Assembly: GCA_050011995.1 (NCBI GenBank)
Contig: JBEKIA010000002.1
Coordinates: 486-64,485 of the forward strand
Source of the DNA: Verrucomicrobiota bacterium
GTDB lineage: Bacteria; Verrucomicrobiota; Verrucomicrobiia; Limisphaerales; Palsa-1400
DNA: 64,000 bases
Reading direction: 5' to 3'
Shown here: piece by piece, positions 1-64,000 of the stretch
How positions within the stretch are numbered: the stretch's first letter is position 1
Layout: every line of letters begins with the position of its first letter
Notes under the pieces: generated by a model
The model's database searches: none
Told to the model about the DNA's origin: nothing
What the model saw: the letters and a program-made list of their open reading frames with translations, nothing else
Program-made: the position numbers and the translations under genes

Positions 1-239
1 GCAGGGGCCAAAAGCGCGACGCGGTCCACCTGCACGGCTTTGCGCGGTCTGGGAATTAGCTCACCGTGCGCGCTGAGGCTTTCCAGATAAAGCCCCATGG
101 CTTCCCGCATATTTCGTTTGGCTTCTGCCACCGTCCCGCCGTTGGAGAAGCAGCCGGGCAGGTCGGGACAGTGAACCGAGTACCCGGCTTTGGGATCTTC
201 CTCGCGTTCAATCACAATTTCGTACGTCAGCCATTTCAT
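1..239 (-). CDS. hicB: HicB-family antitoxin (3' end outside window)
   Basis: Not in the ORF track because it runs off the edge. My own translation from ATG 239 gives MKWLTYEIVIEREEDPKAGYSVHCPDLPGCFSNGGTVAEAKRNMREAMGLYLESL, the typical HicB/UPF0150 N-terminal pattern (YS..PDLPGC.S.G.T.EEA..N..EA). Confidence 0.7.
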   Translation of the reverse strand, partial: MKWLTYEIVIEREEDPKAGYSVHCPDLPGCFSNGGTVAEAKRNMREAMGLYLESLSAHGELIPRPRKAVQVDRVALLAP

Positions 240-250
240 AATAATAAACT

Positions 251-985
251 TTAGCCTTTATTAAGCAATTTCTCCACTCTCATCACATCCGCCGGCACAT
301 CCACGCTCACGCTGTCATAATGGACCCGGACCACGGCGATTTGAAGGCCGTTTTCCAGGGCGCGCAACTGCTCGAGTTTCTCGGCGTTTTCCAGCGGAGA
401 AACCGGCCAGGCCACCAGGCGCAACAATGTCTCGCGCCGGTAACCATAAATGCCCAAGTGTTTCAAAAAGGGAAACGCCGCCAGCGGCTCGGCGCCGGGA
501 GCGGCGTCTCGCACGCAGGGTATCGTGCGCCGGGAGAAATATAACGCCCGCCCGGCGGCGTTGACAACGACTTTGACCACGTTGGGGTTGGCGTAGTCCG
601 CCGGGTCGGTCAGGGCCGTGGCGGCGGTGGACATTTCCGCGCGCTCCAAACCGCGGGCGACGGCATCCACCACGGCCGGGTCCATGAGCGGTTCGTCGCC
701 CTGGATGTTAAGGACGGCGTCGCAAGGGTAATTGCGCGCCACCTCGGCGATGCGGTCCGTGCCGCTGGCGTGGTCCGGGGCGGTCATCTCCGCGCGGCAA
801 AAATTTTGCGCGACCTCCCAGATGCGGGTGTCGTCGGTGGCGACGATGACTTCGGCCAGGGATTGGGCGCGCTGGCAGCGTTCGACGACATGCTGGAGGA
901 GGGTTTTGCCGGCGATGCGGGCGAGCGGTTTGCCGGGGAACCGGGTGGAACCGTAGCGGGCCGGGATGATGCCGATGATTTTCAT
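251..985 (-). CDS. kdsB: 3-deoxy-manno-octulosonate cytidylyltransferase (CMP-KDO synthetase)
   Basis: ORF 251..1105 trimmed to ATG 985 (MKIIGIIPARYGSTRFPGKPLARIAGK...). Motifs IIPAR.GS.RFPGKPL and NIQGDEPL are present. The upstream extension runs through a repeat element. Confidence 0.93.
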   Translation of the reverse strand: MKIIGIIPARYGSTRFPGKPLARIAGKTLLQHVVERCQRAQSLAEVIVATDDTRIWEVAQNFCRAEMTAPDHASGTDRIAEVARNYPCDAVLNIQGDEPLMDPAVVDAVARGLERAEMSTAATALTDPADYANPNVVKVVVNAAGRALYFSRRTIPCVRDAAPGAEPLAAFPFLKHLGIYGYRRETLLRLVAWPVSPLENAEKLEQLRALENGLQIAVVRVHYDSVSVDVPADVMRVEKLLNKG

Positions 986-1011
986 CGCGGGGAGTGTAAG
1001 GGGAGAATGGG

Positions 1012-1121
1012 AAATGCAAAATGCAAAATGCAAACCCTTGTAGCGGCGGTCTGTGACCGCCGCAAACCGGAAGAATTGCCTGACGGCGGCGCGCTCGGCG
1101 GTCATAGACCGCCGCTACAGG
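1012..1121. repeat. Composite intergenic repeat: (AAATGCA)x3 followed by an inverted pair of the D-family element
   Basis: The heptamer aaatgca occurs 3 times at 1012-1032. cttgtagcggcggtctgtgaccgccgc (1037-1063) and ggcggtcatagaccgccgctacagg (1097-1121) are inverted copies of each other. A third copy lies at 38318-38341. Confidence 0.8.
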
Positions 1122-1180
1122 AGGTCTTGATTGGAAAACTTTTTGAAAAAAGTTCTTGCATGTTTTGGGGTTCTGTGTTC

Positions 1181-1198
1181 TAGTGTTATACAACACTA
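1181..1198 (+). promoter_or_regulatory. Candidate GntR/YtrA operator palindrome overlapping the start codon
   Basis: TAGTGTT-ATAC-AACACTA has perfect 7-bp arms and ends in the A of ATG 1198. TATACA at 1187-1192 sits 5 nt before the ATG, consistent with a leaderless transcript. GT-N-AC palindromes are the usual GntR operator type. Confidence 0.4.
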
Positions 1199-1587
1199 TG
1201 TTTATTCATCTCAATCCGAACAGCGGGATGCCGATTTACCGGCAGTTGTTCGGACAGTTGCGCCAGCGCATCGTCAGCGGACAACTCGCGGCGGAGGAGC
1301 AGTTGCCCTCGGTGCGCGATCTGGCCGCCGGCTTGAAGATCAATTTGCTGACGGTGGCCAAGGTTTACCAATGGCTGGAAGGGGAGGGATTGGTGGAGAC
1401 GCGGCGGGGGCTGGGCACGTTTGTGCGGGGCGGCCATGCCACGCGCTCGCTCGCGGAAAAACGCCGGCTGATCGCCGATGCGGTCGAACAGGTGGTGGCG
1501 GAGGCGCAACATCTGAACCTGGAGGAAGGCGACCTTCTCCAGCTTGTCCGGCAGCGGTTTGCCGAAATGAAGAAACATTCCCAATGA
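1198..1587 (+). CDS. GntR family transcriptional regulator, YtrA subfamily
   Basis: ORF 1156..1587 trimmed to ATG 1198: MFIHLNPNSGMPIYRQLFGQLRQRIVSGQLAAEEQLPSVRDLAAGLKINLLTVAKVYQWLEGEGLV. This is a short wHTH GntR followed by an ABC ATPase, which is YtrA-type operon architecture. Confidence 0.9.
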   Translation: MFIHLNPNSGMPIYRQLFGQLRQRIVSGQLAAEEQLPSVRDLAAGLKINLLTVAKVYQWLEGEGLVETRRGLGTFVRGGHATRSLAEKRRLIADAVEQVVAEAQHLNLEEGDLLQLVRQRFAEMKKHSQ

Positions 1588-1611
1588 AAACCCCTTGAAC
1601 ACAATGATTTT

Positions 1612-2502
1612 ATGGAACCATACATGATCGAAACCCAACACGTCTCCCGCTCGTTCGGGAAAAATACGGCGGTGCAAAACCTGAACCTGCGGGTGCGGCG
1701 CGGATCCATTTACGGGTTCCTCGGCCGCAACGGCGCGGGGAAAACGACGGCCATCAAAATGCTGGCCGGCCTGCTCTGGCCGGACGCGGGCGAAATCCGG
1801 GTCAACGGCGTGGCACCGTCGGATTTCACGGTGCGGGACCGGTGGAAGATCGGTTACGTGTCGGAAAAGCAAATTCTGATGCCGGGCATGAGGGTGGATG
1901 CGCTTATCCATTTCACTTCGCAGTTCTATCCCGACTGGGATTCCGCGGTGTGCGAGCGGATGTTGCGGCGGTTCAAGATTGATCCGGCCCGGCGCATCAA
2001 GGCGCTGTCGCAAGGAACGGCCCGGCAGGTGGCCTTCCTGCTGGCCCTGGCGCAGAAGCCGGACCTGCTCCTCCTGGACGAACCGGCGGCCAGCCTGGAC
2101 GTGGTGGCGCGCCGGGATTTCCTGGATGAAATGCTGCAACTGCTCCGGGAAGAGGGCAAAACGGCGCTCTTGTCGTCGCACATCCTGAGCGATGTGGAGC
2201 GGGTGGCGGACGAGATCGGCATCATCGCGCGGGGGACGCTCAAAATCAGCGAGCCGCTCGACCATTTGAAGGAAACGGTCAAGCAGGCACGCTTCTACGG
2301 ATTCGCGCGGGGCCTGGACACGTTCGCCATTCCGGAGGCGCTTCGATTGACCAAAACCCGGGACGAAGCGCTGGCCACCCTGCGGATCCAGGATGACACG
2401 ACGCTGCCCAAACTGGCCGCGGCGCATCAATGTCAATATGAACTAATCCATCTGAACCTGGAGGACATTTTTGTGGAAATCGTCCGGGAAGGAGAGGAGT
2501 GA
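1612..2502 (+). CDS. ABC transporter ATP-binding protein
   Basis: Walker A GRNGAGKTT, signature LSQGTARQ, Walker B LLLLDEP. Immediately downstream of the GntR gene. Confidence 0.93.
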   Translation: MEPYMIETQHVSRSFGKNTAVQNLNLRVRRGSIYGFLGRNGAGKTTAIKMLAGLLWPDAGEIRVNGVAPSDFTVRDRWKIGYVSEKQILMPGMRVDALIHFTSQFYPDWDSAVCERMLRRFKIDPARRIKALSQGTARQVAFLLALAQKPDLLLLDEPAASLDVVARRDFLDEMLQLLREEGKTALLSSHILSDVERVADEIGIIARGTLKISEPLDHLKETVKQARFYGFARGLDTFAIPEALRLTKTRDEALATLRIQDDTTLPKLAAAHQCQYELIHLNLEDIFVEIVREGEE

Positions 2503-2506
2503 CCCT

Positions 2507-3385
2507 ATGAAAACCCGCGCTCCCTTTTGGCCGCTGTTGAGAAATGAACTGCTTTTCGACCATTTTCCACGGGTTCCACTGGCCTTGGCTGTTTTCTATT
2601 GTCTGGCGGTATGGTATGTGATCGGCTGCGGACTGTTGCTCCTCTTGACGCGTGGTTGCCAGGGGGATATCGCGCTGTTTTTCAGTTCGATTCAGGATGC
2701 CTTTGTGCCGATCTGCTGTGGGTGGCTTTTTAACGCCTTGATGTTGACCGGGATCATAACGATTCCCGGCTTTGGCCGGTCGGAGACTTATGAGTTTTAT
2801 TTCACGCGCGCCATCGCGCGCCGGGGTTTGTTTCGGGCCAAAACGATGGTGCTCTTCGCGGTGCTCCTGGGTCCGCTGATTCTCAATATGTTCCTCGCGC
2901 TCCGCACGCCGGATCTCGTCCTCCAGCCCAATAGGCTGGCTGCGCCCATGTCTGGCCCCTCGATGCCGGATCCGGAACTGATGGAGGGTTATAGGCGGGC
3001 GTTCCCCGGCGCGCATCCCAAAGTGGTTCGTCCAGGACTCACTGCCCAGGAAGTCCATGAACTTGTTCTGCCGCGCGCGACGCTGGTGTACGCCGGATGG
3101 CTGCTCTGGGGGGGAGTGCTTGGGGTGCTGGCCATCCAAGCCTACTGCGCATGGATGGCCAGGCATGTCACCCGCCGGTTCTTGCCGATGGTGGTCTTCG
3201 TTGGCCCTCCTTTGCTGGCCATTAGCCTGCTGGTGGTTCAGTTCGGGGGCCTGTCCGCCTTTCTGGAAAGGAGCTTCCTGTTCTTCGCCGGCCACCAGGC
3301 GGCGCTGGTTCTGGCGGCGGCGGCGGCGATTCCCCTCGTGCAATGGTGGGCGGAGCGGCGCTTCAGCGAGTTGGAAATCAGTTGA
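2507..3385 (+). CDS. Multi-pass membrane protein, putative permease partner of the ABC ATPase
   Basis: ORF 2471..3385 trimmed to ATG 2507 (MKTRAPFWPLLRNELLF), 5 nt after the ATPase stop. Several hydrophobic segments. No family recognised. Confidence 0.75.
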   Translation: MKTRAPFWPLLRNELLFDHFPRVPLALAVFYCLAVWYVIGCGLLLLLTRGCQGDIALFFSSIQDAFVPICCGWLFNALMLTGIITIPGFGRSETYEFYFTRAIARRGLFRAKTMVLFAVLLGPLILNMFLALRTPDLVLQPNRLAAPMSGPSMPDPELMEGYRRAFPGAHPKVVRPGLTAQEVHELVLPRATLVYAGWLLWGGVLGVLAIQAYCAWMARHVTRRFLPMVVFVGPPLLAISLLVVQFGGLSAFLERSFLFFAGHQAALVLAAAAAIPLVQWWAERRFSELEIS

Positions 3386-3409
3386 AGCAGCACTGCCTCA
3401 GTCTTGGCT

Positions 3410-3464
3410 GGTAGGGCGCGCACTCCGTGCGCGCCGCGGCGGGCAGTGGACTGCCCGCCCTACC
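3410..3464. repeat. Dispersed palindromic element, family A (copy 1)
   Basis: ggtagggcgcgcactccgtgcgcgccgcggcgggcagtggactgcccgccctacc contains two internal hairpins and GGTAGGG/CCCTACC termini. Its reverse complement recurs at 22819-22873 with 1 mismatch in 55 nt. Confidence 0.9.
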
Positions 3465-3601
3465 TTTCCCCCCTCGGTGACGCATTACCTGAAACATCGC
3501 TTGTCATTTGGCGGGGGTGGTTTAAATTGGCGGGGCCATGAAACGAAAAAAGGTTCGCGGCACAAACTTCAAATAAAACACAGGAGAACAGAAACTGTAC
3601 T

Positions 3602-4156
3602 ATGAATACATTGAAACACGCATTGATTGTCACAGCCCTCAGCGCGGCGGCGGTGTTGCCGGCCTGGGGCGGCGGCAGTCCCGTCAGCCCTCATGAAACG
3701 GTCAGCGCCACCATCGGCGGCAACACAGTCAAGATTACTTATGGGCGTCCCTTCAGCAAGAAACCGGGCACACAAGCCGTGCGGAAAATCTGGGGTGAAC
3801 TGGTGCCGTGGGACGCGGCCTGGCGGCTCGGCGCGGATCAAGCGACCACGCTGGTCTGCGAAAAAGCCATCGTGCTCAGCGGGACCAAGGTTGCAGCCGG
3901 CACTTATACGCTCTACATGGTTCCTTCGGAAAAGGGCGTCTCCAAGCTGGCCATCAGCAAGACGACCGGGCAATGGGGAATTCCGGTGGACGAGAAAAAT
4001 GATCTGGCGCGGGTGGACTTGAAGAAAACGCCGTTGGATCCCCAGGTGGATCAGCTCACGCTTTCTTTGGGGCCTGGATCGGGCGCGAACGCGGGAGTGC
4101 TCAAGATTGCGTGGGAAAAGACCCAGTATTCCATTGAGTTCACCAACGCCCCATAG
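3602..4156 (+). CDS. DUF2911 domain-containing secreted protein
   Basis: Signal peptide MNTLKHALIVTALSAAAVLPAWG. Core GELVPWDAAWRLGADQATTL and AGTYTLYMVP match the DUF2911 pattern as I remember it. Confidence 0.8.
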   Translation: MNTLKHALIVTALSAAAVLPAWGGGSPVSPHETVSATIGGNTVKITYGRPFSKKPGTQAVRKIWGELVPWDAAWRLGADQATTLVCEKAIVLSGTKVAAGTYTLYMVPSEKGVSKLAISKTTGQWGIPVDEKNDLARVDLKKTPLDPQVDQLTLSLGPGSGANAGVLKIAWEKTQYSIEFTNAP

Positions 4157-4221
4157 GCGGGGCAAACGATGAACGCTCCACCAATCTCGCCGCAGCCGCT
4201 AACCCGGATATTTCGTAGTCT

Positions 4222-4280
4222 GGTAGGGCGAAGCTGCTGCTTCGCCCTGATTCAGGGCGGCGCGGCAGCGCCGCCCTGCC
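4222..4280. repeat. Dispersed palindromic element, family B (copy 1)
   Basis: ggtagggcgaagctgctgcttcgccctga...gggcggcgcggcagcgccgccctgcc. A second copy in the same orientation lies at 22910-22970. Confidence 0.85.
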
Positions 4281-4353
4281 ATTCAGGGTGTGGCAAGTTC
4301 TGCCAGAGATATGAAATATCCGGGCTAATCGGTTGCGGCGAATCCCCTTACCT

Positions 4354-5277
4354 ATGAATCCAGGAAAATTGCCCTTGGCGCTCGTGTTCGCCTGCGGGCT
4401 GGCGCTGGCCGGCGGATTGCGGGCGCAAACGCCCGCCACCCCGCCGCCGCAGATGATGCCGATCCGGTTTCCGGCGCTTCCCCAGGCCAGCCCCATCTGC
4501 ACCAACATTCAACACGTCGGCTTGACGGATATTACAGTTGTTTATTCGCGGCCCAGCATGAGGGGGCACCCCACCGTGTTCGGGGGCATCGTTCCCTACG
4601 GCGATCTCTGGCGCACCGGCGACAACGCTTCGACCAAAATCTCTTTCAGCACTCCGGTCAGACTGGGAGGGGCGGACGGCGTGGAAGTTCTCGCCGGGAC
4701 CTACGGCCTTTACACCATCCCGGACGAAAAGGCCTGGACCGTGATCCTGAACAAGGACACGGGCCTTTGGGGCAAAGACCTTTATGATCCCAAGAAGGAT
4801 GCCGCGCGCTTCAAAGTCGCGCCGGTGAAGCTGACCGATTCCCCGGTCGAGAACTTTACCATTGATGTCAACGATATCCAGGACGATTCGGCCACGATCA
4901 ACCTGGTGTGGGCCAGAGTGCGGGTTCCCATCAAAGTGGAGGTGGACATCGTCAGCGATCTTCTGCTGAAAATCAAGGACTCCATGGATTCTCCCACCAG
5001 AAAACAGCCGGATACTTACCTGCGGGCGGCGACGTTTTACTTCGACCACACCAAGGACCTGGCGCAGGCGCTGTTGTGGGTCAACGCGGGACTGGTGAAT
5101 CATCCGCCCATCGAATATCAATTGCTGTATCTCAAGGCGAAAATTCTGGCCAAAATGGGAGACCGCGACGGCGCCAAAGCCGCCGCCACCCAATCCACTG
5201 CTCTGGCGCGGGAAGCGGAAGGGCCGGGCACGCCCTATTACAAGATGAACCAGGAAGTGATTTCGAGCCTGCGCTGA
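4354..5277 (+). CDS. DUF2911 domain-containing protein with C-terminal helical (TPR-like) region
   Basis: ORF 4333..5277 trimmed to ATG 4354 (MNPGKLPLALVFACGLALAGGLRAQ signal peptide). GGIVPYGDLWRTGDNASTKI and AGTYGLYTIP are paralogous to the 3602 gene. Confidence 0.85.
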   Translation: MNPGKLPLALVFACGLALAGGLRAQTPATPPPQMMPIRFPALPQASPICTNIQHVGLTDITVVYSRPSMRGHPTVFGGIVPYGDLWRTGDNASTKISFSTPVRLGGADGVEVLAGTYGLYTIPDEKAWTVILNKDTGLWGKDLYDPKKDAARFKVAPVKLTDSPVENFTIDVNDIQDDSATINLVWARVRVPIKVEVDIVSDLLLKIKDSMDSPTRKQPDTYLRAATFYFDHTKDLAQALLWVNAGLVNHPPIEYQLLYLKAKILAKMGDRDGAKAAATQSTALAREAEGPGTPYYKMNQEVISSLR

Positions 5278-5320
5278 TGAAACCGCCCGCCCCCGCCTCC
5301 CTCAACGCAACGCCTCCGTC

Positions 5321-5482
5321 TTGGGTGGCACGGGCGACTCGCCCGTGCCGCCGGGCCACTGGCCCGGCGGCAGATCGAATGCGACTCTTGGCTAAAGCAC
5401 TGCGTTGCTTTTGTATTCCGTTACTCCCGGTTCCGGTCGGCGAGTCGCCGACCGGCACAGGCGGGTCGCCTGTGCCACCCAA
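5321..5482. repeat. Cluster of four GC-rich perfect hairpins (REP-like)
   Basis: H1 ggcacgggcga-c-tcgcccgtgcc (5327-5349). H2 ccgggcc-act-ggcccgg (5351-5367). H3 ccggtcggcga-g-tcgccgaccgg (5433-5455). H4 cacaggcg-ggt-cgcctgtg (5456-5474). The outer arms ttgggtggcac / gtgccacccaa are themselves inverted. Confidence 0.85.
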
Positions 5483-8036
5483 ACAGAGGGGTGCCGGGTT
5501 CCTGGCCGGATTGCTTCTTTCCGCCTTCTGCCTTCTGCCTTTTGTGGCCCCGGCTCAAACGCCGCCCGGCCCGCCAATAGGAGGGCCAGGAGGGCCAAGC
5601 CGGAGGCCGCTGCCCGATCTCGCCCCGGACATTCTCCAGGAACTGCGGAGTTTTCGGGAGATGGGAAGCGTGCTTTTGGTCGCGGCGCATCCGGACGACG
5701 AGGACTCGAGCCTGATCGCCTTTCTGGCGCGCGGCCGCTATTGCCGCACCGCCTATCTCTCCCTAACGCGCGGCGACGGCGGGCAGAATGTGCTCGGACC
5801 GGAGATCGGGGACGAACTGGGGGTGATCCGCACGCAGGAATTGTTGGCGGCGCGGCGGATTGACGGCGGCCAGCAGTTCTTCACCCGGGCCAGGGATTTT
5901 GGATATTCCAAGGATTACCGGGAGACGTTCAAATTCTGGGGCGAAAAAGAAGTGTTGTCCGACATGGTGCGGGTGATTCGCGCGTTCCGGCCGGACGTGC
6001 TCATCGCCAATTTTTCCACCAACAGCTCGCCAGGCCAGCACGGGCATCACACCGCCTCGGCCATACTGACCGGCGAAGCCTTCAAGCTGGCGGGCGATAG
6101 CAACGCCTTTCCCGAACAATTGGGCGAATTGAAGCCCTGGCAGCCCAAACGGCTGCTCCAGGACCACGGAAGCGCGCTGACCATGGCGGTGGGCGCGGAA
6201 TTCGGGGCCATCGCCAGCCGCAGCCGCTCCATGCACAAAACGCAGGGCTTCGGCGCGTTTGGCGGACGCGGCGGCGCGGGCAGCGCCGGTTTTACCTTCC
6301 TGGCCGGCGCGCCGGCGACAAACGATATATTTGACGGCATTGACACAACGTGGGGGCGCGTCCCCGGCGGCGCGGAGATTGGGAAAATGACCGATGATCT
6401 GATCGCTCACTTCGACTCGGCAAACCTGGAGTCCAACGTGCCCGCGCTGATAAAGATTCATCACCTCCTGGCCGGCCTGCCCGCTGATGTTGTGCTTGAT
6501 GAAAAGCGCCATCAGTTGGTTCACATTTTACAGCAGTGCCTCGGTCTTTCCGTGATAACCGTCGGTCTTTCGGGGGAAACGCCGCAAGTCGACGTCGTGG
6601 CCGGCGAACCACTGTTTTTGCAGCATGCCGCGTCCATCCGTAGCGACGTGCCGGTACGCTGGGTGGGAGTGCTTTATCCGGAGGTGACCAACAAAACAGG
6701 CCAAGCGAGGAGCCTGGACCCAGTCCTAGCCCCCGGCCGCGACGCAACCCTCCTGCTGCTGACCCAAAAACCGAAAACCCAGCTATTCTCCGTCTACGAC
6801 ATGCTCGCCGATTCATTCGCAGAGCTGCCGACCAACGCACCGATAACCCAGCCATACTGGTTGCGCGAAGAGGGCACCATCGGGCTTTTCAGAGTGGACG
6901 ATGCTTCCCTTATCGGCAAGCCGGAGAATCCACCGTTTTTCGCCTTTGAACAGGTCTTTGAGGTGATGGGCGAGAGATTTACAGTTCCAGATTCCCTCGC
7001 CTTGCGGGTCATTCCGCCTGTGTCGCTCAAGTTTGTGGACGATGTGGAACTTTTTCTGCCAGGCGCGGCGCAGACCGCCGTCGTGGGAGTCACTGCCGCG
7101 CCGAGCGATATCCTCACAGTCCTGCTGGGGCGGGAGGCTCGGCTGGTCACGGGCACGCTGCGGCTGGAGGCTCCTCCAGGTTGGAAGGTGACACCGCCTA
7201 CACAGCCATTTTCCGTCAGCAGTTCGGACGGCAACGCGCGGTTCACCTTCACCATCACCGCCCCGGCCCAGCCCGGCACGGCGGAGATTCTCGCCGTTGC
7301 GAATGTCGGAGGCGTGGACTGGCACACTCGCCGCGTCGAACTTAAATACGATCATATCCCGCCCCAGTTGCTGCAGCCGCCCGCGCGGCTCAAGGCCTTG
7401 AGCCTCGAACTCGCCATTCGCGGCCACAAAGTCGGCTACATCCCCGGCGCGGGCGACGAAGTGGCCGCGGCGCTGGCGCGGATGGGCTACGAGGTCACAC
7501 AACTGGCGGGCGCGGACTTGACGCCGGAGCGATTGCGCGGGCTGGACGCGGTGGTGTTGGGCGTTCGCGCCTTCAACGTCCGCACGGACCTCGCGCCGCG
7601 CATGTCCGCCCTGTTCGATTTTGCCACCAACGGCGGCAACGTCATCGTGCTCTACAACCGGCCGCAAGGCAGCCAGCCCGTGGCGCCTTACAGCCTGACC
7701 CTCTCCGGCAGCCGGGTGACGGACGAAACGGCGGAGATGACGCTGCTCGTGCCGGAGCATCCGGTTTTCAACACGCCCAACAAAATTGTCCCGGCGGATT
7801 TTGACGGCTGGGTGCAGGAGCGCGGAGCGTACTTTGCCAGCCGGTGGGACCCCCATTTCACGCCGCTGCTCGCCTGCCATGACCCCGGCGAGGAACCTCT
7901 CCAGGGCAGCCTGCTGGTGGCGCAGTGCGGCAAGGGCCATTTCGTCTATACCGCCCTCTCCTGGTTCCGGCAATTGCCCGACGGCGTGCCCGGCGCCTAC
8001 CGGCTTTTTGCCAACCTGGTCTCGCTCGGAAAATGA
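5472..8036 (+). CDS. PIG-L (LmbE) family deacetylase with large C-terminal domains
   Basis: LLVAAHPDDEDSSLIAFLARG...LSLTRGDGGQN...GHHTAS is the PIG-L signature. The start is uncertain. GTG 5472 gives a good signal peptide (PPKQRGAGFLAGLLLSAFCLLPFVAPAQT). ATG 5379 and 5277 are alternatives, but both run through the hairpin cluster. Confidence 0.85.
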   Translation: MPPKQRGAGFLAGLLLSAFCLLPFVAPAQTPPGPPIGGPGGPSRRPLPDLAPDILQELRSFREMGSVLLVAAHPDDEDSSLIAFLARGRYCRTAYLSLTRGDGGQNVLGPEIGDELGVIRTQELLAARRIDGGQQFFTRARDFGYSKDYRETFKFWGEKEVLSDMVRVIRAFRPDVLIANFSTNSSPGQHGHHTASAILTGEAFKLAGDSNAFPEQLGELKPWQPKRLLQDHGSALTMAVGAEFGAIASRSRSMHKTQGFGAFGGRGGAGSAGFTFLAGAPATNDIFDGIDTTWGRVPGGAEIGKMTDDLIAHFDSANLESNVPALIKIHHLLAGLPADVVLDEKRHQLVHILQQCLGLSVITVGLSGETPQVDVVAGEPLFLQHAASIRSDVPVRWVGVLYPEVTNKTGQARSLDPVLAPGRDATLLLLTQKPKTQLFSVYDMLADSFAELPTNAPITQPYWLREEGTIGLFRVDDASLIGKPENPPFFAFEQVFEVMGERFTVPDSLALRVIPPVSLKFVDDVELFLPGAAQTAVVGVTAAPSDILTVLLGREARLVTGTLRLEAPPGWKVTPPTQPFSVSSSDGNARFTFTITAPAQPGTAEILAVANVGGVDWHTRRVELKYDHIPPQLLQPPARLKALSLELAIRGHKVGYIPGAGDEVAAALARMGYEVTQLAGADLTPERLRGLDAVVLGVRAFNVRTDLAPRMSALFDFATNGGNVIVLYNRPQGSQPVAPYSLTLSGSRVTDETAEMTLLVPEHPVFNTPNKIVPADFDGWVQERGAYFASRWDPHFTPLLACHDPGEEPLQGSLLVAQCGKGHFVYTALSWFRQLPDGVPGAYRLFANLVSLGK

Positions 8037-8197
8037 AGTCCTCTCCAGCCCCGCCCGGCCCGCCGAACAATAGTGTTGACACTAACGAGACCGGCCTGCC
8101 CGGATTGCGGACATGGCGCGGGGTTTACCTTGTGGTTCTCGGCCTGTTCATGCTGTGGGTGGCTTTGCTGGCGGCGTTGGAGAAGGTCTTTTCATGA
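8033..8197 (+). CDS. Small single-TM protein preceding the symporter
   Basis: MKSSPAPPGPPNNSVDTNETGLPGLRTWRGVYLVVLGLFMLWVALLAALEKVFS. Its ATG overlaps the PIG-L stop (ATGA). It has one hydrophobic helix. The position resembles small subunits found in front of solute symporters. Confidence 0.5.
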   Translation: MKSSPAPPGPPNNSVDTNETGLPGLRTWRGVYLVVLGLFMLWVALLAALEKVFS

Positions 8198-8284
8198 ACA
8201 AGCTGGATTACCCAGTCACGGCTCGACAGAGTCTCGCCCTACCGGCGTTGGAACAGTTTTTTTCATGAACCCGCTGGATTACCT
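8187..8284 (+). repeat. Duplicated gene junction (24 bp x2) flanking a 47-bp insert containing a REP-like fragment
   Basis: TTTTCATGAACaaGCTGGATTACC at 8189-8212 and TTTTCATGAACccGCTGGATTACC at 8260-8283 (offset 71 bp). The insert contains ggctcgac and gtctcgccctacc motifs shared with other repeat families. Confidence 0.75.
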
Positions 8285-9968
8285 GGTCCTGTTTGGCACG
8301 ATGCTGGGAATCGCGGCCTACGGCATCTGGCGGACGCGCGGCCAGCGGGGGTTGAGCGCCTACCTCAAAGGAAGCGGCACGACCGGCTGGGTCACCATCG
8401 GGCTTTCCGTCATGGCCACGCAGGCCAGCGCCATTACTTTCATCTCCACGCCGGGACAGGGTTATGAGGACGGGCTGGGTTTCGTGCAGAATTATTTTGG
8501 GATGCCGCTGGCGTTGATCCTTATCGCGGCGGTTTTTCTGCCAATGTTCCGGCGCTGGAACGTTTATACGGCGTATGAGTTTCTCGGCCGGCGCTTCGAC
8601 ACCAAGACGCGGCTGCTGGGCGCGGGGCTGTTTCTCCTTCAGCGCGGCCTGGGCGCGGGCATCACCATTTACGCGCCCGCCATTATTCTTTCCACCGTGT
8701 TCGGATGGCCGCTGGAGCTGACCATTATATTGAGCGGATTGCTGGTGATTATTTACACCGTGACGGGCGGCAATGAAGCAGTCAGCGTGACGCAGAAATA
8801 CCAGATCCTGGTCATCTTTGGCGGCATGGCGGCGGCGCTGGCCGTGCTGCTGGAGCGGCTGTCCGGCCACCTGGCGCTCACGGACGCGTTGCACCTGGCC
8901 GGGACGTTCCACAAACTCAACGCGGTTGATTTTTCGCCGGACCCGCGCCGGCGCTACACTTTCTGGTCCGGCTTGTTTGGCGGATTGTGCCTGTCGCTGT
9001 CCTACTTCGGAACCGACCAATCGCAGGTGCAGCGTTATATCTCGGGAGCGTCGCTGCGGGAGAGCAGGCTGGGGCTGATGTTCAACGCGGTTTGCAAAAT
9101 TCCCATGCAGTTCCTCATTCTGTTGCTGGGGGTGCTGATGTTTGTCTTTTACCAATTCGAGCCGCCCCCTGTTTTCTTCAATCAATCCTCCTGGAAGGCG
9201 GCGGCGGAGCGCGACGGCGGAAAATTCCACGCTGTCGAACAAAAATTCGCCGCCGCTTGCGCGCAACAGGAGCAATCCATCCGCGACTGGCTCGACGCCC
9301 GCCGCCGCCACGACCCCGCCGCCGAAACCGCGGCGCGCGCGCGGACGCTGGCCGCGCAACGGCAAAGCGAAGCCGTCCGCGCGGAAGCCCGGGCCGCGCT
9401 GCGCCAGGCCGATGTCCACGCGCAAACCAACGACGGCGACTACGTGTTCATCACCTTCATCCTGGCGGAATTGCCGCACGGGGCGATTGGTTTGCTGGTG
9501 GCGGCGTTTTTTGCGGCGGCGTTGTCCTCCAAGGCGGCGGAACTGAGCGCGCTCGGCTCGACGACGGCGGTGGATTTTTACCGGCACCTGCTCCGGCGCG
9601 AGGCGGGGGACGCGCATTACGTGAAGGCGTCCCGCTGGTTCACGGCGATGTGGGGCCTGGTGGCGCTGGGCTTCGCGCTCTTCGCGCATTTGCAGGAGAA
9701 CCTCATCCAGGCGGTCAACATTGTCGGGTCGGTTTTTTACGGGGTGGTGCTGGGATTGTTCCTGGTTGCGTTTTTTGTGCGATGGGTGGGCGGGACGGCG
9801 GTTTTTTTCGCCGCGGTGCTGGCGCAGGAGCTGGTCTTCTGCCTCTATTTCTCCCTGAACATCAGTTATTTGTGGTACAACCTGATCGGCTGCGCCGCCT
9901 GCGTCCTGTTCAGCGTCCTCATCCAGGCGTTGGATTTTAAGAAGAAAGAGGGCAGTGGGCTGCTTTGA
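8265..9968 (+). CDS. Sodium:solute symporter (SSS) family transporter
   Basis: ORF 8073..9968 trimmed to ATG 8265 (MNPLDYLVLFGTMLGIAAYGIWRTRG). Many TM segments and a long charged cytoplasmic insertion (AAERDGGKFHAVEQKF...). Confidence 0.9.
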   Translation: MNPLDYLVLFGTMLGIAAYGIWRTRGQRGLSAYLKGSGTTGWVTIGLSVMATQASAITFISTPGQGYEDGLGFVQNYFGMPLALILIAAVFLPMFRRWNVYTAYEFLGRRFDTKTRLLGAGLFLLQRGLGAGITIYAPAIILSTVFGWPLELTIILSGLLVIIYTVTGGNEAVSVTQKYQILVIFGGMAAALAVLLERLSGHLALTDALHLAGTFHKLNAVDFSPDPRRRYTFWSGLFGGLCLSLSYFGTDQSQVQRYISGASLRESRLGLMFNAVCKIPMQFLILLLGVLMFVFYQFEPPPVFFNQSSWKAAAERDGGKFHAVEQKFAAACAQQEQSIRDWLDARRRHDPAAETAARARTLAAQRQSEAVRAEARAALRQADVHAQTNDGDYVFITFILAELPHGAIGLLVAAFFAAALSSKAAELSALGSTTAVDFYRHLLRREAGDAHYVKASRWFTAMWGLVALGFALFAHLQENLIQAVNIVGSVFYGVVLGLFLVAFFVRWVGGTAVFFAAVLAQELVFCLYFSLNISYLWYNLIGCAACVLFSVLIQALDFKKKEGSGLL

Positions 9969-10077
9969 AGAGTAATAAGTCGTTGAACGCCAAGACCCGC
10001 GTTTTCAAAATCCCGCAAGTGGCGGCCTGCCCTCTTCCCAGCCGCCCACCCGGCCTGACAGACTGTCGGCCAACGAT

Positions 10078-10200
10078 ATGTTTTTGCGCTATAACACCCG
10101 CAAAAAGGACGGGAAGGAACATCGCTGCTGGAGCGTGGTCGAGAACCGGCGATTGCGCGCCGGTCACACGACCCAACGCACCGTTCTCCATTTCGCTCAA
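10078..10200 (+). pseudogene. Relic 5' fragment of an IS1634/IS4-superfamily-type transposase gene
   Basis: MFLRYNTRKKDGKEHRCWSVVENRRLRAGHTTQRTVLHF resembles the N-terminus (M[FY]LR..R.KDGK.H.YW.lVE..R) of this transposase type. The frame then degenerates and no DDE domain follows. Confidence 0.45.
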
Positions 10201-10225
10201 TGCGGGACTTCAGAACGGCAGTTCG

Positions 10226-11122
10226 CTAATTGGCGGCGCGGTTTGTTGACAGCGGCGGGTTGTTGGTCCAGGGCAGGAATAATACCGGCGGGATGTTGGT
10301 CTTGATGAGTTTTCGCGGAGCCGCTTTGGCGGCGGCGGGCGGGGGCGCGCCGGCGCCGGGAGATTTGGCGATGAGCGGGGATCTCAAATTGGCGGACACG
10401 GCACGGTTTGTTGACAGCGCCGGTTTGTTGGTCGAGGGCATGAGTCTTCTTGGCGGAATGTTTGTCGTGAGGAGGGTTCCCGATGCGCCTTTGGAGTTGG
10501 TGATCCGCTTGAGGCTGGCGCTTGAAATTCCCGTGGCGGCCCGAGCCGGGGATGCTCCCGCGGAATTAGTGGATGGTCTTCCCACCGCGGCTGCCGCGGG
10601 AGCGCCGCCGGGAAGGCCGGCCGCGGGCAATCCAATGATGGCGCTGGAAGGAGCGCCGCCGGGAAGGCCGGTCGCGGGCGATCCAATGATGGCGCTGGAA
10701 GGAGCGCCGCCGGGAAGGCCGGTCGCGGGCGATCTAATGATGGCGCTGGAAGGAGCGCCGCCGGGAAGGCCGGTCGCGGGCGATCTAATGATGGCGCTGG
10801 AAGGAGCGCCGACGGGAAGGCCGGTTGCGGGCAATCCAATGATGGCGTTGGAAGGAGCGCCGACGGGAAGGCCGGTCGCGGGCAATCTAATGATGGCATT
10901 GGAAGGAGTGCCGGCGGGAAGGCCGGTCGCGGGCAATCCAATGATGGCGTTGGAAGGAGCGCCGACGAGAGGCTGCGCATTGACCGGGCCAGCCGGAGGA
11001 GCGTTTGTCTGGGCCGGAAGACCCGTGGCCAACGCGGCCATCAAAACGAAGACCGCGAGCAGAATCAGCCCCAATTGTGCCGGGCATAATTTGGCCTTGA
11101 GGAATGGTTTTGTGCTATTCAT
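10226..11122 (-). CDS. Secreted Pro/Gly/Ala-rich tandem-repeat protein
   Basis: ORF 10226..11725 trimmed to ATG 11122 (MNSTKPFLKAKLCPAQLGLILLAVFVLMAALATGLPAQ signal peptide). A 17-aa unit (GAPSNAIIGLPATGLPV) repeats about 7 times. The C-terminus has two copies of NIPP....STN..LSTNRA. The mirror ORF on the + strand was rejected. Confidence 0.7.
   Translation of the reverse strand: MNSTKPFLKAKLCPAQLGLILLAVFVLMAALATGLPAQTNAPPAGPVNAQPLVGAPSNAIIGLPATGLPAGTPSNAIIRLPATGLPVGAPSNAIIGLPATGLPVGAPSSAIIRSPATGLPGGAPSSAIIRSPATGLPGGAPSSAIIGSPATGLPGGAPSSAIIGLPAAGLPGGAPAAAAVGRPSTNSAGASPARAATGISSASLKRITNSKGASGTLLTTNIPPRRLMPSTNKPALSTNRAVSANLRSPLIAKSPGAGAPPPAAAKAAPRKLIKTNIPPVLFLPWTNNPPLSTNRAAN
10599..10972. repeat. 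51-bp tandem repeat array (about 7.3 copies) inside the repeat-protein gene
   Basis: Units start at 10599, 10650, 10701, 10752, 10803, 10854, 10905 and 10956 (ggagcgccgccgggaaggccggtcgcgggcgatccaatgatggcgctggaa), with a few substitutions per unit. Confidence 0.9.
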
Positions 11123-11335
11123 GGAATCAATATAGCCCAAAAGCGCGCCGACGCCATAATGTATTCTTAATCCTAATTCTACTCTCATATTGTCTAATCC
11201 AAACCCGGATGATGCGGTTTCCAGCGCCGCAGGTTTAGGGCGCGGAAAAACGGTTCCCCGCCAAAGGAAATGTTCTCGCTTTGACAAGCTGGCGGCTCTA
11301 TATTGGCAGAATACGGATGCACAACAGCCGGAATT

Positions 11336-11971
11336 ATGAGCATGACCAAGACTAAAATCGCCATCGCCGTCGCCCTCGCCGCCCTGGCGGCGCTGGCGGC
11401 GGTGCAGTATCAAACCATCCAGCAATTGCGCCAGGAGAATGGAGATTTGAAGCAGCAGGCGGCGCAGGTCGCCCCGTTGCAGGAGAAACTGGCGAGCGCT
11501 TCGCAAGAAGCGGCCAAGGCCGCCGCCGGGCCGCTCTCGCAGGCGCAGGTGGTCGAGTTGGCGCGGTTGCGCAATGAAGTGTCGCAGTTGCGCCAGCAGA
11601 CCAACGAGCTGGGACAGGCGCGGCAGCAAATTCAAACGCTCAGTCAACGCGCGGCCGCCGAGGCGGAGGCCAGGAGGAGCTTGGAGGCGAGCGCGGTGGC
11701 GCTCCAGGCCAGCGAAGAGAAACATGTCGCGGCCATCAATGCCATGAATGCGTGCATCAGCAATCTCCGGATCATTGACTCAGCCAAAGCGCAATGGGCT
11801 TTGGAAAATCACAAGCAGAAAGGCGACACGCCAACCATGGACGATTTGCGGCCCTACATCGGCCGGGGACCGAATAGAGAGCTTCCAACCTGTCCCGACG
11901 GCGGCGCCTACACTGTTGGCGCCGTTGGCGAGAAACCAACTTGCAGCGTTGCAGCGCATGTCCTGCCTTAG
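11336..11971 (+). CDS. Membrane-anchored coiled-coil protein, function unknown
   Basis: MSMTKTKIAIAVALAALAALAAV anchor, then a Q/A/E-rich coiled coil. The Cys-containing C-terminal domain is IDSAKAQWALENHKQKGDTPT...PTCPDGGAYTVGAVGEKPTCS. The start is 11336 or 11342. Confidence 0.75.
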   Translation: MSMTKTKIAIAVALAALAALAAVQYQTIQQLRQENGDLKQQAAQVAPLQEKLASASQEAAKAAAGPLSQAQVVELARLRNEVSQLRQQTNELGQARQQIQTLSQRAAAEAEARRSLEASAVALQASEEKHVAAINAMNACISNLRIIDSAKAQWALENHKQKGDTPTMDDLRPYIGRGPNRELPTCPDGGAYTVGAVGEKPTCSVAAHVLP

Positions 11972-12139
11972 CCTTCCAAGCATGATGGTTTCTTTGTAAT
12001 CCCGGGTCCGCGGTCTAATTCCTTTGGCTGCGGCGGGCCGCGCCGTGATCTTTTGCGGCGATCATTCGGGCGCGGAACCCCTTTTTTTTTCATTTCCGGC
12101 GGGCATAAAGTCGGATAATGGTTCCACAAAGAATTTCCC

Positions 12140-14488
<2,349 letters not shown>

Positions 14489-14554
14489 TCCGGTTCCCCC
14501 TCGCGGGCAAATCGCCGGCGCCGCCCGCGCAATATATTGTTGATTTATCTTGAA

Positions 14555-15784
14555 TCAAACCGGCTCCACGAAGACGGGCGCGCCGGACAACTCCGGGGCG
14601 GGGCGCTTGAGAAACCGCGCCAGCCAGATGCAGGAAAAGGCGCACGACAGGGAAACCAGTCCCACGATGGGAAAATGAGTGATTTCGTGGTTTGGACCCT
14701 GGCCCACAATGGCCCCGCTTGCCCACGCCGCCAGGCCGCAGGAAAACTGTTGCACGGACGAATTGACGCTCATGAAACCGCCCCGGTAGCGCGATTCCAC
14801 CGCCGCCGTCATCATGGCCATGGCCGGAACGAAGCGGCCCGACATGCAGATCATGAGCAGGGTGGAGGCGGCCAGCGCCACGGCCAGCGGCACCCGCGGC
14901 AGATTCGTCACCGCGAGGATGGGAACCGCCGCCGCAAGGGACATGAGAGTGAAGACGCGCCGCTTGCCGGCCCGATCCGCCCAGCGGCCAATCCAGTTCA
15001 TGCTGAAGACGGTGCAGATTCCGCCCGACAAATAAATGAGCGGCAGTTGCCGGTCGCTCAAGCCGGCGTTGAACTCCATGTAGGTGGCCAGGTTGGTGAA
15101 GATCGTCAGCCCGGAGAACGTCAGCGCCGCCATGAAGACGAAGGCCATTTGATGATTTGGCTCCATCAACACCGCCCACAGCCGGGCGGCGGGATGCGTC
15201 TCGCGGGCGTGTTGCAAATGAGCGCGCAGAGGGGGCGCGCGCAGGAAAACCACCAGAAGAATCGGCCCGCAAATTCCGGCAATGATAAAAAACGGCACAT
15301 GCCAGGAAAACTGGGCCGCCAGCCACAGGCCCAAGGGCAGGCCGGCAATGGCGGCGACCGAGAACGACGACATCACCAGGCCCATGGCCGCGCCCCGGCG
15401 CTCTTCCGGGATGACATCCCCCACGATGGAAAGGACCAGCGCGCCGGTCACGCCGCCAAAAGCGCCGGCCACCGCCCGCGCTCCGACCAGCAGAGGGTAG
15501 GTGGGCGCCAGCGCGCACAGCAGCGTGCCCAATCCAAAACCGGCGAACAGCCGGAGCAACGCCGTCTTGCGGTCGAACAAGTCCAGAAAAAATCCGGCGG
15601 CCACCCCTGTGATTCCCGCCGCGATGGCATAAGCGGAAACGATGAGGCTGAACTGCGCCGGATTGATGCGCATGACCCGCATGTATTGCGGTTCCAGGGG
15701 GAGGATGATGACAAAATCCAGCGTCGTGCAAAACTGGATGGCCGCCAGGATGAGCAGCAGCAATCGTTCGTTTTTCAATTTCAA
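14555..15784 (-). CDS. MFS transporter
   Basis: 409 aa with about 12 hydrophobic segments. GFFLDLFDRKTALL matches the MFS loop 2-3 motif. Confidence 0.9.
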   Translation of the reverse strand: MKLKNERLLLLILAAIQFCTTLDFVIILPLEPQYMRVMRINPAQFSLIVSAYAIAAGITGVAAGFFLDLFDRKTALLRLFAGFGLGTLLCALAPTYPLLVGARAVAGAFGGVTGALVLSIVGDVIPEERRGAAMGLVMSSFSVAAIAGLPLGLWLAAQFSWHVPFFIIAGICGPILLVVFLRAPPLRAHLQHARETHPAARLWAVLMEPNHQMAFVFMAALTFSGLTIFTNLATYMEFNAGLSDRQLPLIYLSGGICTVFSMNWIGRWADRAGKRRVFTLMSLAAAVPILAVTNLPRVPLAVALAASTLLMICMSGRFVPAMAMMTAAVESRYRGGFMSVNSSVQQFSCGLAAWASGAIVGQGPNHEITHFPIVGLVSLSCAFSCIWLARFLKRPAPELSGAPVFVEPV

Positions 15785-15948
15785 TTTTCAAAATTCCGGG
15801 TTTGATTCTTCCTCCCGTTCTGCGCGCCGGCGCGAGATCTTGGGAAACGGCCGGGAAGAATCCCATGCAAAGCCGGGGAAACTTAACACGGAAGCAGCGC
15901 CGCGCCAGTGGATATTGCCCGCCTTCGCCCAACATCGCCGCGGCGCGG

Positions 15949-18015
15949 TCAGCGGGCGGCGGCGGCCAGGGCGATGAATTCGGCTTGACTGCGCCGCGGG
16001 GCGGCGGCCGGGGGCCGGCGGCGCAGGTACTTCCCGTCCGCCCGCAGATGCCACGCCTTCACATTGTCGGCCAGGCAGGTTTCCAGCACTTCGTTCTTGA
16101 GGCGCTCCCGCAACCGGCGGTCTTCCACCGGAAAGACCGCCTCGATGCGCCGGAAGAAATTTCGCGGCATCCAGTCCGGGCTGCCCATGAGAATCTCCGG
16201 CTCGCCGCCGTTCTCAAAATAGTAGATCCGGCTGTGCTCCAGGAACCGGTCCACCACGCTGCGGACGGAGATGTTGTCGCTCAGCCCCGGCCATTGCGGG
16301 CGCAGGCAACAGATGCCGCGCACCAGGAGGTCAATCTTCACCCCGGCTTGCGAGGCGCGGTAAAGCTCCTGGATGACCTCGCCGTCCAGCAGGGCGTTCA
16401 TCTTGGCGATGATGCGGGCCGGGCGGCCGCGGCGCGCGTTTTCCGCCTCGCGCAGGATGTATTGCAGGATGCGGCCGTGGAGTTGAAAGGGCGACAGGAG
16501 CAGCTTGCGCGCGGCCTGGAACCGCCCGATGCCTGTCAACAAATTAAACAGATTCGTCGCGTCTTCGCCAAAATCAGGCTGGCAGGTCAGCAGGCCCATG
16601 TCCGTGTAAAGCCGGGCCGTGGTGGGGTTGTAATTGCCGGTGCTCAGGTGAACATAGCGCCGGATGCCGTCATCATCCCGGCGGACGACCAGGCAGACTT
16701 TGCAGTGGATTTTGTAGCCCACCAGCCCATAGACCACATGGACGCCCGCCTCCTCCAGCTTGCGGCTCCACTGGATGTTGTTGGCTTCGTCGAACCGGGC
16801 GCGCAATTCCACCACCGCCGTGACTTGTTTGGCGCGGGTCGCCGCCTGCATCAGGGCGCCGATGATGCGGGTGTCGCCCCCGGTGCGGTAGAGAGTGAGC
16901 TTGATGGCCAGGACGGCGGGGTCCTGCGCCGCCTGTTCCAGGAAATCAACCACCGTGCTGAAGCTCTCGTACGGATGATGCAACAAGACGTCCCCCCGGC
17001 GGATGGCGTCGAAGAGGACGGGTTGATCCCGGACCGCCGCCGGGCGGAGGGCGGCGAACGGTTTCTCCCGCAATTGCGGGGAGTGATCGCCTTCATAAAT
17101 GGCCATGAGGCGCTCGGGCGACAGCGGGCCGTCAATCAAATAAGCGTCGTCCTCCGTCAGGCGCAAAGTTCCCAGCAGCGCCTTGCGAATCGCCTCCGGG
17201 CAGTCCTGGTCAATTTCCAGGCGGACGGCGTCGCCCTTGCGGCGGTTGTGCAGCTCGTTTTCCACGGCCTTGAGCAGATTGCCCGAGTCCTGCTCGTCAA
17301 TATAAAGCTCGCTGTTGCGCGTGACGCGAAAATGCCAGTGGCCGAGGATTTTCGTGCCGGGAAAAATCTCCCGCAAAAAATGGCCGATGACGCGGCCCAG
17401 AAAAACATAATCCCGCCCCTCGCGCGCCAGGCGGACCACGGGCGGCAGGACGCGCGGGGCCTGCACGACGGCCAGATGGCGGAGAGTCTCGGTCCCCGTT
17501 TTCATTTCCACCTGCGCGATGATGTTGAGCGATTTGTTGAGCAATTGGGGGAAGGGATGTTTGGGGTCAATGGCCAGCGGCGTGAGAACCGGCAGCACCT
17601 GGCTGCGATAAAAATTCTCCAGCCATTTCAAATCCGCGGGCGCCAGTTGCCGCGGCTCGAGAAAGCGGATGCCGCTTTTGGCCAGGGCCGGCGCCAGCTC
17701 CTGCCGCCAGCAAACATATTGGTCGCGCACCATGCGCCGGATGCGGCGCCGGACGGCGCGCAGCGTCTCCGCCGGCGTCAAGCCGTCCATCGAGCGCCCG
17801 GCCGCGCCGCTTTCGATTTGCTGTTTCAGCCCGGCCACGCGCACCTCGAAGAACTCGTCGAGATTGGAGCCGGTGATGCAAAGGAACTTGAGCCGTTCGA
17901 GGAGAGGATTGGCCGGGTCGCGCGCCTCGTTGAGGACGCGCTGGTTAAACTCCAGCCAGCTCAACTCGCGGTTGAGAAAATGGGCCGGCTCAAAATGCTG
18001 GACTGCGGCTGGCAT
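15949..18015 (-). CDS. ppk1: Polyphosphate kinase 1
   Basis: ORF 15949..18159 trimmed to ATG 18015 (MPAAVQHFEPAHFLNRELSWLEFNQRVLNEARD...). Full-length PPK1 pattern including LKFLCITGSNLDEFFEVRV and two PLD-like C-terminal domains. Confidence 0.95.
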   Translation of the reverse strand: MPAAVQHFEPAHFLNRELSWLEFNQRVLNEARDPANPLLERLKFLCITGSNLDEFFEVRVAGLKQQIESGAAGRSMDGLTPAETLRAVRRRIRRMVRDQYVCWRQELAPALAKSGIRFLEPRQLAPADLKWLENFYRSQVLPVLTPLAIDPKHPFPQLLNKSLNIIAQVEMKTGTETLRHLAVVQAPRVLPPVVRLAREGRDYVFLGRVIGHFLREIFPGTKILGHWHFRVTRNSELYIDEQDSGNLLKAVENELHNRRKGDAVRLEIDQDCPEAIRKALLGTLRLTEDDAYLIDGPLSPERLMAIYEGDHSPQLREKPFAALRPAAVRDQPVLFDAIRRGDVLLHHPYESFSTVVDFLEQAAQDPAVLAIKLTLYRTGGDTRIIGALMQAATRAKQVTAVVELRARFDEANNIQWSRKLEEAGVHVVYGLVGYKIHCKVCLVVRRDDDGIRRYVHLSTGNYNPTTARLYTDMGLLTCQPDFGEDATNLFNLLTGIGRFQAARKLLLSPFQLHGRILQYILREAENARRGRPARIIAKMNALLDGEVIQELYRASQAGVKIDLLVRGICCLRPQWPGLSDNISVRSVVDRFLEHSRIYYFENGGEPEILMGSPDWMPRNFFRRIEAVFPVEDRRLRERLKNEVLETCLADNVKAWHLRADGKYLRRRPPAAAPRRSQAEFIALAAAAR

Positions 18016-18034
18016 AGGATGCGGCAAAGGCCGC

Positions 18035-19159
18035 TCATTTCTTCTCAATGAGGAACAGGAATTCCTGGTTGGGCGCTTCCGCCTCCTGGACCCACTCGTT
18101 CGTCCAGCGCATCCCGGCCATGACATTTTTCCGGTAATCCACTTCCAGCGCCTCCACAAGCCGGCCCGCGGAGGAAATAACTTCGTTCAACTCCTCCGCG
18201 GTCGCGCGCCCGCCGGAACTGTAGGACAATATGATGTGCCTGGCGCGGGTTGCCCGGAGCAAACGCTCGATCGCATCCACGACGATGAATCGCCCGGCGG
18301 CGTTTCTTCGAAAATCCTCGAAGACGGAACTCGCCACGGTGTCCGAGGTGTCCACCCTGCGGTTGGCCTTGCCGAAAAGGTCCGGCTTGTCATTGAGGCA
18401 TATTGAAGTCCAGAGGTGATAATAGGCGGCATAGCGCACCCGCGAGGGCGGCATTTTTTCGTTATTCGAGCCGTAAGGCGGATCAAAATACGCAAGATCG
18501 GCTTCCACGTTTGGCAGCAAATCGAAAATGTCGCCTTGATGGACGGCGTGCGCGTCCGACTTCGGAATCAGCCGCGGGACCCGCAGACGCATTTTGTTGT
18601 AGGAGCGGGGCGACCACTCGTTGAGGTAGGAAGCAAAATGGCCCAGGGTGCTGTCCACCTCATCCATCGCCAGAATCAGGCTCGTCAACAAAACCGCCTG
18701 TTCGACATCCGAAACCGGCATGCGGTCAATCTCCTCGCGCATGGCGTCCAGCCGCCGCGTATTCTGCTTTTGCCACGGTTTCTTGAGGCTGTCCTGACCG
18801 GCGGAACATCCATCCTTAGGCTCACCGCCGTAATGTTCGGTAAACCACCCGTCTTTGCCGGGCAGCGCGTTGAGATGGTCAATCATCGGCTGATAATGTT
18901 CCGCCGGATGCGGATTGAGGAGGTAGCAAGTTGCAAAAACCCTGGACCAGGCGGAGATGTCATTGGCGATCACGCAATGCCCCGCTTGCGCGAGAGCCTG
19001 GGAGACCCGGGTTGTCCCGGCAAAGCCGTCCAGAACCGTTCTCGGTTTCACCTTGCGCACGAGTTGAAAAATGCAAGGAAGCAGCTTGAGCTTGGAGCCT
19101 GCGTATTTGATGCCCTCTGTCTCAGGCGCATCCACGATGAGATCTTCAAACAAATTCAA
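18035..19159 (-). CDS. Dam-type (D12 class) N6-adenine DNA methyltransferase, no adjacent endonuclease
   Basis: N-terminal IKYAGSKLKLLP, SAM pocket VLDGFAGTTRV, catalytic FDPPYGSN. Its stop lies 19 nt upstream of the ppk1 start. Confidence 0.85.
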   Translation of the reverse strand: MNLFEDLIVDAPETEGIKYAGSKLKLLPCIFQLVRKVKPRTVLDGFAGTTRVSQALAQAGHCVIANDISAWSRVFATCYLLNPHPAEHYQPMIDHLNALPGKDGWFTEHYGGEPKDGCSAGQDSLKKPWQKQNTRRLDAMREEIDRMPVSDVEQAVLLTSLILAMDEVDSTLGHFASYLNEWSPRSYNKMRLRVPRLIPKSDAHAVHQGDIFDLLPNVEADLAYFDPPYGSNNEKMPPSRVRYAAYYHLWTSICLNDKPDLFGKANRRVDTSDTVASSVFEDFRRNAAGRFIVVDAIERLLRATRARHIILSYSSGGRATAEELNEVISSAGRLVEALEVDYRKNVMAGMRWTNEWVQEAEAPNQEFLFLIEKK

Positions 19160-19270
19160 CGTTTATTACAGTTTCTTGGGCGCGCAAGTCAAACACGGCG
19201 GGCGCTTCCAAGCAGCCATTTGAACTGTTGGTTGAATACGCCGTCTTCTGAACCGTGTCGAGAATAAACG

Positions 19271-20350
19271 TCAAACGGTCCCCGTGGCAACGGAGTAAAT
19301 CGGCGGCAGGTTGTCGGCCAGAAGACGCCAGGAATCGCCTTCGTCGTCGGAACTGAAAATCTTTCCCGTGTTGGTGCCGAAATAAATTCCGGCCGGGTCC
19401 TGCGTGTCCATGGCCATGCCTTCGCGGTAAACTCCGGCATAGACGTTTTCCTGCGGCAACCCGGCCGCCAGCGCCTGCCACGTCTCGCCCGCGTCGCGGC
19501 TGCGGAAGACGCGCAGCCTGCCTTCCGGCGGGCAGCGGAATTCCGCGCCTTTGAGGGGCAGCACGTAAATCGTGCCGGGCTGGCGCGGGTGAATGGCCAG
19601 CGGAAATCCGAAATCGGAAGGGAGGCCCGCCGAAATCTCCCGCCAGCTTTTCCCCGCGTCGGAACTGCGATAGACGCCGCAGTGATTTTGCTGATAGAGC
19701 ACCGGGGATTCGCCGCCGCTGAGGAGCAGCTTGTGAACGCACTGGCCGAATTCGGGATATTTTTCGGGGAGAAAATCGGCGCGGGTGCCCCGGTTGGCCG
19801 CTTGCCAGGCCGCCCCGCCGTCCTCCGAGCGGAAGACTCCCACGGCGGAAATGCCGACAAACAGGCCTTGGGCGCGGCTATTGTCAACAATAATGGAATG
19901 CAGGCAAAGGCCGCCCGCGCCCGGATGCCACCGGTCCCGGGTCGGGTGTTGGGTCAAACTGGCGACCTCATTCCAGTTCTGGCCGCCATCGTCGCTGCGA
20001 AAGAGCGCGGCGGGAGCGACGCCGGCATAGAGCACGCGCGGCTGGCTGGCGCGGCCCGGCTCGATATGCCAGATGCGGTCCAGTTTCGTGCCGGACTGTT
20101 CGGCAAATTTCAGGGGGATGTTGTTCCAGGTTTTGCCCAGGTCCGCCGAACAGGCCAGTTCGCAACCGAACCAGGCGTCGTTGGCCGCGGACCATAAGCG
20201 GCCGTCGCGCGGGTCGCAAATGGCATGGTTGATTTCGCGCCCGGCCTGGAAAGGTCCGCTGCGTTCCCAATGACGGCGGTCGGCGCTGGCAAAAAGGAAC
20301 AGGCCCTTTTTGGTGCCGGCCAGAAGCAAAATTCTTTTTGGCAAACTCAT
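19271..20350 (-). CDS. BNR/Asp-box repeat beta-propeller protein (sialidase-fold, Ycf48-like)
   Basis: ORF 19271..20758 trimmed to ATG 20350 (MSLPKRILLLAGTKKGLF). Repeated SxDxGxxW motifs: SADLGKTW, SDDGGQNW, SEDGGAAW, SSDAGKSW, SRDAGETW, SDDEGDSW. Confidence 0.88.
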   Translation of the reverse strand: MSLPKRILLLAGTKKGLFLFASADRRHWERSGPFQAGREINHAICDPRDGRLWSAANDAWFGCELACSADLGKTWNNIPLKFAEQSGTKLDRIWHIEPGRASQPRVLYAGVAPAALFRSDDGGQNWNEVASLTQHPTRDRWHPGAGGLCLHSIIVDNSRAQGLFVGISAVGVFRSEDGGAAWQAANRGTRADFLPEKYPEFGQCVHKLLLSGGESPVLYQQNHCGVYRSSDAGKSWREISAGLPSDFGFPLAIHPRQPGTIYVLPLKGAEFRCPPEGRLRVFRSRDAGETWQALAAGLPQENVYAGVYREGMAMDTQDPAGIYFGTNTGKIFSSDDEGDSWRLLADNLPPIYSVATGTV

Positions 20351-20475
20351 AAAACTGCGACACGGAAATTCGGAAGCATGCTCCCGGCGAGACGCCGGGC
20401 GCGGCGGGTGAAGACACCCGCGCTCCCGGACAATTTGGCACAATTCTGCCGAAATTCCACTGTCGCGATAATGGA

Positions 20476-21315
20476 TTATTTGCCGGGCGCCGCCCAGCCG
20501 CAATCGCGGTGGATTTTGATGCCGGCTTGGTCCAGTTGCTTTTTGGCGGCCTCCAGAAGGTCGCTTTTCATGTCGGGCGCGACCACCGGATTCGCCGCCC
20601 ACGCCGTGAGGGTGACGGTCACGCCCGCGCCGGACAAATTGGTGATGCGGCAAGTGGGTGTTCCGGGCGCCCTGGAACTTTGCCGGGCGACCTCGAGCAG
20701 GATTTGGCGGGCCTTGTCCACATCCGCATCGTGTTCCAGGGTGATGGCCGCCGCGCAAGGGACGGGTTGGCTGGACATGGAAAGGTTGAGGATGGTCTGG
20801 CTGGCCATAAGACTGTTGGGAATAACCAGCCGGCGCTCATCTCCCGCCCGCAAAACGGTGTAGCCGAGACTGATGTTCTCCACGATGCCGGTTTCCAATC
20901 CGCTGGGGGCGCTGACCTGGAGCTGGTCGCCCAGACGGAAAGGCCGGTAGAGCACCAATGACACCCCGGCGATCAAGTTGCCCAGGGTGTTTTGCGCGGC
21001 CATGCCCACGACGATGGAAACCACTCCCACGCTGAGCAGCCCGGCCCCTCCCAAATCTTTCAGCGCCGGAACCAGGTGTGCGTAGGCCAGAAACGCAAGA
21101 ATCCAAACCGCCAACCGCGCCAACTGCGCCAGGAAGCGGACCGCCGTCTGGTCCGCCGAGGCCGACTGCTTTTCCAGAAAGCGTTGCACCGCCAGACGAA
21201 CGGCCCGGCCCGCCAGCCAGGCGAAAAATCCCAGCACGAAGGCATAAAAGACCGCCCCCACCGCAGTCCTGTAATCCAACAAGTCAACAACAAACTGCCA
21301 GAAATGATCGCGCAT
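20476..21315 (-). CDS. Mechanosensitive ion channel (MscS) family protein
   Basis: Three N-terminal TM helices. GNLIAGVSLVLYRPFRLGDQLQV is the MscS pore/beta-domain signature. Confidence 0.9.
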   Translation of the reverse strand: MRDHFWQFVVDLLDYRTAVGAVFYAFVLGFFAWLAGRAVRLAVQRFLEKQSASADQTAVRFLAQLARLAVWILAFLAYAHLVPALKDLGGAGLLSVGVVSIVVGMAAQNTLGNLIAGVSLVLYRPFRLGDQLQVSAPSGLETGIVENISLGYTVLRAGDERRLVIPNSLMASQTILNLSMSSQPVPCAAAITLEHDADVDKARQILLEVARQSSRAPGTPTCRITNLSGAGVTVTLTAWAANPVVAPDMKSDLLEAAKKQLDQAGIKIHRDCGWAAPGK

Positions 21316-21342
21316 ATTGACAAAAGGGGGTTCCGCGGTCTT

Positions 21343-22743
21343 TTACGCCTTTCCGCCGCCCAGGGCGGCCAGCAGTTTTTCATGGATGTTGCCAAAACCG
21401 CCGTTGCTGAAAATGCAAATCACGTCGCCGCCGCTGGCCTCTTTTTTCAGATGGGCGACAATCGCATCCGCATGGGGCAGACAGGCGGCGGTCTTCCCGG
21501 CCGCCTTGAGGTCTTGCAGGAGCATGTCCGTATTGAGCCGTTCCTCCGGCTTGAGCAATTCCAGGCGCGCCACCTGCGCGATGACCACGGCGTCGGCGTC
21601 GGCGAAAGCCTCGGCCAGTTCCAGTTGGAACACATTGCGCCGGGTGGTGTTGCTGCGCGGCTCGAAGACGGCCCAGAGGCGCTCGCGGGCGTAGCGGCGG
21701 CGCAGCGCGCGCAACGTTTCGCGGAGGGCGGTGGGATGATGGCCGAAATCGTCTATCACCGTGATACCGCCCGGCACGCCGCGCACTTCCATGCGCCGGC
21801 GCACGCCTTTGAAGGTGTCGAAGCCGGACTGGATTTGTTTGTTGGACAGGCCGCAATGCTTGGCGGCGGCGATGACGGCCAGGGCGTTGCGCACGTTGAA
21901 CTCGCCGGTGAGGTTGAGATGGAACTTGAAGCTGGGGATTTCAAATTCGGTGGCGGTGGGGCCGTAGCGCAGATTGAAGGCGTGAACGCTGCCCTCCTCG
22001 CTCAATCCGAAACGTTTGACCGGGCAGGGCGCGGCTTCGAGCAGCGGGGCCAGGTTCGGGTCGTCGCCATTGGCCAGAAGCTGGCCGTTGCGCGGGATCA
22101 GGGCGATGAGCCGGCGGAAGGAAGATTGGATGGCGGCCAGGTTGTCGAAAATGTCCGCGTGATCGAATTCCAGGTTGTTGATCACCACCACTTCGGGAAG
22201 GTAATGGATGAATTTGCTCCGCTTGTCAAAAAACGCGGTGTCGTATTCGTCGCCTTCGATAATGAACCACGGGCTGGCGGTGAACCTGGCTCCTTCGCCG
22301 AAGTTGTTGGGGATGCCGCCGATGAGGAAACCGGGGTTCAATCCGTTGTGCTCGAACACCCACGCCAGGAGCGAGGTGGTGGTGGTTTTGCCGTGCGTCC
22401 CGCTGACCACGATGGAGCGTTTGCCGCGCAGGAAAAATTCCTTGAGCAGTTCGGGCAGCGAACAATAACGCATCTTGTGATCCAGGACCGCCTCCACCTC
22501 CGCGTTGCCGCGCGAGAGGGCGTTGCCGATGACCACCAGGTCCGGCTTGTGGGAAAGATTGGATTCGGCGTAGCCCGGCATGACCTGGATTTGTTTGGTT
22601 GCCAGGAACGCGGACATGGGCGGATAGACATTGTAATCCGAGCCGGAGACGGCGAAGCCCTTGTCGCGCATCGCCGCGGCCACCGCGGCCATGGCCGTGC
22701 CGCCGATGCCGGCGAAATGGACCGATTTGATTTCTGAGAACAT
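21343..22743 (-). CDS. mpl: UDP-N-acetylmuramate:L-alanyl-gamma-D-glutamyl-meso-DAP ligase
   Basis: HFAGIGGTAMAAVA, SGSDYNVYPPMS (Mpl-specific), and the Mur-ligase P-loop VVSGTHGKTTTTSLLAWV. Confidence 0.9.
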   Translation of the reverse strand: MFSEIKSVHFAGIGGTAMAAVAAAMRDKGFAVSGSDYNVYPPMSAFLATKQIQVMPGYAESNLSHKPDLVVIGNALSRGNAEVEAVLDHKMRYCSLPELLKEFFLRGKRSIVVSGTHGKTTTTSLLAWVFEHNGLNPGFLIGGIPNNFGEGARFTASPWFIIEGDEYDTAFFDKRSKFIHYLPEVVVINNLEFDHADIFDNLAAIQSSFRRLIALIPRNGQLLANGDDPNLAPLLEAAPCPVKRFGLSEEGSVHAFNLRYGPTATEFEIPSFKFHLNLTGEFNVRNALAVIAAAKHCGLSNKQIQSGFDTFKGVRRRMEVRGVPGGITVIDDFGHHPTALRETLRALRRRYARERLWAVFEPRSNTTRRNVFQLELAEAFADADAVVIAQVARLELLKPEERLNTDMLLQDLKAAGKTAACLPHADAIVAHLKKEASGGDVICIFSNGGFGNIHEKLLAALGGGKA

Positions 22744-22818
22744 GGTGGATGAATAATGGCGAAATCATGGCCACAGGAAAGCCGGAAATGACGCAAGTCG
22801 TCGCTGAGGTGGGGAACC

Positions 22819-22873
22819 GGTAGGGCGGGCAGTCCACTGCCCGCCGCGGCGCGCACGGAGTGCGCGCCCTGCC
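22819..22873. repeat. Dispersed palindromic element, family A (copy 2, inverted)
   Basis: Reverse complement of 3410-3464 with one mismatch. Confidence 0.9.
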
Positions 22874-22909
22874 ATCCAGGGGGTGTGAGACAGAATTCTT
22901 CGCCTTCCC

Positions 22910-22970
22910 GGTAGGGCAGAGCTGCTGCTCTGCCCCGAAATCTTGGGCGGCGCGGCAGCGCCGCCCTACC
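22910..22970. repeat. Dispersed palindromic element, family B (copy 2)
   Basis: ggtagggcagagctgctgctctgcccc...gggcggcgcggcagcgccgccctacc. Same architecture as 4222-4280. Confidence 0.85.
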
Positions 22971-23060
22971 ATGGAGGTGAAGATCTTTGTCGTGCGCCCA
23001 TCCAAGGCTGGCGCATTCCCGGAGAGTTGCAAATTCGGAGGAATGGGGTTTCATTGCGCC

Positions 23061-23246
23061 ATGCAAACGCTCGAGAGAATTGAAGAGGAAGTGAAACGGT
23101 TGTCGAAGGCGGAGCAGGAATCGCTGCGCGACTGGCTGGAAAACATGCTGGAGGACGATCTGGGATTCACGGACGAGTTCAAGGCGAAGATGGAACGCGG
23201 CGAGCAGGATATTCGCGCCGGGCGCGTTCGCATCCGCAAGTCTTGA
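23061..23246 (+). CDS. Small addiction-module-antitoxin-like protein (orphan)
   Basis: MQTLERIEEEVKRLSKAEQESLRDWLENMLEDDLGFTDEFKAKMERGEQDIRAGRVRIRKS resembles 'putative addiction module component' antitoxins. No intact toxin ORF follows. Confidence 0.55.
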   Translation: MQTLERIEEEVKRLSKAEQESLRDWLENMLEDDLGFTDEFKAKMERGEQDIRAGRVRIRKS

Positions 23247-23482
23247 GCCCTGGCATGAACGGCGCGGCCATCCAGATCGCTTCACGAGAATTCAAGACCT
23301 GTCGGCGCCTCGCTGGCGCGCGGTGAACGCGAAGCGTCGTGGTGTGCGGAACGAAGTTCCGCTTTGTTTGCGAAACAGGAGCTTTCGTCCGATTTTGAGC
23401 GCGGCAGCGAACGGCGGGTGCCGTGAAGAACTTCAATCCGCGCCGCTGCCAGCAAAATGACAACGCGGCGGCAATGGCCGTC

Positions 23483-26400
23483 TTACTCCTGCGGCGCCGG
23501 TTGTTGAAAGACCGATTTTTCGCGCAGGAGCAACAGGACGTAATACGCCGCCGGTGTGGCGACGAGCGACAGCAGCACGGAAATGCACAGAGCGCCAATC
23601 ACGGCAATCGCCAGCGGACGCAGCATTTCGGCGCCGCTTCCGATCCCCCAGGCCAGAGGCAGCATCCCCAGAGCGGCCGCCATGGAAGTCATCAATACCG
23701 GGCGCAGACGCCGATGGCCGGAGCGCACGAGGGCTTCCGCCAGCGGCACGCCTTGCGTCCGCAGATGCTCCACAAAATCGAGCATGAGGATGCCGTTCTT
23801 GGCCACAATGCCGACCCCAATGATCGCGCCCAGGAAGGAGACGATGTTCAAAGACGTGCCCGTGATCCAGAGCGCCGCCACCGTTCCAAACAGCGCCAGG
23901 ACCGCGCCAAACACAATGGCGACCGGCTCGTAGAACGAGCGGAATTCCACCAGCAGCACGGTGAACACCAGCAGGATGGCGGCGAGCAACACCCTGATAA
24001 GATTACGGAAGGATTCCTGCTGCTGCTGGTAAAGCCCGCCGTACTCGACCGTGCCGGGCGGCAGCCATTTGTCCTGGCTCAATTTGTCCTGGATTTCTTT
24101 CATCGCGCTGCCCAGATCGCGGCCTTCCAGCCGGGCCGAGACGATGATGTCCTGCCGCAAATCGTCCCGGACCAACTCCACTTCGCTCGGCTCTTCCACC
24201 ACGTCCGCGACTTGGGCCAGCCGCACGACCGTGCCGTTGGCCGCCCGCAACGGCAGCTCGCTCAACACGGCCAGGCGATTGACGCTCGCCGGATTGGCCA
24301 GGACGCGGATGTTGACCACCCGGTCGCCTTCCAAAACGGACGACACGGTCTGGCCCAGCATGGCGGTGTTCACGGCGGCGGCGATGTCCTGAATGCTCAA
24401 GCCAAACCGCGCGGCGTCGGCCGGACGCACCCGGAAATTGATGGAGGGGCCGGTTTGCGTCAGGCCGTCGAACGTGTCCACCACGCCGGACATGGTCTTG
24501 ATTTGCTCTTCCACCCGGGGCGCGGCCTGTTGCAGCCATTTCAAATCGGTGGAGAACAATTTGATTTCCACCGGATCGGGCGTCAACTGCAAATCGCCGA
24601 TCACATCGGTCAGGATGCCGGGAAACTCCCAGTGGAAGGCCGGGAATCGCTCGTTGTAAGTGTGGCGCAAAGCGGCGATGACCTCCTCGGTCGAGTGCTC
24701 GCGCTGGCGTTTGAGCTTGACCGCAAAGTCGCCCCTGTACGCCTCGGTGATGAACATGCCCATTTCCGCGCCGAGCCGGCGCGAATAACTTTCCACGTCC
24801 GGATTGGCGGACAGCATTTGCTCCGCCGCCTCAAGCTGGCGCGAGGTTTCGGTCAGACTCGTGCCCGGTGGCGCCCAGAAATCAATCACAAAACCCCCTT
24901 CGTCAAAGTCGGGCAGAAAATCGGATTCCAACTGCCGGTAAATGAAAAACGACCCGGCCAGCACCGCGCCGCAGGCCAGCAAGGTGAGCCAGCGATGCGC
25001 CAGAGCCTTGCGCAACGCCCATTCGTAAACGCGGAGGACGCGCCGGAGCAAAAAGCCGCCCTCCAGGCCGCCGCGCGCCCGGCCCTGTTCCTTCCCTTGG
25101 CGCTCGCGGATGAACCAGGCGGCCAGCGACGGCGTGAGGGTGACCGCCAGAACCAGCGACGCGAGCAGCGAGACCACCATCGTCAGCGCCAGCGCCCGGA
25201 AAAAGACGCCCGCAATGCCGGACAAAAACGCCAGCGGCAGGAACACGACCACCGGCGTCAGCGTCGAGCCGACCAGCGGATAAAGAATCTCGTGGACGGC
25301 TTCCTGAATTCCCTCCAGCCGCGGCCGGCCCGCCGCGATCTTCACGCACATCGCCTCGACCACGACGATGGCGTTGTCAATCACCAGCCCGATGGAGGCG
25401 GCGATGCCGCCCAGCGTCATCATGTTGAAGCTCATGTTGGCCAGCTTCATGGCGACGATCGTGACCAAAACCGTGATGGGAATGGTGACGATGGCGGTCC
25501 ACACGCTGCCCCAGTTCTTCAGGAAGAAATAAAGAATCAGCACGGACAGAATCAGCCCGAAAATAATCGCGTCCCAAACGCTTCCCACCGAATCGCGCAC
25601 GAAGAGCGACTGGTCGTAAAAAAACGCCAGTTGCATGTCCGGCGGCAATTCCTGCCGGAGTTGCCGCAGTTTTGCTTGCAACGCGGCGGCGATGTCCAGC
25701 GTGCTGCCGTCCGCCTGGCTCATGATGTTCAACAGCACCGATTCGCGCCCCTGCGCGGTGATGGATTGAAAGACCGGCTTTGGCCCGCGTTGGACACGCG
25801 CCACCTCTTTGACTTGCACCGGATGGCCGCCGTGAACCGCAATCACCAGATTTTCCATCTCCGCCACCGAATGAACGCGCCCGTCCACCGTCGTCAGGTA
25901 AAGATGGTAATTCTCTTCCATCATGCCGGCGGGCGCGATGAGGTTGTTTTTCGTCAGCGCGTCGCACACCTCCTGCCATCCCAGGCCGGCGGCCTGCAAT
26001 TTCAGCGGGTCAACCACGACATGGAATTCCGGCTCGCGACCGCCGAGGATTTCCACGCGCGCCACGCCGGGAATCTGGAGAAAACGCGGTTTCAACTCAT
26101 AATTGGCCGTTTCCCAAAGCGACATGATATTGCGACTGGGACTGGTGAGGCTGATGCCAATGATGGGAAACGCCGAAAAGGTCACGCGCTCAATTTCGGT
26201 GTCGGCGGTCGCAGGCAGGTCGCTGCGGATTTGCGAGAGCCGCCCCAGCACATACAGTTCCGACTGCGACATGTCCACATGCCAGTTGAAGAAGACATTG
26301 ATCTGCGCCGAGCCGCGCTTGGTGGCCGAACGCACCGTGACGGCGCCGGGAATGTCCTTCATCGCCTCTTCGATGGGGCGCGTCACCGTCGCCATCATTT

Positions 26401-26590
26401 CGTCCGCCGGCATGATGCCGTTGTTGACGAGAATGACGACGCGCGGAAAATTGGTCTGCGGAAAAACCGACGACGGCATGCGCAGCGCCGAAAAAATTCC
26501 CGCCAGGCACAAGACCGCCGCGACGAAGGTGATGGACAGAGCGTGCCTCGTGGCGAACCGGCCCAAAGGCGAGATGACGTCGGCCTTCAT
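23483..26590 (-). CDS. Efflux RND transporter permease subunit (AcrB/CzcA superfamily)
   Basis: 1035 aa with a 12-TM plus two large periplasmic loop layout. GGIAASIGLVIDNAIVVVE motif. Start overlaps the MFP stop by 4 nt. Confidence 0.95.
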   Translation of the reverse strand: MKADVISPLGRFATRHALSITFVAAVLCLAGIFSALRMPSSVFPQTNFPRVVILVNNGIMPADEMMATVTRPIEEAMKDIPGAVTVRSATKRGSAQINVFFNWHVDMSQSELYVLGRLSQIRSDLPATADTEIERVTFSAFPIIGISLTSPSRNIMSLWETANYELKPRFLQIPGVARVEILGGREPEFHVVVDPLKLQAAGLGWQEVCDALTKNNLIAPAGMMEENYHLYLTTVDGRVHSVAEMENLVIAVHGGHPVQVKEVARVQRGPKPVFQSITAQGRESVLLNIMSQADGSTLDIAAALQAKLRQLRQELPPDMQLAFFYDQSLFVRDSVGSVWDAIIFGLILSVLILYFFLKNWGSVWTAIVTIPITVLVTIVAMKLANMSFNMMTLGGIAASIGLVIDNAIVVVEAMCVKIAAGRPRLEGIQEAVHEILYPLVGSTLTPVVVFLPLAFLSGIAGVFFRALALTMVVSLLASLVLAVTLTPSLAAWFIRERQGKEQGRARGGLEGGFLLRRVLRVYEWALRKALAHRWLTLLACGAVLAGSFFIYRQLESDFLPDFDEGGFVIDFWAPPGTSLTETSRQLEAAEQMLSANPDVESYSRRLGAEMGMFITEAYRGDFAVKLKRQREHSTEEVIAALRHTYNERFPAFHWEFPGILTDVIGDLQLTPDPVEIKLFSTDLKWLQQAAPRVEEQIKTMSGVVDTFDGLTQTGPSINFRVRPADAARFGLSIQDIAAAVNTAMLGQTVSSVLEGDRVVNIRVLANPASVNRLAVLSELPLRAANGTVVRLAQVADVVEEPSEVELVRDDLRQDIIVSARLEGRDLGSAMKEIQDKLSQDKWLPPGTVEYGGLYQQQQESFRNLIRVLLAAILLVFTVLLVEFRSFYEPVAIVFGAVLALFGTVAALWITGTSLNIVSFLGAIIGVGIVAKNGILMLDFVEHLRTQGVPLAEALVRSGHRRLRPVLMTSMAAALGMLPLAWGIGSGAEMLRPLAIAVIGALCISVLLSLVATPAAYYVLLLLREKSVFQQPAPQE

Positions 26591-28023
26591 TTGTCCTTGG
26601 ACGATTGGGCGGACGATTCGTCGCCCGAAGCGCCTTGCACGCGGATTTTGGTTGTGGCCGGCAGGCCGTAAGCGCCCACAGACACGACCACATCCCCCGC
26701 TTTCAGTCCCGGAGCGGCCACTTCAATCCAGCCGTTCTCGCGCACACCGGTCCGCACCGCCGTTTGCGTCGCCTGGCCGCCTTTGACCAGCGCGATGGCG
26801 CTTTGGCCGCTTTCATCCGTCACCACGCTTTCGCCCGGCGCGGCCAGGCAATCCACATGAACCGCCGTCACGATGCGCAGCGCAACAAATTGTCCGGGCC
26901 GCAGCAGGCCGCCCGGCGGCAACAACACCCGCGCCAGAACCGTGTTGTTGTTCGTGTCCACGGTCGGGCTGAGGAACGCAAGCTCCGCCGTCACCGGCGG
27001 CTCGGTCAACACTTCGACCGGATTCCCGGCTTTCAATTCGCCGGCTTCCGCCGCCGGAATTTGCGCGCTCACGACGAGCCGGTTCAAATCCATCACTTCC
27101 GCCACGACCGTCGGCAAGTCCACTGACTGGCCGGGCTTGACGTTGACATGCACGACCGTGCCGGACATGGGCGCGAGGACCCGCAGCAAGGCCAGTTGCG
27201 CCTCGGCGCTCTGCAAATTCCTCTGCGAGGTGTTCTGTTGCGCGTATAATTGCCTCTGCCGCGCCACTTCTTGTTCCGCGTTCTCCACCGTCAACGTGCC
27301 CGAATTCAATTCCACCACCAAATCGCCCTTCTCGACATGCTGGCCTTCCACCAGGGCGACCTTGGTGATAACGCCCGCCACCGGCGCCGCCAGCGCCACG
27401 CCGGCGGCCGGGGCGTTGGTCGTGGCAGGGGCGGGTTCCACCGTGCCATAAGCTTGGACGTAACGATGCAGTGTGGCCAACTTGAGGGCGTTGGTCTGGA
27501 CGCTCACGACCGGGGGCGTGGACTCCTCGCCGCCCGGTTTGAGTTCCACCGCAAGAAGTTTTTGCGCGCCGTTCACGACGATGTAGTCGTTGGTCTTGAT
27601 GGTTCCCGTCACGAACCATCCGGCGTCGGTGAGCCGGTCCAACGGGGTCTTTATGCGGGTGAAGGCTTCGCCGCCCTTGTCCTTGTTCATCACATAAACC
27701 CAGCCCGCGCCTTCCACCAGCACCACCGCGTCGCGCGGGATGAGGACGCCCGCCAGCGGTGTCGCATTGGGCGCCTGGCCGGAGCCATTGTCCGGCTGGC
27801 TCCACTGCCCGGCCGCCGGATTGCCAAAGACTATCCCCAAGTCCCCCTGCTGGTCGTCACTCATGCTGACCACGGTGTTGCCCTGTGCGTCGCGGGTGAC
27901 TTGGGGGCCTTCTTCCGCGGCGTCCGGCGATTCGGGGGCGGCCGCGTTATGGCGCTTATGCCACCAGAGGCCGCCGCCAATCGCGCCGGCCATGAGTAGA
28001 ATGAGAACAATGGCTCGCTTCAC
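26587..28023 (-). CDS. Efflux RND transporter periplasmic adaptor (MFP/HlyD family)
   Basis: N-terminal anchor MKRAIVLILLMAGAIGG, then lipoyl/hairpin/beta-barrel regions (VEKGDLVVELNS...LRVLAPMSGTVVHVNVKPGQSV). 4-nt overlaps on both sides. Confidence 0.9.
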   Translation of the reverse strand: MKRAIVLILLMAGAIGGGLWWHKRHNAAAPESPDAAEEGPQVTRDAQGNTVVSMSDDQQGDLGIVFGNPAAGQWSQPDNGSGQAPNATPLAGVLIPRDAVVLVEGAGWVYVMNKDKGGEAFTRIKTPLDRLTDAGWFVTGTIKTNDYIVVNGAQKLLAVELKPGGEESTPPVVSVQTNALKLATLHRYVQAYGTVEPAPATTNAPAAGVALAAPVAGVITKVALVEGQHVEKGDLVVELNSGTLTVENAEQEVARQRQLYAQQNTSQRNLQSAEAQLALLRVLAPMSGTVVHVNVKPGQSVDLPTVVAEVMDLNRLVVSAQIPAAEAGELKAGNPVEVLTEPPVTAELAFLSPTVDTNNNTVLARVLLPPGGLLRPGQFVALRIVTAVHVDCLAAPGESVVTDESGQSAIALVKGGQATQTAVRTGVRENGWIEVAAPGLKAGDVVVSVGAYGLPATTKIRVQGASGDESSAQSSKDK

Positions 28024-29438
28024 GGTTTTTTCTCCTTTGCGGCCGCCGGATTCCGCTCGATCACGCCCGGCGTTATCATTTCAATGGGACGTTGCACGGC
28101 GTCTTCCAGGGCCGCCACGGACTGCTGTCTCTTGACCTGCGCCTCCAACTGCACCTCTTCGGCCTCGGCCAGTTCCAGTTGGGCGTTCAACAAATCCAGC
28201 GGGGCGGCGGCGCCGGCGCTGACCTGCCCGGCGATGGCGTCGCGGGACTTTGCCTGGGTTGCGGCCAGATCCTGGAGCAGGGCCAGGCTCTTTTCCGTGG
28301 CGCGAAAACTTTCCACCGCGGCGTCAATGTCCGCGATCACCTTGGCCTGCAGCGCGCTGAAGCGGGCGGCGGCTTCCACGCGGCGGGCGGCGGCCTCGGC
28401 AATCGGGCCCTGGTTCTGGTTGAGCACGGGCAGTTCCACGGTCAGGCCCAGGCTGTACATGTTGTCCCCCTGGTCGAACTGATAGCCGGGGCTGAGTTGA
28501 ATGTCCGGGTATTGCCGGGCGATTTCCAATTGCAAGGCCGACTGGGCCGCCGCGTAATCGGCCAGCGCCGCCAGAATGTCCGCGCGGCCCAACAGCGCCT
28601 CCCGCCGCATTTCCTCGCTGGTCAGGCTGGCGGCGGCGGCGGCGTCCGGGAACACAGTGGATACCTCCACGCCGTCCAGCGCGCGGACCGGAACGCCGAT
28701 GGACTCCGCCAGGCGCGCGCGGGACTCGGCGCCCTCGCGCCGGGCGTCGGCCAGGTCCAGCCGCGTTTTTTGCAGGGCGAGGCGAAAGGACACCGCCTCC
28801 TGCGCCGCCATCGCCCCGGCCTGGATTTGTTGTTCCAGAAGCGCGATGACTTGCTGCTGGATGGAAATCTCATTTTGCAGGAGCGCCTCGCGCTGCCGGG
28901 CCGCGGAAAAATCCAGGAGGCTGGCGCGCACCCCGGCGCGCACCTGCCAGGCGGTGGCGGCGATGTTCAGCCGCGCGGATTCGGAAAGTTGCCGCGCCTG
29001 GGCGATGCGATAGCCCCGCTTGCCGGCCGTTTCCAGGGGCAAATCGAAACTGACGGTGGGAAACCAGGGGCTCAGTCCGGGGGCCGCGTTGACGTGGCTG
29101 AAATTGAGGCCCGGGGTAACGTTCAAGGTCGGATTGGGCCGTCCGCCGGCGGTTTGGATGGCGGCCCGGGCCACGTCCCACTCCGCGCGCGCCACCTCCA
29201 AATCGGGATGATAATAGAGGGCCGCGAGGGCGAGCATTTCAAAATCCCAGGCGGGCGCCGGCGCGGGGGCGGGATCGCGGCGGAGGTTTTTTTCCAGAAA
29301 ACTGCGCAGGCCGGGATCGTCCAGGGTGCGGCTTTCCAGGGCGGAGGCGGTCTGGGCGGGGGAAACCGGCTTTGCCTCGAAGCGCGCGCAACCCGCCGCC
29401 ACCGCGCACAAAAGCAGGGCCGGACAAAGTCTATGCAT
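28020..29438 (-). CDS. TolC-family outer membrane efflux protein (lipoprotein)
   Basis: ORF trimmed to ATG 29438 (MHRLCPALLLCAVAAGC lipobox). Two OEP repeats with long coiled helices. Confidence 0.88.
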   Translation of the reverse strand: MHRLCPALLLCAVAAGCARFEAKPVSPAQTASALESRTLDDPGLRSFLEKNLRRDPAPAPAPAWDFEMLALAALYYHPDLEVARAEWDVARAAIQTAGGRPNPTLNVTPGLNFSHVNAAPGLSPWFPTVSFDLPLETAGKRGYRIAQARQLSESARLNIAATAWQVRAGVRASLLDFSAARQREALLQNEISIQQQVIALLEQQIQAGAMAAQEAVSFRLALQKTRLDLADARREGAESRARLAESIGVPVRALDGVEVSTVFPDAAAAASLTSEEMRREALLGRADILAALADYAAAQSALQLEIARQYPDIQLSPGYQFDQGDNMYSLGLTVELPVLNQNQGPIAEAAARRVEAAARFSALQAKVIADIDAAVESFRATEKSLALLQDLAATQAKSRDAIAGQVSAGAAAPLDLLNAQLELAEAEEVQLEAQVKRQQSVAALEDAVQRPIEMITPGVIERNPAAAKEKKP

Positions 29439-29460
29439 CGAAATCAACAATTAGAAAAGC

Positions 29461-30465
29461 TTACGGCTTTTGCATCTCGTACACCAGCACCTTGAAGTTG
29501 TTGGCCGGTCCGTTTCTCTGTCCGACGGAGAGGTAAATCTTGTGCGTCTTGGGGTCAATCGCCATGGTGCGCGCGCCGCTCTCGGTCTTGAGGGTTTGCA
29601 CCACAGTCAGTTTGTCGGGCGAATCCTCATGGGCGATGACGGTGGCGCCGGAGCCGCCGCAGGAGGCAAAGGCGAGTTGGGTGCCGGGATCAAAAGCGGT
29701 GGCATCCACCCCGGCGCCAATGGGCACGGTGGCGAGGACCTTGCCGGTGGAGCTGTCCATCATCGCCATGACGTTGTTGCCGCCGCAGCCGATAAAGAGC
29801 CGGTGATGGGCGGTGTCAATTGCCAGGCCGGAGGGTTCTGTGCCACCGGTAATCGGCCAGGTCGCCACCACGGCGTGGGACTTGGTGTCAATCACCACCA
29901 CCGCGCTTTTATCTTCCAGGTTGTCATAAACGCGCCCCGCCGCCGCATCCGCCGCCCCGAATTCCGGCTTGCCGCCCAGCGGAACGGTGGCCACCACTTT
30001 GGCCTCCTTAACGTTGATCACGCTGGCCGAGGCGCTGCCGCCGTTGAACAAGTAAACTTCGTGCTGGCCCGGTTCGTAGAGCATGCCGTCGGGATTGGTT
30101 CCGGTGTCCAGCTTGACGATGGTCTCCAGCGTTTTCAGATCCACCACGCTGGCCTTGTTCTCGCCGCCATTGCTGGCCACGCCGCGCCCGAGGTCCGGGG
30201 CGGGCGCGAAGCCATGCACGCGGGGGGTGTTGGCGATCTTCCCCGCCACCGTGTCCTTGTCAATATCAATCACCACCACTTCCGTGCCGTGGCTGACATA
30301 AAGACGCCGGCCCGCCTCGTCCACGGAAAGGTAATCCCAACTGCTGGCCCCGCCGACGGGAATCTCCTTCAGCAAATGGTAAGGCCCCTCCGCCGCCCCC
30401 AGCCGCGCGGGCGCGGCCAGCGCCATGCCCAGAGCCAGCAAACCGAATATTTGATTTTGTTTCAT
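29461..30465 (-). CDS. YncE/YVTN-type beta-propeller repeat protein, secreted
   Basis: ORF 29461..31098 trimmed to ATG 30465 (MKQNQIFGLLALGMALAAPARLGA). Repeated G..P.G.A.D....R.YV motifs. The upstream extension crosses repeat elements. Confidence 0.85.
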   Translation of the reverse strand: MKQNQIFGLLALGMALAAPARLGAAEGPYHLLKEIPVGGASSWDYLSVDEAGRRLYVSHGTEVVVIDIDKDTVAGKIANTPRVHGFAPAPDLGRGVASNGGENKASVVDLKTLETIVKLDTGTNPDGMLYEPGQHEVYLFNGGSASASVINVKEAKVVATVPLGGKPEFGAADAAAGRVYDNLEDKSAVVVIDTKSHAVVATWPITGGTEPSGLAIDTAHHRLFIGCGGNNVMAMMDSSTGKVLATVPIGAGVDATAFDPGTQLAFASCGGSGATVIAHEDSPDKLTVVQTLKTESGARTMAIDPKTHKIYLSVGQRNGPANNFKVLVYEMQKP

Positions 30466-30579
30466 AAAAGTAATTTTGAATATTGGTTGAACGCCAAAAA
30501 TGATGGCGTCGGCGCGGGCCTTCAAGGGCGGATTGATTACAATTCTGTCATCTTGGAATCCGGTGGTGCCATGATTTGA

Positions 30580-30626
30580 TGTAGCGTCGAGCCTGTGGCT
30601 CGACCTCGGCGCACATCCCTGTGCCG
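30580..30626. repeat. Dispersed hairpin element, family C (copy 1)
   Basis: tgtagcgtcgagcctgtggctcgacctcggcgcacatccctgtgccg contains the hairpin GTCGAGCC-tgt-GGCTCGAC. Related copies lie at 35126-35168 (same orientation) and 51972-52010 (inverted). Confidence 0.85.
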
Positions 30627-30771
30627 CATTTGGCAAAGGCCAGTTTGAAAGCGGCGTGGCAGCAAAGGTGTTGCGTGAATTTGCGCAAGACCCGTTTCTG
30701 TATCTGGATGAGGCGGAGAAAAAGAAGTTCTTCGGCGTTTCCAGTGGATCTGATCGGGCAACGGCAATTTC

Positions 30772-30937
30772 GGGGAGCGCGTGCGTCTCGCGCGCAGTGT
30801 TTGGCGACCCGCCAAACACAGACCGGACGGCCTGCTGTTTGAACGCGGCCCATCCGAAGAAGAATCCAGGGGCAAGAACCGGCGAAGAAGTGGGGCGCGA
30901 GACGCGCCCCACGGCGACCGGGACGGTCGCGCTCCCC
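30772..30937. repeat. 166-bp MITE-like element with 10-bp terminal inverted repeats
   Basis: Termini GGGGAGCGCG (30772-30781) and CGCGCTCCCC (30928-30937). Internal perfect hairpins gtgtttggcg-accc-gccaaacac and gtggggcgcg-aga-cgcgccccac. Confidence 0.6.
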
Positions 30938-30994
30938 AATCCTTGAGGGCTTGCCCCGGGATCGACTGAAAATGTCGGGCAACCGAAAAAGAAG

Positions 30995-31432
30995 ATGCTG
31001 GCGGCGCATTCGGCTTTGTTGCGGGAATTCACGCAGTTGGCGTTTGATGAGTCGGCGGAAGCGCGTTGGCAGGAATCCCGGCCAACGGAAGCGGACATTG
31101 ATGTGGGGCCTGCGACACGAACGGATTTGCAAAGCGATTTGATTGAAGCGTTGCGGAATCCATTTCAATTGGTGGGAGAGCAAATACGGCGATTGATGGG
31201 CCGTTATCTCTGTGCGAACACGGCCCCGGAGAAGCGGCGGTATCTGCGCAGGAGCCAACTGCGCTCGGAAGATTTCACGGCCAAGTTGATTTGCAACGTC
31301 CACTTTTGGATTGAACGCGTGCCGGAATTGATCGGTTTGTACGACAATATCGCAATCGCACACCGGAATTCCGGGATTGTGCGCGTCAGCCTTCGTGGTG
31401 CGCTGCTTTCTCGCCCAATTTTGCCCGCTTAA
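30995..31432 (+). CDS. Hypothetical protein or gene remnant
   Basis: 145-aa ORF with ordinary composition (..LIEALRNPFQLVGEQIRRLMGRYL..NVHFWIERVPELIGLYDN..). The same frame is open from 30656 except for one TGA at 30944. No family recognised. Overlaps the 3' end of the convergent DUF2971 gene. Confidence 0.25.
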   Translation: MLAAHSALLREFTQLAFDESAEARWQESRPTEADIDVGPATRTDLQSDLIEALRNPFQLVGEQIRRLMGRYLCANTAPEKRRYLRRSQLRSEDFTAKLICNVHFWIERVPELIGLYDNIAIAHRNSGIVRVSLRGALLSRPILPA

Positions 31433-32069
31433 ACTTCCCAATCCAATCGGGATGCTTTATAATCCTGGAAAGATTGACCTTAGCCTTGACCTTGAGGACC
31501 CCTTTCAAGAAACATTCAATTGTTCTAAACAAATGAACTGGCATTTGTGGGCTTAATGTTATTCTCTTAATCACATTAAGATCGTCAATACTGATCTCGA
31601 AAGATTTTGCTCGTCTCTTTCCTATGCAAATGACTCGAAATTCATTTTCGAATTTATAAGGATGCCGCTTTAGAAATGGAAATCTGCAAACACAATCAAC
31701 TTTCACCTCTTCGATTGTATTGTAGTTCACTTCTTCAAATCTCACTCCATCACTTTTGTGCGCCAAGAATAATTTCTCGAGTTTCGCTCTATCGAACTCA
31801 ATACAACATCCGCTAATCCCATTGGCATACGCCTTCCAGTGGTGAATCGTTTCGTGCCCAATGAGAAAACACAGCACGAAGAGTTTTACACGCTTCGCGT
31901 TCTGATAGATTTTCAGTATCTCCACGTCATTTTTGTCTTCCCAAAACTTTGGATCCGAAAAGACAAGGCGTCTTTTTATTAGCATATCCATCAAGTGCGG
32001 AAGCGTTGTGAACCTGTTTAGCTTATTGGAGGAGTCCTCAGATTCACTGAGGCAATCTTGGCTTTTCAT
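31386..32069 (-). CDS. DUF2971-like protein
   Basis: 227 aa in an AT-rich region. HHWKAYANGISGCCIEFD and FPFLKRHPYKFENEFRVI resemble the DUF2971 pattern (W..Y....G.CI.F ... E.E.R) as I remember it. Confidence 0.6.
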   Translation of the reverse strand: MKSQDCLSESEDSSNKLNRFTTLPHLMDMLIKRRLVFSDPKFWEDKNDVEILKIYQNAKRVKLFVLCFLIGHETIHHWKAYANGISGCCIEFDRAKLEKLFLAHKSDGVRFEEVNYNTIEEVKVDCVCRFPFLKRHPYKFENEFRVICIGKRRAKSFEISIDDLNVIKRITLSPQMPVHLFRTIECFLKGVLKVKAKVNLSRIIKHPDWIGKFKRAKLGEKAAHHEG

Positions 32070-32165
32070 AGTGGGATAGACAACTTGCGATTTGATTTGT
32101 TAAGTTGCGGTTTCGTCGTTGGCAATTTATGCGTGAGCAGATTAAGCTTAACAGACCTGTTTCCG

Positions 32166-33335
32166 TTACGGAGCCACTTGGAGTCGGAAGTAGAGTTGGT
32201 TCCAATCGGCCACGTTAAAGTATTGAGGGTATGGCATTGCATAATTTGTGGCTGTGAACGGTGCGCCTTGGTTTGTCCAGGTGTTCAGATCGTGTGAAAC
32301 TTGTAATTGGTAATTTGTGCCACTGTATAGGTTTGAGAAATCCGGCTGGACCGCTTTAAGTAGAGATATTGACGGTGTTACGGGGAGTTGGATTGTCCAG
32401 ATGCCTCCCTTATAGACACAAGATAGCAATTCGCCGCCGTTCGCTGAAAAGGCTTCGACTCCGTTGGGTATGGGGCCAGTCGAATACCAAGAGGCGCCCG
32501 AATTGGTCGAAATATAGACCCCAATAAATTGTGCATCAGCACTGCCAACTGACAGAGCCAAATGGCTTCCATCCGCCGAAGAAGCTACCCAAGCCGCATT
32601 AGTGCCTTGCGGCAAGCTGTTCGGCGAGGTCCATGTGGCACCAGCATCGGAGGAGAGGTAAACGGACTGGCCCATGGCCAAAAACTTGGTTCCATCTGCC
32701 GAAGACGCAACAGAGGCCCAATAGGCTGGGTTCAAGCCAATGTTGGTCCCCAGTTTCCAAGTGCCTCCTGAGTTCGTTGAGATGTATACGTTGCCGCTGT
32801 ATCGGGTGCCTGCTACCAAGTTGCTTCCGTTCGCCGAACAGGCGATTGAACAGCACTGATTAAAGGGCGCACTTGAGAGCGTCCATGTGGTTCCAGAATT
32901 TGTTGAGACGTAAACGGATGAACCTCCGGCGAACAATTGGCTGCCATCGGCGGATGATGCGATGGCGTACCATGAAGACGTAATTGCGCTGGACTGGGTC
33001 CAATTGCCTCCCGCATTGGTGGAGGTGTAAATCCCCCCGAGATAGACGGTCGCCGCCAAATGGGTTCCGTCGGCCGAGGAGGCGACGCAATTCCAGGTTG
33101 CATTGGGCGCATTATTCGAAGTCCAAGTGGTGCCTGAATTGGTCGAGGTATAAATAACCCCGATATTCCCGTTATTGTTGTCGGCCACTGCCACAAGTTT
33201 ACTGCCATCAGCCGATGAGGCGATGCATTGCCAATGTTGGTTGGGTGCGCTGGTCTGGATCCACATTTGCGCCTCGGATTCTGGCGTCAAACCGCAAGCT
33301 CCGAGGAACAATGTAGCCAATATAATGAGCTTCAT
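32166..33335 (-). CDS. Secreted beta-propeller protein with Asp-box-like repeats
   Basis: Lipoprotein-like signal MKLIILATLFLGACG. At least 7 repeats of W..(I/V)ASSADG..L.A.....(I/V)Y.STNSG.TW. Confidence 0.85.
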   Translation of the reverse strand: MKLIILATLFLGACGLTPESEAQMWIQTSAPNQHWQCIASSADGSKLVAVADNNNGNIGVIYTSTNSGTTWTSNNAPNATWNCVASSADGTHLAATVYLGGIYTSTNAGGNWTQSSAITSSWYAIASSADGSQLFAGGSSVYVSTNSGTTWTLSSAPFNQCCSIACSANGSNLVAGTRYSGNVYISTNSGGTWKLGTNIGLNPAYWASVASSADGTKFLAMGQSVYLSSDAGATWTSPNSLPQGTNAAWVASSADGSHLALSVGSADAQFIGVYISTNSGASWYSTGPIPNGVEAFSANGGELLSCVYKGGIWTIQLPVTPSISLLKAVQPDFSNLYSGTNYQLQVSHDLNTWTNQGAPFTATNYAMPYPQYFNVADWNQLYFRLQVAP

Positions 33336-33369
33336 TATGTGTCCTTATGTATGAATTGTTGATATTATT

Positions 33370-33759
33370 TTGAGCCGTCAAAGATTACGGGGCGATAGTA
33401 TTCCGTCCGTCAAGAAGCGCAAGCTTAAAACCGGCAATATATTGCCTTTCCGCGAATGCCAACATGGTCTCGTGAAGAGAAGCGATTTGGCGCAATATCT
33501 AGGCATGATTGTGAGAAAGCACAGGATGCAAAAAAGGATCACTCAGGAGGCATTGAGCGAGCGGGCGGATATTGATGTACGAATGGTTCGCCTCATTGAA
33601 ACAAAGGGCCAGAACTTCAGTGTGAACGTGGCTGAATGCGTCGCCCGGGCGCTTGGTGTTCCGCTGTCTCAGATGATTCGTGAAGCGGAAGATTTGAGGC
33701 GCACACAGGAAAACACTAAAGGCAGATCGGGCGCGGTTGACGCTTTACCGCCGAAATAG
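33370..33759 (+). CDS. XRE-family helix-turn-helix transcriptional regulator
   Basis: IVRKHRMQKRITQEALSERADIDVRMVRLIETKGQNFSVNVAECVARALGVPLSQM is a Cro/C1 HTH. The start is uncertain: TTG 33370, GTG 33472 or ATG 33505. Confidence 0.8.
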   Translation: MSRQRLRGDSIPSVKKRKLKTGNILPFRECQHGLVKRSDLAQYLGMIVRKHRMQKRITQEALSERADIDVRMVRLIETKGQNFSVNVAECVARALGVPLSQMIREAEDLRRTQENTKGRSGAVDALPPK

Positions 33760-34072
33760 TGACGATGGGGGCCAGTCGGTCATCGTCGCAATTTGAAGGC
33801 GGCAAAAAACGTTGCGGCTCCAAAAGCGGCCTTTCCTCCCTGGCTTCAACTCCCTGGTGGTGATGGCGGTGGATTCCATGTTGCGAAGGGCAAACAGGGC
33901 GCAAGCTGGAATCCAGCGACTTCACGACCAGGCACTTGTCGGGGCGGCTTGTCCCGCCGCAGGCTTGGCGAAGGGGGAAGAGTTCGCGTGTTGGCATTCC
34001 GCCTTCGCCAGGCCTACGGACAGGGCGGGGAAAAGCTGCTGGAAACTACGGATCACGAAGAATTGTTCCGGC

Positions 34073-34381
34073 TTACAGGCCAAGCCAGTTGCGCACGCCT
34101 GCTTCAACCAAGGCCAGTTGTTGGACTGTCAATCGTCCGAGGAATCGCTCCGCCTTTGCCGCCGAAATTGTAATGGGATTTTGGACCAGGAAGGCCCCGG
34201 ACTGGAGAAAAGGGACATTGAATCGAATTTCTAGATCGGAACCGCGCAATGACGTGGTGTGGGGAATTACCGTGATAAGCGCACGGTCTTGGTCTTTGAA
34301 GGAGCGATTGAGAACGAGGGCAGGCCGAACTTTCTGAATCATTCCTAAATCCACCAGCCAAACTTCACCGCGACTGGGCAC
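34073..34381 (-). CDS. mazF: Type II toxin, PemK/MazF family endoribonuclease
   Basis: VPSRGEVWLVDLGMIQKVRPALVLNRSF...VIPHTTSLRG... is the MazF pattern. GTG 34381 is preferred (17-nt overlap with the antitoxin gene). The ORF-track start is 34408. Confidence 0.85.
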   Translation of the reverse strand: MPSRGEVWLVDLGMIQKVRPALVLNRSFKDQDRALITVIPHTTSLRGSDLEIRFNVPFLQSGAFLVQNPITISAAKAERFLGRLTVQQLALVEAGVRNWLGL

Positions 34382-34562
34382 GGCTTTCCTCCTCGTCCAG
34401 CAGCGCAAATGTTTCAGCGGCGATTGCGGTTAGGTCTTCATCTGACAGGGGCCCATAGTCCACCGGGGTCACCTTCCGGGCAATCGCTTCATAGACGGCC
34501 AATTGCTCGACTTGCGGCAAGCTGTTGAATTCCTGGATGACGGCCAAGGCTCTATTGCTCAT
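34365..34562 (-). CDS. Antitoxin partner of MazF (small acidic protein)
   Basis: ORF 34365..34754 trimmed to ATG 34562: MSNRALAVIQEFNSLPQVEQLAVYEAIARKVTPVDYGPLSDEDLTAIAAETFALLDEEESRAQSR. Directly upstream of and overlapping mazF. Confidence 0.7.
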   Translation of the reverse strand: MSNRALAVIQEFNSLPQVEQLAVYEAIARKVTPVDYGPLSDEDLTAIAAETFALLDEEESRAQSR

Positions 34563-34907
34563 GTAATGGAGGTTAAATGACGTTCGGTGAAATTGCAAGC
34601 CGGTTTGAACTCGGTTGAAATTCAGGAAAATGCCTTTTTCAGACGGACAGGACCTTCGCCAGTATTTTGCCTGCGGCAATGCGTCAGAGTCGCTTCGTTT
34701 GGCGAGGATTTTTACCACGGATGGCATCCCGATTCCATCGGGAGATGAAGGCAATGCAGAATGCAGAGTGCGCAGCGCAGAGTTTTTAACCGTGAAATCC
34801 GTACCACTATAGTGAATAATCGCGCATTTCCGACAAGATTCTCCGAATCGCCTTCCCGAATGGCAAATGACAAATGCTCAATGACAAATTCTCAATTCAG
34901 ACTCATC

Positions 34908-34979
34908 CCTTTGGTTGCGGCTGGCCGCGCTGGGAAATCTGTGGTTCAGTTCCTTTGGTTGCGGCTGGGCGCGCTGGGG
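34908..34979. repeat. Imperfect 44-bp direct repeat (x2)
   Basis: cctttggttgcggctggccgcgctggg (34908-34934) and cctttggttgcggctgggcgcgctgggg (34952-34979). Preceded by the AT-rich caaatg-type motif region at 34861-34900. Confidence 0.8.
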
Positions 34980-35125
34980 TCTGTGCTGGTTATTGTCAGC
35001 AAATCTCTGAGTCCTGTGCGTCTGCCATTTCGCCACTCGGGCAACCGTTCGTGCCGCCGTGGCATCCTGCCAGAACCAGGCCTGCGGCACAAGGGCGGCG
35101 AATTTGCCGTGGTGCCTTTATCCAG

Positions 35126-35168
35126 TGTAGAGTCGAGCCTGCGGCTCGACCTCGGCGCACAGCGCCGA
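35126..35168. repeat. Dispersed hairpin element, family C (copy 2)
   Basis: tgtagagtcgagcctgcggctcgacctcggcgcacagcgccga contains the hairpins GTCGAGCC-tgc-GGCTCGAC and TCGGCGC-aca-GCGCCGA. Confidence 0.85.
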
Positions 35169-35241
35169 CACTGCAAAATTGAATAATGGCGCTGCTTGGA
35201 ATCCGCTTCTTTGGCGCGGGGATTTGCGGTAGAGTCCGGCC

Positions 35242-35919
35242 ATGCGCGTTTTGGTTGTGGAAGACGAAAGGAAAACGGCGTCGTTCATCCGCTCCGCCCT
35301 GGAGGCGGAGCATATCGCCGTGGACCTCTGCCACAACGGCCCCCAGGCCCTGGCCGGCGCGATGGGCGTGACCTTCGACGCCATCGTCCTGGACATCATG
35401 CTGCCGGGGCAGGACGGGCTGAGCGTGCTGCGGCAGTTGCGCCAGCGCGGCAACCGCACGCCGGTCTTGCTGCTCTCGGCGCGCGGCGAAGTCAATGACC
35501 GGGTGGAAGGATTGAACATCGGCGCCGACGATTATCTGGCCAAGCCGTTTGTCCTGGCCGAATTGGTCGCGCGCCTGCGCGCCCTGGTCCGCCGCGGCAA
35601 CGAACCCGTGCCCCGGCTCCTGCGCGTGGCCGACCTGACGCTGGACACCCTCACGCGCCAGGCCCGGCGCGGCGAAACGGCCTTCGATCTGGCCGCGCGC
35701 GAATACCGGCTGCTGGAGTTCCTCATGCGCTCGGCCGGACGCGTTTGCGGACGAATGACCATTCTGGAAAAGGTGTGGGACTATAACTTCGATCCGGGAA
35801 CCAATATCGTGGACGTTTATGTGCGGCGGCTGCGGGAGAAGATTGACGACGGCTTCGAGCACAAGCTCCTCCATACCGTGCGCGGCGCCGGCTATGTGTT
35901 GAAGGAGGGGAAGGAGTAA
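35242..35919 (+). CDS. OmpR-family response regulator (CusR/CopR-like)
   Basis: MRVLVVEDE...DAIVLDIMLPGQDG (phospho-acceptor Asp)...ADDYLAKPF, then a winged-helix output domain (EYRLLEFLM...HTVRGAGYVL). Confidence 0.93.
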   Translation: MRVLVVEDERKTASFIRSALEAEHIAVDLCHNGPQALAGAMGVTFDAIVLDIMLPGQDGLSVLRQLRQRGNRTPVLLLSARGEVNDRVEGLNIGADDYLAKPFVLAELVARLRALVRRGNEPVPRLLRVADLTLDTLTRQARRGETAFDLAAREYRLLEFLMRSAGRVCGRMTILEKVWDYNFDPGTNIVDVYVRRLREKIDDGFEHKLLHTVRGAGYVLKEGKE

Positions 35920-35922
35920 ACT

Positions 35923-37011
35923 ATGACCATTCGCGCCCGCCTGACTTTTTGGTACGCCGGCATCATGTTCGCCTCGTTGCTGACGATGGGCGTCCTTTCC
36001 TACCGGCACTTCGTAACCATCCCCGCCCGCCGCGCGGTTGGGGGAGGGCAGTCCGCGGATGAAGTGGCCGACATGGCGATGGATTTCCGCGAAGTCGCCC
36101 GGATCGTGCTGTGGGGCGGCGCGCCGGCGCTGCTCCTGGCGCTGGGGGGCGGCTGGTGGCTCACCCGCAAGGCTCTGGCCCCCGTCTCCGCCCTGACCCA
36201 GGCCGCCGCCCGCCTCAACGAACGCAGCCTGCACGAACAATTGCCCCGCTCCGGCAACGGCGACGAACTGGACCAGTTGACCGATGTTTTCAACGCCATG
36301 ACCGCCCGCCTCGACGGCTCTTTTCAGCGCATGCGCGAATTCACCCTCCACGCCTCGCACGAATTGAAAACCCCGCTGACCGTCATCCGCGGCGAGTTGG
36401 AAACCGCGCTCCAGGACGAAAAAAGCGGCGCGCCGCCCCCGCCCGCCCGCCTCCTGAGCCAGATGGATGAGATTGACCGGCTGGCCAAAATTGTGGACGG
36501 CCTGACGCTTCTGACCAAGGCCGACGCCGGACAGGTCGCCCTCCACCCCGAACCGCTCCAGTGGGACGAACTGGTGCGGGAAACTTTCGCCGACGCCAAC
36601 ATCCTGGCCCAGCCGTCGGGCGTCCGCGTCACCCTTTCCGACTGCCAGGAAGCGGCCATCCGGGGCGACCGCCACCGCCTGCGGCAGTTGCTCCTGAATT
36701 TGACGGACAATGCGGTCAAGTACAATATCCCCGGCGGCACGGTGGCGATTTCGCTGAAACGGGCCGGGGCGGCGGCCGAGTTGCGCATCGCCAACACCGG
36801 CCCGGGCCTGGCGGCCGAATTGCAGCCGCGCGTCTTCGAGCGCTTTTTTCGCGGCGACGCCAGCCACAACCGCGAGGTGGAAGGCTGCGGGCTGGGCTTG
36901 AGCATTGCCCAATGGATAGTCCGCGCCCACGGCGGGACCATCCAGTTCGCCTCCCAGCCCGGCCAACTGACGACCGTGACGGTGCGCCTTCCCCTGGCGG
37001 GCGCCGGCTGA
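35923..37011 (+). CDS. Sensor histidine kinase (2 TM, HAMP, HisKA, HATPase_c)
   Basis: H-box FTLHASHELKTPLTVI, N-box LLNLTDNAVKYN, G-boxes NTGPGL and GCGLGLSIA. Its last 175 nt belong to a 186-bp direct repeat (see 36837). Confidence 0.92.
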   Translation: MTIRARLTFWYAGIMFASLLTMGVLSYRHFVTIPARRAVGGGQSADEVADMAMDFREVARIVLWGGAPALLLALGGGWWLTRKALAPVSALTQAAARLNERSLHEQLPRSGNGDELDQLTDVFNAMTARLDGSFQRMREFTLHASHELKTPLTVIRGELETALQDEKSGAPPPPARLLSQMDEIDRLAKIVDGLTLLTKADAGQVALHPEPLQWDELVRETFADANILAQPSGVRVTLSDCQEAAIRGDRHRLRQLLLNLTDNAVKYNIPGGTVAISLKRAGAAAELRIANTGPGLAAELQPRVFERFFRGDASHNREVEGCGLGLSIAQWIVRAHGGTIQFASQPGQLTTVTVRLPLAGAG

Positions 37012-37022
37012 AAAGCGAACAG
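36837..37022 (+). repeat. 186-bp direct repeat, left copy (3' end of HK gene + 11 nt)
   Basis: Aligns with 38087-38272 at a constant offset of 1250 bp with 6 mismatches. Five are synonymous third-codon positions and one is Arg->His. Confidence 0.95.
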
Positions 37023-37056
37023 CAGCGCCCTGGGGAGCATACGCGCCTCGCGTGTG

Positions 37057-37084
37057 CTGACCGGCGCCCTCGCCGGTCAGTTTT
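37057..37084 (+). terminator. Rho-independent terminator after the HK gene
   Basis: ctgaccggcg-ccct-cgccggtcag (10-bp perfect stem) followed by tttt. Confidence 0.7.
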
Positions 37085-37172
37085 CGTGTCACCCCCTCCG
37101 GTCGCGACTTTTCCATGCCGAAATGTTGTCGGCGCGTGCCAAAGTTGATCGAGCCTCAGCCGGAATTCGCGG

Positions 37173-37200
37173 TTGACTTCCGGGCGGGATTCCTTATCTT
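37173..37200 (+). promoter_or_regulatory. Putative sigma70-type promoter for vapBC (near-leaderless)
   Basis: TTGACT (37173-37178), 16-nt spacer, TATCTT (37195-37200). The ATG at 37207 lies 6 nt downstream. Confidence 0.4.
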
Positions 37201-37206
37201 GGCTCC

Positions 37207-37440
37207 ATGAGCACGGTTGTTACGGAAGACGGCAAAATCAGTATCCCGCAGGAAGTGCGGGAGGCCCTTGGACTTGGTCCGGGAACCGTGCTCGAAGTGC
37301 AAAGCCAGGCGGGCACCCTCGTCGCGTGGAAAAAAGTGGAGCCGGACGTGTTTGAGAAATGGCGCGGTCGCGGCCAACTGCCCGTCGGAACCGGCCCCGA
37401 CGATTATTTGCGGCTGATTCGCGATGGTGACCGCCGTTGA
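37207..37440 (+). CDS. vapB: AbrB/MazE/SpoVT-fold antitoxin (VapB-type)
   Basis: MSTVVTEDGKISIPQEVREALGLGPGTVLEVQSQAGTLV is the SpoVT-AbrB swapped-hairpin motif. Overlaps the PIN gene by 17 nt. Confidence 0.85.
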   Translation: MSTVVTEDGKISIPQEVREALGLGPGTVLEVQSQAGTLVAWKKVEPDVFEKWRGRGQLPVGTGPDDYLRLIRDGDRR

Positions 37441-37840
37441 CACCTCTGTTCTTCTCGATGTCCTGCTGAACGACCCTCAGCACGCGCCGGCTTCCATTGC
37501 CGCTTTGCGAAGGGGATCAGTGGAAGGTTCGCTTATTCTTTGCGAAATCGTTCTTGCGGAACTCGCGCCCACTTTGGCCCCCGCCGAAATGCCGCAATTT
37601 CTTTCCGACTGGAATCTCACTTTTGTTCCTTCTTCGCAATCAAGCGCTATTCTTGCCGGTGAGATGTTTCGGACCTATTTGCGGCGCGGGGGCAAACGGA
37701 GCCGGGTTGTGCCCGACTTTCTCCTGGCCGCGCACGCCCAAATTCATGCCCAACGCCTCCTCGCTTGAGACCGCGGCTATTACCGGGATTACTTCAAGCA
37801 ACTGCAACTCTGGGACCCCAGCCCCAGCCCTAGCTCCTGA
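37424..37840 (+). pseudogene. vapC: PIN-domain VapC toxin interrupted by an in-frame TGA at 37766-37768
   Basis: MVTAVDTSVLLDVL...LAELA...VPDFLLAAHAQIHAQRLLA-[TGA]-DRGYYRDYFKQLQLWDP. The stop sits where VapC homologues have the Arg of the conserved LL(T)RD motif (CGA->TGA is one transition). The same frame continues to TGA 37838-37840. Confidence 0.7.
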
Positions 37841-38086
37841 TCTGGCGGCGCAGGCTCGTTGAGCGCAGGCCAAGCGGTGGAACTTCCGCCGGCGCGCTTG
37901 GCGCAATGGTGGGACAAGCCGGCGCGCGAGGAAAGGGAAAAGGCAAAGGCTCAACCCATAGTTTGGTCCTATCCGATTGATGCTCATCTCCAAAAAACCA
38001 CGTCAAAATGAACCAAACTGTGGGTTGACTTCTCTTTCCGTATCAATCCACGCAAAAACTATCCATAGTGAGGACGGACATCAGCG

Positions 38087-38272
38087 CGAGCGCTTTTTTC
38101 GCGGCGACGCCAGCCACAACCGCGAGGTGGAAGGCTGCGGGCTGGGCTTGAGCATTGCCCAATGGATAGTCCACGCCCACGGCGGGACCATCCAGTTCGC
38201 CTCCCAGCCCGGCCAACTGACAACGGTGACCGTCCGCCTCCCCCTGGCGGGCGCCGGCTGAAAAGCGAACAG
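38087..38272 (+). pseudogene. Orphan 3' fragment of a histidine-kinase gene (right copy of the 186-bp direct repeat)
   Basis: Encodes RFFRGDASHNREVEGCGLGLSIAQWIVHAHGGTIQFASQPGQLTTVTVRLPLAGAG*, identical to the HK C-terminus except R->H. The ORF-track entry 37977..38261 fuses it to unrelated upstream codons. Confidence 0.85.
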
Positions 38273-38317
38273 GATTCTTCACTTTCAAGAACAGTGTCGA
38301 AACGCGCCCCATTGGCG

Positions 38318-38341
38318 ACGGTCGCAGACCGCCGCTACAGG
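38318..38341. repeat. Dispersed element, family D (copy 3)
   Basis: gacggtcgcagaccgccgctacagg matches 1097-1121. Confidence 0.75.
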
Positions 38342-38462
38342 CGAGCGCATCCGTCCGGCTCTCGCCGGAGGAACCGGCGCTCCGATCTGTCAGGTCAGAG
38401 TCGCTCCTTTTCGCAAGGAGTTTGCCATCCCGATTCGGATCGGCAGCACAGGGATTCATAAC

Positions 38463-39225
38463 GCAAAGGCGCAAAGGCGGCGGCAAATTGAAAATTTACA
38501 ATTGCAAATTTTCAATTTGTTATTGTCTGGCGTCTTGGCGTCTTGGCGATAAAAGTCCTTTTATCCGTGAAATCTCCCGATCCGGAATCGGGATGGTTCC
38601 CCACTTCGCTTGCGGCGGGCCGCTCCGGGCGTTTTTCCGGTTCACTATGGGTTGGCAGGATGCGCAAGTGGCTAATGATGAGGGCCTTGGAAGAATTTGC
38701 CTAAATCCGCGTTTTTCTCTTGACTCTTCGCGCTTATATGCTAATCTTTTGTGCGTGACGATAGGTCGCAGAGGGCCGGGCGGCGGCGGGAAGAAGATCC
38801 CGTTGAGCAGGGCTTTCCCAGAGGTTCGGCTTTTCCAGCGGATTTCTCCAAAGACGCGCAACTTTAACGTTAAAGCCGCCAACCCCCCATTCGACCGAAT
38901 TCAAGCAGATTCAAGTGGATTCAAGCAAATTCAACCCAAAAAGTATGGGAAAAACCATGAAAGATACCGCAGGCAATCCGCCATGAACTTGGGCCGCCAA
39001 GAAGCGCCAAAGGCGCAACCATCCGGAGTGGCTCACCGCGAAATACGCGAAATACGCGAAAGCAGAGTTGCCTGTGTTCGCGTTTTTCGCGTGGTTCGCG
39101 GTGAAGAAGCTTCATTTTTGAGCCTTTTGAGCCTTTTCGCGGCAAATCAATGGAAATATCTATCCATGAACCATTTACACGCCACACGGAGCTTTTCCGG
39201 TCAAGCCTAATCAAGCCTAATCAAG
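38463..39225. repeat. Non-coding region packed with short tandem duplications and small inverted repeats
   Basis: (gcaaaggc)x2 at 38463. 14-bp inverted arms caaattgaaaattt/aaattttcaatttg at 38484-38519. (gcgtcttg)x2 at 38529. (attcaagnnn)x4 at 38899-38938. (cgcgaaata)x2.5 at 39037-39062. (ccttttgag)x2 near 39115-39140. (aatcaagcct)x2 at 39198-39225. Confidence 0.8.
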
Positions 39226-39457
39226 TTATTTTTTGAACTGCAATGACCACCAATCCCTTGTCACGCCGCGGCAAAACGACGGCGGAATCAGCCGGTTACT
39301 CCGCCACGCGCGTCGTGTTTTCCTATTTTGCGGTCCAAAATCAGCCCCAAGTCGAGCAAATATGAGGTCGCCGCACCTTGATGAATTGGCCGCGCACAAG
39401 TCGCCGTTCCGCGCAGAATCGGCTTGCTTGCGGCCGGATTTCTGGAAAGGTTGCCTC

Positions 39458-40195
39458 ATGCCAAAATGGCCCAAGCAATTGCCGCCCCTCTCGCCGGAAG
39501 ACCAGCGCATCAACGACGATTTCATGGAGCATTGGCACGATGTCTTCCCCAACAAATACGGCCTCGCCGACCGCTGGAGCCACAGCTATCCCGCCAAAAA
39601 CCGGCCCGCCCAATTCCTGCGCACCCTGGAAATCGGCGCTGGCCTGGGCGAACATCTCAAATACGAAACCCTTTCCCCCGAACAGGAGCAAAATTACGTG
39701 GCTGTGGAATACCGGGCCAACATGGCCGAGCGCCTGCGCAAAGCCTGCCCCAGAATTCAAACCTGCCTGGGCGATTGCCAGGAGCGGCTGGATTTTTCCG
39801 ACGGCCATTTTGACCGCGTCCTGGCCGTCCACGTCCTGGAGCATTTGCCCAACCTGCCCGCCGCCATCCGGGAAATGCACCGGCTGTGCAACAAAACCAC
39901 CGGCATTTTCTCCGTCGTCATTCCCTGTGAAGGCAGCCTGGCCTACTCGCTGGCGCGGGAGATTTCCGCCAAGCGCATTTTCCAAAAACGCTACCAGCGC
40001 CCCTACCACATCTTCATCTCCCGCGAGCACATCAACCTGCCGTGGGAGGTTTTCGGCGAAATCGCGCCCTGGTTTGAAATGGTCCATTCCAGCTACTTTC
40101 CCATCCCGCTCAAATGCCAGTTCTGCAACCTGTTCATCGGGGCCACCTTCAAACCCAAACCGCAGCCGGATCAGTCAACAATTGTCCCCTCTTGA
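39458..40195 (+). CDS. Class I SAM-dependent methyltransferase
   Basis: ORF 39233..40195 trimmed to ATG 39458 (MPKWPKQLPPLSPEDQ). Motif I LEIGAGLGEH, then FDRVLAVHVLEHLPN (Methyltransf_11-like). Confidence 0.85.
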   Translation: MPKWPKQLPPLSPEDQRINDDFMEHWHDVFPNKYGLADRWSHSYPAKNRPAQFLRTLEIGAGLGEHLKYETLSPEQEQNYVAVEYRANMAERLRKACPRIQTCLGDCQERLDFSDGHFDRVLAVHVLEHLPNLPAAIREMHRLCNKTTGIFSVVIPCEGSLAYSLAREISAKRIFQKRYQRPYHIFISREHINLPWEVFGEIAPWFEMVHSSYFPIPLKCQFCNLFIGATFKPKPQPDQSTIVPS

Positions 40196-40197
40196 TT

Positions 40198-40942
40198 ATG
40201 ACACGACGCCAAGCCATCAAAACCGCCGCCCTGGCCGCCGCCGCCGCCACCCTCGCGCCGCGTCGCGCCGCCGCCGCCGGCGCGCCGCTGGCCGGCCGCA
40301 TCCGCCATTCTGTCTGCCGCTGGTGCTATAAGCGCCATGATCACCGGAGTGCCGGGCGACATCCCCAAGGGATTGAACCGGGTGGAGAACCACGGCCCGA
40401 TCGCCGCGTTTTTCGAGAAAACGATTCCCCTGGTGGCGGAGGCGGGCTGCCCGAACCTGATCTGCTTTTCCGGCAACCGCCAGGGCATGAGCGATGAGCA
40501 GGGCCTGGAAAACTGCGCGGCGGGGTTGAAGCGTTTCATCGCTTTGGCCGAGAAAAGCAAAGTGACCGTTTGCATGGAACTGCTCAACAGCAAGGTCAAT
40601 CATCATGATTATATGTGTGATCATACCGCCTGGGGAGTGGAACTTTGCCGGCGGGTCGGCTCGGAACGCTTTAAGCTCCTCTACGACATCTACCACATGC
40701 AAATCATGGAAGGGGATGTCATCCACACCATCCAGGACAACCATCCGTTCATCGCCCACTACCACACCGGCGGCGTGCCGGGCCGCCACGAAATTGATGA
40801 GACCCAGGAACTGAATTATCCGGCCATCATGAAAGCCATCCTGGCCACCGGTTTTCAGGGCTTCGTCGCCCAGGAATTTGTGCCGCGCGGCTCCGATCCG
40901 CTCGCCTCCCTGGAGAAATGCGTCCGCCTTTGCGATGTTTGA
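40198..40942 (+). pseudogene. Hydroxypyruvate-isomerase-like TIM-barrel gene with internal out-of-frame deletion
   Basis: Frame A from ATG 40198 gives a Tat-type signal plus a conserved start (MTRRQAIKTAALAAAAATLAP...GRIRHSVCRWCYK). The rest of the protein (AM-ITGVPGDIPKGLNRVENH...YHMQIMEGDV...HYHTGGVPGRHEIDETQELNY) is in frame B (ORF 40337..40942). About 35-40 residues normally found between the two parts are missing. Confidence 0.6.
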
Positions 40943-40959
40943 CTGGTTTGGTCCCCGGC

Positions 40960-41781
40960 TCAGGGGTGGAGTTGGCCCAAGCCGCGCCGGCCGAATTCCG
41001 CCGCCAGCATGACCAGCGCCATGCCCGCCAGCGGGGCCAGGTCCACCCGGCCGATGCGCAGCGGGAGCGGGCGGAGGGGACGGAGCAGGCCGCGGGCCGT
41101 AGCATTGACAAAATCCAGGAACGGAAAATCGCCCAGGTAAACGTAGCTGTTCACCACATACAAGGCGAGAAACCCCACCACCAGAAACTTCAGGGCCAGG
41201 TAGGCCGCCAGGCCGATGACCGCCCCCTGCGCCAGCACATGCCAGGTGGAAACCCGGGGCACCATGTCAATCCAGAGCAGCAGCGGATTGAGCGCGCACC
41301 ACAGCGCCATGGTGGCCGCCAGCGGGAGCAGCAACTTCACGCCGCCGGGCCAGCGTTCCAGCCGCCCCAGATGCAGCCGCACCAGCCGTTGCGCCGGGTC
41401 CGCATCGGAGACAGGCGCGTTGACCGAGGAGAGCAACAGCAGGCAAAGATAAAAGAAACCCAGCGTCGCGCCGAAGCTGAAAAAGGAGAACAGCACCATG
41501 CGCCCCGGCCAGTCGCTGCGGAACAAAAGCGAGAAGGTGCTCAACGAAATGCCCGGGTCCCATCGCAGCCGCGCGCCGGCCTGCCAATAAAACACCGCCC
41601 GCCCCAACAGCAGCGCGAGCAATCCCAACAGATACCGCCAGCGCCCGCGCGGCGGGTCCGCCCGCCGGGGCCGCGCCAGGCCCGCCGTCCCCTCCGGCGT
41701 CACCCGGGGCGGCGGGACCGCGCGCCAATTCAGCCAGAGCAGCAGCCCGGCCACATTGAGAATAAAATCAATCAAACTCAT
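40960..41781 (-). CDS. Multi-pass membrane protein, YggT-like
   Basis: ORF trimmed to ATG 41781 (MSLIDFILNVAGLLLWLNWRA). The C-terminal LRPLRPLPLRIGRVDLAPLAGMALV resembles the YGGT repeat. The family call is tentative. Confidence 0.6.
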   Translation of the reverse strand: MSLIDFILNVAGLLLWLNWRAVPPPRVTPEGTAGLARPRRADPPRGRWRYLLGLLALLLGRAVFYWQAGARLRWDPGISLSTFSLLFRSDWPGRMVLFSFFSFGATLGFFYLCLLLLSSVNAPVSDADPAQRLVRLHLGRLERWPGGVKLLLPLAATMALWCALNPLLLWIDMVPRVSTWHVLAQGAVIGLAAYLALKFLVVGFLALYVVNSYVYLGDFPFLDFVNATARGLLRPLRPLPLRIGRVDLAPLAGMALVMLAAEFGRRGLGQLHP

Positions 41782-41841
41782 GCCACGTTTCGTGCAGATG
41801 ATGTAACCATTCCGCCCCGCCCGTTCAACGAAAAACAAAAC

Positions 41842-42741
41842 TCACATCATTTTCAACAGCGTGTCGGCCATTTCCGAAGGCGTGGCCGCAACCCCGATGC
41901 CCGCTTTTTGGAAGGCCGCTATTTTCGCCGCCGCCGTGCCCTTGCCGCCGCTGATGATCGCTCCCGCATGGCCCATCCGCCGCCCCGCCGGGGCCGTCGC
42001 GCCGGCGATAAACCCGGCCACCGGCTTTTTGCAGTATCGCCGGATCCACCGGGCCGCTTCTTCCTCCGCGGACCCGCCGATTTCGCCGATGATGATAATG
42101 CCGTGCGTCTCCGGGTCCTCGTTGAACAGCTTGAGGATGTCCAGGTGCGAGGCGCCGTTGACCGGATCGCCCCCGATGCCCACGCAGGTGGATTGGCCGG
42201 CGCCGCGGCAGGTCAATTGCCAGACCGCTTCGTAGGTCAGCGTGCCGCTGCGCGAAACCACGCCGATGTGGCCTTTCTTGTGAATGTAGCCGGGGGCGAT
42301 GCCGATGCGGCAGCCGCCGGTGGAATTCTCTCCTTCGCCCGGCGTGACCACCCCGGGACAATTCGGCCCGATCAGCCGCGTCTTGGCGCCGCGCATGGCC
42401 TGCTTTACTTTCACCATGTCATTGACAGGGATGCCTTCGGTGATGGCCACGACCAAATCCAGCGCGGCGTCCGCCGCTTCCAGGATCGCGTCCGCGGCGA
42501 AGGGCGGGGGAACAAAGACGGCGGAAACGGTCGCGCCGGTCTGGCGGGCGGCCTCGGCCACCGTGTCGAAGATGGGGACTTTGTGGCCGGCATGTTCGAA
42601 GATCTGGCCGCCCTTGCCGGGGGTGACCCCGGCCACGACCTGCGTGCCGTAGTCGAGCGAGAGCTGGGTGTGACGGGCGCCGAAATTGCCGGTGATGCCC
42701 TGCACGAGAATCTTGGTTTGCGGAGTGACGAGGATGGACAT
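41842..42741 (-). CDS. sucD: Succinate--CoA ligase subunit alpha
   Basis: [25 protein letters not shown]..., SRSGTLTYE, and phosphohistidine loop [18 protein letters not shown]. Confidence 0.95.
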
Positions 42742-42807
42742 GGTCAATTTTGGGCTTGCGGCCGCCGGTTCAGTTCTTCGATGAGCGCGCCGCTGTTCCT
42801 GGTTCCA

Positions 42808-43179
42808 TTATGGCGTCTTTCTCTTGTGAATGCAAATGGTGTTGCCGTCGGGATCAAAAATCATGGCCATCCGGCAGACGGGCGTGGGCATCGGCTCGAC
42901 GCGGAACTTTGCCTCATGCGCCCGCAAATGGGCAATCGCGGCGTCGAAGTCCTCGACTTCCAGCGCGACGGTGCAGCCGTCGGGACTCGGCTTGAAAATG
43001 CCCGGCGCGCAGCCGAGGGCCAGGGTATGCGGCCCCACTTCGTATTCCACCCACTTCCCGTGTTCCGAATCATGCGCGGTCGCGGCTTTCAAACCCAGCG
43101 CCCCTTCGTAGAACTTCCTCGCGCGCGCCATGTCCGTGACGGCGTAACAACTGAAGGCGATCTCGGTTACTTTAATCAT
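42808..43179 (-). CDS. VOC (glyoxalase/bleomycin resistance/dioxygenase) family protein
   Basis: 123 aa with the paired beta-alpha-beta-beta-beta pattern (CYAVTDMARARKFYEGALGL...MIFDPDGNTICIH). Confidence 0.85.
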   Translation of the reverse strand: MIKVTEIAFSCYAVTDMARARKFYEGALGLKAATAHDSEHGKWVEYEVGPHTLALGCAPGIFKPSPDGCTVALEVEDFDAAIAHLRAHEAKFRVEPMPTPVCRMAMIFDPDGNTICIHKRKTP

Positions 43180-43493
43180 ATTTTAAAAAAGTGTCGGCGT
43201 GGGATCAGATTACGGTTTTTCAAGGCATTTGCAACTTCCGAGGAGGCGTCGGACGCATCCCAGTTTTTGGCTGGCTCCATCCGAGTTTGGTTGAAGGACG
43301 TGCGGCTGAACCTCCGTCAGGAGCGAAATAATTGCAGCCGACAAGCCGAAAAAAGCTCTGTCATTGAGCCGTGGCTGTGGCCGAAGCGATCCCCGAAAGG
43401 CCAGCGGCAAAAAAGTTGCCGATTTTTGCCGGATTCTTGTTGCAACAAAGGCCCCGGCAGGTTAATGTTGCGCCAGTTTAGCAAAGTCGCGTT

Positions 43494-44510
43494 ATGAAAT
43501 TTGTGCCTTACTGTGTCGTGGGATTTGTGTTGTCTGGAATAGCCGCGCCCGCGGCCGTGACGGATGATGTTTACGAGCTGGGACCTGATTCGCAACGTCA
43601 TGCCGGGGTGCCGCAGGGCAAAGTCATCGGGCCGGCCAGCCTGCCCAGCAACATCTTCACCAACACCACCCGCAACTACTGGGTCTATGTCCCGGCCCAA
43701 TATGATCCTGCCCAGCCGGCGTGCCTGATGATCTTTGAGGACGGACACGCCTACGTGGGGACCAACGGCGAGTTCCGCATTCCGTATGTTTTTGACAACC
43801 TGATTTACCGCCGCGAAATGCCGGTAACCATCGCGGTCTTTGTCAATCCCGGCCACCATCCCGGCCAGCCGGAACCCACCGACGCCGATTGGGGCGACGG
43901 GAGCGGAAACCGCCGTCTGGAATACAACGCCCTGGACGACAAGTATGCCCGGTTCACCATTGATGAATTGATGCCGGTCATCACCCAGCAGTACAACATT
44001 TCCCCGGACCCGGAAAACCACGCCATCGCCGGGGCCAGTTCCGGGGCGATCTGCGCTTTCACGGTGGCCTGGCAGCGGCCGGACCAGTTTCGCAAAGTCA
44101 TCAGTTCCATCGGCAGCTTCACCGCCATCATGGGCGGGGACGCCTATCCGGACATCATCCGCACCAATGAAGCCAAGCCCATCCGCATTTTCCTGGCGGA
44201 CGGCATCAACGACAACCGCGGCGTGGGCCGGGCCGGAGGCGCTTACAGTCCGGGCCGGGACTGGCATGGGCAGAATATCCGTATGGTGGAGGCGTTGACG
44301 GCGAAGAAATACGACGTGAACTACGCTTGGGGACTCGGCACCCACTCCCACAAGCAGGCCGGCGCGATCATGCCCGAAATGCTGCGCTGGCTTTGGCGGG
44401 ATTATCCGCGCCACGACGATCCCCAGGATGCGGGCAATCGCTCCTTTTTTGTCCCGGCGGGCGCGCCGTCTCCGGCGGCGAATCCTCCAGCGGCGAATTC
44501 CCCGCGTTAA
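43494..44510 (+). CDS. Secreted esterase (esterase D / enterochelin-esterase-like alpha/beta hydrolase)
   Basis: Signal peptide. YWVYVPAQYDP..., nucleophile elbow IAGASSGAICAF (GxSxG), THSHKQ near the C-terminus. Confidence 0.8.
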   Translation: MKFVPYCVVGFVLSGIAAPAAVTDDVYELGPDSQRHAGVPQGKVIGPASLPSNIFTNTTRNYWVYVPAQYDPAQPACLMIFEDGHAYVGTNGEFRIPYVFDNLIYRREMPVTIAVFVNPGHHPGQPEPTDADWGDGSGNRRLEYNALDDKYARFTIDELMPVITQQYNISPDPENHAIAGASSGAICAFTVAWQRPDQFRKVISSIGSFTAIMGGDAYPDIIRTNEAKPIRIFLADGINDNRGVGRAGGAYSPGRDWHGQNIRMVEALTAKKYDVNYAWGLGTHSHKQAGAIMPEMLRWLWRDYPRHDDPQDAGNRSFFVPAGAPSPAANPPAANSPR

Positions 44511-44637
44511 ACAGTCTTGGCTGGCAGGCAGACGTGCGTAAGAGGATTCCCCGGCTCCGTTGTGAATTTCCAAAGCCGTGAGCGAAACGGAGCATTTGGG
44601 CTGGCCGCCCTCATAGGGGAAAGGGGCGCTAACTGGA

Positions 44638-45024
44638 ATGGTCGCCGAATGGACGCAGGAGGAACCAACTGAAAACGGAACGGACAAACTCAAAGCTTTC
44701 AAGGGGATATGCGGGCCGGTGGGACTTGCAGGCGAACGGAATGAAGGGCGATTCGACTATTTAGCCGTCCAAGTCAGGTATGGCGCAGGCTATGGAGGCC
44801 CCGAAAGTTTTCAGGGGTGCAGCGGGGGAGGGCTGTGGCACGCCCTATTGAAGGAAAAAGACGGAGAGGTTGTCATCGACAGATTGGCGTTGGCGGGAGT
44901 TGCATTTTATCAATCCGCAATCGAAGGCGATTGCAGGACGATTGAATGCCACGGTGAGAGAAGCATTTATGGGCCTGTGATTGACGCACTTGAGCGCCGG
45001 AAAGCCGGAACGTCCGGGGGCTGA
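44638..45024 (+). pseudogene. Trypsin-fold serine protease C-terminal fragment (probable remnant)
   Basis: 128-aa ORF with FQGCSGGGLW (GxSGG catalytic-Ser motif) but no His/Asp half. Another frame just upstream (44512-44640) reads VRGFPGSVVNFQ..FGLAALIGERGANW, suggesting a frameshifted, 5'-truncated gene that starts at the esterase stop. Confidence 0.4.
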
Positions 45025-45038
45025 TAGGAAGTCACTGA

Positions 45039-45284
45039 ATGATGTGGGGAGGGGCCTTGGAGCAAAAGAATGGCGCAAAGATTTACGGGCCGCTCTGTTT
45101 TCAGAAGGCTTTCTCTCCCGAAACAAGAGCACGGTTAATGCAGATCATGCAAAAACTGTTTGAGCACCCACTGTGGGTTCACGAACCCATACAAGATGAA
45201 ATTGCCAAGGCAAACGATGTGCAAGTGGTCGGCAACATCTTTAAACGCGAGAATCTTGATTACATATTCTTGACGCGACTGTGA
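45039..45284 (+). CDS. Hypothetical protein
   Basis: 81-aa ORF with ordinary composition (..LMQIMQKLFEHPLWVHEPIQDEIAKANDVQVVGNIFKRENLDYIF). No family recognised. Confidence 0.35.
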   Translation: MMWGGALEQKNGAKIYGPLCFQKAFSPETRARLMQIMQKLFEHPLWVHEPIQDEIAKANDVQVVGNIFKRENLDYIFLTRL

Positions 45285-45329
45285 AAGGAAAGGTCCGTTG
45301 TGTAGCGGCGTGACGATGAACTGATATCG

Positions 45330-46175
45330 TCAGGCAACTGGATGCCTCGCCATTTCGTCGGCCAATTCGCTGGAGAATTTGTTGGCCTCCTGTTCGGAGA
45401 TGAAATCCTTTTTGACCGGCATCTTGTGCAGGATGTTCAATGCCTTGCCGTAAGCGGGCCTTAGCCTCTCAATGCGCGGCTCACCAATCAGCATCCAAAT
45501 CCGAAACTTCTCCTCGGAATCCTTGAGGTTGGTCGCACGTCCGAGCCAGCGGTTCGCCTTATCGAGAATGCTTTCGGAGTCCAGGAGGTCCAGCGAAATG
45601 GGCTGGTACAAATTCCAAGTGGCATTACGCCAAGCGTGGTCAAATTCGTGGTCATAGTCTTTTGCCATAATGCGCTTGGGTTGCATCCGGGACAAAACCT
45701 GCTTCGATTCCAGTTCCTTGCGAAACACCTTCCAAACATCGTCGTCCTGACGGCTCGGCAACTGTTCCCGTTGCTCATATTTTTCCACCAGCCTGACATA
45801 AAGTTGTTCCAGGGTCGCTGCCGGGTCTTCCGTGAGCCCCCCGTTTGGTTCTGCCCATTGCAGCGCGCTGTCGTCGCGCGGCAGAATGCTGTACGCGATT
45901 TCCATTATGCTCTTGGGCTGTTCTGCAAGCGGCAATTCGCTGGTAATCCTCGATGCATGCTCCTCAAACCGCGCCTGAATATACCGCATGACCGAGCGCA
46001 AATGGTCCCCGTTCACGTCAAGGAACATCTTGCTCAAGCGGCCATAGCGCGGATTGCAGATGGCGCTGATGTATTTGGCTTCCGGCGCGTAAAGCGCGAC
46101 ACCCATGTTCACGAACTCGCCCGTGGCGATGTCGTGGACGTATCGGAGAACGGTGTAGGTAAATGTCGTTTTCAT
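45330..46175 (-). CDS. DUF3037 domain-containing protein
   Basis: N-terminus MKTTFTYTVLRYVHDIATGEFVNMGVALYAP matches the DUF3037 hallmark (Y.VLRYV.D...GE.VN.GV.L). Its ATG overlaps the upstream stop (ATGA). Confidence 0.8.
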   Translation of the reverse strand: MKTTFTYTVLRYVHDIATGEFVNMGVALYAPEAKYISAICNPRYGRLSKMFLDVNGDHLRSVMRYIQARFEEHASRITSELPLAEQPKSIMEIAYSILPRDDSALQWAEPNGGLTEDPAATLEQLYVRLVEKYEQREQLPSRQDDDVWKVFRKELESKQVLSRMQPKRIMAKDYDHEFDHAWRNATWNLYQPISLDLLDSESILDKANRWLGRATNLKDSEEKFRIWMLIGEPRIERLRPAYGKALNILHKMPVKKDFISEQEANKFSSELADEMARHPVA

Positions 46176-46969
46176 TGCAACAGGTGTTCAATTACCCCGA
46201 ACAATGCCGTGCGATTTTGCCGTGCTTTTCGCAGATAATCGGCAATTTGTTGGGCTGCTTTGCTGTCTGTACGCCATTCATTCGGCACGGCTTCAATATA
46301 CTCATCCAAACGGGCATCCGTCAAAGCATCCAACGCCCCGGTCAACCGGCTCCAATCGTGCTTGAGGCCGGCCAACTGCTGGAAAAAGACGTGTTGGCGC
46401 AGGAATTCCGTGCCCTGGCCAGTCCAGGGCGGCTGCCAGCCAATGACGCCCATCAAAAAGGAAAATGCCTGTTCATGGTCGCACAGGAAAATCTCGTCGT
46501 CGCTCCACAACAGATTCGGGTTGTCCCACCGCCGGTCTGGATTTTGAATCAACACGTCAAAGGCGAAAATCTCGGCGGCGAGCGGGCGAAGCAGAACCGG
46601 AATCGGTTTGTCCCTGGGCCATGTGCCGACACCTGCCGGGAGCTTCTGGCTGCCGAAATTCAACCCGGCGCTCTTCCTGGCGATTGCCGAAAGCTCCGCC
46701 TTTCCTTCGCCAACAATGAATTTTTGGGGAACTTCGACGATGAACGGTTTTGGGACAGGCAAATCGAGGTCATTGGCCAGCAGGGCCGCCATGAGTTCGC
46801 AAATCAGCCCGGTTTCTTTCGTCTCCATTCCGCCGCGCCATTTAATCACTACTTCACAATCGTTGCCGCGGGCGTTGGTGCAAAGCATAAGACAAGGTCT
46901 TGTCCGGCCCGATGATAAGGCTCGCAATACCGTGGCCGCTTGGATTCGTGGAATATGGATCGCGCTCAT
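46172..46969 (-). CDS. HipA-like (HipA_2-type) serine/threonine kinase family protein
   Basis: FAFDVLIQNPDRRWDNPNLLW...IFLCDHEQAFSF resembles the catalytic D..N / DH loop of short HipA-family kinases, which are commonly paired with DUF3037. Confidence 0.7.
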   Translation of the reverse strand: MSAIHIPRIQAATVLRALSSGRTRPCLMLCTNARGNDCEVVIKWRGGMETKETGLICELMAALLANDLDLPVPKPFIVEVPQKFIVGEGKAELSAIARKSAGLNFGSQKLPAGVGTWPRDKPIPVLLRPLAAEIFAFDVLIQNPDRRWDNPNLLWSDDEIFLCDHEQAFSFLMGVIGWQPPWTGQGTEFLRQHVFFQQLAGLKHDWSRLTGALDALTDARLDEYIEAVPNEWRTDSKAAQQIADYLRKARQNRTALFGVIEHLLQ

Positions 46970-47106
46970 GGGTTGACCTGGCTGGCTCGCCGATTTAGGA
47001 GGGCGAGCAGTTGGCCGTAACCAGTGTAAAATATCAGGCGAACAGCCTTCTCGAAAAGTTCTGGTTTGAAGTCCTTTGGGTCGTAGCTACCGAGTAGTTC
47101 TGGCAT
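46966..47106 (-). CDS. Small ORF (46 aa) translationally coupled to the HipA-like gene
   Basis: Below the ORF-track cutoff. My own translation: MPELLGSYDPKDFKPELFEKAVRLIFYTGYGQLLALLNRRASQVNP*. Its TGA overlaps the HipA-like ATG (ATGA). No obvious SD. Confidence 0.3.
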   Translation of the reverse strand: MPELLGSYDPKDFKPELFEKAVRLIFYTGYGQLLALLNRRASQVNP

Positions 47107-47452
47107 AATCCGTGGGGATGATTGGCGATATTCCGGAAGGTTGCACTAAAAAACGATGGGTGTGCGAGGTTCGACGGGACGGTTTGGTGGGGAAATCGCT
47201 GGCATGTCGGCTGTGGGGCGACGGTGTTTGGGCGCAACTCAGGCGATTTGCCCATAATGAAGCGCAGCGAAATAACCCCAATCTGGTCGGGACGCGGGGC
47301 CGCCATATTCTGACTTCTGACGGCCGTGTGCCCGCTCGCAACGACCGTGGTGCGAGCAGTTCCTCTCCCAATGCCCGACGGCGGGCAATCCCGGCCTGCC
47401 GGTACCCTGCCTTTTCCCGTTCCACCCAACAGTGGCGCATCACTGATTATCT

Positions 47453-47497
47453 AAAAAAACACCGCTTTCCGCGCCGGTCGGCGGAAAGCGGCTTTTG
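47453..47497 (-). terminator. Bidirectional rho-independent terminator (stronger on the minus strand)
   Basis: ccgctttccgc (47462-47472) pairs with gcggaaagcgg (47481-47491), an 11-bp perfect stem. The minus strand reads a T7 run after it (plus-strand aaaaaaa at 47453-47459). The plus strand has tttt at 47493-47496. It lies about 70 nt downstream of the DUF1552 stop. Confidence 0.7.
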
Positions 47498-47527
47498 ACG
47501 CGCCCCTTTTCGGGCGCATCACGCCAA

Positions 47528-47554
47528 CGCCGGCAAAGCATGTCCGGCGTTTTT
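47528..47554 (+). terminator. Plus-strand terminator-like hairpin
   Basis: cgccgg-caaagcatgt-ccggcg followed by ttttt. No plus-strand gene lies upstream within about 2 kb. Confidence 0.4.
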
Positions 47555-47562
47555 GTTCCAAA

Positions 47563-48960
47563 TCAAACCCCTGCCAGGCGGCCGGTGGAATCGCCGTGTC
47601 TTTCGATTCCCTCGACTCCCATCTTGTCCGCCATGCTGAGAAACAGGTTGGTCAGGGGCGTCGGCTCGGTCTTGAGGTAGCGGCCCGTCTGGAGTCTTCC
47701 GCCGGCGGAACCGGCCACCAGAATCGGCAGGTTGACGTGAGTATGGCGGTTGCCATCGGCATTGCCCGACCCGTAAAGGATCATGGAGTTGTGGAGCAAA
47801 GATTGGCCGTCCACGTCCTGGGTCTGATCCATTTTTTCCAGGAATCTTCCGAGTTGCTGCGCATACCACAAATCAATCTGCTTGACCTTGGCGATGATGT
47901 CCGGCTGGTTTCTGTGGTGGGTGAGGTTATGGTGGCCTTCCGAAATCCCGATTTGGGAAAACGGGCGGTTGCTGCCTTCGCCGGCGATCAGGAGGGTGGC
48001 CACGCGGGTGGAATCGGTCTGAAAGGCCAGCAGCAGCATGTCGAACATCAACTGAATATGCTCGGCGAAGTCCGAGGGGATGCCAGGAGGAGTGTCTTGG
48101 GTCGGGTTGGCCACGGCCATGCTCTCGGTCCTCTGGATGCGCTGCTCGATCTCGCGCACGCTGGTCAGATATTGATCCAGCTTCGCCCGGTCGCGTCCGT
48201 TCATGTTTCCCTCCATCGCCATGGCGTCCGTCAGGACATAATCCAGAATGGATTGCTGCTCTTTTTGGCGCCGTTGCAGGTTGGCGGTCCGCTGGTTGGG
48301 AGGGCCGTCGCCGAACAGGCGCTCAAAGACTTGGCGCGGATTGGGATCGGGCATCACCGGCTGGGTGGGCGAGCGCCAGGCCAAATTATACTCGTAGGCG
48401 CAGGAATAGCCCGAATCGCAATCCCCCGCTTTGCGCACCGCGTCGCAGGTCAGTTCCAGGGAAGGAAAGCGCGTCTGGTGGCCGATCCGCTGGGCGATCA
48501 CCTGGTCGAAGGAAACGCCCGCGAAAATGTCCGACCCGGCGGTTTTTTTGATCCGCACTCCGGTGAGGAAAGTGCCGCCCGCGCGAGCATGGTCGCCGCC
48601 GCCGTCCATTCCGGCATTGGCGCTGAGGTCTTCCAAGCCGGAAATGACCTGCACCTCTTTTTTGACTTTTTGCAGCGGCTGCAAGGTGGGCGACAGTTGG
48701 AAATCGGTTCCCCCGTCGCCCTCCGGCCACCACCCCGCCGGGATGATCCCGTTGGGCACGTAGAGAAAGGCCATCCGGACCGGGGCGGCTTTGCCCGCGC
48801 CCCGGACCACCGCATCCGCCGGGCTTGCCAGAAGGCTCAAAGGGGTAAGGGACTCAAAGGCCGGCAGGGCAATGCAAATGCCCAGCCCGCGCAGAAACCG
48901 GCGGCGGCTCAGATTGATGCGGCGTTCGGCGGCGGTGTTTTGATGCTTGGGTATATTCAT
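47563..48960 (-). CDS. DUF1552 domain-containing protein
   Basis: ORF 47563..49209 trimmed to ATG 48960. MNIPKHQNTAAERRINLSRRRFLRGLGICIALPAFESL is the hallmark Tat-like N-terminus of DUF1552 proteins. It is paired with a DUF1592-type gene upstream. Confidence 0.9.
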   Translation of the reverse strand: MNIPKHQNTAAERRINLSRRRFLRGLGICIALPAFESLTPLSLLASPADAVVRGAGKAAPVRMAFLYVPNGIIPAGWWPEGDGGTDFQLSPTLQPLQKVKKEVQVISGLEDLSANAGMDGGGDHARAGGTFLTGVRIKKTAGSDIFAGVSFDQVIAQRIGHQTRFPSLELTCDAVRKAGDCDSGYSCAYEYNLAWRSPTQPVMPDPNPRQVFERLFGDGPPNQRTANLQRRQKEQQSILDYVLTDAMAMEGNMNGRDRAKLDQYLTSVREIEQRIQRTESMAVANPTQDTPPGIPSDFAEHIQLMFDMLLLAFQTDSTRVATLLIAGEGSNRPFSQIGISEGHHNLTHHRNQPDIIAKVKQIDLWYAQQLGRFLEKMDQTQDVDGQSLLHNSMILYGSGNADGNRHTHVNLPILVAGSAGGRLQTGRYLKTEPTPLTNLFLSMADKMGVEGIERHGDSTGRLAGV

Positions 48961-48974
48961 GGTGTGAACTTTGT

Positions 48975-51698
48975 TTAGTTGCTCTCGTTGACAGTAACAC
49001 TTCTGGAAGGTTGGGACGCGTCGGAAAGGGTTGCGTTGGCCTGGCGCCGCTCTTTTTGGAACGGAGCGGACTCGATGATGCCCGTCAATAGCGCGGAAAA
49101 CCGGCCATCCTCCGCCTGCAGCCGCTGGACGATCTGATCCACCGTTTCGGTGTCGTAGTATTCCATGCCGCGGCCCGTGGCGTAAGTGAGCATCTTTTCT
49201 GTCAGGCAACGGTAGAACTCGTCACGATGGTTGGTGGCCAAAATGTGCTTCAACTCGCGGACGTTCTGGAAAGTTTCGCCGCTGATCAAACGGCCCGCCG
49301 CCTCGATCGTCTGGCTGCGTTCCTGGTCGCGCCACAGGCCCAGGGCGTTGAAATTCTCGAAGGCCAGGCCGACCGGGTCCAGGCGCGAGTGGCAGGAAGC
49401 GCACTCAGGCTTGTCGCGGTGCGCTGTCAGTGTCTCGCGCAAAGTCGGCTCATGGTCGTGAAAATCCTTCTCCGCCGCTTCCAGCGCCGGGACGTTGGGC
49501 GGCGGGGGCGGCGGGGCGGCGCCCAAAATGTTGTTGAGGACAAACAGGCCGCGCTTCACCGGCGAGGTTCGATCCGGGTTGGAGGTGACCACCAGCACGG
49601 TGCCCTCCGTCAGCACTCCGCCCCGCGGGCTGTCCGGCGGCAGGGTGACGCGGCGCATCTCGGTCCCGGTCACACCCAGGTTGGTCAGCCCGTAAGCGGC
49701 GGCCAGTTTCTGGTTGAGGAATGTGTAGTCGCTCTCAATCAACTCCAGGATGCTGCGGTCTTCATGGACGATGGTGGAAAAGACCATCTCCGTCTCGCGC
49801 TCCATGTCGTGCCGCAGCTCCGCGTTCAGCTCAATGGGAGGCTTGGCGAATCTTCCGTTGACATTGTTGGGGTTGAGGTTAGCGGGCTTTGGGGCAGCTT
49901 GGGCCAACTGGGCGGGTTTCCCCGGAGCATTGGTCGGCGCGGACAACCCGGCTTGCGCCAAAAGAGCGTTCGTGACCGACGAATTAGTCGGGCGCGCTTG
50001 CGGGGCCGGCTCCGGTTTGTTCAGGCCAAAGCTGGCGATCAGCGCCTTCAATTGCTTCTCCTCGCCCTTGTCTCTGGCAAGAACCGCCCGCGCGTCAATG
50101 GTGATGCCTTCCACGTCGCGCGCCTGCAGCCATTGGCCGGTAAAATTATCCACCATCGCTTCGGAACGCGAGTCCGCCAGCATGCGCTTGACCTGGGCCG
50201 GCAGGTTCTTGCGCAATTCTCCCTTCGCGGCCAGAGCGAACAACTCCTCGTCCGGCATGGAAGACCACAGGAAGTAGGACAACCGCGAAGCCAGCGAGTA
50301 TTCATCCACCAACGGGTAGGCTTCGCTCGATGAAGCCGGTTCGGCTTCCTCCGTTTGGAACAGAAACCGCGGCGAAGACAGCACCGCCACCATGGCGTGC
50401 CCCACGCCCGCCTGGAGAGTCTTGCCCGGCTGATCGTAAACGCCCTGGGCCAGCGCCACCAAACGATCCAGCGTCTGGTCATCCACCGGACGCCGGAAGG
50501 CTTTCTGCGCGAAGCGGGCCAGGACTTCCCGCGCGTATTGCCGGCGGCCGGAATCGTCTTGGGGCGCATCCCCGGCAAAGAACCGGTCGTAATTCTTTGG
50601 CCGGCTCCAATACTTTTCCTCCATCGGCCCTTGAATGGCCAGGGAGTCAATCCGCAATTCCACGGAGTTGATCTTCTGGTCCTCCGGCGTCAGAGGTTGC
50701 AGCTCAAAGCTCATCTGATGCGCGCCCGGCTGCCATTTCTCCTCGAATTGAAAAGGTGGAAACGTCTTATTGTCCTCCCAGGCAAATTCCTTGTTCAGCA
50801 ATTCCCGCCCATCCACCTTGAAAATGGCGCGGCACTTGCCTGGATCGAACTCAAAACTGGCGCGGACCGACAACTCCAAAGCCAACTGGTAAGTCCCGTC
50901 GTTCTCCGCGTTGAAAGAGGCGGCGACCTCCGCCGGCTGGTAATAGGACAAACTCAGCAGGGTGTCGCGCTGGTTCCCGCCCCGATTGCCGGCCCGGGCG
51001 CCCTGGCCTCGCCGGCCACCCCGGTCGGCGTTGTCCGCATTGGTCCCAACCGGGCGGAACCGGCTGCCGGCCAGCGTGGTTTGCGGGATCACCCGCGAAA
51101 CCTTCGGCACGGCTTCCTCCACAATGGCGGTGGCCGCGATCATGTATTTTTCCAGCAGCATGGGCGACAACGTGAGAACATCGCCGATATTGTCAAACCC
51201 GTAACCCGTGTCGTCCGGCGGAAATTCCTCATCGGTGTTGTAATCCACCCCCATCAAATCTCGTATGGTATTGTGGTACTCCACCCGGTTCAGCCGGCGC
51301 AGCGTCACCCGGCCCGGATCGGGATTCTTGGGATCAATTCCGAACGCCTCGTACTTGACCCAATCCTCCAGGACCTTTCGATCCGCGGCGCCGGGATGCG
51401 GCGCTTTCTGCGGCGGCATGATGCCGGTGCGCAGGTTTTTCATGACCTTGCTCCACAGGTCGTGGTTGAGGATCTCGTCGCCGGATTTCAACCCGTCAAA
51501 GGCCACGCCGCCATTGCTCATCCCGTCGCCGTGACACTCGTAACAATACTGCTCCAAGATGGGTTGGACGCTCTGGTGAAATTGCGCCACTCCCGCCGGT
51601 TCCGCGGCGCCCGCGCGCGGGTTTTGCGACGCGAAAATCATCGCTCCCGCCAGCCAGGGCCAAAGGGCCAGACGGCTTATGGGTTTTCTTTGCTTCAC
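48975..51698 (-). CDS. DUF1592/DUF1588/DUF1587/DUF1585/DUF1595-type protein with cytochrome-c-like CxxCH motifs
   Basis: CYECHG near the N-terminus and CASCH near the C-terminus. This large multi-DUF architecture is typical of Planctomycetota/Verrucomicrobiota. GTG 51698 gives the signal peptide KQRKPISRLALWPWLAGAMIFAS. Alternative starts are ATG 51782 and ATG 51833. Confidence 0.88.
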   Translation of the reverse strand: MKQRKPISRLALWPWLAGAMIFASQNPRAGAAEPAGVAQFHQSVQPILEQYCYECHGDGMSNGGVAFDGLKSGDEILNHDLWSKVMKNLRTGIMPPQKAPHPGAADRKVLEDWVKYEAFGIDPKNPDPGRVTLRRLNRVEYHNTIRDLMGVDYNTDEEFPPDDTGYGFDNIGDVLTLSPMLLEKYMIAATAIVEEAVPKVSRVIPQTTLAGSRFRPVGTNADNADRGGRRGQGARAGNRGGNQRDTLLSLSYYQPAEVAASFNAENDGTYQLALELSVRASFEFDPGKCRAIFKVDGRELLNKEFAWEDNKTFPPFQFEEKWQPGAHQMSFELQPLTPEDQKINSVELRIDSLAIQGPMEEKYWSRPKNYDRFFAGDAPQDDSGRRQYAREVLARFAQKAFRRPVDDQTLDRLVALAQGVYDQPGKTLQAGVGHAMVAVLSSPRFLFQTEEAEPASSSEAYPLVDEYSLASRLSYFLWSSMPDEELFALAAKGELRKNLPAQVKRMLADSRSEAMVDNFTGQWLQARDVEGITIDARAVLARDKGEEKQLKALIASFGLNKPEPAPQARPTNSSVTNALLAQAGLSAPTNAPGKPAQLAQAAPKPANLNPNNVNGRFAKPPIELNAELRHDMERETEMVFSTIVHEDRSILELIESDYTFLNQKLAAAYGLTNLGVTGTEMRRVTLPPDSPRGGVLTEGTVLVVTSNPDRTSPVKRGLFVLNNILGAAPPPPPPNVPALEAAEKDFHDHEPTLRETLTAHRDKPECASCHSRLDPVGLAFENFNALGLWRDQERSQTIEAAGRLISGETFQNVRELKHILATNHRDEFYRCLTEKMLTYATGRGMEYYDTETVDQIVQRLQAEDGRFSALLTGIIESAPFQKERRQANATLSDASQPSRSVTVNESN

Positions 51699-51971
51699 GT
51701 AAAACAAGTTATGAGTTATTTGTAAAAAGCTTCTTTTGCCGTTTTTTGCTCCTCCAGGAGCAAACCGCTCCAGGGGGTTCATTTTCTCGAAATATAGCCG
51801 TTCACCAGAATTAGTCAAGCGCCTTTTTGACATTTCTTGAGCTTATCTGGCCCTTTTTTGCTCAAGCCGCAAACGGCGCAAGACATCCATTGCTCTTTGG
51901 ATGGCAGTTTTTGTGGCAGAAAGCAATCCGGTGATGAGGGGCGCGGCGCATTGATTACAATTGTTGTAACC

Positions 51972-52010
51972 TCGGCGCTGTGCGCCGATGTCGAGCCACA
52001 GGCTCGATTC
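51972..52010. repeat. Dispersed hairpin element, family C (copy 3, inverted)
   Basis: tcggcgctgtgcgccgatgtcgagccacaggctcgattc is the reverse complement of the C2-type sequence, with few mismatches. It abuts the AT-rich integrase promoter region. Confidence 0.85.
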
Positions 52011-52104
52011 ACCATTCTTAGGACATTGATTTACAGATATTTGCGATTTTCTGAAAGATTTTTCTTGAGCTTTCCATTCTTACTTTTATTCTTACCGTCA
52101 ATTT

Positions 52105-53262
52105 ATGGCAAGTGTCACCAAACATCCGAAATCGCGGTTCTGGACGGCCTGCTTCTCCGGCCGCGACGGCCGACAGATGAAACGGTCGGCCAAGACCACC
52201 GACCGCAACGCCGCGCTCGAAATCGCCTTGGAACTGGAGCGGGTGGAGCGGCAGGCCAAGGCGGGCGCACTCACCACCAATCAACTGCGCAAGGTTCTAA
52301 ACGATGTTTCGGAAAAGGTCAACGGCGATACGCTCGCGACGCCTCCGGTCGAGGAATATCTCACAGATTGGCTCAAAAGCATCGCCGCCCGCAATTCGCC
52401 CTCAACGCACGAGCGATACCGCCACACGGTCGAACTCTTTGTGGCGCGGCTCGACGGCAGAGCCAAGAAGCCCATCACCTCGGTCATGCCAAAGGACATC
52501 GAGGATTTCCTGACATGGCGGCTGAATACCGGCGTTGCGCCCAAGACCGCCATCGTGGATTTGAAGACCTTGAACACCGCCTTTCGCCGCGCGGAAGTGT
52601 TCGGAACGATATTGAAGAATCCGGTCGCGGCCATCCGTCCGCCGAAATTGGAATCCTCGGAGCGGGAAGTCTTCACGCCGGAAGAGGTGAAGAGGCTCTT
52701 GGATGCCGCGCCGTCTTTGGAATGGCAGACGCTGATTCTCATGGGGTATTTCACAGGAGCCCGCTTGGGCGACTGCGTGTCCCTCAAGTGGGAGAACGTC
52801 AACCCGGAGCACGGAGCCATCATATACAGCCAGCAGAAAACGGGCAAGAAAGTCATCGTGCCCATGCACTTCCATGTGATCGAGCATGTGAAGTATCTCT
52901 CCACCTTCGGCACCAAGGGGTATCTCTGCCCGAAATTGGCCGCTATGGGTTCGGGCGGCAAGCAGGGGCTTTCCCAAGGATTCATGCGCATACTGAAGAC
53001 GGCGGGCATTGACCCCATGACCGTCGAGGGCAAGGGCGTGCGGAAGTTCGCCAAGCGCTCGTTCCATTCCCTGCGGCACAGTTTCAACTCAGCGCTGGCC
53101 AACGCCGGCGTGGCGGAGGAGATCCGCATGAAGCTGACCGGCCATTCCTCCAAGGCCATGAACGACCGCTATACGCATCTCCAAGTAGCCGCGCTCAAGA
53201 ACGCCGTGACCGCGCTGCCGCTTTTTAGCGCGGAGAGGGAGGGCCAGCCGCGCGGGGCTTAA
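52105..53262 (+). CDS. Tyrosine-type site-specific integrase
   Basis: N-terminal SAM-like domain. Catalytic residues in GARLGDC (Arg), HSLRHSF (H-x-x-R) and GHSSKAMNDRYTH (His...Tyr). Confidence 0.93.
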   Translation: MASVTKHPKSRFWTACFSGRDGRQMKRSAKTTDRNAALEIALELERVERQAKAGALTTNQLRKVLNDVSEKVNGDTLATPPVEEYLTDWLKSIAARNSPSTHERYRHTVELFVARLDGRAKKPITSVMPKDIEDFLTWRLNTGVAPKTAIVDLKTLNTAFRRAEVFGTILKNPVAAIRPPKLESSEREVFTPEEVKRLLDAAPSLEWQTLILMGYFTGARLGDCVSLKWENVNPEHGAIIYSQQKTGKKVIVPMHFHVIEHVKYLSTFGTKGYLCPKLAAMGSGGKQGLSQGFMRILKTAGIDPMTVEGKGVRKFAKRSFHSLRHSFNSALANAGVAEEIRMKLTGHSSKAMNDRYTHLQVAALKNAVTALPLFSAEREGQPRGA

Positions 53263-56200
53263 CGCTGCATGGCCTGCCGGAGTTCCGCAAGCATCCGCTC
53301 GGCCCGCTCTTTGATCTCTCTTTCCGAGAGCGGTTCGGAATTCATCTTCCGTTTTCGCGGCTTGCCCCGTTCCAGCGCCCCGCCTTCGGGGTCTGCCGCC
53401 GCCCAATCGAACAGTTTCGAAATGAACTCGTCGAGGGCGTAAAAGCCAACCTTGGCGGTCTGAGCGTTCGGTTTCATCTCGGCGTACCGCTCCCGAATTT
53501 TCGCCAGCTTCCGCCGGTCCGCGCACACGGCGGCAACGTGCCCGAAGCCGGCGTTCACGCACTTGGTAATGTTCGTCGCGGCCTCGTATTCAACCGTGTT
53601 GGTCACGGAAATCTCGCAGGCAATCGTCCGCGTTCCCCGGCGCAGCACAAGATCAATTCTCTTCTTACTCCCCGCCACGAATTCCTCGGGCTTGACGGTG
53701 TAATCCAGAACCTCGGCCTCGGCGGTGATCCTTTTCTTGATCGCGTCGTGCTGGGTGTCCTCCGGGGCGGGCATGGTGTCTGCTCCCGGAGACGAGGCGG
53801 CCGGCTGCCGGGCTTCGTCGCTTGTCTTCGGGACTTCGGCGGCGCTCGCTCTGGAAGTTTCTACTGGCGGCGGGGCGGAGACGGCCGCCGGCACTGGTGG
53901 CGGTTTCGGAACCTGGGCTTCTCCACAGACGGTCTCGGTTTTCGCCGGCTTCGGACTTTGCCGCCCGTTCTCCAACGTTCGACTCAACAGAGCCTCCACC
54001 TCTGCCCTCGGCGTGCCATACGCTTTCCTCGAAGCCGTGATGATCTCCGCCCGCCGCCTGGCCGCCTCTGTTTCGTCGGCTTTTTCGGGCAAGGGCACGC
54101 TGAGGTTGAAGTCGCAATCGCTCCCTTCGACGCGGCAGACCGCCTGGCCCTTCCCCAGGTTCTGCAAGTCCCGTGCCTCGAAGAAGGCGAAGCCTTCGGC
54201 GAGCCTGTTGGCGTCGTTGTCGCCGACATGGAACACGATCCGCGTGGCGGGATGGGACAGGACCGCGCTTGCCACGTCGGGGCTTTGCTCCAACTGGTGC
54301 AAATCGTGATGCGCCAGGGTGAGGCCAAGACGATACTTGCGAGTGCCTGACAAGATCTGGGCCATGCTGGGCGTGATGAAATGGTCGAATTCGTCAATAT
54401 AGAGCCAGAAGTCCCGGCGGAGGGACATGGCTTGCGCCTGGCGGCTCATGGCCAGTTGCTGGAATTTCGACACGAGGAGGGTGCCCAACAGGTAGGCGTC
54501 TTCAACCCCCATGAGTCCGACGGGCAGTTTGGCCAGAAAGATTTTGCCGGTGTCCATGATCTCCCCGAAATTGAGCCGGTTTTCGGGCTGTGAGACCATT
54601 AAGCGCATGGGCTTCTCGCTCAGGAACGTCTGCAAGCGCGTGAGGACGGGACCCACCGATCTCGTGCCGGTCAACTGGGGAAAGACCTTTTGCCAGTAAT
54701 AGACCACCTCCGGTTCGCGGACCGTGGCCAGGAACTCGCTGCGGAAGGCGGGTTCGGTGAGGAAGCGGCGCAAGTCGGAGAGGGTGCCGCCCGCGCTGCT
54801 TTCCAAGAATGCGAGTATGGCGTTGCGCAACACCATGTCCATCTGATCTCCCCAGGACGCGCTCAAACGCCGGAACATGGAAACGAGATCGGATGCCAAC
54901 AGAGTTTTTTCAACGTCGGAATGCGCGGAAAGGATATTGAAGCCGATGGAAAAATCCGTGTCAGAGGGATTGACCAAAATCACGTCATTCACGCGCGAGT
55001 CGGGGATGATCCCCAAAATCCGGTCAATCAAGTCGCCGGAGGGATCAAGCACGCCCACGCCCTGGCCGTTTTCAATATCTTGCCGGATGAGGTTGAATAG
55101 CAGCGTAGATTTGCCGGTGCCGGTGGCCCCGATCACATGCGTGTGCCGCACGCGCTGCTCGGTGGTGAGTCTCACGGGGATGGTCTCTCCCAGGTGGACA
55201 TTGTTGCCGAGCAGGAGTCCTGTGGCATTTCGGACACTTCCCGGCACCGCCTTCGTTCTCGCCGTGTCGCGTTCCAATGCCGATGAGCGCACGGCGCTTC
55301 CCGGCAGATGGACGAAGCCGATCAATTCGTCGCTGTTCAAAATCATCCCGGAACGCCGGGACTGGCGGCGAAGCACGTCTTCGACGTGGTCGTTGAAGGG
55401 GTATGTTTCGTTATCAAGCGGGATGAGTTCGTTGCCCTGGGGATCGGCGAACACCCGCAGTGAGCCAGCCATGTCGCGGGCAATCCGCAATGCGCCTTCA
55501 AAGGATTCGCTCTTGACGGCAATCCGCACGACCGCCGCATACAGAGGCCGCGCCACCTTGTGTTCCGCCGCCGCCGCCAACTCCGGCATATTGACGAAAA
55601 ACGGCTTGCCGTCCTCATGGGTGACTGAGCGCACGATGCTTTCCGGCCAGTCCTGCTCCACGGATTCAAAGAGGACCTGAAACAGGGCCAACTCCCCCGG
55701 CTCCAATTCGGAGAACGCTCCGACGATGCCGATGAAGGGATCAAGCGCGCCACACTCAAGAGGAAACATGAACTCGCGGGCCAAGCCGAATTCGGCCACC
55801 AGGATTTCCTTGCCCTCGCACGTCTCCCATGCGGCGGAAAGCGCGCCTTCGCGCGGCTGGAATGTGGCTTCGGGAAAATACGCCTGCAACTGCCGGCGCA
55901 CGATGGGGGCGTCATTCGGGTGCGCGGCGAACTGGACATTGACCCGCCCTGGGGTGCCGAGCATCTCAAAGGCGACCGGTTCGCGGCAGAAGGACAGATT
56001 TCGCAAGAATTGGTCAAAGGCGTCTTTGCCGATGTCGAGCTTGGCGGGCAGGGAAGTTTGAAGCTCGACGAGCGGTTCCCGTATCAAAGTATGCGGTTCG
56101 GGTTCCTGCTCCTCGGTCGGCGGCGCGGCAGGTTCCGAGGGCGTGGTTGAAAGCTTGCGGCTGAGTTTATCCACAAATGAACTCAAAAATGTCGGCTTGC

Positions 56201-56357
56201 GCCCGTCGTCCGCAATGGGCGTGTCGGGCAAATAGTGGCCGAAAAAAGGGCGGAACGGCGGTTCCGGGCTGACCGGCTCGTCAAACACCTGCCAGCCGCG
56301 CCCGCGCAATTCCCACCTGCGGAACTGTTCGCTCAACTGTTCATGGACTGTGGGCAT
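53259..56357 (-). CDS. Large P-loop ATPase of the TraD/VirD4 (T4CP)/FtsK-HerA type with unknown N-domain and C-terminal nuclease-like domain
   Basis: Walker A HVIGATGTGKSTLLFN, Walker B FWLYIDEFDHF, TraG-D_C-like SGTRKYRLGLTLAHHDLHQL. The ~370-aa N-domain begins ..WELRGRGWQVFDEPVSPEPPFRPFFGHY. The C-terminal ~130 aa include KRIDLVLRRGTRTIACEISVTN (PD-(D/E)xK-like; inference only). Confidence 0.85.
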   Translation of the reverse strand: MPTVHEQLSEQFRRWELRGRGWQVFDEPVSPEPPFRPFFGHYLPDTPIADDGRKPTFLSSFVDKLSRKLSTTPSEPAAPPTEEQEPEPHTLIREPLVELQTSLPAKLDIGKDAFDQFLRNLSFCREPVAFEMLGTPGRVNVQFAAHPNDAPIVRRQLQAYFPEATFQPREGALSAAWETCEGKEILVAEFGLAREFMFPLECGALDPFIGIVGAFSELEPGELALFQVLFESVEQDWPESIVRSVTHEDGKPFFVNMPELAAAAEHKVARPLYAAVVRIAVKSESFEGALRIARDMAGSLRVFADPQGNELIPLDNETYPFNDHVEDVLRRQSRRSGMILNSDELIGFVHLPGSAVRSSALERDTARTKAVPGSVRNATGLLLGNNVHLGETIPVRLTTEQRVRHTHVIGATGTGKSTLLFNLIRQDIENGQGVGVLDPSGDLIDRILGIIPDSRVNDVILVNPSDTDFSIGFNILSAHSDVEKTLLASDLVSMFRRLSASWGDQMDMVLRNAILAFLESSAGGTLSDLRRFLTEPAFRSEFLATVREPEVVYYWQKVFPQLTGTRSVGPVLTRLQTFLSEKPMRLMVSQPENRLNFGEIMDTGKIFLAKLPVGLMGVEDAYLLGTLLVSKFQQLAMSRQAQAMSLRRDFWLYIDEFDHFITPSMAQILSGTRKYRLGLTLAHHDLHQLEQSPDVASAVLSHPATRIVFHVGDNDANRLAEGFAFFEARDLQNLGKGQAVCRVEGSDCDFNLSVPLPEKADETEAARRRAEIITASRKAYGTPRAEVEALLSRTLENGRQSPKPAKTETVCGEAQVPKPPPVPAAVSAPPPVETSRASAAEVPKTSDEARQPAASSPGADTMPAPEDTQHDAIKKRITAEAEVLDYTVKPEEFVAGSKKRIDLVLRRGTRTIACEISVTNTVEYEAATNITKCVNAGFGHVAAVCADRRKLAKIRERYAEMKPNAQTAKVGFYALDEFISKLFDWAAADPEGGALERGKPRKRKMNSEPLSEREIKERAERMLAELRQAMQR

Positions 56358-56363
56358 GGGAAG

Positions 56364-57062
56364 TTACTTCTCTGGTTGGGCCGCCGGTTTCTTCCCCGAC
56401 AAGTCGGATTGAACGGGCGCTGGCTCCTGCTGCGCCGAGAGTTTGACGCCATGGGCCGCGATGCGTTCCTCGTAGATTCTCTTGACCACAACCGGCACGG
56501 TATCGAGATACATGACCCTGGTGTCCTGGCGATAATAGGTGTCCTTGCGGAACAGGATTTCGTAGATCGCGCCGATGCCGGGCTGCTTCACGAGCCAGGC
56601 GTCAAGGTCAGCAAGGCCGATTGACACGGCATTCCGCAGAATGGACGTGGCGACGGCCAATAATACCAGCAGGGCCAATATGCCGAAAAACCACCCCCAG
56701 ACATGAACAAACAGCCAGAAAATCAGCGCCACAACGAACAGGATCGCCAAAACGGCGTCCGGGCTGACGACCAGGGGCAGTTCGGCGAACCTACAGGAAA
56801 AGAAAAAGCTGGTGCCAAACGGGGCAGCGCAAATGTCGAACACCAGGCGTTCCCGGGTTAGGCGCAGGTATTCCCGCTTGGCGGAGAGCAGCCCGCCTTC
56901 GGCAAATTCGACGCGGGCGGCGTCCAGGCCCGGCACTTTCCGCTCCTCGAGCGACTTTTGGACGGCTGCGTAGAAGTCCTGCGGCGATGTCTGAAAGTTC
57001 TCCACGAGCTCGTGCCAGTAATGCAGTACTTCCGCTGTTTTCGGCTTTGCTTGACCAAACAT
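56364..57062 (-). CDS. Two-TM membrane protein, function unknown, coupled to the ATPase gene
   Basis: ORF trimmed to ATG 57062 (MFGQAKPKTAEVLHYWHELVENF). Soluble N-domain with VFDICAAPFGTSFFFSCRF, then two hydrophobic helices (AILFVVALIFWLFVHVWGWFFGILALLVLLAVA). Its stop is 6 nt before the ATPase ATG. Confidence 0.75.
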   Translation of the reverse strand: MFGQAKPKTAEVLHYWHELVENFQTSPQDFYAAVQKSLEERKVPGLDAARVEFAEGGLLSAKREYLRLTRERLVFDICAAPFGTSFFFSCRFAELPLVVSPDAVLAILFVVALIFWLFVHVWGWFFGILALLVLLAVATSILRNAVSIGLADLDAWLVKQPGIGAIYEILFRKDTYYRQDTRVMYLDTVPVVVKRIYEERIAAHGVKLSAQQEPAPVQSDLSGKKPAAQPEK

Positions 57063-57273
57063 ATTGTCCCTTTCCGTTGTTGCGTTGGCCCCGGCAGCGT
57101 CCCTGGCAGGCAAATCCCACAATGCACAGAGCATTTGTCCCGGTTAAGTTTGGGGCTGGGGCCAATATTGCACGGTTGACGGTTGGATGCAAGTTGAATT
57201 TTGCCGTTGCCCTGAAATGCTGAAATAGATGGTGGTTGCCAAAACTCCATGCCTGTCATTCGACTTTAGCGGA

Positions 57274-57681
57274 TTATGATCGACTCTTAATCACATCTGA
57301 GTGATAATACTTCTTTCCACGCGGAATAAGATTTGTCTCAACTTCATCCGGCTGAAAGAAAGCGCGCACAAATTCCGCCAATCGCTCAGTGCGGAACGGG
57401 CCGCAAGAATAGATATCGATTGAAATGAAGTTCTTTGCTGAAAGCGTGTGAATCTGAATGCCGCTTTCAATTAATGGAACCCATCCGCTTAGACCGGCCT
57501 TCCCAGGGTATTTGTTTCGGTCGCTGCGGAAAATAAACGGCGGGGATTGCTTTTGCATCCGCAGCTCGTCCACAAGCCTCTCCAAGAAATCATAGCATAA
57601 CGCGATATCGTCACAAACGCCTTCCTTACACTCGTAAAGGTCCAATGTGAAAAGAAACCCAAATGGCTTATTCGCGTCCAT
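57274..57681 (-). CDS. Pyruvoyl-dependent decarboxylase of the S-adenosylmethionine decarboxylase (SpeD/SpeH, class 1) fold
   Basis: 135 aa. GLSGWVPLIESGIQIHT (Glu-Ser self-processing site + His), SIDIYSCG (Cys) and IPRG are collinear with small bacterial AdoMetDC proenzymes. It starts 2 nt after the PtuB-like stop. Confidence 0.75.
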   Translation of the reverse strand: MDANKPFGFLFTLDLYECKEGVCDDIALCYDFLERLVDELRMQKQSPPFIFRSDRNKYPGKAGLSGWVPLIESGIQIHTLSAKNFISIDIYSCGPFRTERLAEFVRAFFQPDEVETNLIPRGKKYYHSDVIKSRS

Positions 57682-57683
57682 GG

Positions 57684-58379
57684 TTAATTTCTTTGAGCGA
57701 CGTTTGCGTTGCGACTACATTTGTGCCTGAGAAGATTGTCCATTGCATACTCGACCAGCGAACCGTACGGACCGTGACACATGGCCATTAGATGCTTTAT
57801 TCTGGCATCTACACCAACGGCACTCACGTCCTTATTAATTTCAGTGATTGCATAGACTGCGCTATCCCATATTTCTCGGCGAGCTGTGAGAAGTGCATCC
57901 CGGTCCAAGTCTGTATCTCGCCACGTTGTCTCTCCACGGCGGGAAAGAGGTAACCGCCAGACGCCAAACTCGTCAATCTTATATGATAAGTGATCACTAA
58001 TTGGAATGTCAAGAACGGCATCGAGGATAGGATGCTCCTTACTAAACTTAATCCCCTTGTGGGAGTTGCACCTTGAGCAGGCTAAGTGCATGTTATCCCA
58101 CCGGAATGCATGCTTAGGGTATTTTTGCTTGGGGCGGCGATGCTCAATATGCTCGTAGCTTACGGTTGCAATCCGCGCTTCGCAATAGCAGCACAAACCT
58201 TTGTACATGGAATTTAATGCGTCGCGGACGTCATCGCACTGATACCTGTCATAGAATTTCTTGGGCACCTTTTTAGCACGTTTCCGACTTTTCCCTATTG
58301 CTGCCAGGAGTTCGGCAGTCCATTTGGCTGCATTTCTTTGCAAACTCACTGGCTTGCCAATGCGCTTGACGTTACGCAT
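57684..58379 (-). CDS. ptuB: HNH endonuclease, PtuB/TIGR02646-like (Septu component)
   Basis: GLCCYCEARIATVSYEHIEHRRPKQKYPKHAFRWDNMHLACSRCNSHKG is the HNH motif. It starts 2 nt after the ATPase stop. Confidence 0.8.
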   Translation of the reverse strand: MRNVKRIGKPVSLQRNAAKWTAELLAAIGKSRKRAKKVPKKFYDRYQCDDVRDALNSMYKGLCCYCEARIATVSYEHIEHRRPKQKYPKHAFRWDNMHLACSRCNSHKGIKFSKEHPILDAVLDIPISDHLSYKIDEFGVWRLPLSRRGETTWRDTDLDRDALLTARREIWDSAVYAITEINKDVSAVGVDARIKHLMAMCHGPYGSLVEYAMDNLLRHKCSRNANVAQRN

Positions 58380-58381
58380 CG

Positions 58382-59677
58382 TTATCCTTTCTTCCGGCCG
58401 GAAGGTAAGCTGCCAATATTTCTCAATTTGGATGAGGTCAGAGTCACATCCATACCCGGGATGCCGTTGAACTGATCTGTAATCTCTCGCATCTTGGCAC
58501 GACCACGAGGGGAGAGTTTTCCCAAAAGAGACTTGAGGTGGAGTTCCTTGAAATCATCAAGCAGGTTCTGTATCTTGATTGCCCGAGTGCTTGCAAGCCC
58601 CATGTTTCTGTAAACGTCTTCGGCAATCCATCCATAAACGCTTGGGCTTTCACTTCTTGCTTCCGGTTGTTGCGGAGCCAGATTAACAAGCTGGAGACCG
58701 GCGCAACCTGACTGTACAAGCGGAGAGTGTGTCGTCACTATGAACTGCAACTTGGGGAAGGTGCTGGTCAGAAGGTGCATGATCTGTATCTGCCAGACAG
58801 GATGGAGATGTTGCTCGATTTCATCGATAAGCACTATCCCTGAGGCTTCCAAGGAACGGTCTGGAACCCTGCGTCGCATTCCCCTGTTTATGATATGGAG
58901 AATGCGATTCGGCCCTACGGCTTGCATGTACCAGTTAATGAGGTCGAGAACCAACGTTGCCATCGCGCTATAGCCGTCTCCAGAAGACCGGATGTCAGTA
59001 TCGCCCCTGGGACGCTTAACCCTAATTCCGGAACCCCTGAGTTTTAACCTGTCTTTAATGTTGAGGATTCGTCTAACCAGTTGCAACAGATGCTCCCCGA
59101 CGCGCGTCTCTTCCTTCAAGCCAGACTTCGGTCCAGACCGGAGCCAAGCCTCATCCATAATCCGACGCAAGGTAAGCTCGGGGTTCTGAAGAGGTTCGTA
59201 GTAACGAAACAGCGTGTACACTGCGTCGACAGCGCGGTATTTATCGTAATCTGCAGTCCCCGATGCATGCCGGCCAGCGCCGTACCCGCACACAAAAATT
59301 TGTTTCCATGGAAATTTATCCTGCTTCCGCTTTTCCCAACGGCCATTCTTCTGCGACAGATCTTGTTCGATTTGTTCAAACGGCTTCTGCCTCTTGATCG
59401 TTGTGAAGGTTCGATACCTGCGAGTCTTACGGTCCTCAAGCTCGATATCGATTGTTGCCGCGCTCTCACCTGTCCGGACAAAGCTGCCGGGCAATTCGCG
59501 CAACAATCCCGCAGCGCTGGTTACGTCGCACAACCCCATCGCAATACTGCGGAGAATTGTCGTCTTTCCGGCCCCATTGTCACCCGCGATTACAACGGAT
59601 CCGCCATGCCGGTTGATCTTGATCTTCTGTTTGTCAAACCTGCGAACATCACGAAGCTCGATTTCAGAAATGTACAT
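58382..59677 (-). CDS. ptuA: ABC-type AAA_15/AAA_21 ATPase, PtuA-like (Septu component)
   Basis: MYISEIELRDVRRF..., Walker A GDNGAGKTT, signature-like SSGDGYS, Walker B VLIDEIEQHLHP, H-loop TTHSP. Confidence 0.8.
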   Translation of the reverse strand: MYISEIELRDVRRFDKQKIKINRHGGSVVIAGDNGAGKTTILRSIAMGLCDVTSAAGLLRELPGSFVRTGESAATIDIELEDRKTRRYRTFTTIKRQKPFEQIEQDLSQKNGRWEKRKQDKFPWKQIFVCGYGAGRHASGTADYDKYRAVDAVYTLFRYYEPLQNPELTLRRIMDEAWLRSGPKSGLKEETRVGEHLLQLVRRILNIKDRLKLRGSGIRVKRPRGDTDIRSSGDGYSAMATLVLDLINWYMQAVGPNRILHIINRGMRRRVPDRSLEASGIVLIDEIEQHLHPVWQIQIMHLLTSTFPKLQFIVTTHSPLVQSGCAGLQLVNLAPQQPEARSESPSVYGWIAEDVYRNMGLASTRAIKIQNLLDDFKELHLKSLLGKLSPRGRAKMREITDQFNGIPGMDVTLTSSKLRNIGSLPSGRKKG

Positions 59678-60086
59678 GGGATTACCCTCAAGGAGTGATT
59701 AATCTCGTTGACGGCAAAATGCACAAGAACGCGCTTTGCATGGGAGGCGTTTTAGACTGTGCATCGCATTGTCGCAAGATTTTTTTGCAATTTTGTGGAA
59801 TTTTTCGGAATTCTCCAACCGGGTCAGGGAAGCATGGGCAAACCGCCACTTCAAATATGACTTGAGGAAGAAAAATGGCGAAACCGCGTGGTTCCGCCCG
59901 TGACAAGTCATCGTTCCATCCGAAACAATGCACTCTGCGCCTGGTCCGCACGTTGCCGATCCCTTTCGGCGTGTTCGTGTTCCCTGGACAGGCGCTCCCC
60001 GTCGCTGGTGGTCTCCGTGAACAGATTGAACGCATCTGGTGTGAAGCCGAATTCCTTCTGGGGAATCGGCAGACGTTTGCTCCGTT

Positions 60087-60341
60087 TCAGACCCCCTCCG
60101 TTGCAAGAGCATCGACATAATCCCAAGGATATACGGGCCGGAGGTCGTTTGCCCCGCGAAAGGCGGCGCGAGTTCCGCTGGGCAATGCCAGCCAGGCGGC
60201 GTACGCCAATCTCTGGTCCTCATAATGCGTAACCTGGCCGTCCGGGAAGCAGATTCGTGCCTTCCGGGTGTCAAGCGGGGATGAGGATTTCATCGTGCCC
60301 TTTCCTCCGTCCCGACGGCCAACTTGCGCCGATTCAGTCAT
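60087..60341 (-). CDS. Hypothetical protein
   Basis: ATG 60341 overlaps the ArdC stop by 8 nt (alternative ATG 60293). ..MKSSSPLDTRKARICFPDGQVTHYEDQRLAYAAWLALPSGTRAAFRGANDLRPVYPWDYVDAL. No family recognised. Confidence 0.5.
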   Translation of the reverse strand: MTESAQVGRRDGGKGTMKSSSPLDTRKARICFPDGQVTHYEDQRLAYAAWLALPSGTRAAFRGANDLRPVYPWDYVDALATEGV

Positions 60342-61201
60342 GGGCCACCTCGCTTTCCTCGAATTTCCTGCCAAGAACGAAGTCCGCCGCTCGCTGTGCC
60401 TGTGCGGCTGCATGGACGATCAATTTCTTGTCGTCCTTCATCCGCTTTAGCCACTCGGTGACATACGCCGCGGGATTGTCAATAGTCCGCTCGGTGATCT
60501 CCGCCTGGCCGCACAGAAATGCGGCCCCGATCTCGGCAATCAGTTCCTCCTTGCAATACAGGTCGGAACCAAAGCCCGCCTGCTCGTTCAAGGTTGACCG
60601 GTTCAAACGGCTCTCGTGGCCGGTCGAATGGACCTTATGCCGACATCGGCATAAGGTCCATAATGCCGCATCCCGGATTATGCCGCGCCGGCATTGCGAC
60701 ATAATCCTCGCGGAGCGAATAGAATGCGCGCGTGAAGCCGTCCTTGATGGCCGGCCTCTGCGGCATGTTGGCAACGATGTCCTCCGGTTTGGAGGACATC
60801 ACTGGCTCTGCGCCATTCGGGGCCGCCGGATGGCCGTGCTTCAACCCTTCGCATTGGGCCAGATTGAAGACGTGATAATAGCGGAGGAGCGGGATTTCCC
60901 GCTTTTCGCTGTCATCCTTTTCTCCAACCGTGAGCCGTTTCCAGAAGACCACGGGACAGGCTTTTTCGCCCTTCCTGACCGTGCCGCCAAGCATGTTGGC
61001 CTGACGGAGCGTGAGCCAACAGGGGGACTCGTAGCCCATGCAGTGAAACAACAGTACGTTTATCCCCCTGTACGGCTTTTTCGTGACGAGATTCCGGGGC
61101 CAGCCGGTGGATGCTTTCCACGGCTTGTGCCAGGGAACGGTGCCTTGCTCAAGCAAGGCGATGATCTGCCCGGTGATGCGTTCGTATGCGTATGCGCTCA
61201 T
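60334..61201 (-). pseudogene. ardC: ArdC-like antirestriction protein (ssDNA-binding N-domain + metalloprotease-like C-domain), frameshifted
   Basis: The N-domain is in ORF 60635..61201 (GTVPWHKPW, KPYRGINVLLF). The C-domain is in ORF 60334..60774 (HSTGHESRLNR...GFGSDLYCKEELIAEIGAAFLC). The frames switch near 60690. The HExxH position reads RHKVH and coincides with a 30-bp perfect palindrome. Confidence 0.75.
60630..60659. repeat. 30-bp perfect palindrome inside the ardC-like gene
   Basis: ggaccttatgccga-ca-tcggcataaggtcc (14-bp arms). More nested inverted repeats (ggattatg...cataatcc, aatgccg...cggcatt) follow at 60661-60708. Confidence 0.9.
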
Positions 61202-61518
61202 GCCGGCCTCCTTTCCGTTTGGCGGTTGCCATTGCGGTTAAGGATTTCCACTTCGGCGTTGGGCGAGATGCGGAACGTGGCGGGTGATGGCTGGAATGCC
61301 ACTGGCTTCCAGAATCGGGTCTTGAACACCCTGGGCGGGCGGTTCATAATCACGACCGCCGCGCAGTCGTTCACCCGGATGACACGGCAAAGCCGGTTGT
61401 CAAAGCGGATGACGTCACCTGCACGAAGCCGGGTGGCCGGCGGCTGGAGTAGCCGCCAGATCAGGCTGACGAACCGGGCCTGGTTGGGGTCGATGAAAGG
61501 TTTTCGGGTTCGTTTCAT
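61198..61518 (-). CDS. Hypothetical protein
   Basis: 106 aa (MKRTRKPFIDPNQARFVSLIWRLL...). Its stop overlaps the ArdC ATG (ATGA), so it is in the operon. Confidence 0.6.
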   Translation of the reverse strand: MKRTRKPFIDPNQARFVSLIWRLLQPPATRLRAGDVIRFDNRLCRVIRVNDCAAVVIMNRPPRVFKTRFWKPVAFQPSPATFRISPNAEVEILNRNGNRQTERRPA

Positions 61519-61526
61519 AGCGACTC

Positions 61527-62027
61527 CTATTGGTTGAGGCAGCCCATTTCGCGCAGTGACGCGTGATTGGGGTTGCCGATGATGACGTGGTCCAAGACTT
61601 CGATCTTGAGCAACTGCCCGGCCCGGAAGAGGTCACGGGTGACTTTGATGTCGGCTTCCGACGGCGACGGCTCCCCTGATGGGTGATTGTGCATGAGGAC
61701 GACGGCCGCCGCACTGCCGACCACTGCGGTTCGGAACACCTCGCGCGGATGCACGAGCAGGGAGTCCATCGTTCCGATGGTGACGATCTGGTGCCCCTTG
61801 ACCTTGCGGCGGGTGTTGAGAAGGATGACCACCAGGCATTCGCACTCGGCGTTTAGCTGGGGCGACGTGGCGATGTGCATCCTCCAATACTCGACCGCCT
61901 TCTCCGGCGTGTCGCATATCTGCAACCGCTCCGGGGTGGGGCATTCGCGCAAGGCGACCACTCTCCATTCCTTGGGCTGGTATTTCCGTTTCTCCTTTTC
62001 AGGCTTGAACATTTGTATCTGTTCCAT
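61527..62027 (-). CDS. radC: RadC-family JAB/MPN domain protein
   Basis: ORF trimmed to ATG 62027 (MEQIQMFKPEKEK...). JAMM motif VVLMHNHPSGEPSPSEADIKVT. Confidence 0.88.
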   Translation of the reverse strand: MEQIQMFKPEKEKRKYQPKEWRVVALRECPTPERLQICDTPEKAVEYWRMHIATSPQLNAECECLVVILLNTRRKVKGHQIVTIGTMDSLLVHPREVFRTAVVGSAAAVVLMHNHPSGEPSPSEADIKVTRDLFRAGQLLKIEVLDHVIIGNPNHASLREMGCLNQ

Positions 62028-62155
62028 GTATTCTCTTTCCGCCGTCCACCTGCTACAAACAGGCTGCTTCTGGTTGGTGTATTCTCGCTGGAAGCGCGGA
62101 CGGCATTTTGTTTTGCCAGCGAGAGAGTTTTGGGGCGGATGCTCTGACAGCCGCA

Positions 62156-62806
62156 TCAGGTTTCCTTATCGATCCTGTCCCTGGCGGCTTGGTGATACCG
62201 CCAGAGCTTTTCCATGAGAATGAATTGCCGTCCGCACATTGCTGCGGCCACCGCCGTCGAGCCCGAGCCGCCAAAGGGATCAAGCACGACATCCCCCGGC
62301 TCTGAGCACGCGATGATGATCGGTGTCAGGACGGAAAGCGGCTTCTGGTTCGGATGTAGGGCATTGCCGCTGTATGTCCATTGGATCACGTCCCGGAGCG
62401 GCTCAACCGGCCTTCTCGGCTCTCCTTTGGCCAGGAGATATGCCAGTTCGTGATGGCCGCGCGTGAATCCCGTCTTGGAAGGGTAGTCCTTCACGAAGAC
62501 GAGGTGGCCGACTGGCACGAAGCCGATTCTCTTCCACTGCCAGAGGAACCGCTCGGCCTGGCTCCAGCCGTAGAAGCTGACGCAGAACCGGTCGGGCTTG
62601 AGGACACGGAAGATTTCGGTGAAGGCCGGTTCGAGCCAGCGGCGGTTGTCGTCATTGGCAATGCTGCGGCCGTCGCGGGGAACGTAATTGGCCAGGTACG
62701 GCGGATCGGTCAAAACCAGGTCAACGCTTTCGGCGGGCATGGAGGGCATAATCTCCAGGCAATCGCCGTGAATGACCTGATTGAGGAATGACTGCGGGGT
62801 GTTCAA
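62156..62806 (-). CDS. DNA methyltransferase (N6_N4_Mtase family, beta class), no cognate endonuclease
   Basis: Motif IV VDLVLTDPPYL precedes motif I VLDPFGGSGSTAVAA. TTG 62806 is preferred because AAGGAG lies 6 nt upstream. The ORF-track start is 62860. Confidence 0.88.
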   Translation of the reverse strand: MNTPQSFLNQVIHGDCLEIMPSMPAESVDLVLTDPPYLANYVPRDGRSIANDDNRRWLEPAFTEIFRVLKPDRFCVSFYGWSQAERFLWQWKRIGFVPVGHLVFVKDYPSKTGFTRGHHELAYLLAKGEPRRPVEPLRDVIQWTYSGNALHPNQKPLSVLTPIIIACSEPGDVVLDPFGGSGSTAVAAAMCGRQFILMEKLWRYHQAARDRIDKET

Positions 62807-62878
62807 GTGATACTCCTTTCGTTTTGGGGTTTCGGTGAAAAAAGGCAACCTCCCTCGCACGAGAGAGGTTGTTGTTAT

Positions 62879-63205
62879 TCAGAGGCGGTAATCCTCGAAT
62901 GTTGCGGCCAGTCCGTCTTCGTCGCCGCCCAGGAGCTCCTCAATCGCCGCTTTGGTCATGACTTTCTCCAAGTTCGGCTTGGCGTCTTTGGGGCAGGCCG
63001 GGCAGCGCTTGACGTTAATCACCGATCCCCCGAATTCCCAGCCGGCGGCGCGGAATGCACCCCGGTAGTGTTCGGAGAGCTTTTGATTGCGGGGAAGCGC
63101 AGACCAGGCTTCGGCTTCCTCGGGCGGCAGGGCGTCGTAAATGGCGTCGTGCCGGAGGTGATATACGTCCCAGGGCTCGCCGCAGGTGGAACAATGAACG
63201 TCCAT
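62879..63205 (-). CDS. Hypothetical Cys-pair (zinc-ribbon-like) protein
   Basis: MDVHCSTCGEPWDVYHLRHD...VKRCPACPKD contains two CxxC pairs. No family recognised. Confidence 0.6.
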   Translation of the reverse strand: MDVHCSTCGEPWDVYHLRHDAIYDALPPEEAEAWSALPRNQKLSEHYRGAFRAAGWEFGGSVINVKRCPACPKDAKPNLEKVMTKAAIEELLGGDEDGLAATFEDYRL

Positions 63206-63217
63206 AGTATTCTCCTT

Positions 63218-63517
63218 TCATGCGTGTCCAAACGCGGTGATGGTTTCCCTGATCTGCTCCTCCGTGAGCGTCCAGCCCGCGTAGGGCAAACCGGCCACCA
63301 CGGACTTGAAGTCATGGTGCCACTCAACCGCCGTCTCGTCGTCGCCGAAACAGTCGGCCAAGAGGGCGAGCGCCAGTTGCGCCGGGCCGCTGCCCGCGTA
63401 GCCCCACTCGAATCCGGTCGGACTGTGATTCCACAAGTCCAGGCGGGGATTGAGAGGAGCCCCATCAACGGTGACATCGGCGGCGGTGCCATTGCGCCTT
63501 CCTACGTACCGCTTCAT
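63218..63517 (-). CDS. DUF6166-like protein
   Basis: ORF trimmed to ATG 63517 (overlaps the primase stop, ATGA). NHSPTGFEWGYAGSGPAQLALALLADCFG matches the DUF6166 core as I remember it. Confidence 0.6.
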   Translation of the reverse strand: MKRYVGRRNGTAADVTVDGAPLNPRLDLWNHSPTGFEWGYAGSGPAQLALALLADCFGDDETAVEWHHDFKSVVAGLPYAGWTLTEEQIRETITAFGHA

Positions 63518-64000
63518 TGGACACCTCCGCACAATTGGGCCACTTCCTCGGCGCTCATCTGCTCCGGCTGCCGGCCTTCCTCGGCGAAGGCATGAACCTT
63601 CACGAAAAGGAATCTGGCCAAACGAAGCGCGATGTCTTCGCGTCCGGCCCGGCCTGCCTCGTCCTCGTCCAGCATGACGATGGCCTGGCTAGTCGCGTTG
63701 GTATGTTTCTTGATCAACCCCTCCTGCGCCGCTGACATGGTGCTGCCCATCAAGGCGACGACCTTGCGAAGCCCAAGCTGGTGCAACTTCATGCAGCCAA
63801 AGAAGCCTTCAACGATGACCAATGGCTTTTCAGGTGGTTCCTTGATCGCCCGGTCGATGTTGAAAAGCTCCAGGGATTTGCGGAAGCCCTGGGGGAGCTT
63901 GTATTTCGGAGTGCCCTCGGGCGGCTCGCCCGGAAAGCGGCCCGCGTAGGCCACGACCTCGCCCTCCGGGTTGTGGATCGGAATGGCGATCCGGTCGGCC
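63514..64000 (-). CDS. DnaG-type primase, toprim domain part (5' end outside window)
   Basis: The frame is open to the window edge (..ADRIAIPIHNPEGEVVAYAGRFPG...KYKLPQGFRKSLELFN). Toprim Glu in LVIVEGFFGCMKLHQ and DxD in IVMLDEDEAGR. Confidence 0.85.
   Translation of the reverse strand, partial: ADRIAIPIHNPEGEVVAYAGRFPGEPPEGTPKYKLPQGFRKSLELFNIDRAIKEPPEKPLVIVEGFFGCMKLHQLGLRKVVALMGSTMSAAQEGLIKKHTNATSQAIVMLDEDEAGRAGREDIALRLARFLFVKVHAFAEEGRQPEQMSAEEVAQLCGGVQ

What the first reader, a model, noticed from the sequence alone, without database searches (positions are those of the whole stretch)
36837..38272. vapBC cassette inserted at the 3' end of the histidine-kinase gene between 186-bp direct repeats that differ almost only at synonymous sites
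36837-37022 (the last 175 nt of the HK gene plus 11 nt) recurs at 38087-38272, an offset of exactly 1250 bp. There are 6 mismatches: acg/aca, acc/acg, acg/acc, gtg/gtc and ctt/ctc are all third-position synonymous, and cgc/cac is Arg->His. That pattern is what two diverged functional alleles look like, not a recent duplication drifting neutrally. It fits an element that integrated into the 3' end of the HK gene while carrying a surrogate 3' end, leaving the displaced native end as an orphan fragment. The insert carries its own terminator (37057-37084), TTGACT-type promoter-like boxes (37173 and 38026) and vapBC, but no recombinase. It is either a very small integrative module or the residue of a larger island.
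Basis: seen in the sequence. Interest (0 to 1): 0.6.

Follow-up and report, generated by a model that had tools for sequence, protein, structure and literature searches.

The report
Recombination scar around a vapBC cassette
A small, already broken toxin-antitoxin cassette sits behind a sensor-kinase gene between two copies of that gene's last 186 bases, and the evidence points to ordinary homologous recombination with a sister strain's DNA, not to a self-integrating mobile element.

Summary
Bases 36837-37022 recur at 38087-38272, 1250 bp apart, with 6 mismatches: 5 synonymous third-position changes and one Arg/His change. Eleven independent metagenome assemblies carry the same structure, so it is not an artefact. 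The two copies are diverged alleles. Copy B (the orphan) and the first ~12 nt after it match the consensus of orthologous kinase genes. Copy A's clustered synonymous states, and the terminator region after it (37023 to ~37134), are shared with a 95%-identical sister strain (L032) that has no vapBC. So the "surrogate" gene end is sister-strain chromosomal DNA, not part of a vapBC element. The vapBC core (~37137-37895) is a separate ~760-bp cassette, found at 84-94% identity in five unrelated contexts, never with a kinase fragment. No recombinase lies within 10 kb. vapC carries a CGA-to-TGA nonsense mutation that removes the fourth catalytic Asp. Only one junction is new (38086|38087). That is the pattern left when a circularised fragment integrates by one RecA crossover, as shown experimentally in E. 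coli. One 1373-bp contig closes into exactly a 1250-bp circle of insert plus repeat, an unexplained hint of a circular or tandem form. It is a neat natural example of a known process, of modest interest.

The parts
35242..35919 (+). OmpR-type response regulator (heavy-metal/efflux type), partner of the kinase
   Evidence: Pfam Response_reg plus Trans_reg_C. The best NCBIfam match is cztR_silR_copR, below its cutoff. Among strains it is a mosaic with 4-5% divergent tracts.
35923..37011 (+). Intact sensor histidine kinase (HAMP-HisKA-HATPase_c, 362 aa); its 3' end is repeat copy A
   Evidence: Pfam. The RND-efflux/RR/HK synteny is conserved in orthologues.
36837..37022 (+). Repeat copy A: last 175 nt of the kinase gene (stop codon included) plus 11 nt; allele of the L032 type at the clustered synonymous sites, with a unique Arg
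37023..37136 (+). U-left: native 3' flank of the kinase in the A-type haplotype, with an intrinsic terminator hairpin at 37056-37081
   Evidence: It is contiguous with the kinase in L032, which lacks vapBC. There are 2 mismatches in the first 65 nt, and homology fades by ~37134. The terminator scan is. L036 has a similar element after its kinase.
37137..37895 (+). vapBC cassette core: promoter/operator (TTGACT 37173, TATCTT ending at 37200), vapB 37207-37440, vapC from 37424 (original stop at 37838-37840), ~55 nt tail
   Evidence: It is 84-94% identical in nucleotides to cassettes in five unrelated contexts: L023-26, L027-30, L031, L033 and L194-197. Homology is limited to this span.
37424..37768 (+). 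Truncated vapC (114 aa instead of 136); the TGA at 37766-37768 replaces the Arg codon of LLARDRGYY
   Evidence: Homologues are almost all 136 aa. The alignment shows loss of the nearly invariant D116 and of RDRGYYRDYF. The Pfam PIN match runs across the stop.
37896..38086 (+). U-right: ~190 bp of unique, apparently non-coding DNA of unknown origin, ending at the only novel junction (38086|38087)
   Evidence: There is no match in the window, in any fetched locus, or in plasmids or phages.
38087..38272 (+). Repeat copy B: orphan kinase 3' end (58 codons plus stop plus 11 nt) of the ancestral-type allele (His; ACC GTC ... CTC)
   Evidence: It hits only the C-terminal half of HATPase_c.
38273..38290 (+). 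Start of flank B: ancestral-type sequence that follows the kinase stop in orthologues (GAACAG|GATTCTTC...)
   Evidence: It is shared with L036, L039/L019, L022 and L100. Synteny to the methyltransferase and AP-endonuclease genes further downstream is kept in L019, L043, L052 and L114.

Best explanation
This is a recombination scar, not an active element. My reconstruction is as follows. A fragment of a sister strain's chromosome was taken up and circularised. It held the last 186 nt of that strain's kinase allele, the kinase's own terminator region, a vapBC cassette already sitting behind it, and ~190 bp more. The circle-closure joint is 38086|38087. The circle then integrated into the recipient by a single RecA-type crossover within the 186-nt homology, probably in the first 86 identical bases. 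A Campbell-type event of this kind duplicates the homologous segment on both sides of the insert. It leaves the kinase intact, now ending in the donor allele (copy A) followed by the donor's terminator. It pushes the recipient's own gene end (copy B) and native flank 1250 bp downstream as an orphan. The six differences are therefore inherited allelic differences. The composite was later passed among strains as a block. vapC has since been inactivated by a nonsense mutation, so at most the vapB repressor/antitoxin is still made.

Shown: the repeat, the allele identities, the linkage of each copy to its flank, the independent cassette core, the vapC truncation and the absence of a nearby recombinase. 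Inferred: the circular intermediate, the crossover position and the direction of transfer.
For: (1) The repeat and its synonymous-biased mismatches are real.
(2) R(A) plus U-left is contiguous in L032, which has no vapBC, and L032 shares 4 of the 5 clustered synonymous states with copy A.
(3) Copy B's states and the first ~12 nt of its flank are the consensus of orthologues, and downstream synteny to the methyltransferase is ancestral.
(4) L032 and copy B both read GAACAGGA before diverging. So the right repeat end is a natural haplotype divergence point and only 38086|38087 is novel.
(5) The vapBC core moves independently of any kinase fragment.
(6) No recombinase appears among the Pfam-annotated genes from -10 kb to +10 kb.
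(7) In E. coli, DNA with one-sided homology mostly circularises and integrates by a recA-dependent single crossover, duplicating 109-950 bp of the homologous segment, whereas true HFIR gives deletions (PMC3240628).
(8) L101 is a closed 1250-bp path of insert plus one repeat with an exact 123-nt terminal overlap.
(9) The block 36472-38684 has 0.45 variable sites per kb among strains, against 40.8 per kb to the left and 3.9 per kb to the right. This fits recent spread as a unit.
Against: Neither parent was found. There is no strain of this lineage with the kinase joined directly to flank B (one search gave 0 hits), and none with vapBC behind the kinase but no orphan. The repeat in the L101 circle is copy-B type at all six sites. 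A simple excision or original circle with a crossover in the longest identical block would carry copy-A states, so a B-type circle needs a crossover in the last 32 nt or a secondary event. L032 is one short contig (3.6 kb), and what follows its U-left (a fused MFS/spermidine synthase gene) is not seen next to this kinase in any other relative. The origin of U-right is unknown. A linear-fragment event (HFIR) gives the same final sequence and cannot be excluded from sequence alone.
Confidence: 0.5

Rival explanations
1. Homology-facilitated illegitimate recombination of a linear fragment. A linear piece of sister-strain DNA (kinase ... copy A, terminator, vapBC, U-right) recombined homologously somewhere in the kinase or regulator genes. 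Its non-homologous right end was joined illegitimately to the recipient at the position equivalent to 36837, keeping the recipient's own gene end downstream.
For: It gives the same final sequence: one homologous exchange plus one illegitimate joint at 38086|38087, with the allele-flank linkages as observed. HFIR has been proposed for the displaced 3' regions of T6SS and Rhs loci (PMC5361080). The regulator and the 5' part of the kinase are visibly mosaic among strains, so homologous imports are frequent here.
Against: Experimentally, HFIR typically deletes recipient DNA. Duplications of the homologous segment were traced to circularised molecules integrating by a single crossover (PMC3240628). 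HFIR does not predict a closed 1250-bp form (L101). Microhomology at the joint cannot be assessed without the parent sequence.
Confidence: 0.22
2. One reading: a site-specific integrative module, or the residue of a larger island, that targets the 3' end of the kinase gene and carries a surrogate gene end in its attachment site. The integrase has since been lost.
For: Direct repeats made of the target gene's 3' end, with the displaced native end distal, are the classic look of such islands. The L101 circle carries a complete B-type repeat, which a crossover confined to the last 32 nt (a core site) would give. In L032 the same U-left start is followed by different DNA, as two islands sharing an end would show.
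Against: No recombinase gene lies inside the insert or within 10 kb. The insert is only 1064 bp. A U-left-like hairpin element follows the kinase in the more distant orthologue L036, behind an ancestral-type flank start, so it is native flank. L032's neighbouring gene is a housekeeping-type fused MFS/spermidine synthase, not island cargo. vapBC copies elsewhere carry no kinase fragment and no U-left. None of ~45 related kinase loci has any island bounded by kinase-end repeats.
Confidence: 0.1
3. Duplication in place within one genome (for example by template switching or unequal exchange). The six differences were added later by homologous import of a foreign allele patch into the functional copy, or most of the repeat was homogenised by gene conversion.
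For: The mismatches are strongly clustered, with 5 in 19 nt (p~0.001), and the other 167 nt differ at one site, which looks like a conversion or import patch. Allelic imports are common in this locus.
Against: A tandem duplication of repeat plus insert would leave a second insert copy, not flank B. Copy B's flank is the ancestral kinase flank, which an internal duplication does not explain unless the insert arrived between two pre-existing copies. The two different flanks each match a different natural haplotype.
Confidence: 0.1
4. Assembly artefact: two strain variants of the kinase 3' end stitched into one contig.
For: The data are metagenomic, and strain variants of this locus coexist in the same samples.
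Against: Eleven contigs from eleven samples, built by at least two assemblers, carry the identical two-copy structure with the same six differences. The copies share no 123-mer, so they cannot collapse or loop at the final k.
Confidence: 0.02

Closest known systems
Insertion-duplication by single crossover of a circularised non-replicating DNA fragment (Campbell-type integration; Amarir-Bouhram, Goin & Petit 2011, PMC3240628)
   Same: The insert is flanked by a direct duplication of the homologous segment (186 bp here, 109-950 bp in the experiments). There is one non-homologous closure joint, no dedicated recombinase, and the target gene is preserved when the homology includes its end.
   Different: This is a natural event in an uncultured peat Verrucomicrobiota population. 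The donor was a sister strain, so the two copies are allelic. The circular intermediate is inferred (L101 is only a hint), and RecA dependence is untested.
Homology-facilitated illegitimate recombination (de Vries & Wackernagel 2002; Prudhomme et al. 2002; Meier & Wackernagel 2003, as cited in PMC3240628 and PMC5361080)
   Same: Foreign DNA is acquired through one homologous anchor plus one illegitimate joint.
   Different: Classic HFIR replaces or deletes recipient DNA next to the anchor. Here the anchor segment is duplicated.
C-terminal displacement in Rhs, CdiA and T6SS effector loci, which leaves strings of orphan 3' regions (Jackson et al. 2009; Kirchberger et al. 2017, PMC5361080)
   Same: A new gene end arrives by recombination in the conserved upstream part of a gene, and the old 3' end survives downstream as an orphan that keeps a stretch of homology.
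   Different: The two ends here encode the same protein apart from one residue, so there is no functional diversification. The cargo is a toxin-antitoxin cassette, not a toxin/immunity pair.
Integrase-driven genomic islands at the 3' ends of tRNA, tmRNA or protein genes
   Same: Direct repeats made from the target gene's 3' end, with the gene restored by the proximal copy.
   Different: There is no integrase and no conserved element ends. The 'surrogate' end and its flank are ordinary chromosome in a sister strain.
Type II VapBC toxin-antitoxin modules (AbrB/MazE-fold antitoxin plus PIN-domain RNase)
   Same: The gene order, the 17-nt overlap, the autoregulated-looking promoter and the patchy distribution across unrelated chromosomal contexts.
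   Different: The toxin gene is truncated by a nonsense codon before the fourth catalytic Asp, in all strains that carry this locus.

Membership tests
Type II VapBC toxin-antitoxin module | Small antitoxin gene with a DNA-binding domain directly upstream of, and overlapping, the toxin gene | tested here: met
   vapB (37207-37440) hits PF04014 (E=1e-6) and TIGR01439 AbrB (E=1e-8). It overlaps vapC (from 37424) by 17 nt.
Type II VapBC toxin-antitoxin module | PIN-domain toxin | tested here: met
   PF01850 has E=1.7e-7 on the read-through sequence. NCBIfam VapC is the best hit but below its cutoff. There are 390 homologues, some named VapC family toxin by NCBI.
Type II VapBC toxin-antitoxin module | Complete set of conserved acidic active-site residues in a full-length (~136 aa) toxin | tested here: not met
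   The TGA at 37766-37768 ends the protein at 114 aa. D6, E46 and D98 are present. The nearly invariant D116 and the RDRGYYRDYF motif are lost.
Integrase-mediated island at a gene's 3' end | Flanking direct repeats derived from the target gene's 3' end | tested here: met
Integrase-mediated island at a gene's 3' end | Tyrosine or serine recombinase encoded in or next to the element | tested here: not met
   No recombinase Pfam family appears among the genes called from about -10 kb to +10 kb (L001/L009). The insert holds only vapBC.
Integrase-mediated island at a gene's 3' end | The surrogate gene end travels with the element and is absent from uninserted chromosomes | tested here: not met
   Copy-A-type end plus U-left is contiguous with the kinase in L032 without vapBC. 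Five other vapBC contexts lack any kinase fragment.
Integrase-mediated island at a gene's 3' end | Empty site in close relatives | tested here: inconclusive
   Orthologues at 72-92% aa identity have no insert and a single gene end. No empty site was found within the same lineage (0 hits).
Campbell-type single-crossover insertion-duplication | Insert bounded by a direct duplication of the segment homologous between donor and recipient | tested here: met
   The two 186-nt copies are 96.8% identical. Each is linked to a flank seen in a different natural haplotype.
Campbell-type single-crossover insertion-duplication | Exactly one non-homologous (closure) junction | tested here: met
   The right repeat end coincides with the natural divergence point of the two flank haplotypes (GAACAGGA shared by L032 and copy B). 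Only 38086|38087 has no counterpart elsewhere.
Campbell-type single-crossover insertion-duplication | Circular form of insert plus one repeat | tested here: inconclusive
   L101 closes into 1250 bp with a 123-nt terminal overlap. It is a single contig, its repeat is B-type, and a tandem array would look the same.
Campbell-type single-crossover insertion-duplication | RecA dependence | not testable with these tools
   This needs genetics in a cultivable host.
Homology-facilitated illegitimate recombination | Recipient DNA next to the anchor is replaced or deleted, with microhomology at the illegitimate joint | tested here: not met
   The anchor segment is duplicated, not deleted. Microhomology cannot be scored because the donor sequence beyond U-right is unknown.

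The most novel reading that the evidence does not exclude
The 1250-bp unit (a 186-nt kinase-end homology arm, terminator, vapBC and 190 bp) may behave as a recombinase-free, homology-addressed mini-element. It would pop out as a circle or amplify in tandem through its own repeats, then re-enter other strains' kinase alleles by RecA crossover without damaging the gene. That would explain the closed L101 contig and the near-zero diversity of the block across otherwise mosaic strains.
Probability: 0.12. Interest if true: 0.6.

Novelty: new member of a known kind. Interest (0 to 1): 0.3.

Why it matters
This is a clean natural record of how DNA with homology on one side only can enter a bacterial chromosome without any dedicated recombinase. 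It also shows that the same architecture as an integrase island (a gene end duplicated, with an orphan fragment downstream) can arise from plain homologous recombination. That is a useful caution for island-finding heuristics, and a documented field example of an outcome so far shown mainly in laboratory E. coli. It also shows a toxin-antitoxin cassette being carried passively and then decaying. If the circular or tandem form is real and recurrent, it would point to a very simple route for spreading small cassettes between strains.

Tried and rejected
- **Empty site:** an exact-anchor scan of metagenome contigs for unique kinase sequence, one repeat, then flank B gave 0 hits. A survey of 80 kinase-end loci found no empty site and no 'vapBC without orphan' parent in this lineage.
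- **L101-type junction elsewhere:** R(B) followed by U-left gave 0 hits in genome representatives and viral contigs, and appears only in L101 among 113 loci.
- **Plasmid or phage origin of the insert:** no match in either collection.
- **REP or MITE nature of the U-left hairpin:** it is single-copy in the 64-kb window (my first pattern was mis-specified), so I dropped this idea. No terminal inverted repeats bound the insert.
- **Extending L032 through its neighbouring gene:** Its homologues are ordinary fused MFS/spermidine synthases, and the exact protein occurs only on the same short contig.
- **tRNA target:** there are no tRNA genes in the window.
- **Kinase variant with His in place of Arg:** the exact look-up of the hypothetical variant was not processed.
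- **Microhomology at 38086|38087:** an 8-of-12 match after a 6-nt gap is not convincing in this GC-rich DNA.
- **Recombinases beyond +/-10 kb:** I did not scan the rest of the window.
Full report
**The observation**

The window holds two 186-nt direct copies, 36837-37022 and 38087-38272, exactly 1250 bp apart. They differ at six positions. One is a second-position change, CGC/CAC (Arg/His), at 36923. The other five (36972, 36975, 36981, 36984, 36990) are synonymous third-position changes. This gives dS=0.12, dN=0.008 and dN/dS=0.06. The chance that at least 5 of 6 random changes are synonymous is 0.005. Similarity ends abruptly outside both copies. Five of the six differences fall within 19 nt, which is itself non-random (p~0.001).

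Copy A is the last 175 nt (stop codon included) of an intact HAMP-HisKA-HATPase_c kinase gene (35923-37011) plus 11 nt. The kinase's OmpR-type partner lies at 35242-35919. Between the copies lie a hairpin terminator (37056-37081), vapB (37207-37440, AbrB/MazE fold) and a PIN-domain vapC starting at 37424.

The same two-copy structure, with the same six differences, is present in 11 contigs from 11 metagenomes built by different pipelines. The two copies share no 123-mer. An assembly artefact is therefore very unlikely.

**Organism and neighbourhood**

The locus belongs to an uncultured Verrucomicrobiota (Pedosphaera/Limisphaerales-like) population from peat. The nearest genome representative is 'Verrucomicrobiota bacterium SPRUCE 604', whose kinase is 87% identical. 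Orthologous loci keep an RND efflux operon plus regulator and kinase upstream. Several also keep a methyltransferase and an AP-endonuclease-family gene a few kb downstream. The DNA between the kinase and the methyltransferase differs in every lineage. Of about 45 related kinase loci examined, none outside the window's own lineage has vapBC or a second kinase end.

**Which copy is native**

- Copy B, the orphan, carries the states found in intact orthologous kinases. All have His at the replacement site. The string GTGACCGTCCGCCTCCCC is the consensus. The first ~12 nt after copy B (GAACAG|GATTCTTC) resemble the orthologues' flanks (GAACAGGATTCC, GAACAGGCTTCC, GAGCAGGGTTCC).
- Copy A carries derived states.
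- The decisive find is contig L032, from a strain whose kinase is 95.4% identical at the DNA level. It matches the window continuously from 36358 through copy A and on through 37023 to ~37087 (terminator included). Homology then fades and is gone by ~37134. L032 has no vapBC; a fused MFS/spermidine synthase gene follows.
- L032 shares four of the five clustered synonymous states with copy A.
- A more distant orthologue (L036) has an ancestral-type flank start followed by a similar hairpin element and its inverted partner, as in L032.

So the gene-attached copy and the terminator after it are ordinary chromosome of a sister haplotype, not part of a vapBC element. L032 and copy B both read GAACAGGA before they diverge. 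The right end of the repeat is therefore just the point where two natural flank haplotypes stop being alike. The only junction without a natural counterpart is 38086|38087.

**The cassette**

DNA homology to vapBC cassettes elsewhere is confined to ~37137-37895:

| Loci | Identity | Context |
|---|---|---|
| L023-26 | 84% | between a parA-like gene and a hibernation-factor gene |
| L027-30 | 91% | next to Kelch/NosD-like genes |
| L031 | 94% | short contig that begins inside vapB; a 449-aa gene follows |
| L033 | 91% | among small ORFs |
| L194-197 | 89% | beside a GH115 gene |

. None of these copies carries a kinase fragment or U-left. The conserved core starts ~70 bp before vapB with a TTGACT-16-TATCTT promoter inside a conserved block. 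It ends ~55 bp after the full-length vapC stop.

Homologues of VapC are almost all 136 aa. Here a TGA replaces the CGA Arg codon of LLARDRGYY, giving 114 aa and removing the nearly invariant D116 and the RDRGYYRDYF motif. The truncated form is the one found on 17 contigs. The ~190 bp between the cassette and copy B (U-right) matches nothing.

**Mechanism**

The final sequence needs one homologous exchange in the kinase and one non-homologous joint. No recombinase gene lies in the insert or within 10 kb.

Laboratory work in E. coli shows that DNA with homology at one end only is mostly circularised and then integrated by a recA-dependent single crossover. This produces duplications of 109-950 bp of the homologous segment. 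True homology-facilitated illegitimate recombination (HFIR) of the linear molecule gives deletions (PMC3240628).

The architecture here is that insertion-duplication. A crossover in the first 86 identical bases puts all six donor states in copy A (next to the donor's terminator) and all six recipient states in copy B (next to the recipient's flank), as observed. I therefore favour Campbell-type integration of a circularised sister-strain fragment (confidence 0.5). Linear HFIR is the main rival (0.22). A degraded integrase island (0.10), a duplication in place with later allele import (0.10) and an artefact (0.02) follow.

The nearest natural analogues are the orphan 3' regions left by C-terminal displacement in Rhs, CdiA and T6SS loci, for which HFIR has been proposed (PMC5361080).

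**An unexplained lead**

Contig L101 (Ga0187860_1094461, 1373 bp) equals window 37422-38272 followed directly by 37023-37544, with no mismatch. Its first and last 123 nt are identical, and to my knowledge 123 is the largest k in JGI's MEGAHIT settings. It is thus a closed 1250-bp path of the insert plus one repeat. Its R(B)-to-U-left junction exists in no other locus and cannot be built from k-mers of the window structure. So some molecules in that sample appear to carry a circle or a tandem array.

The repeat in it is copy-B type at all six sites. A crossover in the longest identical block would not give that; it needs a crossover in the last 32 nt or a secondary event. The reciprocal empty site was not found. 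This needs read-level data.

**Population picture**

Among strains that share the structure, the stretch 36472-38684 has one variable site in 2.2 kb. That compares with 40.8 per kb in the regulator and the 5' part of the kinase, and 3.9 per kb downstream. The composite is therefore young or has spread as a block. The strains also differ by a 4.5-kb indel upstream and a 0.7-kb deletion downstream.

**Verdict**

The proposed agent, a vapBC integrative module with a surrogate gene end, is not supported. This is a recombination scar with a decaying toxin-antitoxin passenger. It is a new example of known processes, and the L101 circle or tandem form is the only part that could make it more than that.

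Noticed in passing
L101 (Ga0187860_1094461), equivalent to window 37422-38272 plus 37023-37544: A 1373-bp contig with an exact 123-nt terminal overlap closes into a 1250-bp circle of insert plus one B-type repeat. Its junction is absent from every other locus. It could be a circle, a tandem array or a rare artefact.
   Followed up: partly
window 37766-37768: vapC is cut short by a CGA-to-TGA nonsense mutation (114 aa instead of 136). This version is on 17 contigs, so the toxin was inactivated before the locus spread. vapB remains intact.
   Followed up: yes
window 30615-35125: A 4.5-kb block holds a sortilin/BNR-like gene, an HTH gene and a PemK/MazF toxin (34073-34408) with a putative antitoxin. 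It is absent from strains L005, L011 and L015, so this is a second cassette-flux site just upstream of the regulator.
   Followed up: partly
window 35125-36471: The response regulator and the 5' part of the kinase are strongly mosaic among strains. Tracts are 4-5% divergent and shared in different combinations, which indicates frequent homologous imports.
   Followed up: partly
window 40210-40903 and ~40332: Strains L010, L011 and L013 lack ~690 bp covering most of the AP-endonuclease-family gene. L001 and others have 105 extra bases at ~40332, in a GC-rich CGCCGCC repeat region.
   Followed up: no
L008 (ERZ27250105 k141_532689), equivalent to window 37260-37818: This short contig has the identical kinase. 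It has 20 clustered SNPs in the 3' part of vapB and the start of vapC, and then an apparent 315-bp deletion inside vapC. It is either a second allele of the cassette at this site or a chimeric contig.
   Followed up: no
window 31187-31334 and 38565-38629: A repeated element of ~65-150 bp also abuts vapBC cassettes in other contexts: the right side in L194-197 and the left side in L033. It may be a small mobile or recombinogenic sequence associated with cassette borders.
   Followed up: no
window 39033-39104: A 33-nt inverted repeat, 85% complementary with a 6-nt loop, is built from CGCGAAATA heptamer-like units. It lies in the non-coding stretch before the methyltransferase gene.
   Followed up: no
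window ~45330-46890: A DUF3037 gene followed by a HipA_2-family gene (from the JGI Pfam calls on L001) adds another toxin-antitoxin-like pair. Relatives carry TacAT and ParE modules at equivalent variable spots.
   Followed up: no
L032 positions ~600-800 and L036 downstream of the kinase: The kinase in these relatives is followed by a pair of ~50-nt GC-rich elements in inverted orientation (GGGAGC...CGCGCC.CGCGTG...GGCGCCCTCGC). The window keeps only the first. They may form a bidirectional terminator or a recombination-prone palindrome at the breakpoint.
   Followed up: partly

What the first reader, a model, noticed from the sequence alone, without database searches (positions are those of the whole stretch)
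44512..47106. AT-richer islet with a coupled 46-aa ORF / HipA-like kinase / DUF3037 operon next to a decayed trypsin-fold protease gene
On the minus strand, three ORFs are chained by ATGA overlaps: 47106->46966 (46 aa, below the ORF-track cutoff), 46969->46172 (HipA-like kinase with QNPDRRWDNPN and CDHEQAF motifs) and 46175->45330 (DUF3037, N-terminus TVLRYVHDIATGEFVNMGV). The HipA-like/DUF3037 pairing recurs in genomes but has, to my knowledge, no demonstrated function. The kinase suggests a toxin- or abortive-infection-like module. Facing it are a GxSGG protease C-terminal fragment that begins right at the esterase stop codon, with signs of a frameshift, and an 81-aa ORF. The composition change starts exactly at 44511 and ends at a terminator cluster (47453-47554).
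Basis: partly seen in the sequence, partly recalled or inferred. Interest (0 to 1): 0.55.

Follow-up and report, generated by a model that had tools for sequence, protein, structure and literature searches.

The report
Known HipA-kinase/DUF3037 phage-defence pair
This is an intact copy of a two-gene kinase/DUF3037 module already shown in E. coli to defend against phage; the extra 46-aa ORF is a leftover tail of a lost ATPase gene, and the neighbouring "decayed protease" is not supported.

Summary
The minus-strand ORFs, their ATGA overlaps and the quoted motifs are all present. The 265-aa protein is a HipA_2 kinase and the 281-aa protein is a DUF3037 protein. Together they match PADLOC candidate PDC-M66A/B almost end to end. 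They are homologous to E. coli DS-6/HipAD, which has been shown to defend against phage: defence needs the kinase, and deleting DUF3037 is toxic. The catalytic Asp mutated in DS-6A (D139A) corresponds to the invariant D145 here. A predicted structure supports the kinase fold. The pair is adjacent in 74 of 85 homologous loci, and dN/dS is 0.11-0.18. So the pairing is real, but its function is no longer undemonstrated.

The 46-aa ORF is not a conserved third gene. It is absent from all 85 homologous loci and matches only the last ~45 residues of a 625-aa SMC/ABC ATPase from a helicase-methylase-ATPase defence operon. It is best read as a scar of earlier embedding. In other genomes the cassette often sits inside type I R-M or SIR2 operons.

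The "decayed protease" is a complete 128-aa ORF of unknown function with one same-length homologue; no protease family or frameshift is supported. The AT-richer islet (about 44539-47570) is real and lineage-specific.

Verdict: a new member of a known kind, of modest interest.

The parts
46172..46969 (-). HipA_2-family Ser/Thr-type kinase (265 aa), the effector or toxin of the pair (PDC-M66A / DS-6A / HipAD kinase homologue)
   Evidence: Pfam HipA_2 E=2.6e-24. PADLOC PDC-M66A E=1.7e-68 over residues 4-264. hhalign to DS-6A gives probability 97.2%, E=4e-11. K43, E58, N143, D145, R146, N152, D164 and H165 are invariant in 28-37 homologues. D145 corresponds to DS-6A D139. The AF2 model has pLDDT 90, and Foldseek matches kinases PI4KIIa, CtkA, RIO and VPS34 at probability 0.97-1.00. 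dN/dS is 0.12-0.18.
45330..46175 (-). DUF3037 protein (281 aa), the partner that neutralises the kinase and probably senses infection; N-terminal DUF3037 domain (residues 7-130) plus a C-terminal restriction-endonuclease-like domain (about 144-277)
   Evidence: Pfam DUF3037 E=1.1e-18. PADLOC PDC-M66B E=1.2e-82 over residues 3-278. hhalign to DS-6B gives probability 94.8%, E=5.5e-8 over 206 columns. The AF2 model has pLDDT 77.7, and the C-domain topology is a-b-b-b-a-b-a-b-a. The best Foldseek hits are weak (E about 0.02) but are PD-(D/E)xK-fold proteins: Cdn1, XisH-like 2okf, AF1548, FokI, Cap4. dN/dS is 0.11-0.12.
46966..47106 (-). 46-aa ORF: vestigial C-terminal tail of a lost SMC/ABC-type defence ATPase, fused to a start codon supplied by the upstream conserved block; not a family component
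   Evidence: No tblastn hit in any of 85 homologous loci. DNA homology of the cassette stops 7-11 nt upstream of the kinase ATG. Exhaustive phmmer finds only itself, two short fragments, and residues 577-619 of the 625-aa ATPase P0126. tblastn of that ATPase against the window hits only 47109->46975, E=5e-9. Homology to L001 ends right after codon 3.
47098..47227 (-). About 130-nt non-coding block, 90% identical to a block upstream of the cassette in the closest relative L001; candidate promoter or leader, function untested
   Evidence: blastn and alignment. Single copy in the window. No Rfam family. Folds no better than shuffled sequence, z=0.19. No sigma-70-like site was called in it.
47451..47492 (-). 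Intrinsic terminator of the upstream DUF1552/PSD operon; it marks the islet border and insulates the cassette from read-through
   Evidence: 12-bp stem with 8 G-C pairs, followed by a T-run; inverted repeat I4.
44638..45024 (+). 128-aa ORF of unknown function (invariant GCSGGG motif), convergent with the cassette; complete, not a protease fragment; not part of the defence pair
   Evidence: Only homologues are an identical copy and P0122 (125 aa, 50% identity, same start and end). No hit in Pfam, NCBIfam, PADLOC, PHROGs, PDB sequences or viral contigs. Absent from all 85 cassette loci.
45039..45284 (+). 81-aa ORF of unknown status, directly after the 128-aa ORF; no evidence links it to the pair
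   Evidence: No significant family hit. Absent from the 85 cassette loci and from 79 esterase loci of other lineages. Some gene callers call it and some do not, on identical DNA.

Best explanation
The locus carries an intact, stand-alone copy of the two-gene HipA_2-kinase/DUF3037 anti-phage system, known as PADLOC candidate PDC-M66 and, in E. coli, as DS-6 or HipAD.

Proposed mechanism:
1. The two overlapping genes are co-translated, which yields a kinase held inactive by the DUF3037 protein.
2. On infection the restraint is lost. The likely route is the DUF3037 protein's C-terminal nuclease-like domain meeting a phage cue, or turnover of the partner.
3. The freed kinase phosphorylates an essential target, growth or translation stops, and the infection aborts.

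What is shown and what is inferred:
- Shown here: family membership, a conserved catalytic set, kinase fold, tight pairing, purifying selection.
- Shown elsewhere for homologues: the kinase is required for defence, and loss of DUF3037 is toxic.
- Inferred: that this copy is expressed and active, the trigger, the substrate, and the abortive outcome.

The 46-aa ORF is a scar, the C-terminal tail of an SMC/ABC ATPase from a helicase-methylase-ATPase defence operon in which the cassette was probably once embedded. The 128-aa and 81-aa ORFs are unrelated neighbours inside the same lineage-specific islet.
For: - Family: HipA_2 and DUF3037; PDC-M66A/B at E=1.7e-68 and 1.2e-82, near full length; PHROG families for both proteins.
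- Homology to the validated pair: DS-6A probability 97.2%, DS-6B probability 94.8%. DS-6 has the same gene order and the same 4-nt overlap.
- Catalysis: DS-6A D139, whose D139A mutant loses defence, aligns with the invariant D145.
- Fold: kinase model pLDDT 90, all top Foldseek hits are kinases.
- Pairing: the kinase lies directly upstream of DUF3037 in 74 of 85 loci across many phyla, mostly with 4-nt or 1-nt overlaps.
- Unit of inheritance: DNA homology at 85-93% identity covers only 46976-45325.
- Selection: dN/dS 0.11-0.18.
- Experiments on homologues: PMC12548924 and PMC13092281.
- Defence context elsewhere: the upstream coupled gene is a type I specificity subunit in 20 loci, and is SIR2, N6 methylase or ResIII in others.
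- ATPase-tail origin of the 46-aa ORF.
Against: - No experiment exists for this organism or this subfamily. Identity to the tested E. coli proteins is low (34% over 151 aligned kinase columns, 21% for DUF3037).
- No promoter was identified. The host operon the cassette was probably embedded in is gone, so expression is unproven.
- No relative was found in the phage collection by tblastn.
- The C-terminal nuclease-like fold rests on weak Foldseek scores (E about 0.02).
- The acidic and Lys residues conserved in the close family do not appear conserved in DS-6B. A sensing or DNA-binding role is therefore only a guess.
- The kinase substrate is unknown for the whole family.
Confidence: 0.8

Rival explanations
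1. A three-gene system in which the 46-aa ORF is a functional third component, for example a small antitoxin, chaperone or leader peptide, translationally coupled to the kinase.
For: A real ATGA overlap with the kinase start. The ORF is identical in all strains of this species. In other loci the kinase start is also coupled to whatever ORF lies upstream, so translation of an upstream ORF might help kinase expression.
Against: Absent from all 85 homologous loci, including L001 whose cassette is 93% identical. The ORF is a chimera of 3 codons from a conserved non-coding block plus the last ~43 codons of an ATPase. The validated DS-6 and Sda1 systems need only two genes. The strains are 99.9% identical, so they give no evidence of constraint.
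Confidence: 0.05
2. A plain addiction (toxin-antitoxin) module that stabilises the islet or survives selfishly, with no role in phage defence in this host.
For: TA-like genetics in homologues, since deleting DUF3037 is toxic. The window copy stands alone and is not inside a defence island. The only other TA-like genes seen are a MazE/PIN pair about 7 kb away.
Against: Homologues defend against phage in two independent studies. The cassette sits inside R-M, SIR2 and helicase operons in many genomes, and here it lies next to the remnant of a defence ATPase. That is the genomic signature of defence cargo.
Confidence: 0.1
3. A stranded, silent remnant: when the surrounding defence operon was deleted the pair lost its promoter and is on its way to decay.
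For: The ATPase upstream is reduced to 46 codons and no other gene of that operon remains in the window. A strong terminator lies upstream. No sigma-70-like promoter was detected upstream of the kinase.
Against: Both ORFs are full length with every invariant residue intact. dN/dS is 0.11-0.18. A 130-nt upstream block is conserved at 90% with L001 and could carry a promoter. The promoter scan is a crude E. coli-type consensus.
Confidence: 0.1
4. The roles are reversed: the DUF3037 protein's nuclease-like C-terminal domain is the killing effector and the kinase regulates it.
For: The best structural matches of the DUF3037 protein are PD-(D/E)xK nucleases. DS-6B has a weak HHpred match to DUF1829, which belongs to the PDDEXK clan. 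E177, H180, D196 and K206 are invariant in the close family.
Against: In the Sda1 operon, deleting DUF3037 is toxic and deleting the kinase abolishes defence. A kinase catalytic mutant loses defence. The candidate acidic and Lys residues are not conserved in DS-6B. The Foldseek scores are weak.
Confidence: 0.05

Closest known systems
DS-6 / HipAD (E. coli; DefensePredictor, PMC13092281; Brenes & Laub 2025 as cited there) and the HipA/DUF3037 pair in the Retron-Sda1 operon (PMC12548924); PADLOC candidate PDC-M66
   Same: Same two families, same order (kinase first), same 4-nt overlap, similar sizes (249/275 aa against 265/281 aa). The catalytic Asp is conserved. The partner has an N-terminal DUF3037 domain and a PDDEXK-like C-terminal half. 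Full-length matches to both PDC-M66 models.
   Different: The subfamily is distant from the tested E. coli proteins (34% over 151 aligned kinase columns, 21% for DUF3037) and comes from a Verrucomicrobiota-type environmental genome. It is untested. It stands alone beside a vestigial ATPase tail, not in a prophage or retron operon.
Canonical HipBA and HipBST toxin-antitoxin systems (E. coli HipA phosphorylates GltX, as described in PMC13092281)
   Same: A HipA-related kinase acts as a growth-arresting toxin neutralised by a co-encoded protein. The catalytic-loop logic is the same (Asp and Asn in the loop, a second Mg-binding Asp).
   Different: There is no HipB-type HTH antitoxin. Gene order is reversed, with the toxin first. 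The kinase is much shorter than canonical HipA (from my own knowledge about 440 aa; not tested here) and has no significant match to the Pfam HipA N-terminal or HipA_C models. It shows no sequence-level match to any solved structure. The partner is an unrelated two-domain DUF3037 protein.
Defence genes embedded in Hma, type I R-M, BREX and DISARM operons ('guilt by embedding', Payne et al. 2024, doi 10.1101/2024.01.29.577857)
   Same: In 20 or more loci the cassette follows hsdS with overlapping stop and start codons. In others it follows SIR2, a methylase or a ResIII helicase. Here it follows the last 43 codons of an ATPase whose intact homologue sits in a helicase/AbiD/type IIG methylase/ATPase operon.
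   Different: In the window the host operon has been lost, so the cassette is no longer embedded. That paper does not mention HipA, DUF3037 or PDC-M66. The intact ATPase's listed top PADLOC hits are mad3, LmuB and PtuA, not an Hma ATPase model, so I call the operon Hma-like by architecture only.

Membership tests
HipAD / DS-6 / PDC-M66 two-gene defence system | Component A is a HipA_2-family kinase | tested here: met
   Pfam HipA_2 at 86.2 bits against a cut-off of 27. PDC-M66A E=1.7e-68. hhalign to DS-6A probability 97.2%. Kinase fold found by Foldseek.
HipAD / DS-6 / PDC-M66 two-gene defence system | Component B is a protein of about 275-285 aa with an N-terminal DUF3037 domain and a C-terminal PDDEXK-like half | tested here: met
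   Pfam DUF3037 at 68 bits against a cut-off of 22.6. PDC-M66B E=1.2e-82 over residues 3-278. hhalign to DS-6B probability 94.8% over 206 columns. The nuclease-like fold of the C-terminal half is only weakly supported. No Pfam DUF1829 hit in 23 family members; in DS-6B itself that assignment is only 78% HHpred probability.
HipAD / DS-6 / PDC-M66 two-gene defence system | Kinase gene immediately upstream of the DUF3037 gene, same strand, overlapping or abutting | tested here: met
   4-nt ATGA overlap in the window. The same holds in DS-6 (coordinates). A strong kinase hit lies directly upstream in 74 of 85 loci, with 4-nt or 1-nt overlaps in most.
HipAD / DS-6 / PDC-M66 two-gene defence system | Catalytic Asp of the kinase (DS-6A D139) present | tested here: met
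   D139 in 'LNADR' aligns with window D145 in 'QNPDR'. It is invariant in alignments A3 and A4.
HipAD / DS-6 / PDC-M66 two-gene defence system | Protects against phage; the kinase alone is toxic and DUF3037 neutralises it | not testable with these tools
   Shown only for homologues. Needs cloning and phage challenge.
Canonical HipBA type II toxin-antitoxin | HTH (HipB-type) antitoxin encoded upstream of the kinase | tested here: not met
   The ORF upstream of the kinase is a 46-aa ATPase remnant with no family hit. The partner lies downstream and is a DUF3037 protein.
Canonical HipBA type II toxin-antitoxin | Full-length HipA with HipA N-terminal (Couple_hipA/HipA_N) and HipA_C domains | tested here: not met
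   Only HipA_2 passes in Pfam. The protein is 265 aa. Neither the sequence nor the profile matches any solved HipA chain.
Trypsin-like serine protease (for the 128-aa ORF at 44638-45024) | Match to a trypsin/S1-type family model with the His-Asp-Ser triad | tested here: not met
   No Pfam, NCBIfam, PHROG or PADLOC hit at E<=1. The profile against PDB sequences finds no protease. The ORF is 128 aa with a same-length homologue, too short for a two-barrel protease.
Hma (helicase-methylase-ATPase) system, for the operon holding the intact relative of the 46-aa ORF | Helicase, methylase and ATPase genes in one operon that match the Hma models | tested here: inconclusive
   L094 has a PLDc_2/SNF2 helicase, AbiD, an Eco57I/N6 methylase and the ATPase in one co-directional, overlapping array. 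In PADLOC the ATPase's top 25 of 30 listed hits are led by mad3, LmuB and PtuA, and the methylase's by type IIG models, with no Hma model among those listed.

The most novel reading that the evidence does not exclude
The DUF3037 protein may be a portable sensor or regulator module that can be wired to different effectors. Among close DUF3037 homologues that lack the kinase, the gene directly upstream is a TIR_2 protein (L043), a HIRAN protein (L039, L045; L045 also has a faint HipA N-terminal-domain match), a HerA helicase (L022) or a Schlafen/AlbA_2 protein (L040). If those are true functional partners, DUF3037 would define a new family of phage-sensing adaptors. The window's locus would then be one instance of a broader, uncharacterised sensor-effector logic, and the 1.65-kb cassette with sharp ends would be a unit that is repeatedly pasted after the stop codon of other defence genes by an unknown mechanism.
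Probability: 0.12. Interest if true: 0.6.

Novelty: new member of a known kind. Interest (0 to 1): 0.27.

Why it matters
The locus adds an intact and divergent member of the recently validated HipA-kinase/DUF3037 defence family, from an environmental Verrucomicrobiota-type genome. It shows the family is widespread well outside Enterobacteria.

The more useful by-product is evolutionary. The cassette travels as a sharply bounded 1.65-kb unit. It is usually coupled to the stop codon of another defence gene (hsdS, SIR2, a methylase or an ATPase), and here it keeps a 43-codon scar of its former host gene.

That gives a concrete case for studying how embedded defence cassettes are exchanged and then stranded. 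It also warns annotators that short "coupled" ORFs upstream of such cassettes can be vestiges and not components. The kinase substrate and the trigger remain open for the whole family.

Tried and rejected
- **46-aa ORF as a conserved component:** rejected. tblastn against 85 loci found nothing. DNA homology breaks at the kinase ATG. The exhaustive search points to an ATPase C-terminus.
- **Strain variation as a test of coding constraint on the small ORFs:** uninformative. Eight contigs of the same species are 99.9-100% identical, with five variable sites and none in the small ORFs. The differing gene calls are caller artefacts.
- **The 130-nt conserved upstream block as a structured or known RNA:** no Rfam hit apart from a chance-level one elsewhere, no excess folding energy, no second copy in the window.
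- **Protease identity for the 128-aa ORF:** four HMM libraries, the large protein database, a PDB profile search and a viral-contig scan gave nothing.
- **Sequence-level link from the kinase to solved HipA structures:** none by phmmer or by profile. Resolved by structure prediction and Foldseek instead.
- **Phage collection:** no tblastn hit for the DUF3037 protein. The plasmid collection gave only distant pairs, annotated 'DUF3037 domain-containing protein | HipA family kinase'.
- **Mobile-element signatures for the islet:** no tRNA in the window and no flanking direct or inverted repeats. The nearest integrase ORF (52105-53262) lies beyond two housekeeping-type genes.
- **An exact 'empty site':** not found. 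The closest esterase relative (L102) differs on both sides, and more distant relatives have DUF1552 upstream of the esterase in the other orientation.
- **First kinase structure job:** I redid it with database homologues.
Full report
**1. What is in the sequence**

On the minus strand there are three ORFs: 47106->46966 (46 aa), 46969->46172 (265 aa) and 46175->45330 (281 aa). Both junctions are 4-nt ATGA overlaps.

GC drops from about 0.63 to 0.50-0.57 across roughly 44600-47200 and then recovers. On the plus strand a 128-aa ORF (44638-45024) and an 81-aa ORF (45039-45284) converge on the operon.

**2. Identity of the two large proteins**

The 265-aa protein matches Pfam HipA_2 (E=2.6e-24). 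The 281-aa protein matches DUF3037 over residues 7-130 (E=1.1e-18).

In PADLOC-DB they match PDC-M66A (E=1.7e-68, residues 4-264) and PDC-M66B (E=1.2e-82, residues 3-278). This is one candidate two-gene defence system, matched nearly end to end. Both also hit PHROG families of unknown function. NCBIfam has nothing for either.

**3. The pair already has a demonstrated function**

- PMC12548924 found a HipA-like/DUF3037 pair inside the Retron-Sda1 operon and noted that PADLOC calls it PDC-M66. Defence against phage Bas51 did not need the retron RT, ncRNA or HTH gene. Deleting the kinase abolished defence, and deleting DUF3037 was toxic.
- PMC13092281 validated E. coli DS-6, renamed HipAD, as a defence system (DS-6A kinase plus DS-6B DUF3037 protein). 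A catalytic kinase mutant lost defence. That paper cites an independent discovery by Brenes & Laub 2025, which I could not read.
- From the supplement I took the DS-6A (249 aa) and DS-6B (275 aa) sequences, their coordinates (kinase first, 4-nt overlap) and the mutant D139A.
- Profile comparison shows both window proteins are homologous to the validated pair. The kinase family against DS-6A gives probability 97.2%, E=4e-11. The DUF3037 family against DS-6B gives probability 94.8%, E=5.5e-8 over 206 columns.
- DS-6A D139 lies in 'LNADR' and aligns with window D145 in 'QNPDR'.

**4. Is the window's copy likely to be functional?**

- Kinase alignments of 28 and 37 homologues, down to 36% identity, keep K43, E58, N143, D145, R146, N152, D164 and H165 invariant.
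- Neither the sequence nor a profile reaches any solved HipA chain.
- An AlphaFold model built on 37 homologues is confident (pLDDT 90, pTM 0.90). Every top Foldseek hit in the PDB is a protein-kinase-like enzyme at probability 0.97-1.00: PI4KIIa, H. pylori Ser/Thr kinase CtkA (TM 0.46-0.54), RIO kinases and VPS34.
- Against close relatives, dN/dS is 0.12-0.18 for the kinase and 0.11-0.12 for DUF3037.

**5. The DUF3037 protein**

The model (pLDDT 77.7) has two alpha/beta domains. The C-terminal one (about 144-277) has an a-b-b-b-a-b-a-b-a order.

Foldseek finds no confident PDB match (best E=0.018). The highest-probability hits do share a restriction-endonuclease-like fold: Cdn1, XisH-like 2okf and AF1548 at probability 0.90-0.97, with BspD6I, EcoT38I, FokI and Cap4 lower. 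This agrees with the weak (78%) HHpred match of DS-6B residues 163-260 to DUF1829, a member of the PDDEXK clan.

No member of the close family hits Pfam DUF1829 directly. Residues that are invariant in the close family (E177, H180, D196, K206) do not appear conserved in DS-6B. I therefore favour a non-catalytic binding or sensing role, but this is inference.

**6. Conservation of the pair**

The DUF3037 protein has 623 database homologues at E<=1e-5, mostly 279-282 aa, and the named ones are mostly Verrucomicrobiota.

I collected 85 loci from many phyla. In 74 of them a kinase-HMM hit lies directly upstream on the same strand, one more has a remnant, and 10 have none. Overlaps of 4 nt or 1 nt dominate.

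DNA homology to the closest relatives covers only window 46976-45325: L001 at 93.5%, L002 and L006 at 85%. The unit of inheritance is thus a sharply bounded 1.65-kb two-gene cassette.

**7. The 46-aa ORF**

- It has no tblastn match in any of the 85 loci.
- In L001 the cassette is 93% identical, yet the 121 nt that hold the ORF are replaced by 456 unrelated nt.
- An exhaustive phmmer search of 1.84 billion representatives finds only itself, two short ORFs (59 and 72 aa), and residues 577-619 of a 625-aa protein, P0126.
- P0126 is an SMC/ABC-type ATPase. It lies in a co-directional, overlapping operon: PLDc_2/SNF2 helicase, AbiD, Eco57I/N6 methylase, this ATPase, a 216-aa gene, and a Dsr1-like gene.
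- tblastn of that ATPase against the window hits only 47109->46975 (E=5e-9). No other gene of that operon has a significant match in the window (all other hits E>=0.013).
- In L098 the same tail is followed by a different gene, an HExxH protein.
- The first three codons of the ORF (ATGCCAGAA) are the end of a separate 130-nt block that is 90% identical to L001.

The ORF is therefore a junction product: a borrowed start codon plus the last ~43 codons of an ATPase. I read it as a scar left when the cassette's former host operon was deleted. Whether its translation still helps kinase expression through coupling is untested.

**8. Embedding elsewhere**

The gene coupled to the kinase start in other loci is a type I R-M specificity subunit in a 20-member cluster. 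Examples are L033, PADLOC Specificity_I E=7.8e-75, and Pfam Methylase_S hits.

Other upstream genes are a SIR2 protein in L006, an N6 methylase in L060 and a ResIII helicase in L028. In L001 the cassette is followed by a type I methylase C-terminal fragment.

This matches the 'embedded defence' pattern of Payne et al. 2024, although that paper does not mention this pair.

**9. The plus-strand ORFs**

The 128-aa ORF starts at an ATG 128 nt after the esterase stop. It has only two database matches: an identical copy seen on 24 contigs of the same species, and P0122 (125 aa, 50% identity), which shares the MV(A/G)EWT start, the GCSGGG motif and the C-terminal region.

No library or PDB profile links it to proteases, and the viral-contig scan found nothing. 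It is a complete ORF of unknown function, not a decayed fragment. Its fold could not be tested. The 81-aa ORF has no support beyond being open.

Neither ORF accompanies the cassette elsewhere.

**10. The islet and its borders**

Homology to the closest esterase relative (L102, 90.5%) ends at 44538. Homology of DUF1552 to L103 and L104 ends at 47571.

In L103-L105 the order is PSD > DUF1552 > esterase, adjacent and co-oriented, with none of the islet genes. In the window the esterase and DUF1552 are convergent, with the islet between them. So the islet sits at a rearrangement junction.

A strong intrinsic terminator (47492->47461 plus a T-run, minus strand) ends the DUF1552 operon at the islet edge. 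There are no tRNAs and no bounding repeats. An integrase ORF lies at 52105-53262.

**11. Mechanism and verdict**

Best-supported model: a toxin-antitoxin-like abortive-infection pair. The co-translated DUF3037 protein restrains the kinase, infection relieves the restraint, and the kinase phosphorylates an essential target.

- Shown for homologues: the requirement for the kinase, and toxicity when DUF3037 is missing.
- Shown here: membership, catalytic integrity, fold, pairing, selection.
- Inferred: expression, trigger, substrate, outcome.

The finding is a new member of a known kind.

Noticed in passing
L043:1951-2415; L039:5062-5943; L045:5022-5768; L022:3980-5749; L040:4137-5768; L023:675-1331: In the 10 of 85 loci where a close DUF3037 homologue lacks the kinase, the gene directly upstream is a TIR_2 protein (E=3e-19), HIRAN proteins (one with a faint HipA N-terminal-domain match), a HerA helicase, a Schlafen/AlbA_2-HATPase_c_4 protein or an IS200-like transposase. 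This may mean effector swapping around DUF3037, or it may just reflect defence-island neighbourhoods.
   Followed up: partly
window 47098-47227 (minus strand) and L001:3463-3592: A 130-nt non-coding block is 90% identical between the window and L001. In both it lies upstream of the cassette, but a different gene fragment separates it from the kinase: an ATPase tail here, and in L001 a 126-aa ORF with no family hit that looks by eye like a PLD-helicase N-terminus. No known RNA, no stable fold, single copy. Possibly the promoter or leader of the ancestral host operon.
   Followed up: partly
L094:1-11436: An intact operon of PLDc_2/SNF2 helicase, a 50-aa ORF, AbiD, a type IIG-like Eco57I/N6 methylase, an SMC/ABC ATPase, a 216-aa protein with no hits and a 978-aa Dsr1-like protein, all co-directional with overlapping ends. 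It looks like an Hma-type system carrying two embedded cargoes.
   Followed up: partly
L099:2925-3143 and L098:633-812: Short ORFs (72 and 59 aa) homologous to the same ATPase C-terminal tail occur in other genomes. One lies next to ordinary metabolic genes (4-hydroxyphenylpyruvate-dioxygenase-like, HgmA). The other lies after a frameshifted ATPase body and before an HExxH protein. The tail seems to survive deletions repeatedly.
   Followed up: partly
window 43494-51833 compared with L103-L105: Relatives have PSD > DUF1552 > esterase adjacent and co-oriented. In the window the DUF1552/PSD pair is inverted relative to the esterase, with the 3-kb islet at the junction.
   Followed up: partly
window 52105-53262 (+) and 51600-52200: A tyrosine-recombinase (Phage_integrase) ORF lies just beyond the PSD gene, next to a low-GC patch (0.49-0.53). 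It may mark another mobile segment.
   Followed up: no
window about 37097-37658 (mapped from L086:460-1021): A MazE-like/PIN-domain toxin-antitoxin pair lies about 7 kb from the islet. The Pfam hits are weak and come from the precomputed gene table.
   Followed up: no
window 45311-45332: A 7-bp hairpin (TGACGAT, 8-nt loop, ATCGTCA) overlaps the DUF3037 stop codon between the convergent genes. I read it directly from the sequence. The terminator scan did not call it, because it has no T-run.
   Followed up: no
window 46172-46969: Public gene calls for this kinase often use an internal ATG (238 aa). Conservation of the first 27 residues in relatives shows that the 265-aa start, which overlaps the upstream ORF, is the real one.
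   Followed up: yes

What the first reader, a model, noticed from the sequence alone, without database searches (positions are those of the whole stretch)
53259..57062. Uncharacterised two-gene module: 2-TM protein plus 1032-aa TraD/VirD4-like ATPase with a novel N-domain and a nuclease-like C-terminus
The two genes are co-oriented with a 6-nt gap. The large protein has a T4CP/FtsK-HerA-type NTPase core (GATGTGKST; YIDEFDHF; RKYRLGLTLAHHDLHQL) but none of the N-terminal TM helices expected of a coupling protein. Instead, a separate upstream gene supplies two TM helices. The ~370-aa N-domain (WELRGRGWQVFDEPVSPEPPFRPFFGHY...) matches nothing I recognise. After a Pro/Ala-rich linker, the C-terminus (..EAEVLDYTV..KRIDLVLRRGTRTIACEISVTN..) looks like a PD-(D/E)xK-type restriction-endonuclease fold. 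ATPase-nuclease fusions of this superfamily next to a defence cassette suggest a DNA-targeting conflict system rather than (or as well as) a conjugative coupling protein. No relaxase or T4SS genes are visible in the window.
Basis: partly seen in the sequence, partly recalled or inferred. Interest (0 to 1): 0.62.

Follow-up and report, generated by a model that had tools for sequence, protein, structure and literature searches.

The report
Transfer ATPase of a mobile element
The two genes are a conserved membrane-anchor plus DNA-pumping ATPase pair belonging to the backbone of a roughly 26 kb integrating mobile element common in Verrucomicrobia; it is most likely the element's conjugative coupling motor, unusual in carrying a built-in nuclease domain, and not a defence system.

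Summary
A 232-aa two-TM protein (56364-57062, -) lies 6 nt upstream of a 1032-aa ATPase with no TM helix (53259-56357, -), and all quoted motifs are present. The pair is kept together in 75 of 82 related loci. The ATPase core is coupling-protein (TrwB/TraD) type. The C-domain models confidently as a PD-(D/E)xK nuclease, with D902 and E915 invariant. The N-domain is Pfam DUF8128, not unmatched: its fold best resembles the VirB4 N-terminal domain. A Bacillus plasmid homologue sits directly upstream of a MOB_C relaxase, beside a separate VirB4.

The defence reading is not supported. The pair is backbone, lying next to a recombinase in 53 of 60 loci. The Septu cassette beside it occupies a variable cargo slot.

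Near-identical contigs extend the element past 64 kb. They show a MOB_C (Replic_Relax) relaxase, a TraT-like protein and a second, core-only paralogous ATPase. No T4SS genes appear in about 26 kb.

Best reading (0.58): a split coupling protein of an integrative mobilizable element of the MOB_C-plus-own-coupling-protein kind. The fused nuclease and N-domain make it a new variant. Function is untested.

The parts
56364..57062 (-). 232-aa membrane partner. It has a conserved N-terminal cytoplasmic domain of about 95 aa, a two-TM hairpin at about aa 95-150, and a conserved C-terminal cytoplasmic segment. The alternative upstream start at 57134 is probably not used.
   Evidence: 1,211 homologues, about 232 aa, no Pfam hit; hydropathy and conservation; RBS before M25; directly upstream of the ATPase in about 68 of 75 loci, gap -17 to +21 nt.
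53259..56357 (-). 1032-aa soluble ATPase. The whole gene overlaps the stop of the convergent integrase gene by 4 nt.
56178..56357 (-). ATPase aa 1-60. This is a highly conserved motif region (F12 W15 E16 G19 R20 G21 ... E32 P33 F35 F38 D50 D51) that is predicted to be disordered. It is probably a partner-binding segment (inference).
   Evidence: conservation; pLDDT below 50.
55203..56075 (-). ATPase aa 95-385, the structured N-domain (Pfam DUF8128). It is an alpha/beta fold whose best match in the PDB is the N-terminal domain region of TrwK/VirB4.
   Evidence: PF26449 = DUF8128 in homologues; pLDDT 80-94; Foldseek E 4e-5, probability 1.0, TMq 0.40; profile matches aa 55-315 of the Bacillus plasmid protein.
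53988..55190 (-). ATPase aa 390-790, a coupling-protein-type P-loop motor. Walker A is GATGTGKS (K416), followed by a DPSGD motif. Walker B is YIDEFD (D655 E656).
   Evidence: TrwB_AAD_bind 1.1e-12, 48 bits against a cut-off of 20.5; profile against the PDB: TrwB 4.5e-9, DotL 1e-6, no VirB4; T4SS-DNA_transf and TraG-D_C in 13 and 10 of 33 homologues; invariant catalytic residues.
53763..53975 (-). ATPase aa 795-865, a Pro/Ala-rich linker that varies in length.
53388..53762 (-). ATPase aa 866-990, a PD-(D/E)xK-fold nuclease-like domain. H870, E891, D902, E915, E925 and K932 are conserved.
   Evidence: pLDDT 88.7, alpha-beta-beta-beta-alpha-beta topology; top hits are the R2 restriction-like endonuclease domain, EcoT38I, AF1548, R.BspD6I, Bax1 and Can2, E 1e-3 to 1e-1; D902 and E915 invariant in 69 diverse sequences.
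52105..53262 (+). Tyrosine integrase of the element, convergent with the ATPase. Host genes begin at 51833.
   Evidence: (a recombinase within 4 kb downstream of the ATPase in 53 of 60 loci).
57274..59677 (-). Cargo slot of the element. Here it holds Septu (PtuA 58382-59677, PtuB 57684-58379) plus an AdoMet_dc-like gene (57274-57681).
   Evidence: The same slot holds unrelated genes in L002, L083 and L084.
60334..64000 (-). Remaining backbone of the element inside the window: ArdC (split), a 106-aa ORF, RadC, an N6/N4 DNA methyltransferase, a 108-aa ORF, DUF6166 and a Toprim primase cut by the window end. The element continues for about 14-18 kb beyond 64000.

Best explanation
The two genes form the membrane-tethered DNA-translocation motor, a split type IV coupling protein, of an integrative mobilizable element of about 26 kb.

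Shown:
- The ATPase core is of the TrwB/TraD/VirD4 kind with intact Walker motifs.
- The ATPase itself has no membrane segment, and a conserved gene 6 nt upstream encodes a protein with a hydrophobic block consistent with a two-TM hairpin.
- The pair is a fixed backbone module next to the recombinase.
- The same element carries a MOB_C (Replic_Relax) relaxase, a primase, ArdC, RadC, a TraT-like lipoprotein and a second, core-only paralogous ATPase. It has no T4SS genes.

Inferred:
- After excision, the MOB_C relaxase processes the origin of transfer.
- The 2-TM protein anchors a hexamer of the 1032-aa ATPase at the inner membrane. The contact is probably made through the VirB4-NTD-like N-domain and/or the conserved N-terminal peptide.
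- The motor hands the DNA to a mating channel supplied by a co-resident conjugative element. CloDF13-type plasmids and some streptococcal IMEs that carry a MOB_C relaxase plus their own coupling protein work this way.
- The C-terminal PD-(D/E)xK domain, with its conserved acidic residues, binds or cuts the DNA substrate. It could perform a second-strand or termination cleavage, or structure-specific processing. This last step is the least supported.
For: Core family:
- Pfam TrwB_AAD_bind matches above its cut-off.
- All 33 homologues match TrwB_AAD_bind. 13 match T4SS-DNA_transf and 10 match TraG-D_C. None matches a VirB4 family.
- A profile search of the PDB finds TrwB at 4.5e-9 and DotL at 1e-6.

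Pairing: the 2-TM gene is present in 75 of 82 loci, and 5 of the 7 loci lacking it are cut off at a contig edge.

Backbone position: a recombinase lies within 4 kb in 53 of 60 loci. Host genes PriA and Sua5 lie just beyond the recombinase in L086.

Variable cargo lies between ArdC and the pair.

Same element beyond the window:
- Replic_Relax scores 79.9 bits against a cut-off of 25.3.
- TraT and a 456-aa paralogous ATPase are present.
- No T4SS family appears among the roughly 30 genes listed.

Literature:
- Replic_Relax is the MOB_C relaxase family (PMC5357655, PMC12857230).
- MOB_C plus an own VirD4-type coupling protein is the known signature of mobilizable plasmids and IMEs that carry their own coupling protein (PMC5704250).
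- A small 2-TM protein has been proposed to anchor a TM-less coupling protein in pIP501, TraI with TraJ (PMC12857230).

The Bacillus plasmid NZ_CP086062.1 homologue aligns to aa 233-715 at E 4e-25. It lies directly upstream of a Replic_Relax gene and next to TcpC, TcpE and an AAA_10 VirB4.
Against: - No helper T4SS has been shown in any host genome.
- The element has two coupling-protein-like paralogues. In many loci it is the small paralogue, not this protein, that lies next to the relaxase, so the small one could be the true coupling protein.
- The protein scores far below the curated cut-offs of every NCBIfam TraD model, for example 35 bits against 366.
- The N-domain's best fold match is VirB4, not a coupling protein.
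- As far as I know, no coupling protein has been reported with a fused nuclease.
- All evidence is computational.
Confidence: 0.58

Rival explanations
1. The element is self-transmissible through a reduced or unrecognised transfer apparatus. In this reading the 1032-aa protein acts as the VirB4-like energising ATPase and the upstream 2-TM protein as its VirB3-like partner. The small paralogue next to the relaxase is the coupling protein. Other conserved membrane proteins (the PEGA-domain protein, TraT-like lipoprotein and small TM proteins) form the rest of the channel.
For: The N-domain's best structural matches are TrwK/VirB4 chains of R388 (E 4e-5 to 4e-4, probability 1.0, about 360 aligned columns). 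According to PMC12857230, virB3 genes encode small 2-TM proteins lying immediately next to virB4, and the VirB4 N-terminal domain contacts VirB3. The small paralogue sits next to Replic_Relax in many loci. A PEGA-domain membrane protein lies divergently upstream of the pair in 38 of 82 loci. No element examined contains a T4SS.
Against: By sequence, the ATPase core is coupling-protein type and not VirB4. There is no CagE_TrbE_VirB or AAA_10 hit and TrwK is not found by the profile. The Bacillus homologue coexists with a separate genuine VirB4. The 2-TM protein is 232 aa, about twice the size of VirB3. There is no polytopic VirB6-like protein and no outer-membrane core, both of which a diderm host would need. 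TMq is only 0.40, and the aligned region of VirB4 could not be inspected.
Confidence: 0.15
2. This is the first reader's reading: a DNA-targeting conflict or exclusion module. A HerA/FtsK-type motor is fused to a nuclease, is tethered to the membrane, and degrades incoming phage or rival plasmid DNA.
For: The architecture combines an ATPase with a PD-(D/E)xK domain whose catalytic-type residues are conserved. PADLOC gives hits to mad8 (5e-17) and to HerA models. The pair lies next to a Septu cassette. From my own knowledge, HerA-nuclease defence systems exist.
Against: The mad8 hit covers only the P-loop core and is equally strong for the core-only paralogue (1.2e-17). No other MADS gene is present. 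The pair has a fixed backbone position beside the recombinase in 53 of 60 loci, whereas the slot holding Septu here holds unrelated genes in related elements. The pair travels with a relaxase, primase and ArdC. Its Bacillus homologue sits inside a conjugation operon.
Confidence: 0.12
3. The pair serves the element's own maintenance. It could act as an FtsK-like translocase-nuclease that resolves, segregates or replicates the excised circle. Alternatively it could package DNA into particles or vesicles.
For: The core belongs to the FtsK-HerA superfamily. The gene is adjacent to, and overlaps the stop of, the recombinase gene. The element encodes its own primase.
Against: No capsid or particle genes appear in the roughly 26 kb element. 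Only 2 full-length relatives occur among 2.9 million IMG/VR viral contigs, against 414 loci in species genomes. The closest sequence families are conjugative coupling proteins, not FtsK (FtsK_SpoIIIE E 0.026).
Confidence: 0.08

Closest known systems
Type IV coupling proteins (TrwB of R388, TraD, VirD4, DotL)
   Same: The P-loop motor is the same type, with Walker A followed by DPxGD and Walker B hhhDE. The gene is linked to a relaxase within a transmissible element.
   Different: There is no N-terminal TM domain, and a separate 2-TM gene lies upstream instead. The protein has a 385-aa N-domain (DUF8128) and a C-terminal PD-(D/E)xK domain. It scores far below the curated TraD family cut-offs. 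No T4SS lies in cis.
Mobilizable elements with a MOB_C relaxase plus their own coupling protein (CloDF13 MobC/MobB; Streptococcus IME_SsalCCHSS3; PMC5704250)
   Same: The combination is the same: a PD-(D/E)xK-type MOB_C relaxase, an element-encoded coupling protein and no mating-pore genes. Like the streptococcal IMEs, the element is integrative.
   Different: There are two paralogous coupling-protein-like ATPases. The large one has the extra N-domain and nuclease domain. The host phylum is Verrucomicrobiota. The backbone also carries a primase, ArdC, RadC and a methyltransferase.
Bacillus plasmid 'DUF87 domain-containing protein' (904 aa, NZ_CP086062.1 and about 70 related Bacillus plasmid records)
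   Same: It is homologous over the structured N-domain and the ATPase core (aa 233-715, E 4e-25; the N-domain profile matches its aa 55-315). It has no obvious N-terminal TM segment. It is associated with Replic_Relax.
   Different: It lies in a full FA-type T4SS operon with TcpC, TcpE and an AAA_10 VirB4. It lacks the conserved N-terminal peptide and the C-terminal nuclease domain, since the C-domain profile finds nothing in it. It is only 23% identical.
VirB4/TrwK with VirB3/TrwM
   Same: The N-domain resembles VirB4 at fold level. A 2-TM protein is encoded immediately upstream, as with virB3-virB4 (PMC12857230).
   Different: The ATPase core is not VirB4-like by sequence. The partner is twice the size of VirB3. 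No other T4SS parts are present.
pIP501 TraJ (TM-less coupling protein) with TraI (small 2-TM protein)
   Same: A soluble coupling protein is proposed to be anchored by a separate small two-TM protein (PMC12857230).
   Different: No sequence relationship was tested. pIP501 is a Gram-positive conjugative plasmid with a complete T4SS.

Membership tests
Type IV coupling protein (VirD4/TraD/TrwB) | FtsK/HerA-class nucleotide-binding domain with T4CP-type Walker A and Walker B motifs | tested here: met
   TrwB_AAD_bind scores 48.1 bits against a cut-off of 20.5. The profile finds TrwB at 4.5e-9 and DotL at 1e-6 in the PDB. G410, G413, G415, K416, D655 and E656 are invariant.
Type IV coupling protein (VirD4/TraD/TrwB) | N-terminal transmembrane domain anchoring the hexamer | tested here: not met
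   The maximum 19-residue hydropathy is 1.44, so no TM helix is predicted. A separate 2-TM protein is encoded 6 nt upstream. Anchoring in trans is inferred, not shown.
Type IV coupling protein (VirD4/TraD/TrwB) | Reaches the curated full-length family thresholds (NCBIfam TraD models) | tested here: not met
   SXT_TraD scores 35.4 bits against 366. conj_TOL_TraD scores 31.8 against 648. TraD_Ftype scores 19.4 against 521.
Type IV coupling protein (VirD4/TraD/TrwB) | Encoded in a transmissible element together with a relaxase | tested here: met
   A Replic_Relax (MOB_C) gene lies in the same element about 11 kb away. It was seen in 17 other loci within the 10 kb flank. It is directly adjacent in the Bacillus plasmid.
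Type IV coupling protein (VirD4/TraD/TrwB) | Works with a T4SS (VirB4 plus a mating channel) | not testable with these tools
   No T4SS genes appear in the roughly 26 kb element or among recurrent neighbours. Whole host genomes could not be scanned.
VirB4 (T4SS energising ATPase) | VirB4-type N-terminal domain | tested here: inconclusive
   Foldseek's best PDB hits are TrwK/VirB4 chains (E 4e-5, TMq 0.40). The aligned residues were not visible. There is no sequence-level signal.
VirB4 (T4SS energising ATPase) | VirB4-type C-terminal ATPase (Pfam CagE_TrbE_VirB or AAA_10) | tested here: not met
   No such hit appears in 33 homologues even at E up to 5. TrwK is not found by the profile in the PDB. 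TIGR00929 matches only the P-loop, at 18.5 bits against a cut-off of 643.
PD-(D/E)xK nuclease superfamily (C-domain) | alpha-beta-beta-beta-alpha-beta core fold | tested here: met
   The model has pLDDT 88.7 with elements H5-22, E26-32, E39-46, E49-56, H61-74 and E79-84. The top Foldseek hits are all PD-(D/E)xK enzymes, although none has E below 1e-3.
PD-(D/E)xK nuclease superfamily (C-domain) | Catalytic D ... (D/E)xK signature | tested here: inconclusive
   D902 on strand 2 and E915 on strand 3 are invariant, and E891 is nearly invariant. The canonical lysine position is S917. A nearly invariant K932 lies on the following helix. Activity was not tested.
Integrative mobilizable element, MOB_C plus own coupling protein type | Own integrase, relaxase and coupling protein, with no mating-pore genes | tested here: met
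   Tyrosine integrase, Replic_Relax, two coupling-protein-like ATPases, and no T4SS genes. The precise att sites were not found.
Anti-phage defence (MADS mad8; HerA-nuclease systems) | Specific match to the system's protein together with the system's other genes | tested here: not met
   The mad8 hit at 5e-17 covers only aa 404-740 and is matched at 1.2e-17 by the core-only paralogue. The 2-TM protein has no PADLOC hit, and no other mad genes are nearby.

The most novel reading that the evidence does not exclude
These compact elements, some apparently only about 14 kb, may move DNA between diderm Verrucomicrobial cells without a canonical T4SS. Only a MOB_C relaxase, two paralogous coupling-protein-like motors and a few small membrane proteins are visible. 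On this reading the large motor's VirB4-like N-domain, its 2-TM partner and its fused PD-(D/E)xK nuclease would replace functions normally spread over a dozen T4SS proteins.
Probability: 0.12. Interest if true: 0.85.

Novelty: new variant of a known kind. Interest (0 to 1): 0.45.

Why it matters
The window contains one end of a very common but undescribed family of integrative elements in Verrucomicrobiota. There are 414 loci among species-representative genomes, and several genomes carry more than one copy. These elements ferry defence systems such as Septu and other cargo.

The transfer motor is an unusual coupling-protein variant. It is soluble, it is paired with a separate membrane protein, and it carries a VirB4-like N-domain and a conserved nuclease domain.

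If the nuclease is active, this would be a coupling protein that also processes its DNA substrate. If no helper T4SS exists, it would point to a new minimal route of DNA transfer.

A practical point follows from the gene order. The gene next to a defence cassette is backbone, not defence, which matters for guilt-by-association screens for new immune systems.

Tried and rejected
1. C-domain as a MOB_C-like relaxase domain. hhalign of the C-domain profile against 15 Replic_Relax proteins gave probability 0.6%. Rejected.
2. MADS or HerA defence membership. The mad8 hit is generic core similarity, shared by the paralogue. Rejected.
3. Virus or packaging ATPase. Only 2 full-length relatives occur in IMG/VR and the element has no capsid genes. 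Rejected.
4. att sites. There is no direct repeat of 11 nt or more between L001 1-2000 and the integrase flank. Only chance-level 10-12-mers link the flank to L091 15.3-20.8 kb. The boundaries remain approximate.
5. tRNA integration target. The window has no tRNA gene.
6. Sequence-level link between the N-domain and VirB4. hhalign against the Bacillus AAA_10 VirB4 found nothing.
7. T4SS genes in 133 non-redundant neighbouring ORFs of related loci. None appeared among the families listed, but only 25 of 120 families were shown, so this check is not exhaustive.
9. An exact-protein look-up of the window ATPase failed because the public copy differs by one residue near the C-terminus.
10. A literature search for DUF8128 returned nothing.

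Full report
**1. Observation**

The 1032-aa ORF runs 53259-56357 on the minus strand. A 256-aa ORF runs 56364-57134 on the same strand, 6 nt upstream of the first.

Homologues of the small protein are about 232 aa. GGAAAGGG lies just upstream of M25.

Every quoted motif is present at the stated place. The large protein has no hydrophobic stretch that could span a membrane: its maximum 19-residue hydropathy is 1.44. The small protein has one continuous hydrophobic block at about aa 95-150, consistent with two helices, flanked by conserved soluble segments.

The large protein's family is large and conserved. More than 2,900 proteins match it. There are 414 loci in 185,579 species-representative genomes, nearly all Verrucomicrobiota MAGs.

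**2. The three regions of the large protein**

*(a) ATPase core, aa 390-790*
- Pfam TrwB_AAD_bind matches above its threshold.
- All 33 homologues tested match TrwB_AAD_bind and DUF87. 13 match T4SS-DNA_transf and 10 match TraG-D_C. No VirB4 family appears, even at E up to 5.
- A family profile searched against PDB sequences finds TrwB (4.5e-9) and DotL (1e-6), but not TrwK/VirB4.
- Walker A and Walker B residues are invariant across 69 sequences that are 36-52% identical to the window protein.
- Scores against the curated TraD models are an order of magnitude below their cut-offs. This is a distant branch of the coupling-protein family, not a standard TraD.

*(b) C-domain, aa 866-990*
- An AlphaFold model built from 40 sequences is confident (pLDDT 88.7). 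It has the alpha-beta-beta-beta-alpha-beta order of the restriction-endonuclease fold.
- The best PDB matches by Foldseek are all PD-(D/E)xK enzymes: the R2 restriction-like endonuclease domain, EcoT38I, AF1548, R.BspD6I, Bax1 and Can2. Their E-values are modest, from 1e-3 to 1e-1.
- D902 and E915 are invariant. H870, E891, E925 and K932 are nearly invariant in the diverse alignment.
- The lysine is not at the canonical ExK position, so catalytic competence is likely but not proven.

*(c) N-domain*
- It is not unknown to databases. Homologues carry precomputed hits to Pfam PF26449, named DUF8128. The local Pfam copy lacks this model.
- A phmmer scan of 1.84 billion cluster representatives with aa 1-385 finds 1,111 proteins. 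Among the best 150, nearly all full-length ones are about 1,000-1,060 aa with the domain at the N-terminus. The architecture is fixed.
- The model is confident for aa 95-350 (pLDDT 80-94). It is below 50 for aa 1-90, although that stretch holds the most conserved motif of the domain.
- The best PDB matches to the model are TrwK/VirB4 chains of the R388 T4SS (E 4e-5 to 4e-4, about 360 aligned columns, TMq 0.40). FAD-oxidase substrate domains follow, with shorter alignments.
- The query contains no P-loop, so this points to the VirB4 N-terminal domain. I could not see the aligned residues, and there is no sequence-level support. I treat it as a lead, not a finding.

**3. Pairing**

I fetched 80 genomic loci plus two metagenomic ones and searched their ORFs with the window proteins.
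- The 2-TM protein is found in 75 of 82 loci.
- In about 68 of those it lies on the same strand directly upstream of the ATPase, with a gap of -17 to +21 nt.
- In three loci an insertion of 1.2-2.5 kb separates the two genes.
- Five of the seven loci lacking it are cut off at a contig edge.

The pair is therefore conserved.

**4. Context: a mobile element, with the pair in its backbone**

Gene order is shared across loci that are 55-68% identical in the ATPase. It runs as follows.
- Optional small paralogous ATPase
- Replic_Relax
- Toprim primase
- DUF6166
- Small ORFs
- DNA methyltransferase
- RadC
- ArdC
- Variable cargo
- Optional divergent PEGA-domain membrane protein
- 2-TM gene
- Large ATPase
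- Recombinase

A recombinase starts within 4 kb downstream of the ATPase in 53 of 60 loci that have enough flank. 42 are large serine recombinases and 11 are tyrosine integrases. In L086 the next genes are priA and sua5, which are host genes.

The slot between ArdC and the pair holds different genes in different elements.
- Here it holds Septu (PtuA/PtuB).
- In L083 it holds an ABC transporter.
- In L002 it holds DUF3800, a proteasome-like gene and an IS.
- In L084 it holds transport and methyltransferase genes.

Adjacency to a defence cassette therefore reflects a cargo hotspot. It does not indicate a shared function.

**5. Beyond the window**

Near-identical public contigs extend the element. 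There are 55 mismatches in 10.8 kb.

L087 and L091 show, past the primase and in this order, the genes below.
- Guanylate cyclase
- 146-aa ORF
- 301-aa Replic_Relax protein (79.9 bits against a cut-off of 25.3)
- NERD protein
- Small TM proteins
- TraT-like lipoprotein
- Conserved 263-aa protein (2,634 homologues)
- 3-TM protein
- TIR-like protein
- SET protein
- 456-aa ATPase that is only the coupling-protein core

Then come an IS110, HicAB and a giant Laminin_G protein. In several other loci the small ATPase lies immediately next to Replic_Relax, and flanking genes differ beyond it.

The element in the window is thus about 26 kb, from about 51.9 kb to about 77.7 kb in window-equivalent coordinates. 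None of its roughly 30 genes carries a T4SS family. The att sites were not found.

**6. What the relaxase tells us**

Replic_Relax (PF13814) is the MOB_C relaxase family (PMC5357655, Table 1). It is related to restriction endonucleases (PMC3424549, PMC12857230).

[quoted passage not shown] It also reports streptococcal IMEs with the same combination. These elements are thought to substitute their own coupling protein for that of a helper T4SS. The element here fits that class.

**7. A cultivated-organism anchor**

tblastn against 72,556 plasmids finds 142 records, none covering 80% of the query.
- Proteobacterial and actinobacterial hits match the core only.
- Bacillus plasmids (about 70 records) and haloarchaeal plasmids also match the last third of the N-domain.
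- In Bacillus sp. BC1-43 plasmid NZ_CP086062.1, the 904-aa homologue aligns to aa 233-715 (E 4e-25). The Verrucomicrobial N-domain profile aligns to its aa 55-315.
- That gene is followed directly by a Replic_Relax gene and then by TcpC, TcpE and an AAA_10 (VirB4) ATPase. Together these form a complete FA-type conjugation operon.

The homologue therefore occupies the coupling-protein position and coexists with a separate VirB4. This is the strongest argument that the window protein is a coupling-protein relative and not a VirB4. The Bacillus protein lacks the nuclease domain.

**8. Mechanism proposed**

*Shown:* the domain composition, the pairing, the backbone position, the element inventory and the homologue context.

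*Inferred:*
- The 2-TM protein tethers a hexameric motor to the inner membrane. The proposed pIP501 TraI-TraJ arrangement is a precedent (PMC12857230).
- The motor receives DNA processed by the MOB_C relaxase and delivers it to a channel provided in trans.
- The nuclease domain acts on the substrate DNA.

The roles of the two paralogues cannot be separated with the present data.

**9. Rivals**

- *Self-sufficient reduced apparatus.* This treats the pair as VirB4/VirB3-like. It rests on the fold hit and on the absence of any T4SS in cis. The core's sequence affinity and the Bacillus context argue against it.
- *Defence.* This rests on the architecture and a PADLOC mad8 hit. That hit covers only the P-loop core and is reproduced by the core-only paralogue.
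- *Packaging or viral role.* Only 2 full-length relatives occur in IMG/VR.

**10. Verdict**

The module is a new variant of a known kind, a coupling-protein-type transfer ATPase. It sits in a family of Verrucomicrobial integrative elements that I found no description of in the literature searched. Interest is moderate.

Noticed in passing
window 57274-57681 (-): An S-adenosylmethionine-decarboxylase-like gene (AdoMet_dc, 1.3e-16) starts 2 nt after the PtuB stop, in the same operon as PtuA/PtuB. It may be a third gene of this Septu variant. It has no PADLOC hit.
   Followed up: partly
window 60334-61201 (-): ArdC is split here into a 188-aa ArdcN ORF and a separate short MPTase-PolyVal ORF. The same split is seen in all near-identical contigs, whereas L083 has an intact 288-aa ArdC. 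This is probably a frameshifted anti-restriction gene.
   Followed up: partly
L091 14041-15411 (window-equivalent about 75.9-77.3 kb); L078 2571-4094; L020 919-2448: A stand-alone paralogue of the ATPase core (430-510 aa, 33-36% identical to aa 375-800, no TM helix) lies at the opposite end of the element. It is often directly upstream of the Replic_Relax relaxase gene.
   Followed up: partly
L085 5725-7500; L086 2827-4539; 38 of 82 loci: A membrane protein of about 580 aa with a PEGA domain is encoded divergently, immediately upstream of the 2-TM gene, in almost half of the related elements. It is absent from the window's element.
   Followed up: partly
window 56178-56357 (ATPase aa 1-60): The most conserved stretch of the N-terminus (WExRGRGW ... 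PEPPFxPF ... DDG) is predicted to be disordered (pLDDT below 50). This suggests a peptide that folds on a partner.
   Followed up: no
L091 10001-10792: A 263-aa soluble protein in the element's second cargo or backbone region has 2,634 homologues and no Pfam family. It was not seen within 10 kb of the ATPase in other loci.
   Followed up: partly
L091 6644-7504, 12557-14096, 17851-18320: The part of the element beyond the window carries further conflict-type genes: a NERD protein, a TIR-like protein (CAP12-PCTIR; PADLOC PDC-S35 2.5e-7), a SET-domain protein and HicAB.
   Followed up: no
L042 12753-13562 and downstream; contigs CAISYZ01, JBKQWF01, DATNEA01, JANWKE01: Several MAGs carry two or three copies of the element on different contigs. 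L042 has an inverted partial second copy abutting the first.
   Followed up: no
window 30000-35000 and 44000-47000: Two stretches have G+C of 0.49-0.54 against a background of about 0.62. They may be other acquired DNA, unrelated to this element.
   Followed up: no
L096 3182-11111 (Halococcus dombrowskii plasmid NZ_CP095009.1): The haloarchaeal relative (1,327 aa) lies next to a second DUF87 ATPase (975 aa) that has a C-terminal helix-hairpin-helix domain, with two small ORFs between them. This is another two-ATPase arrangement.
   Followed up: no
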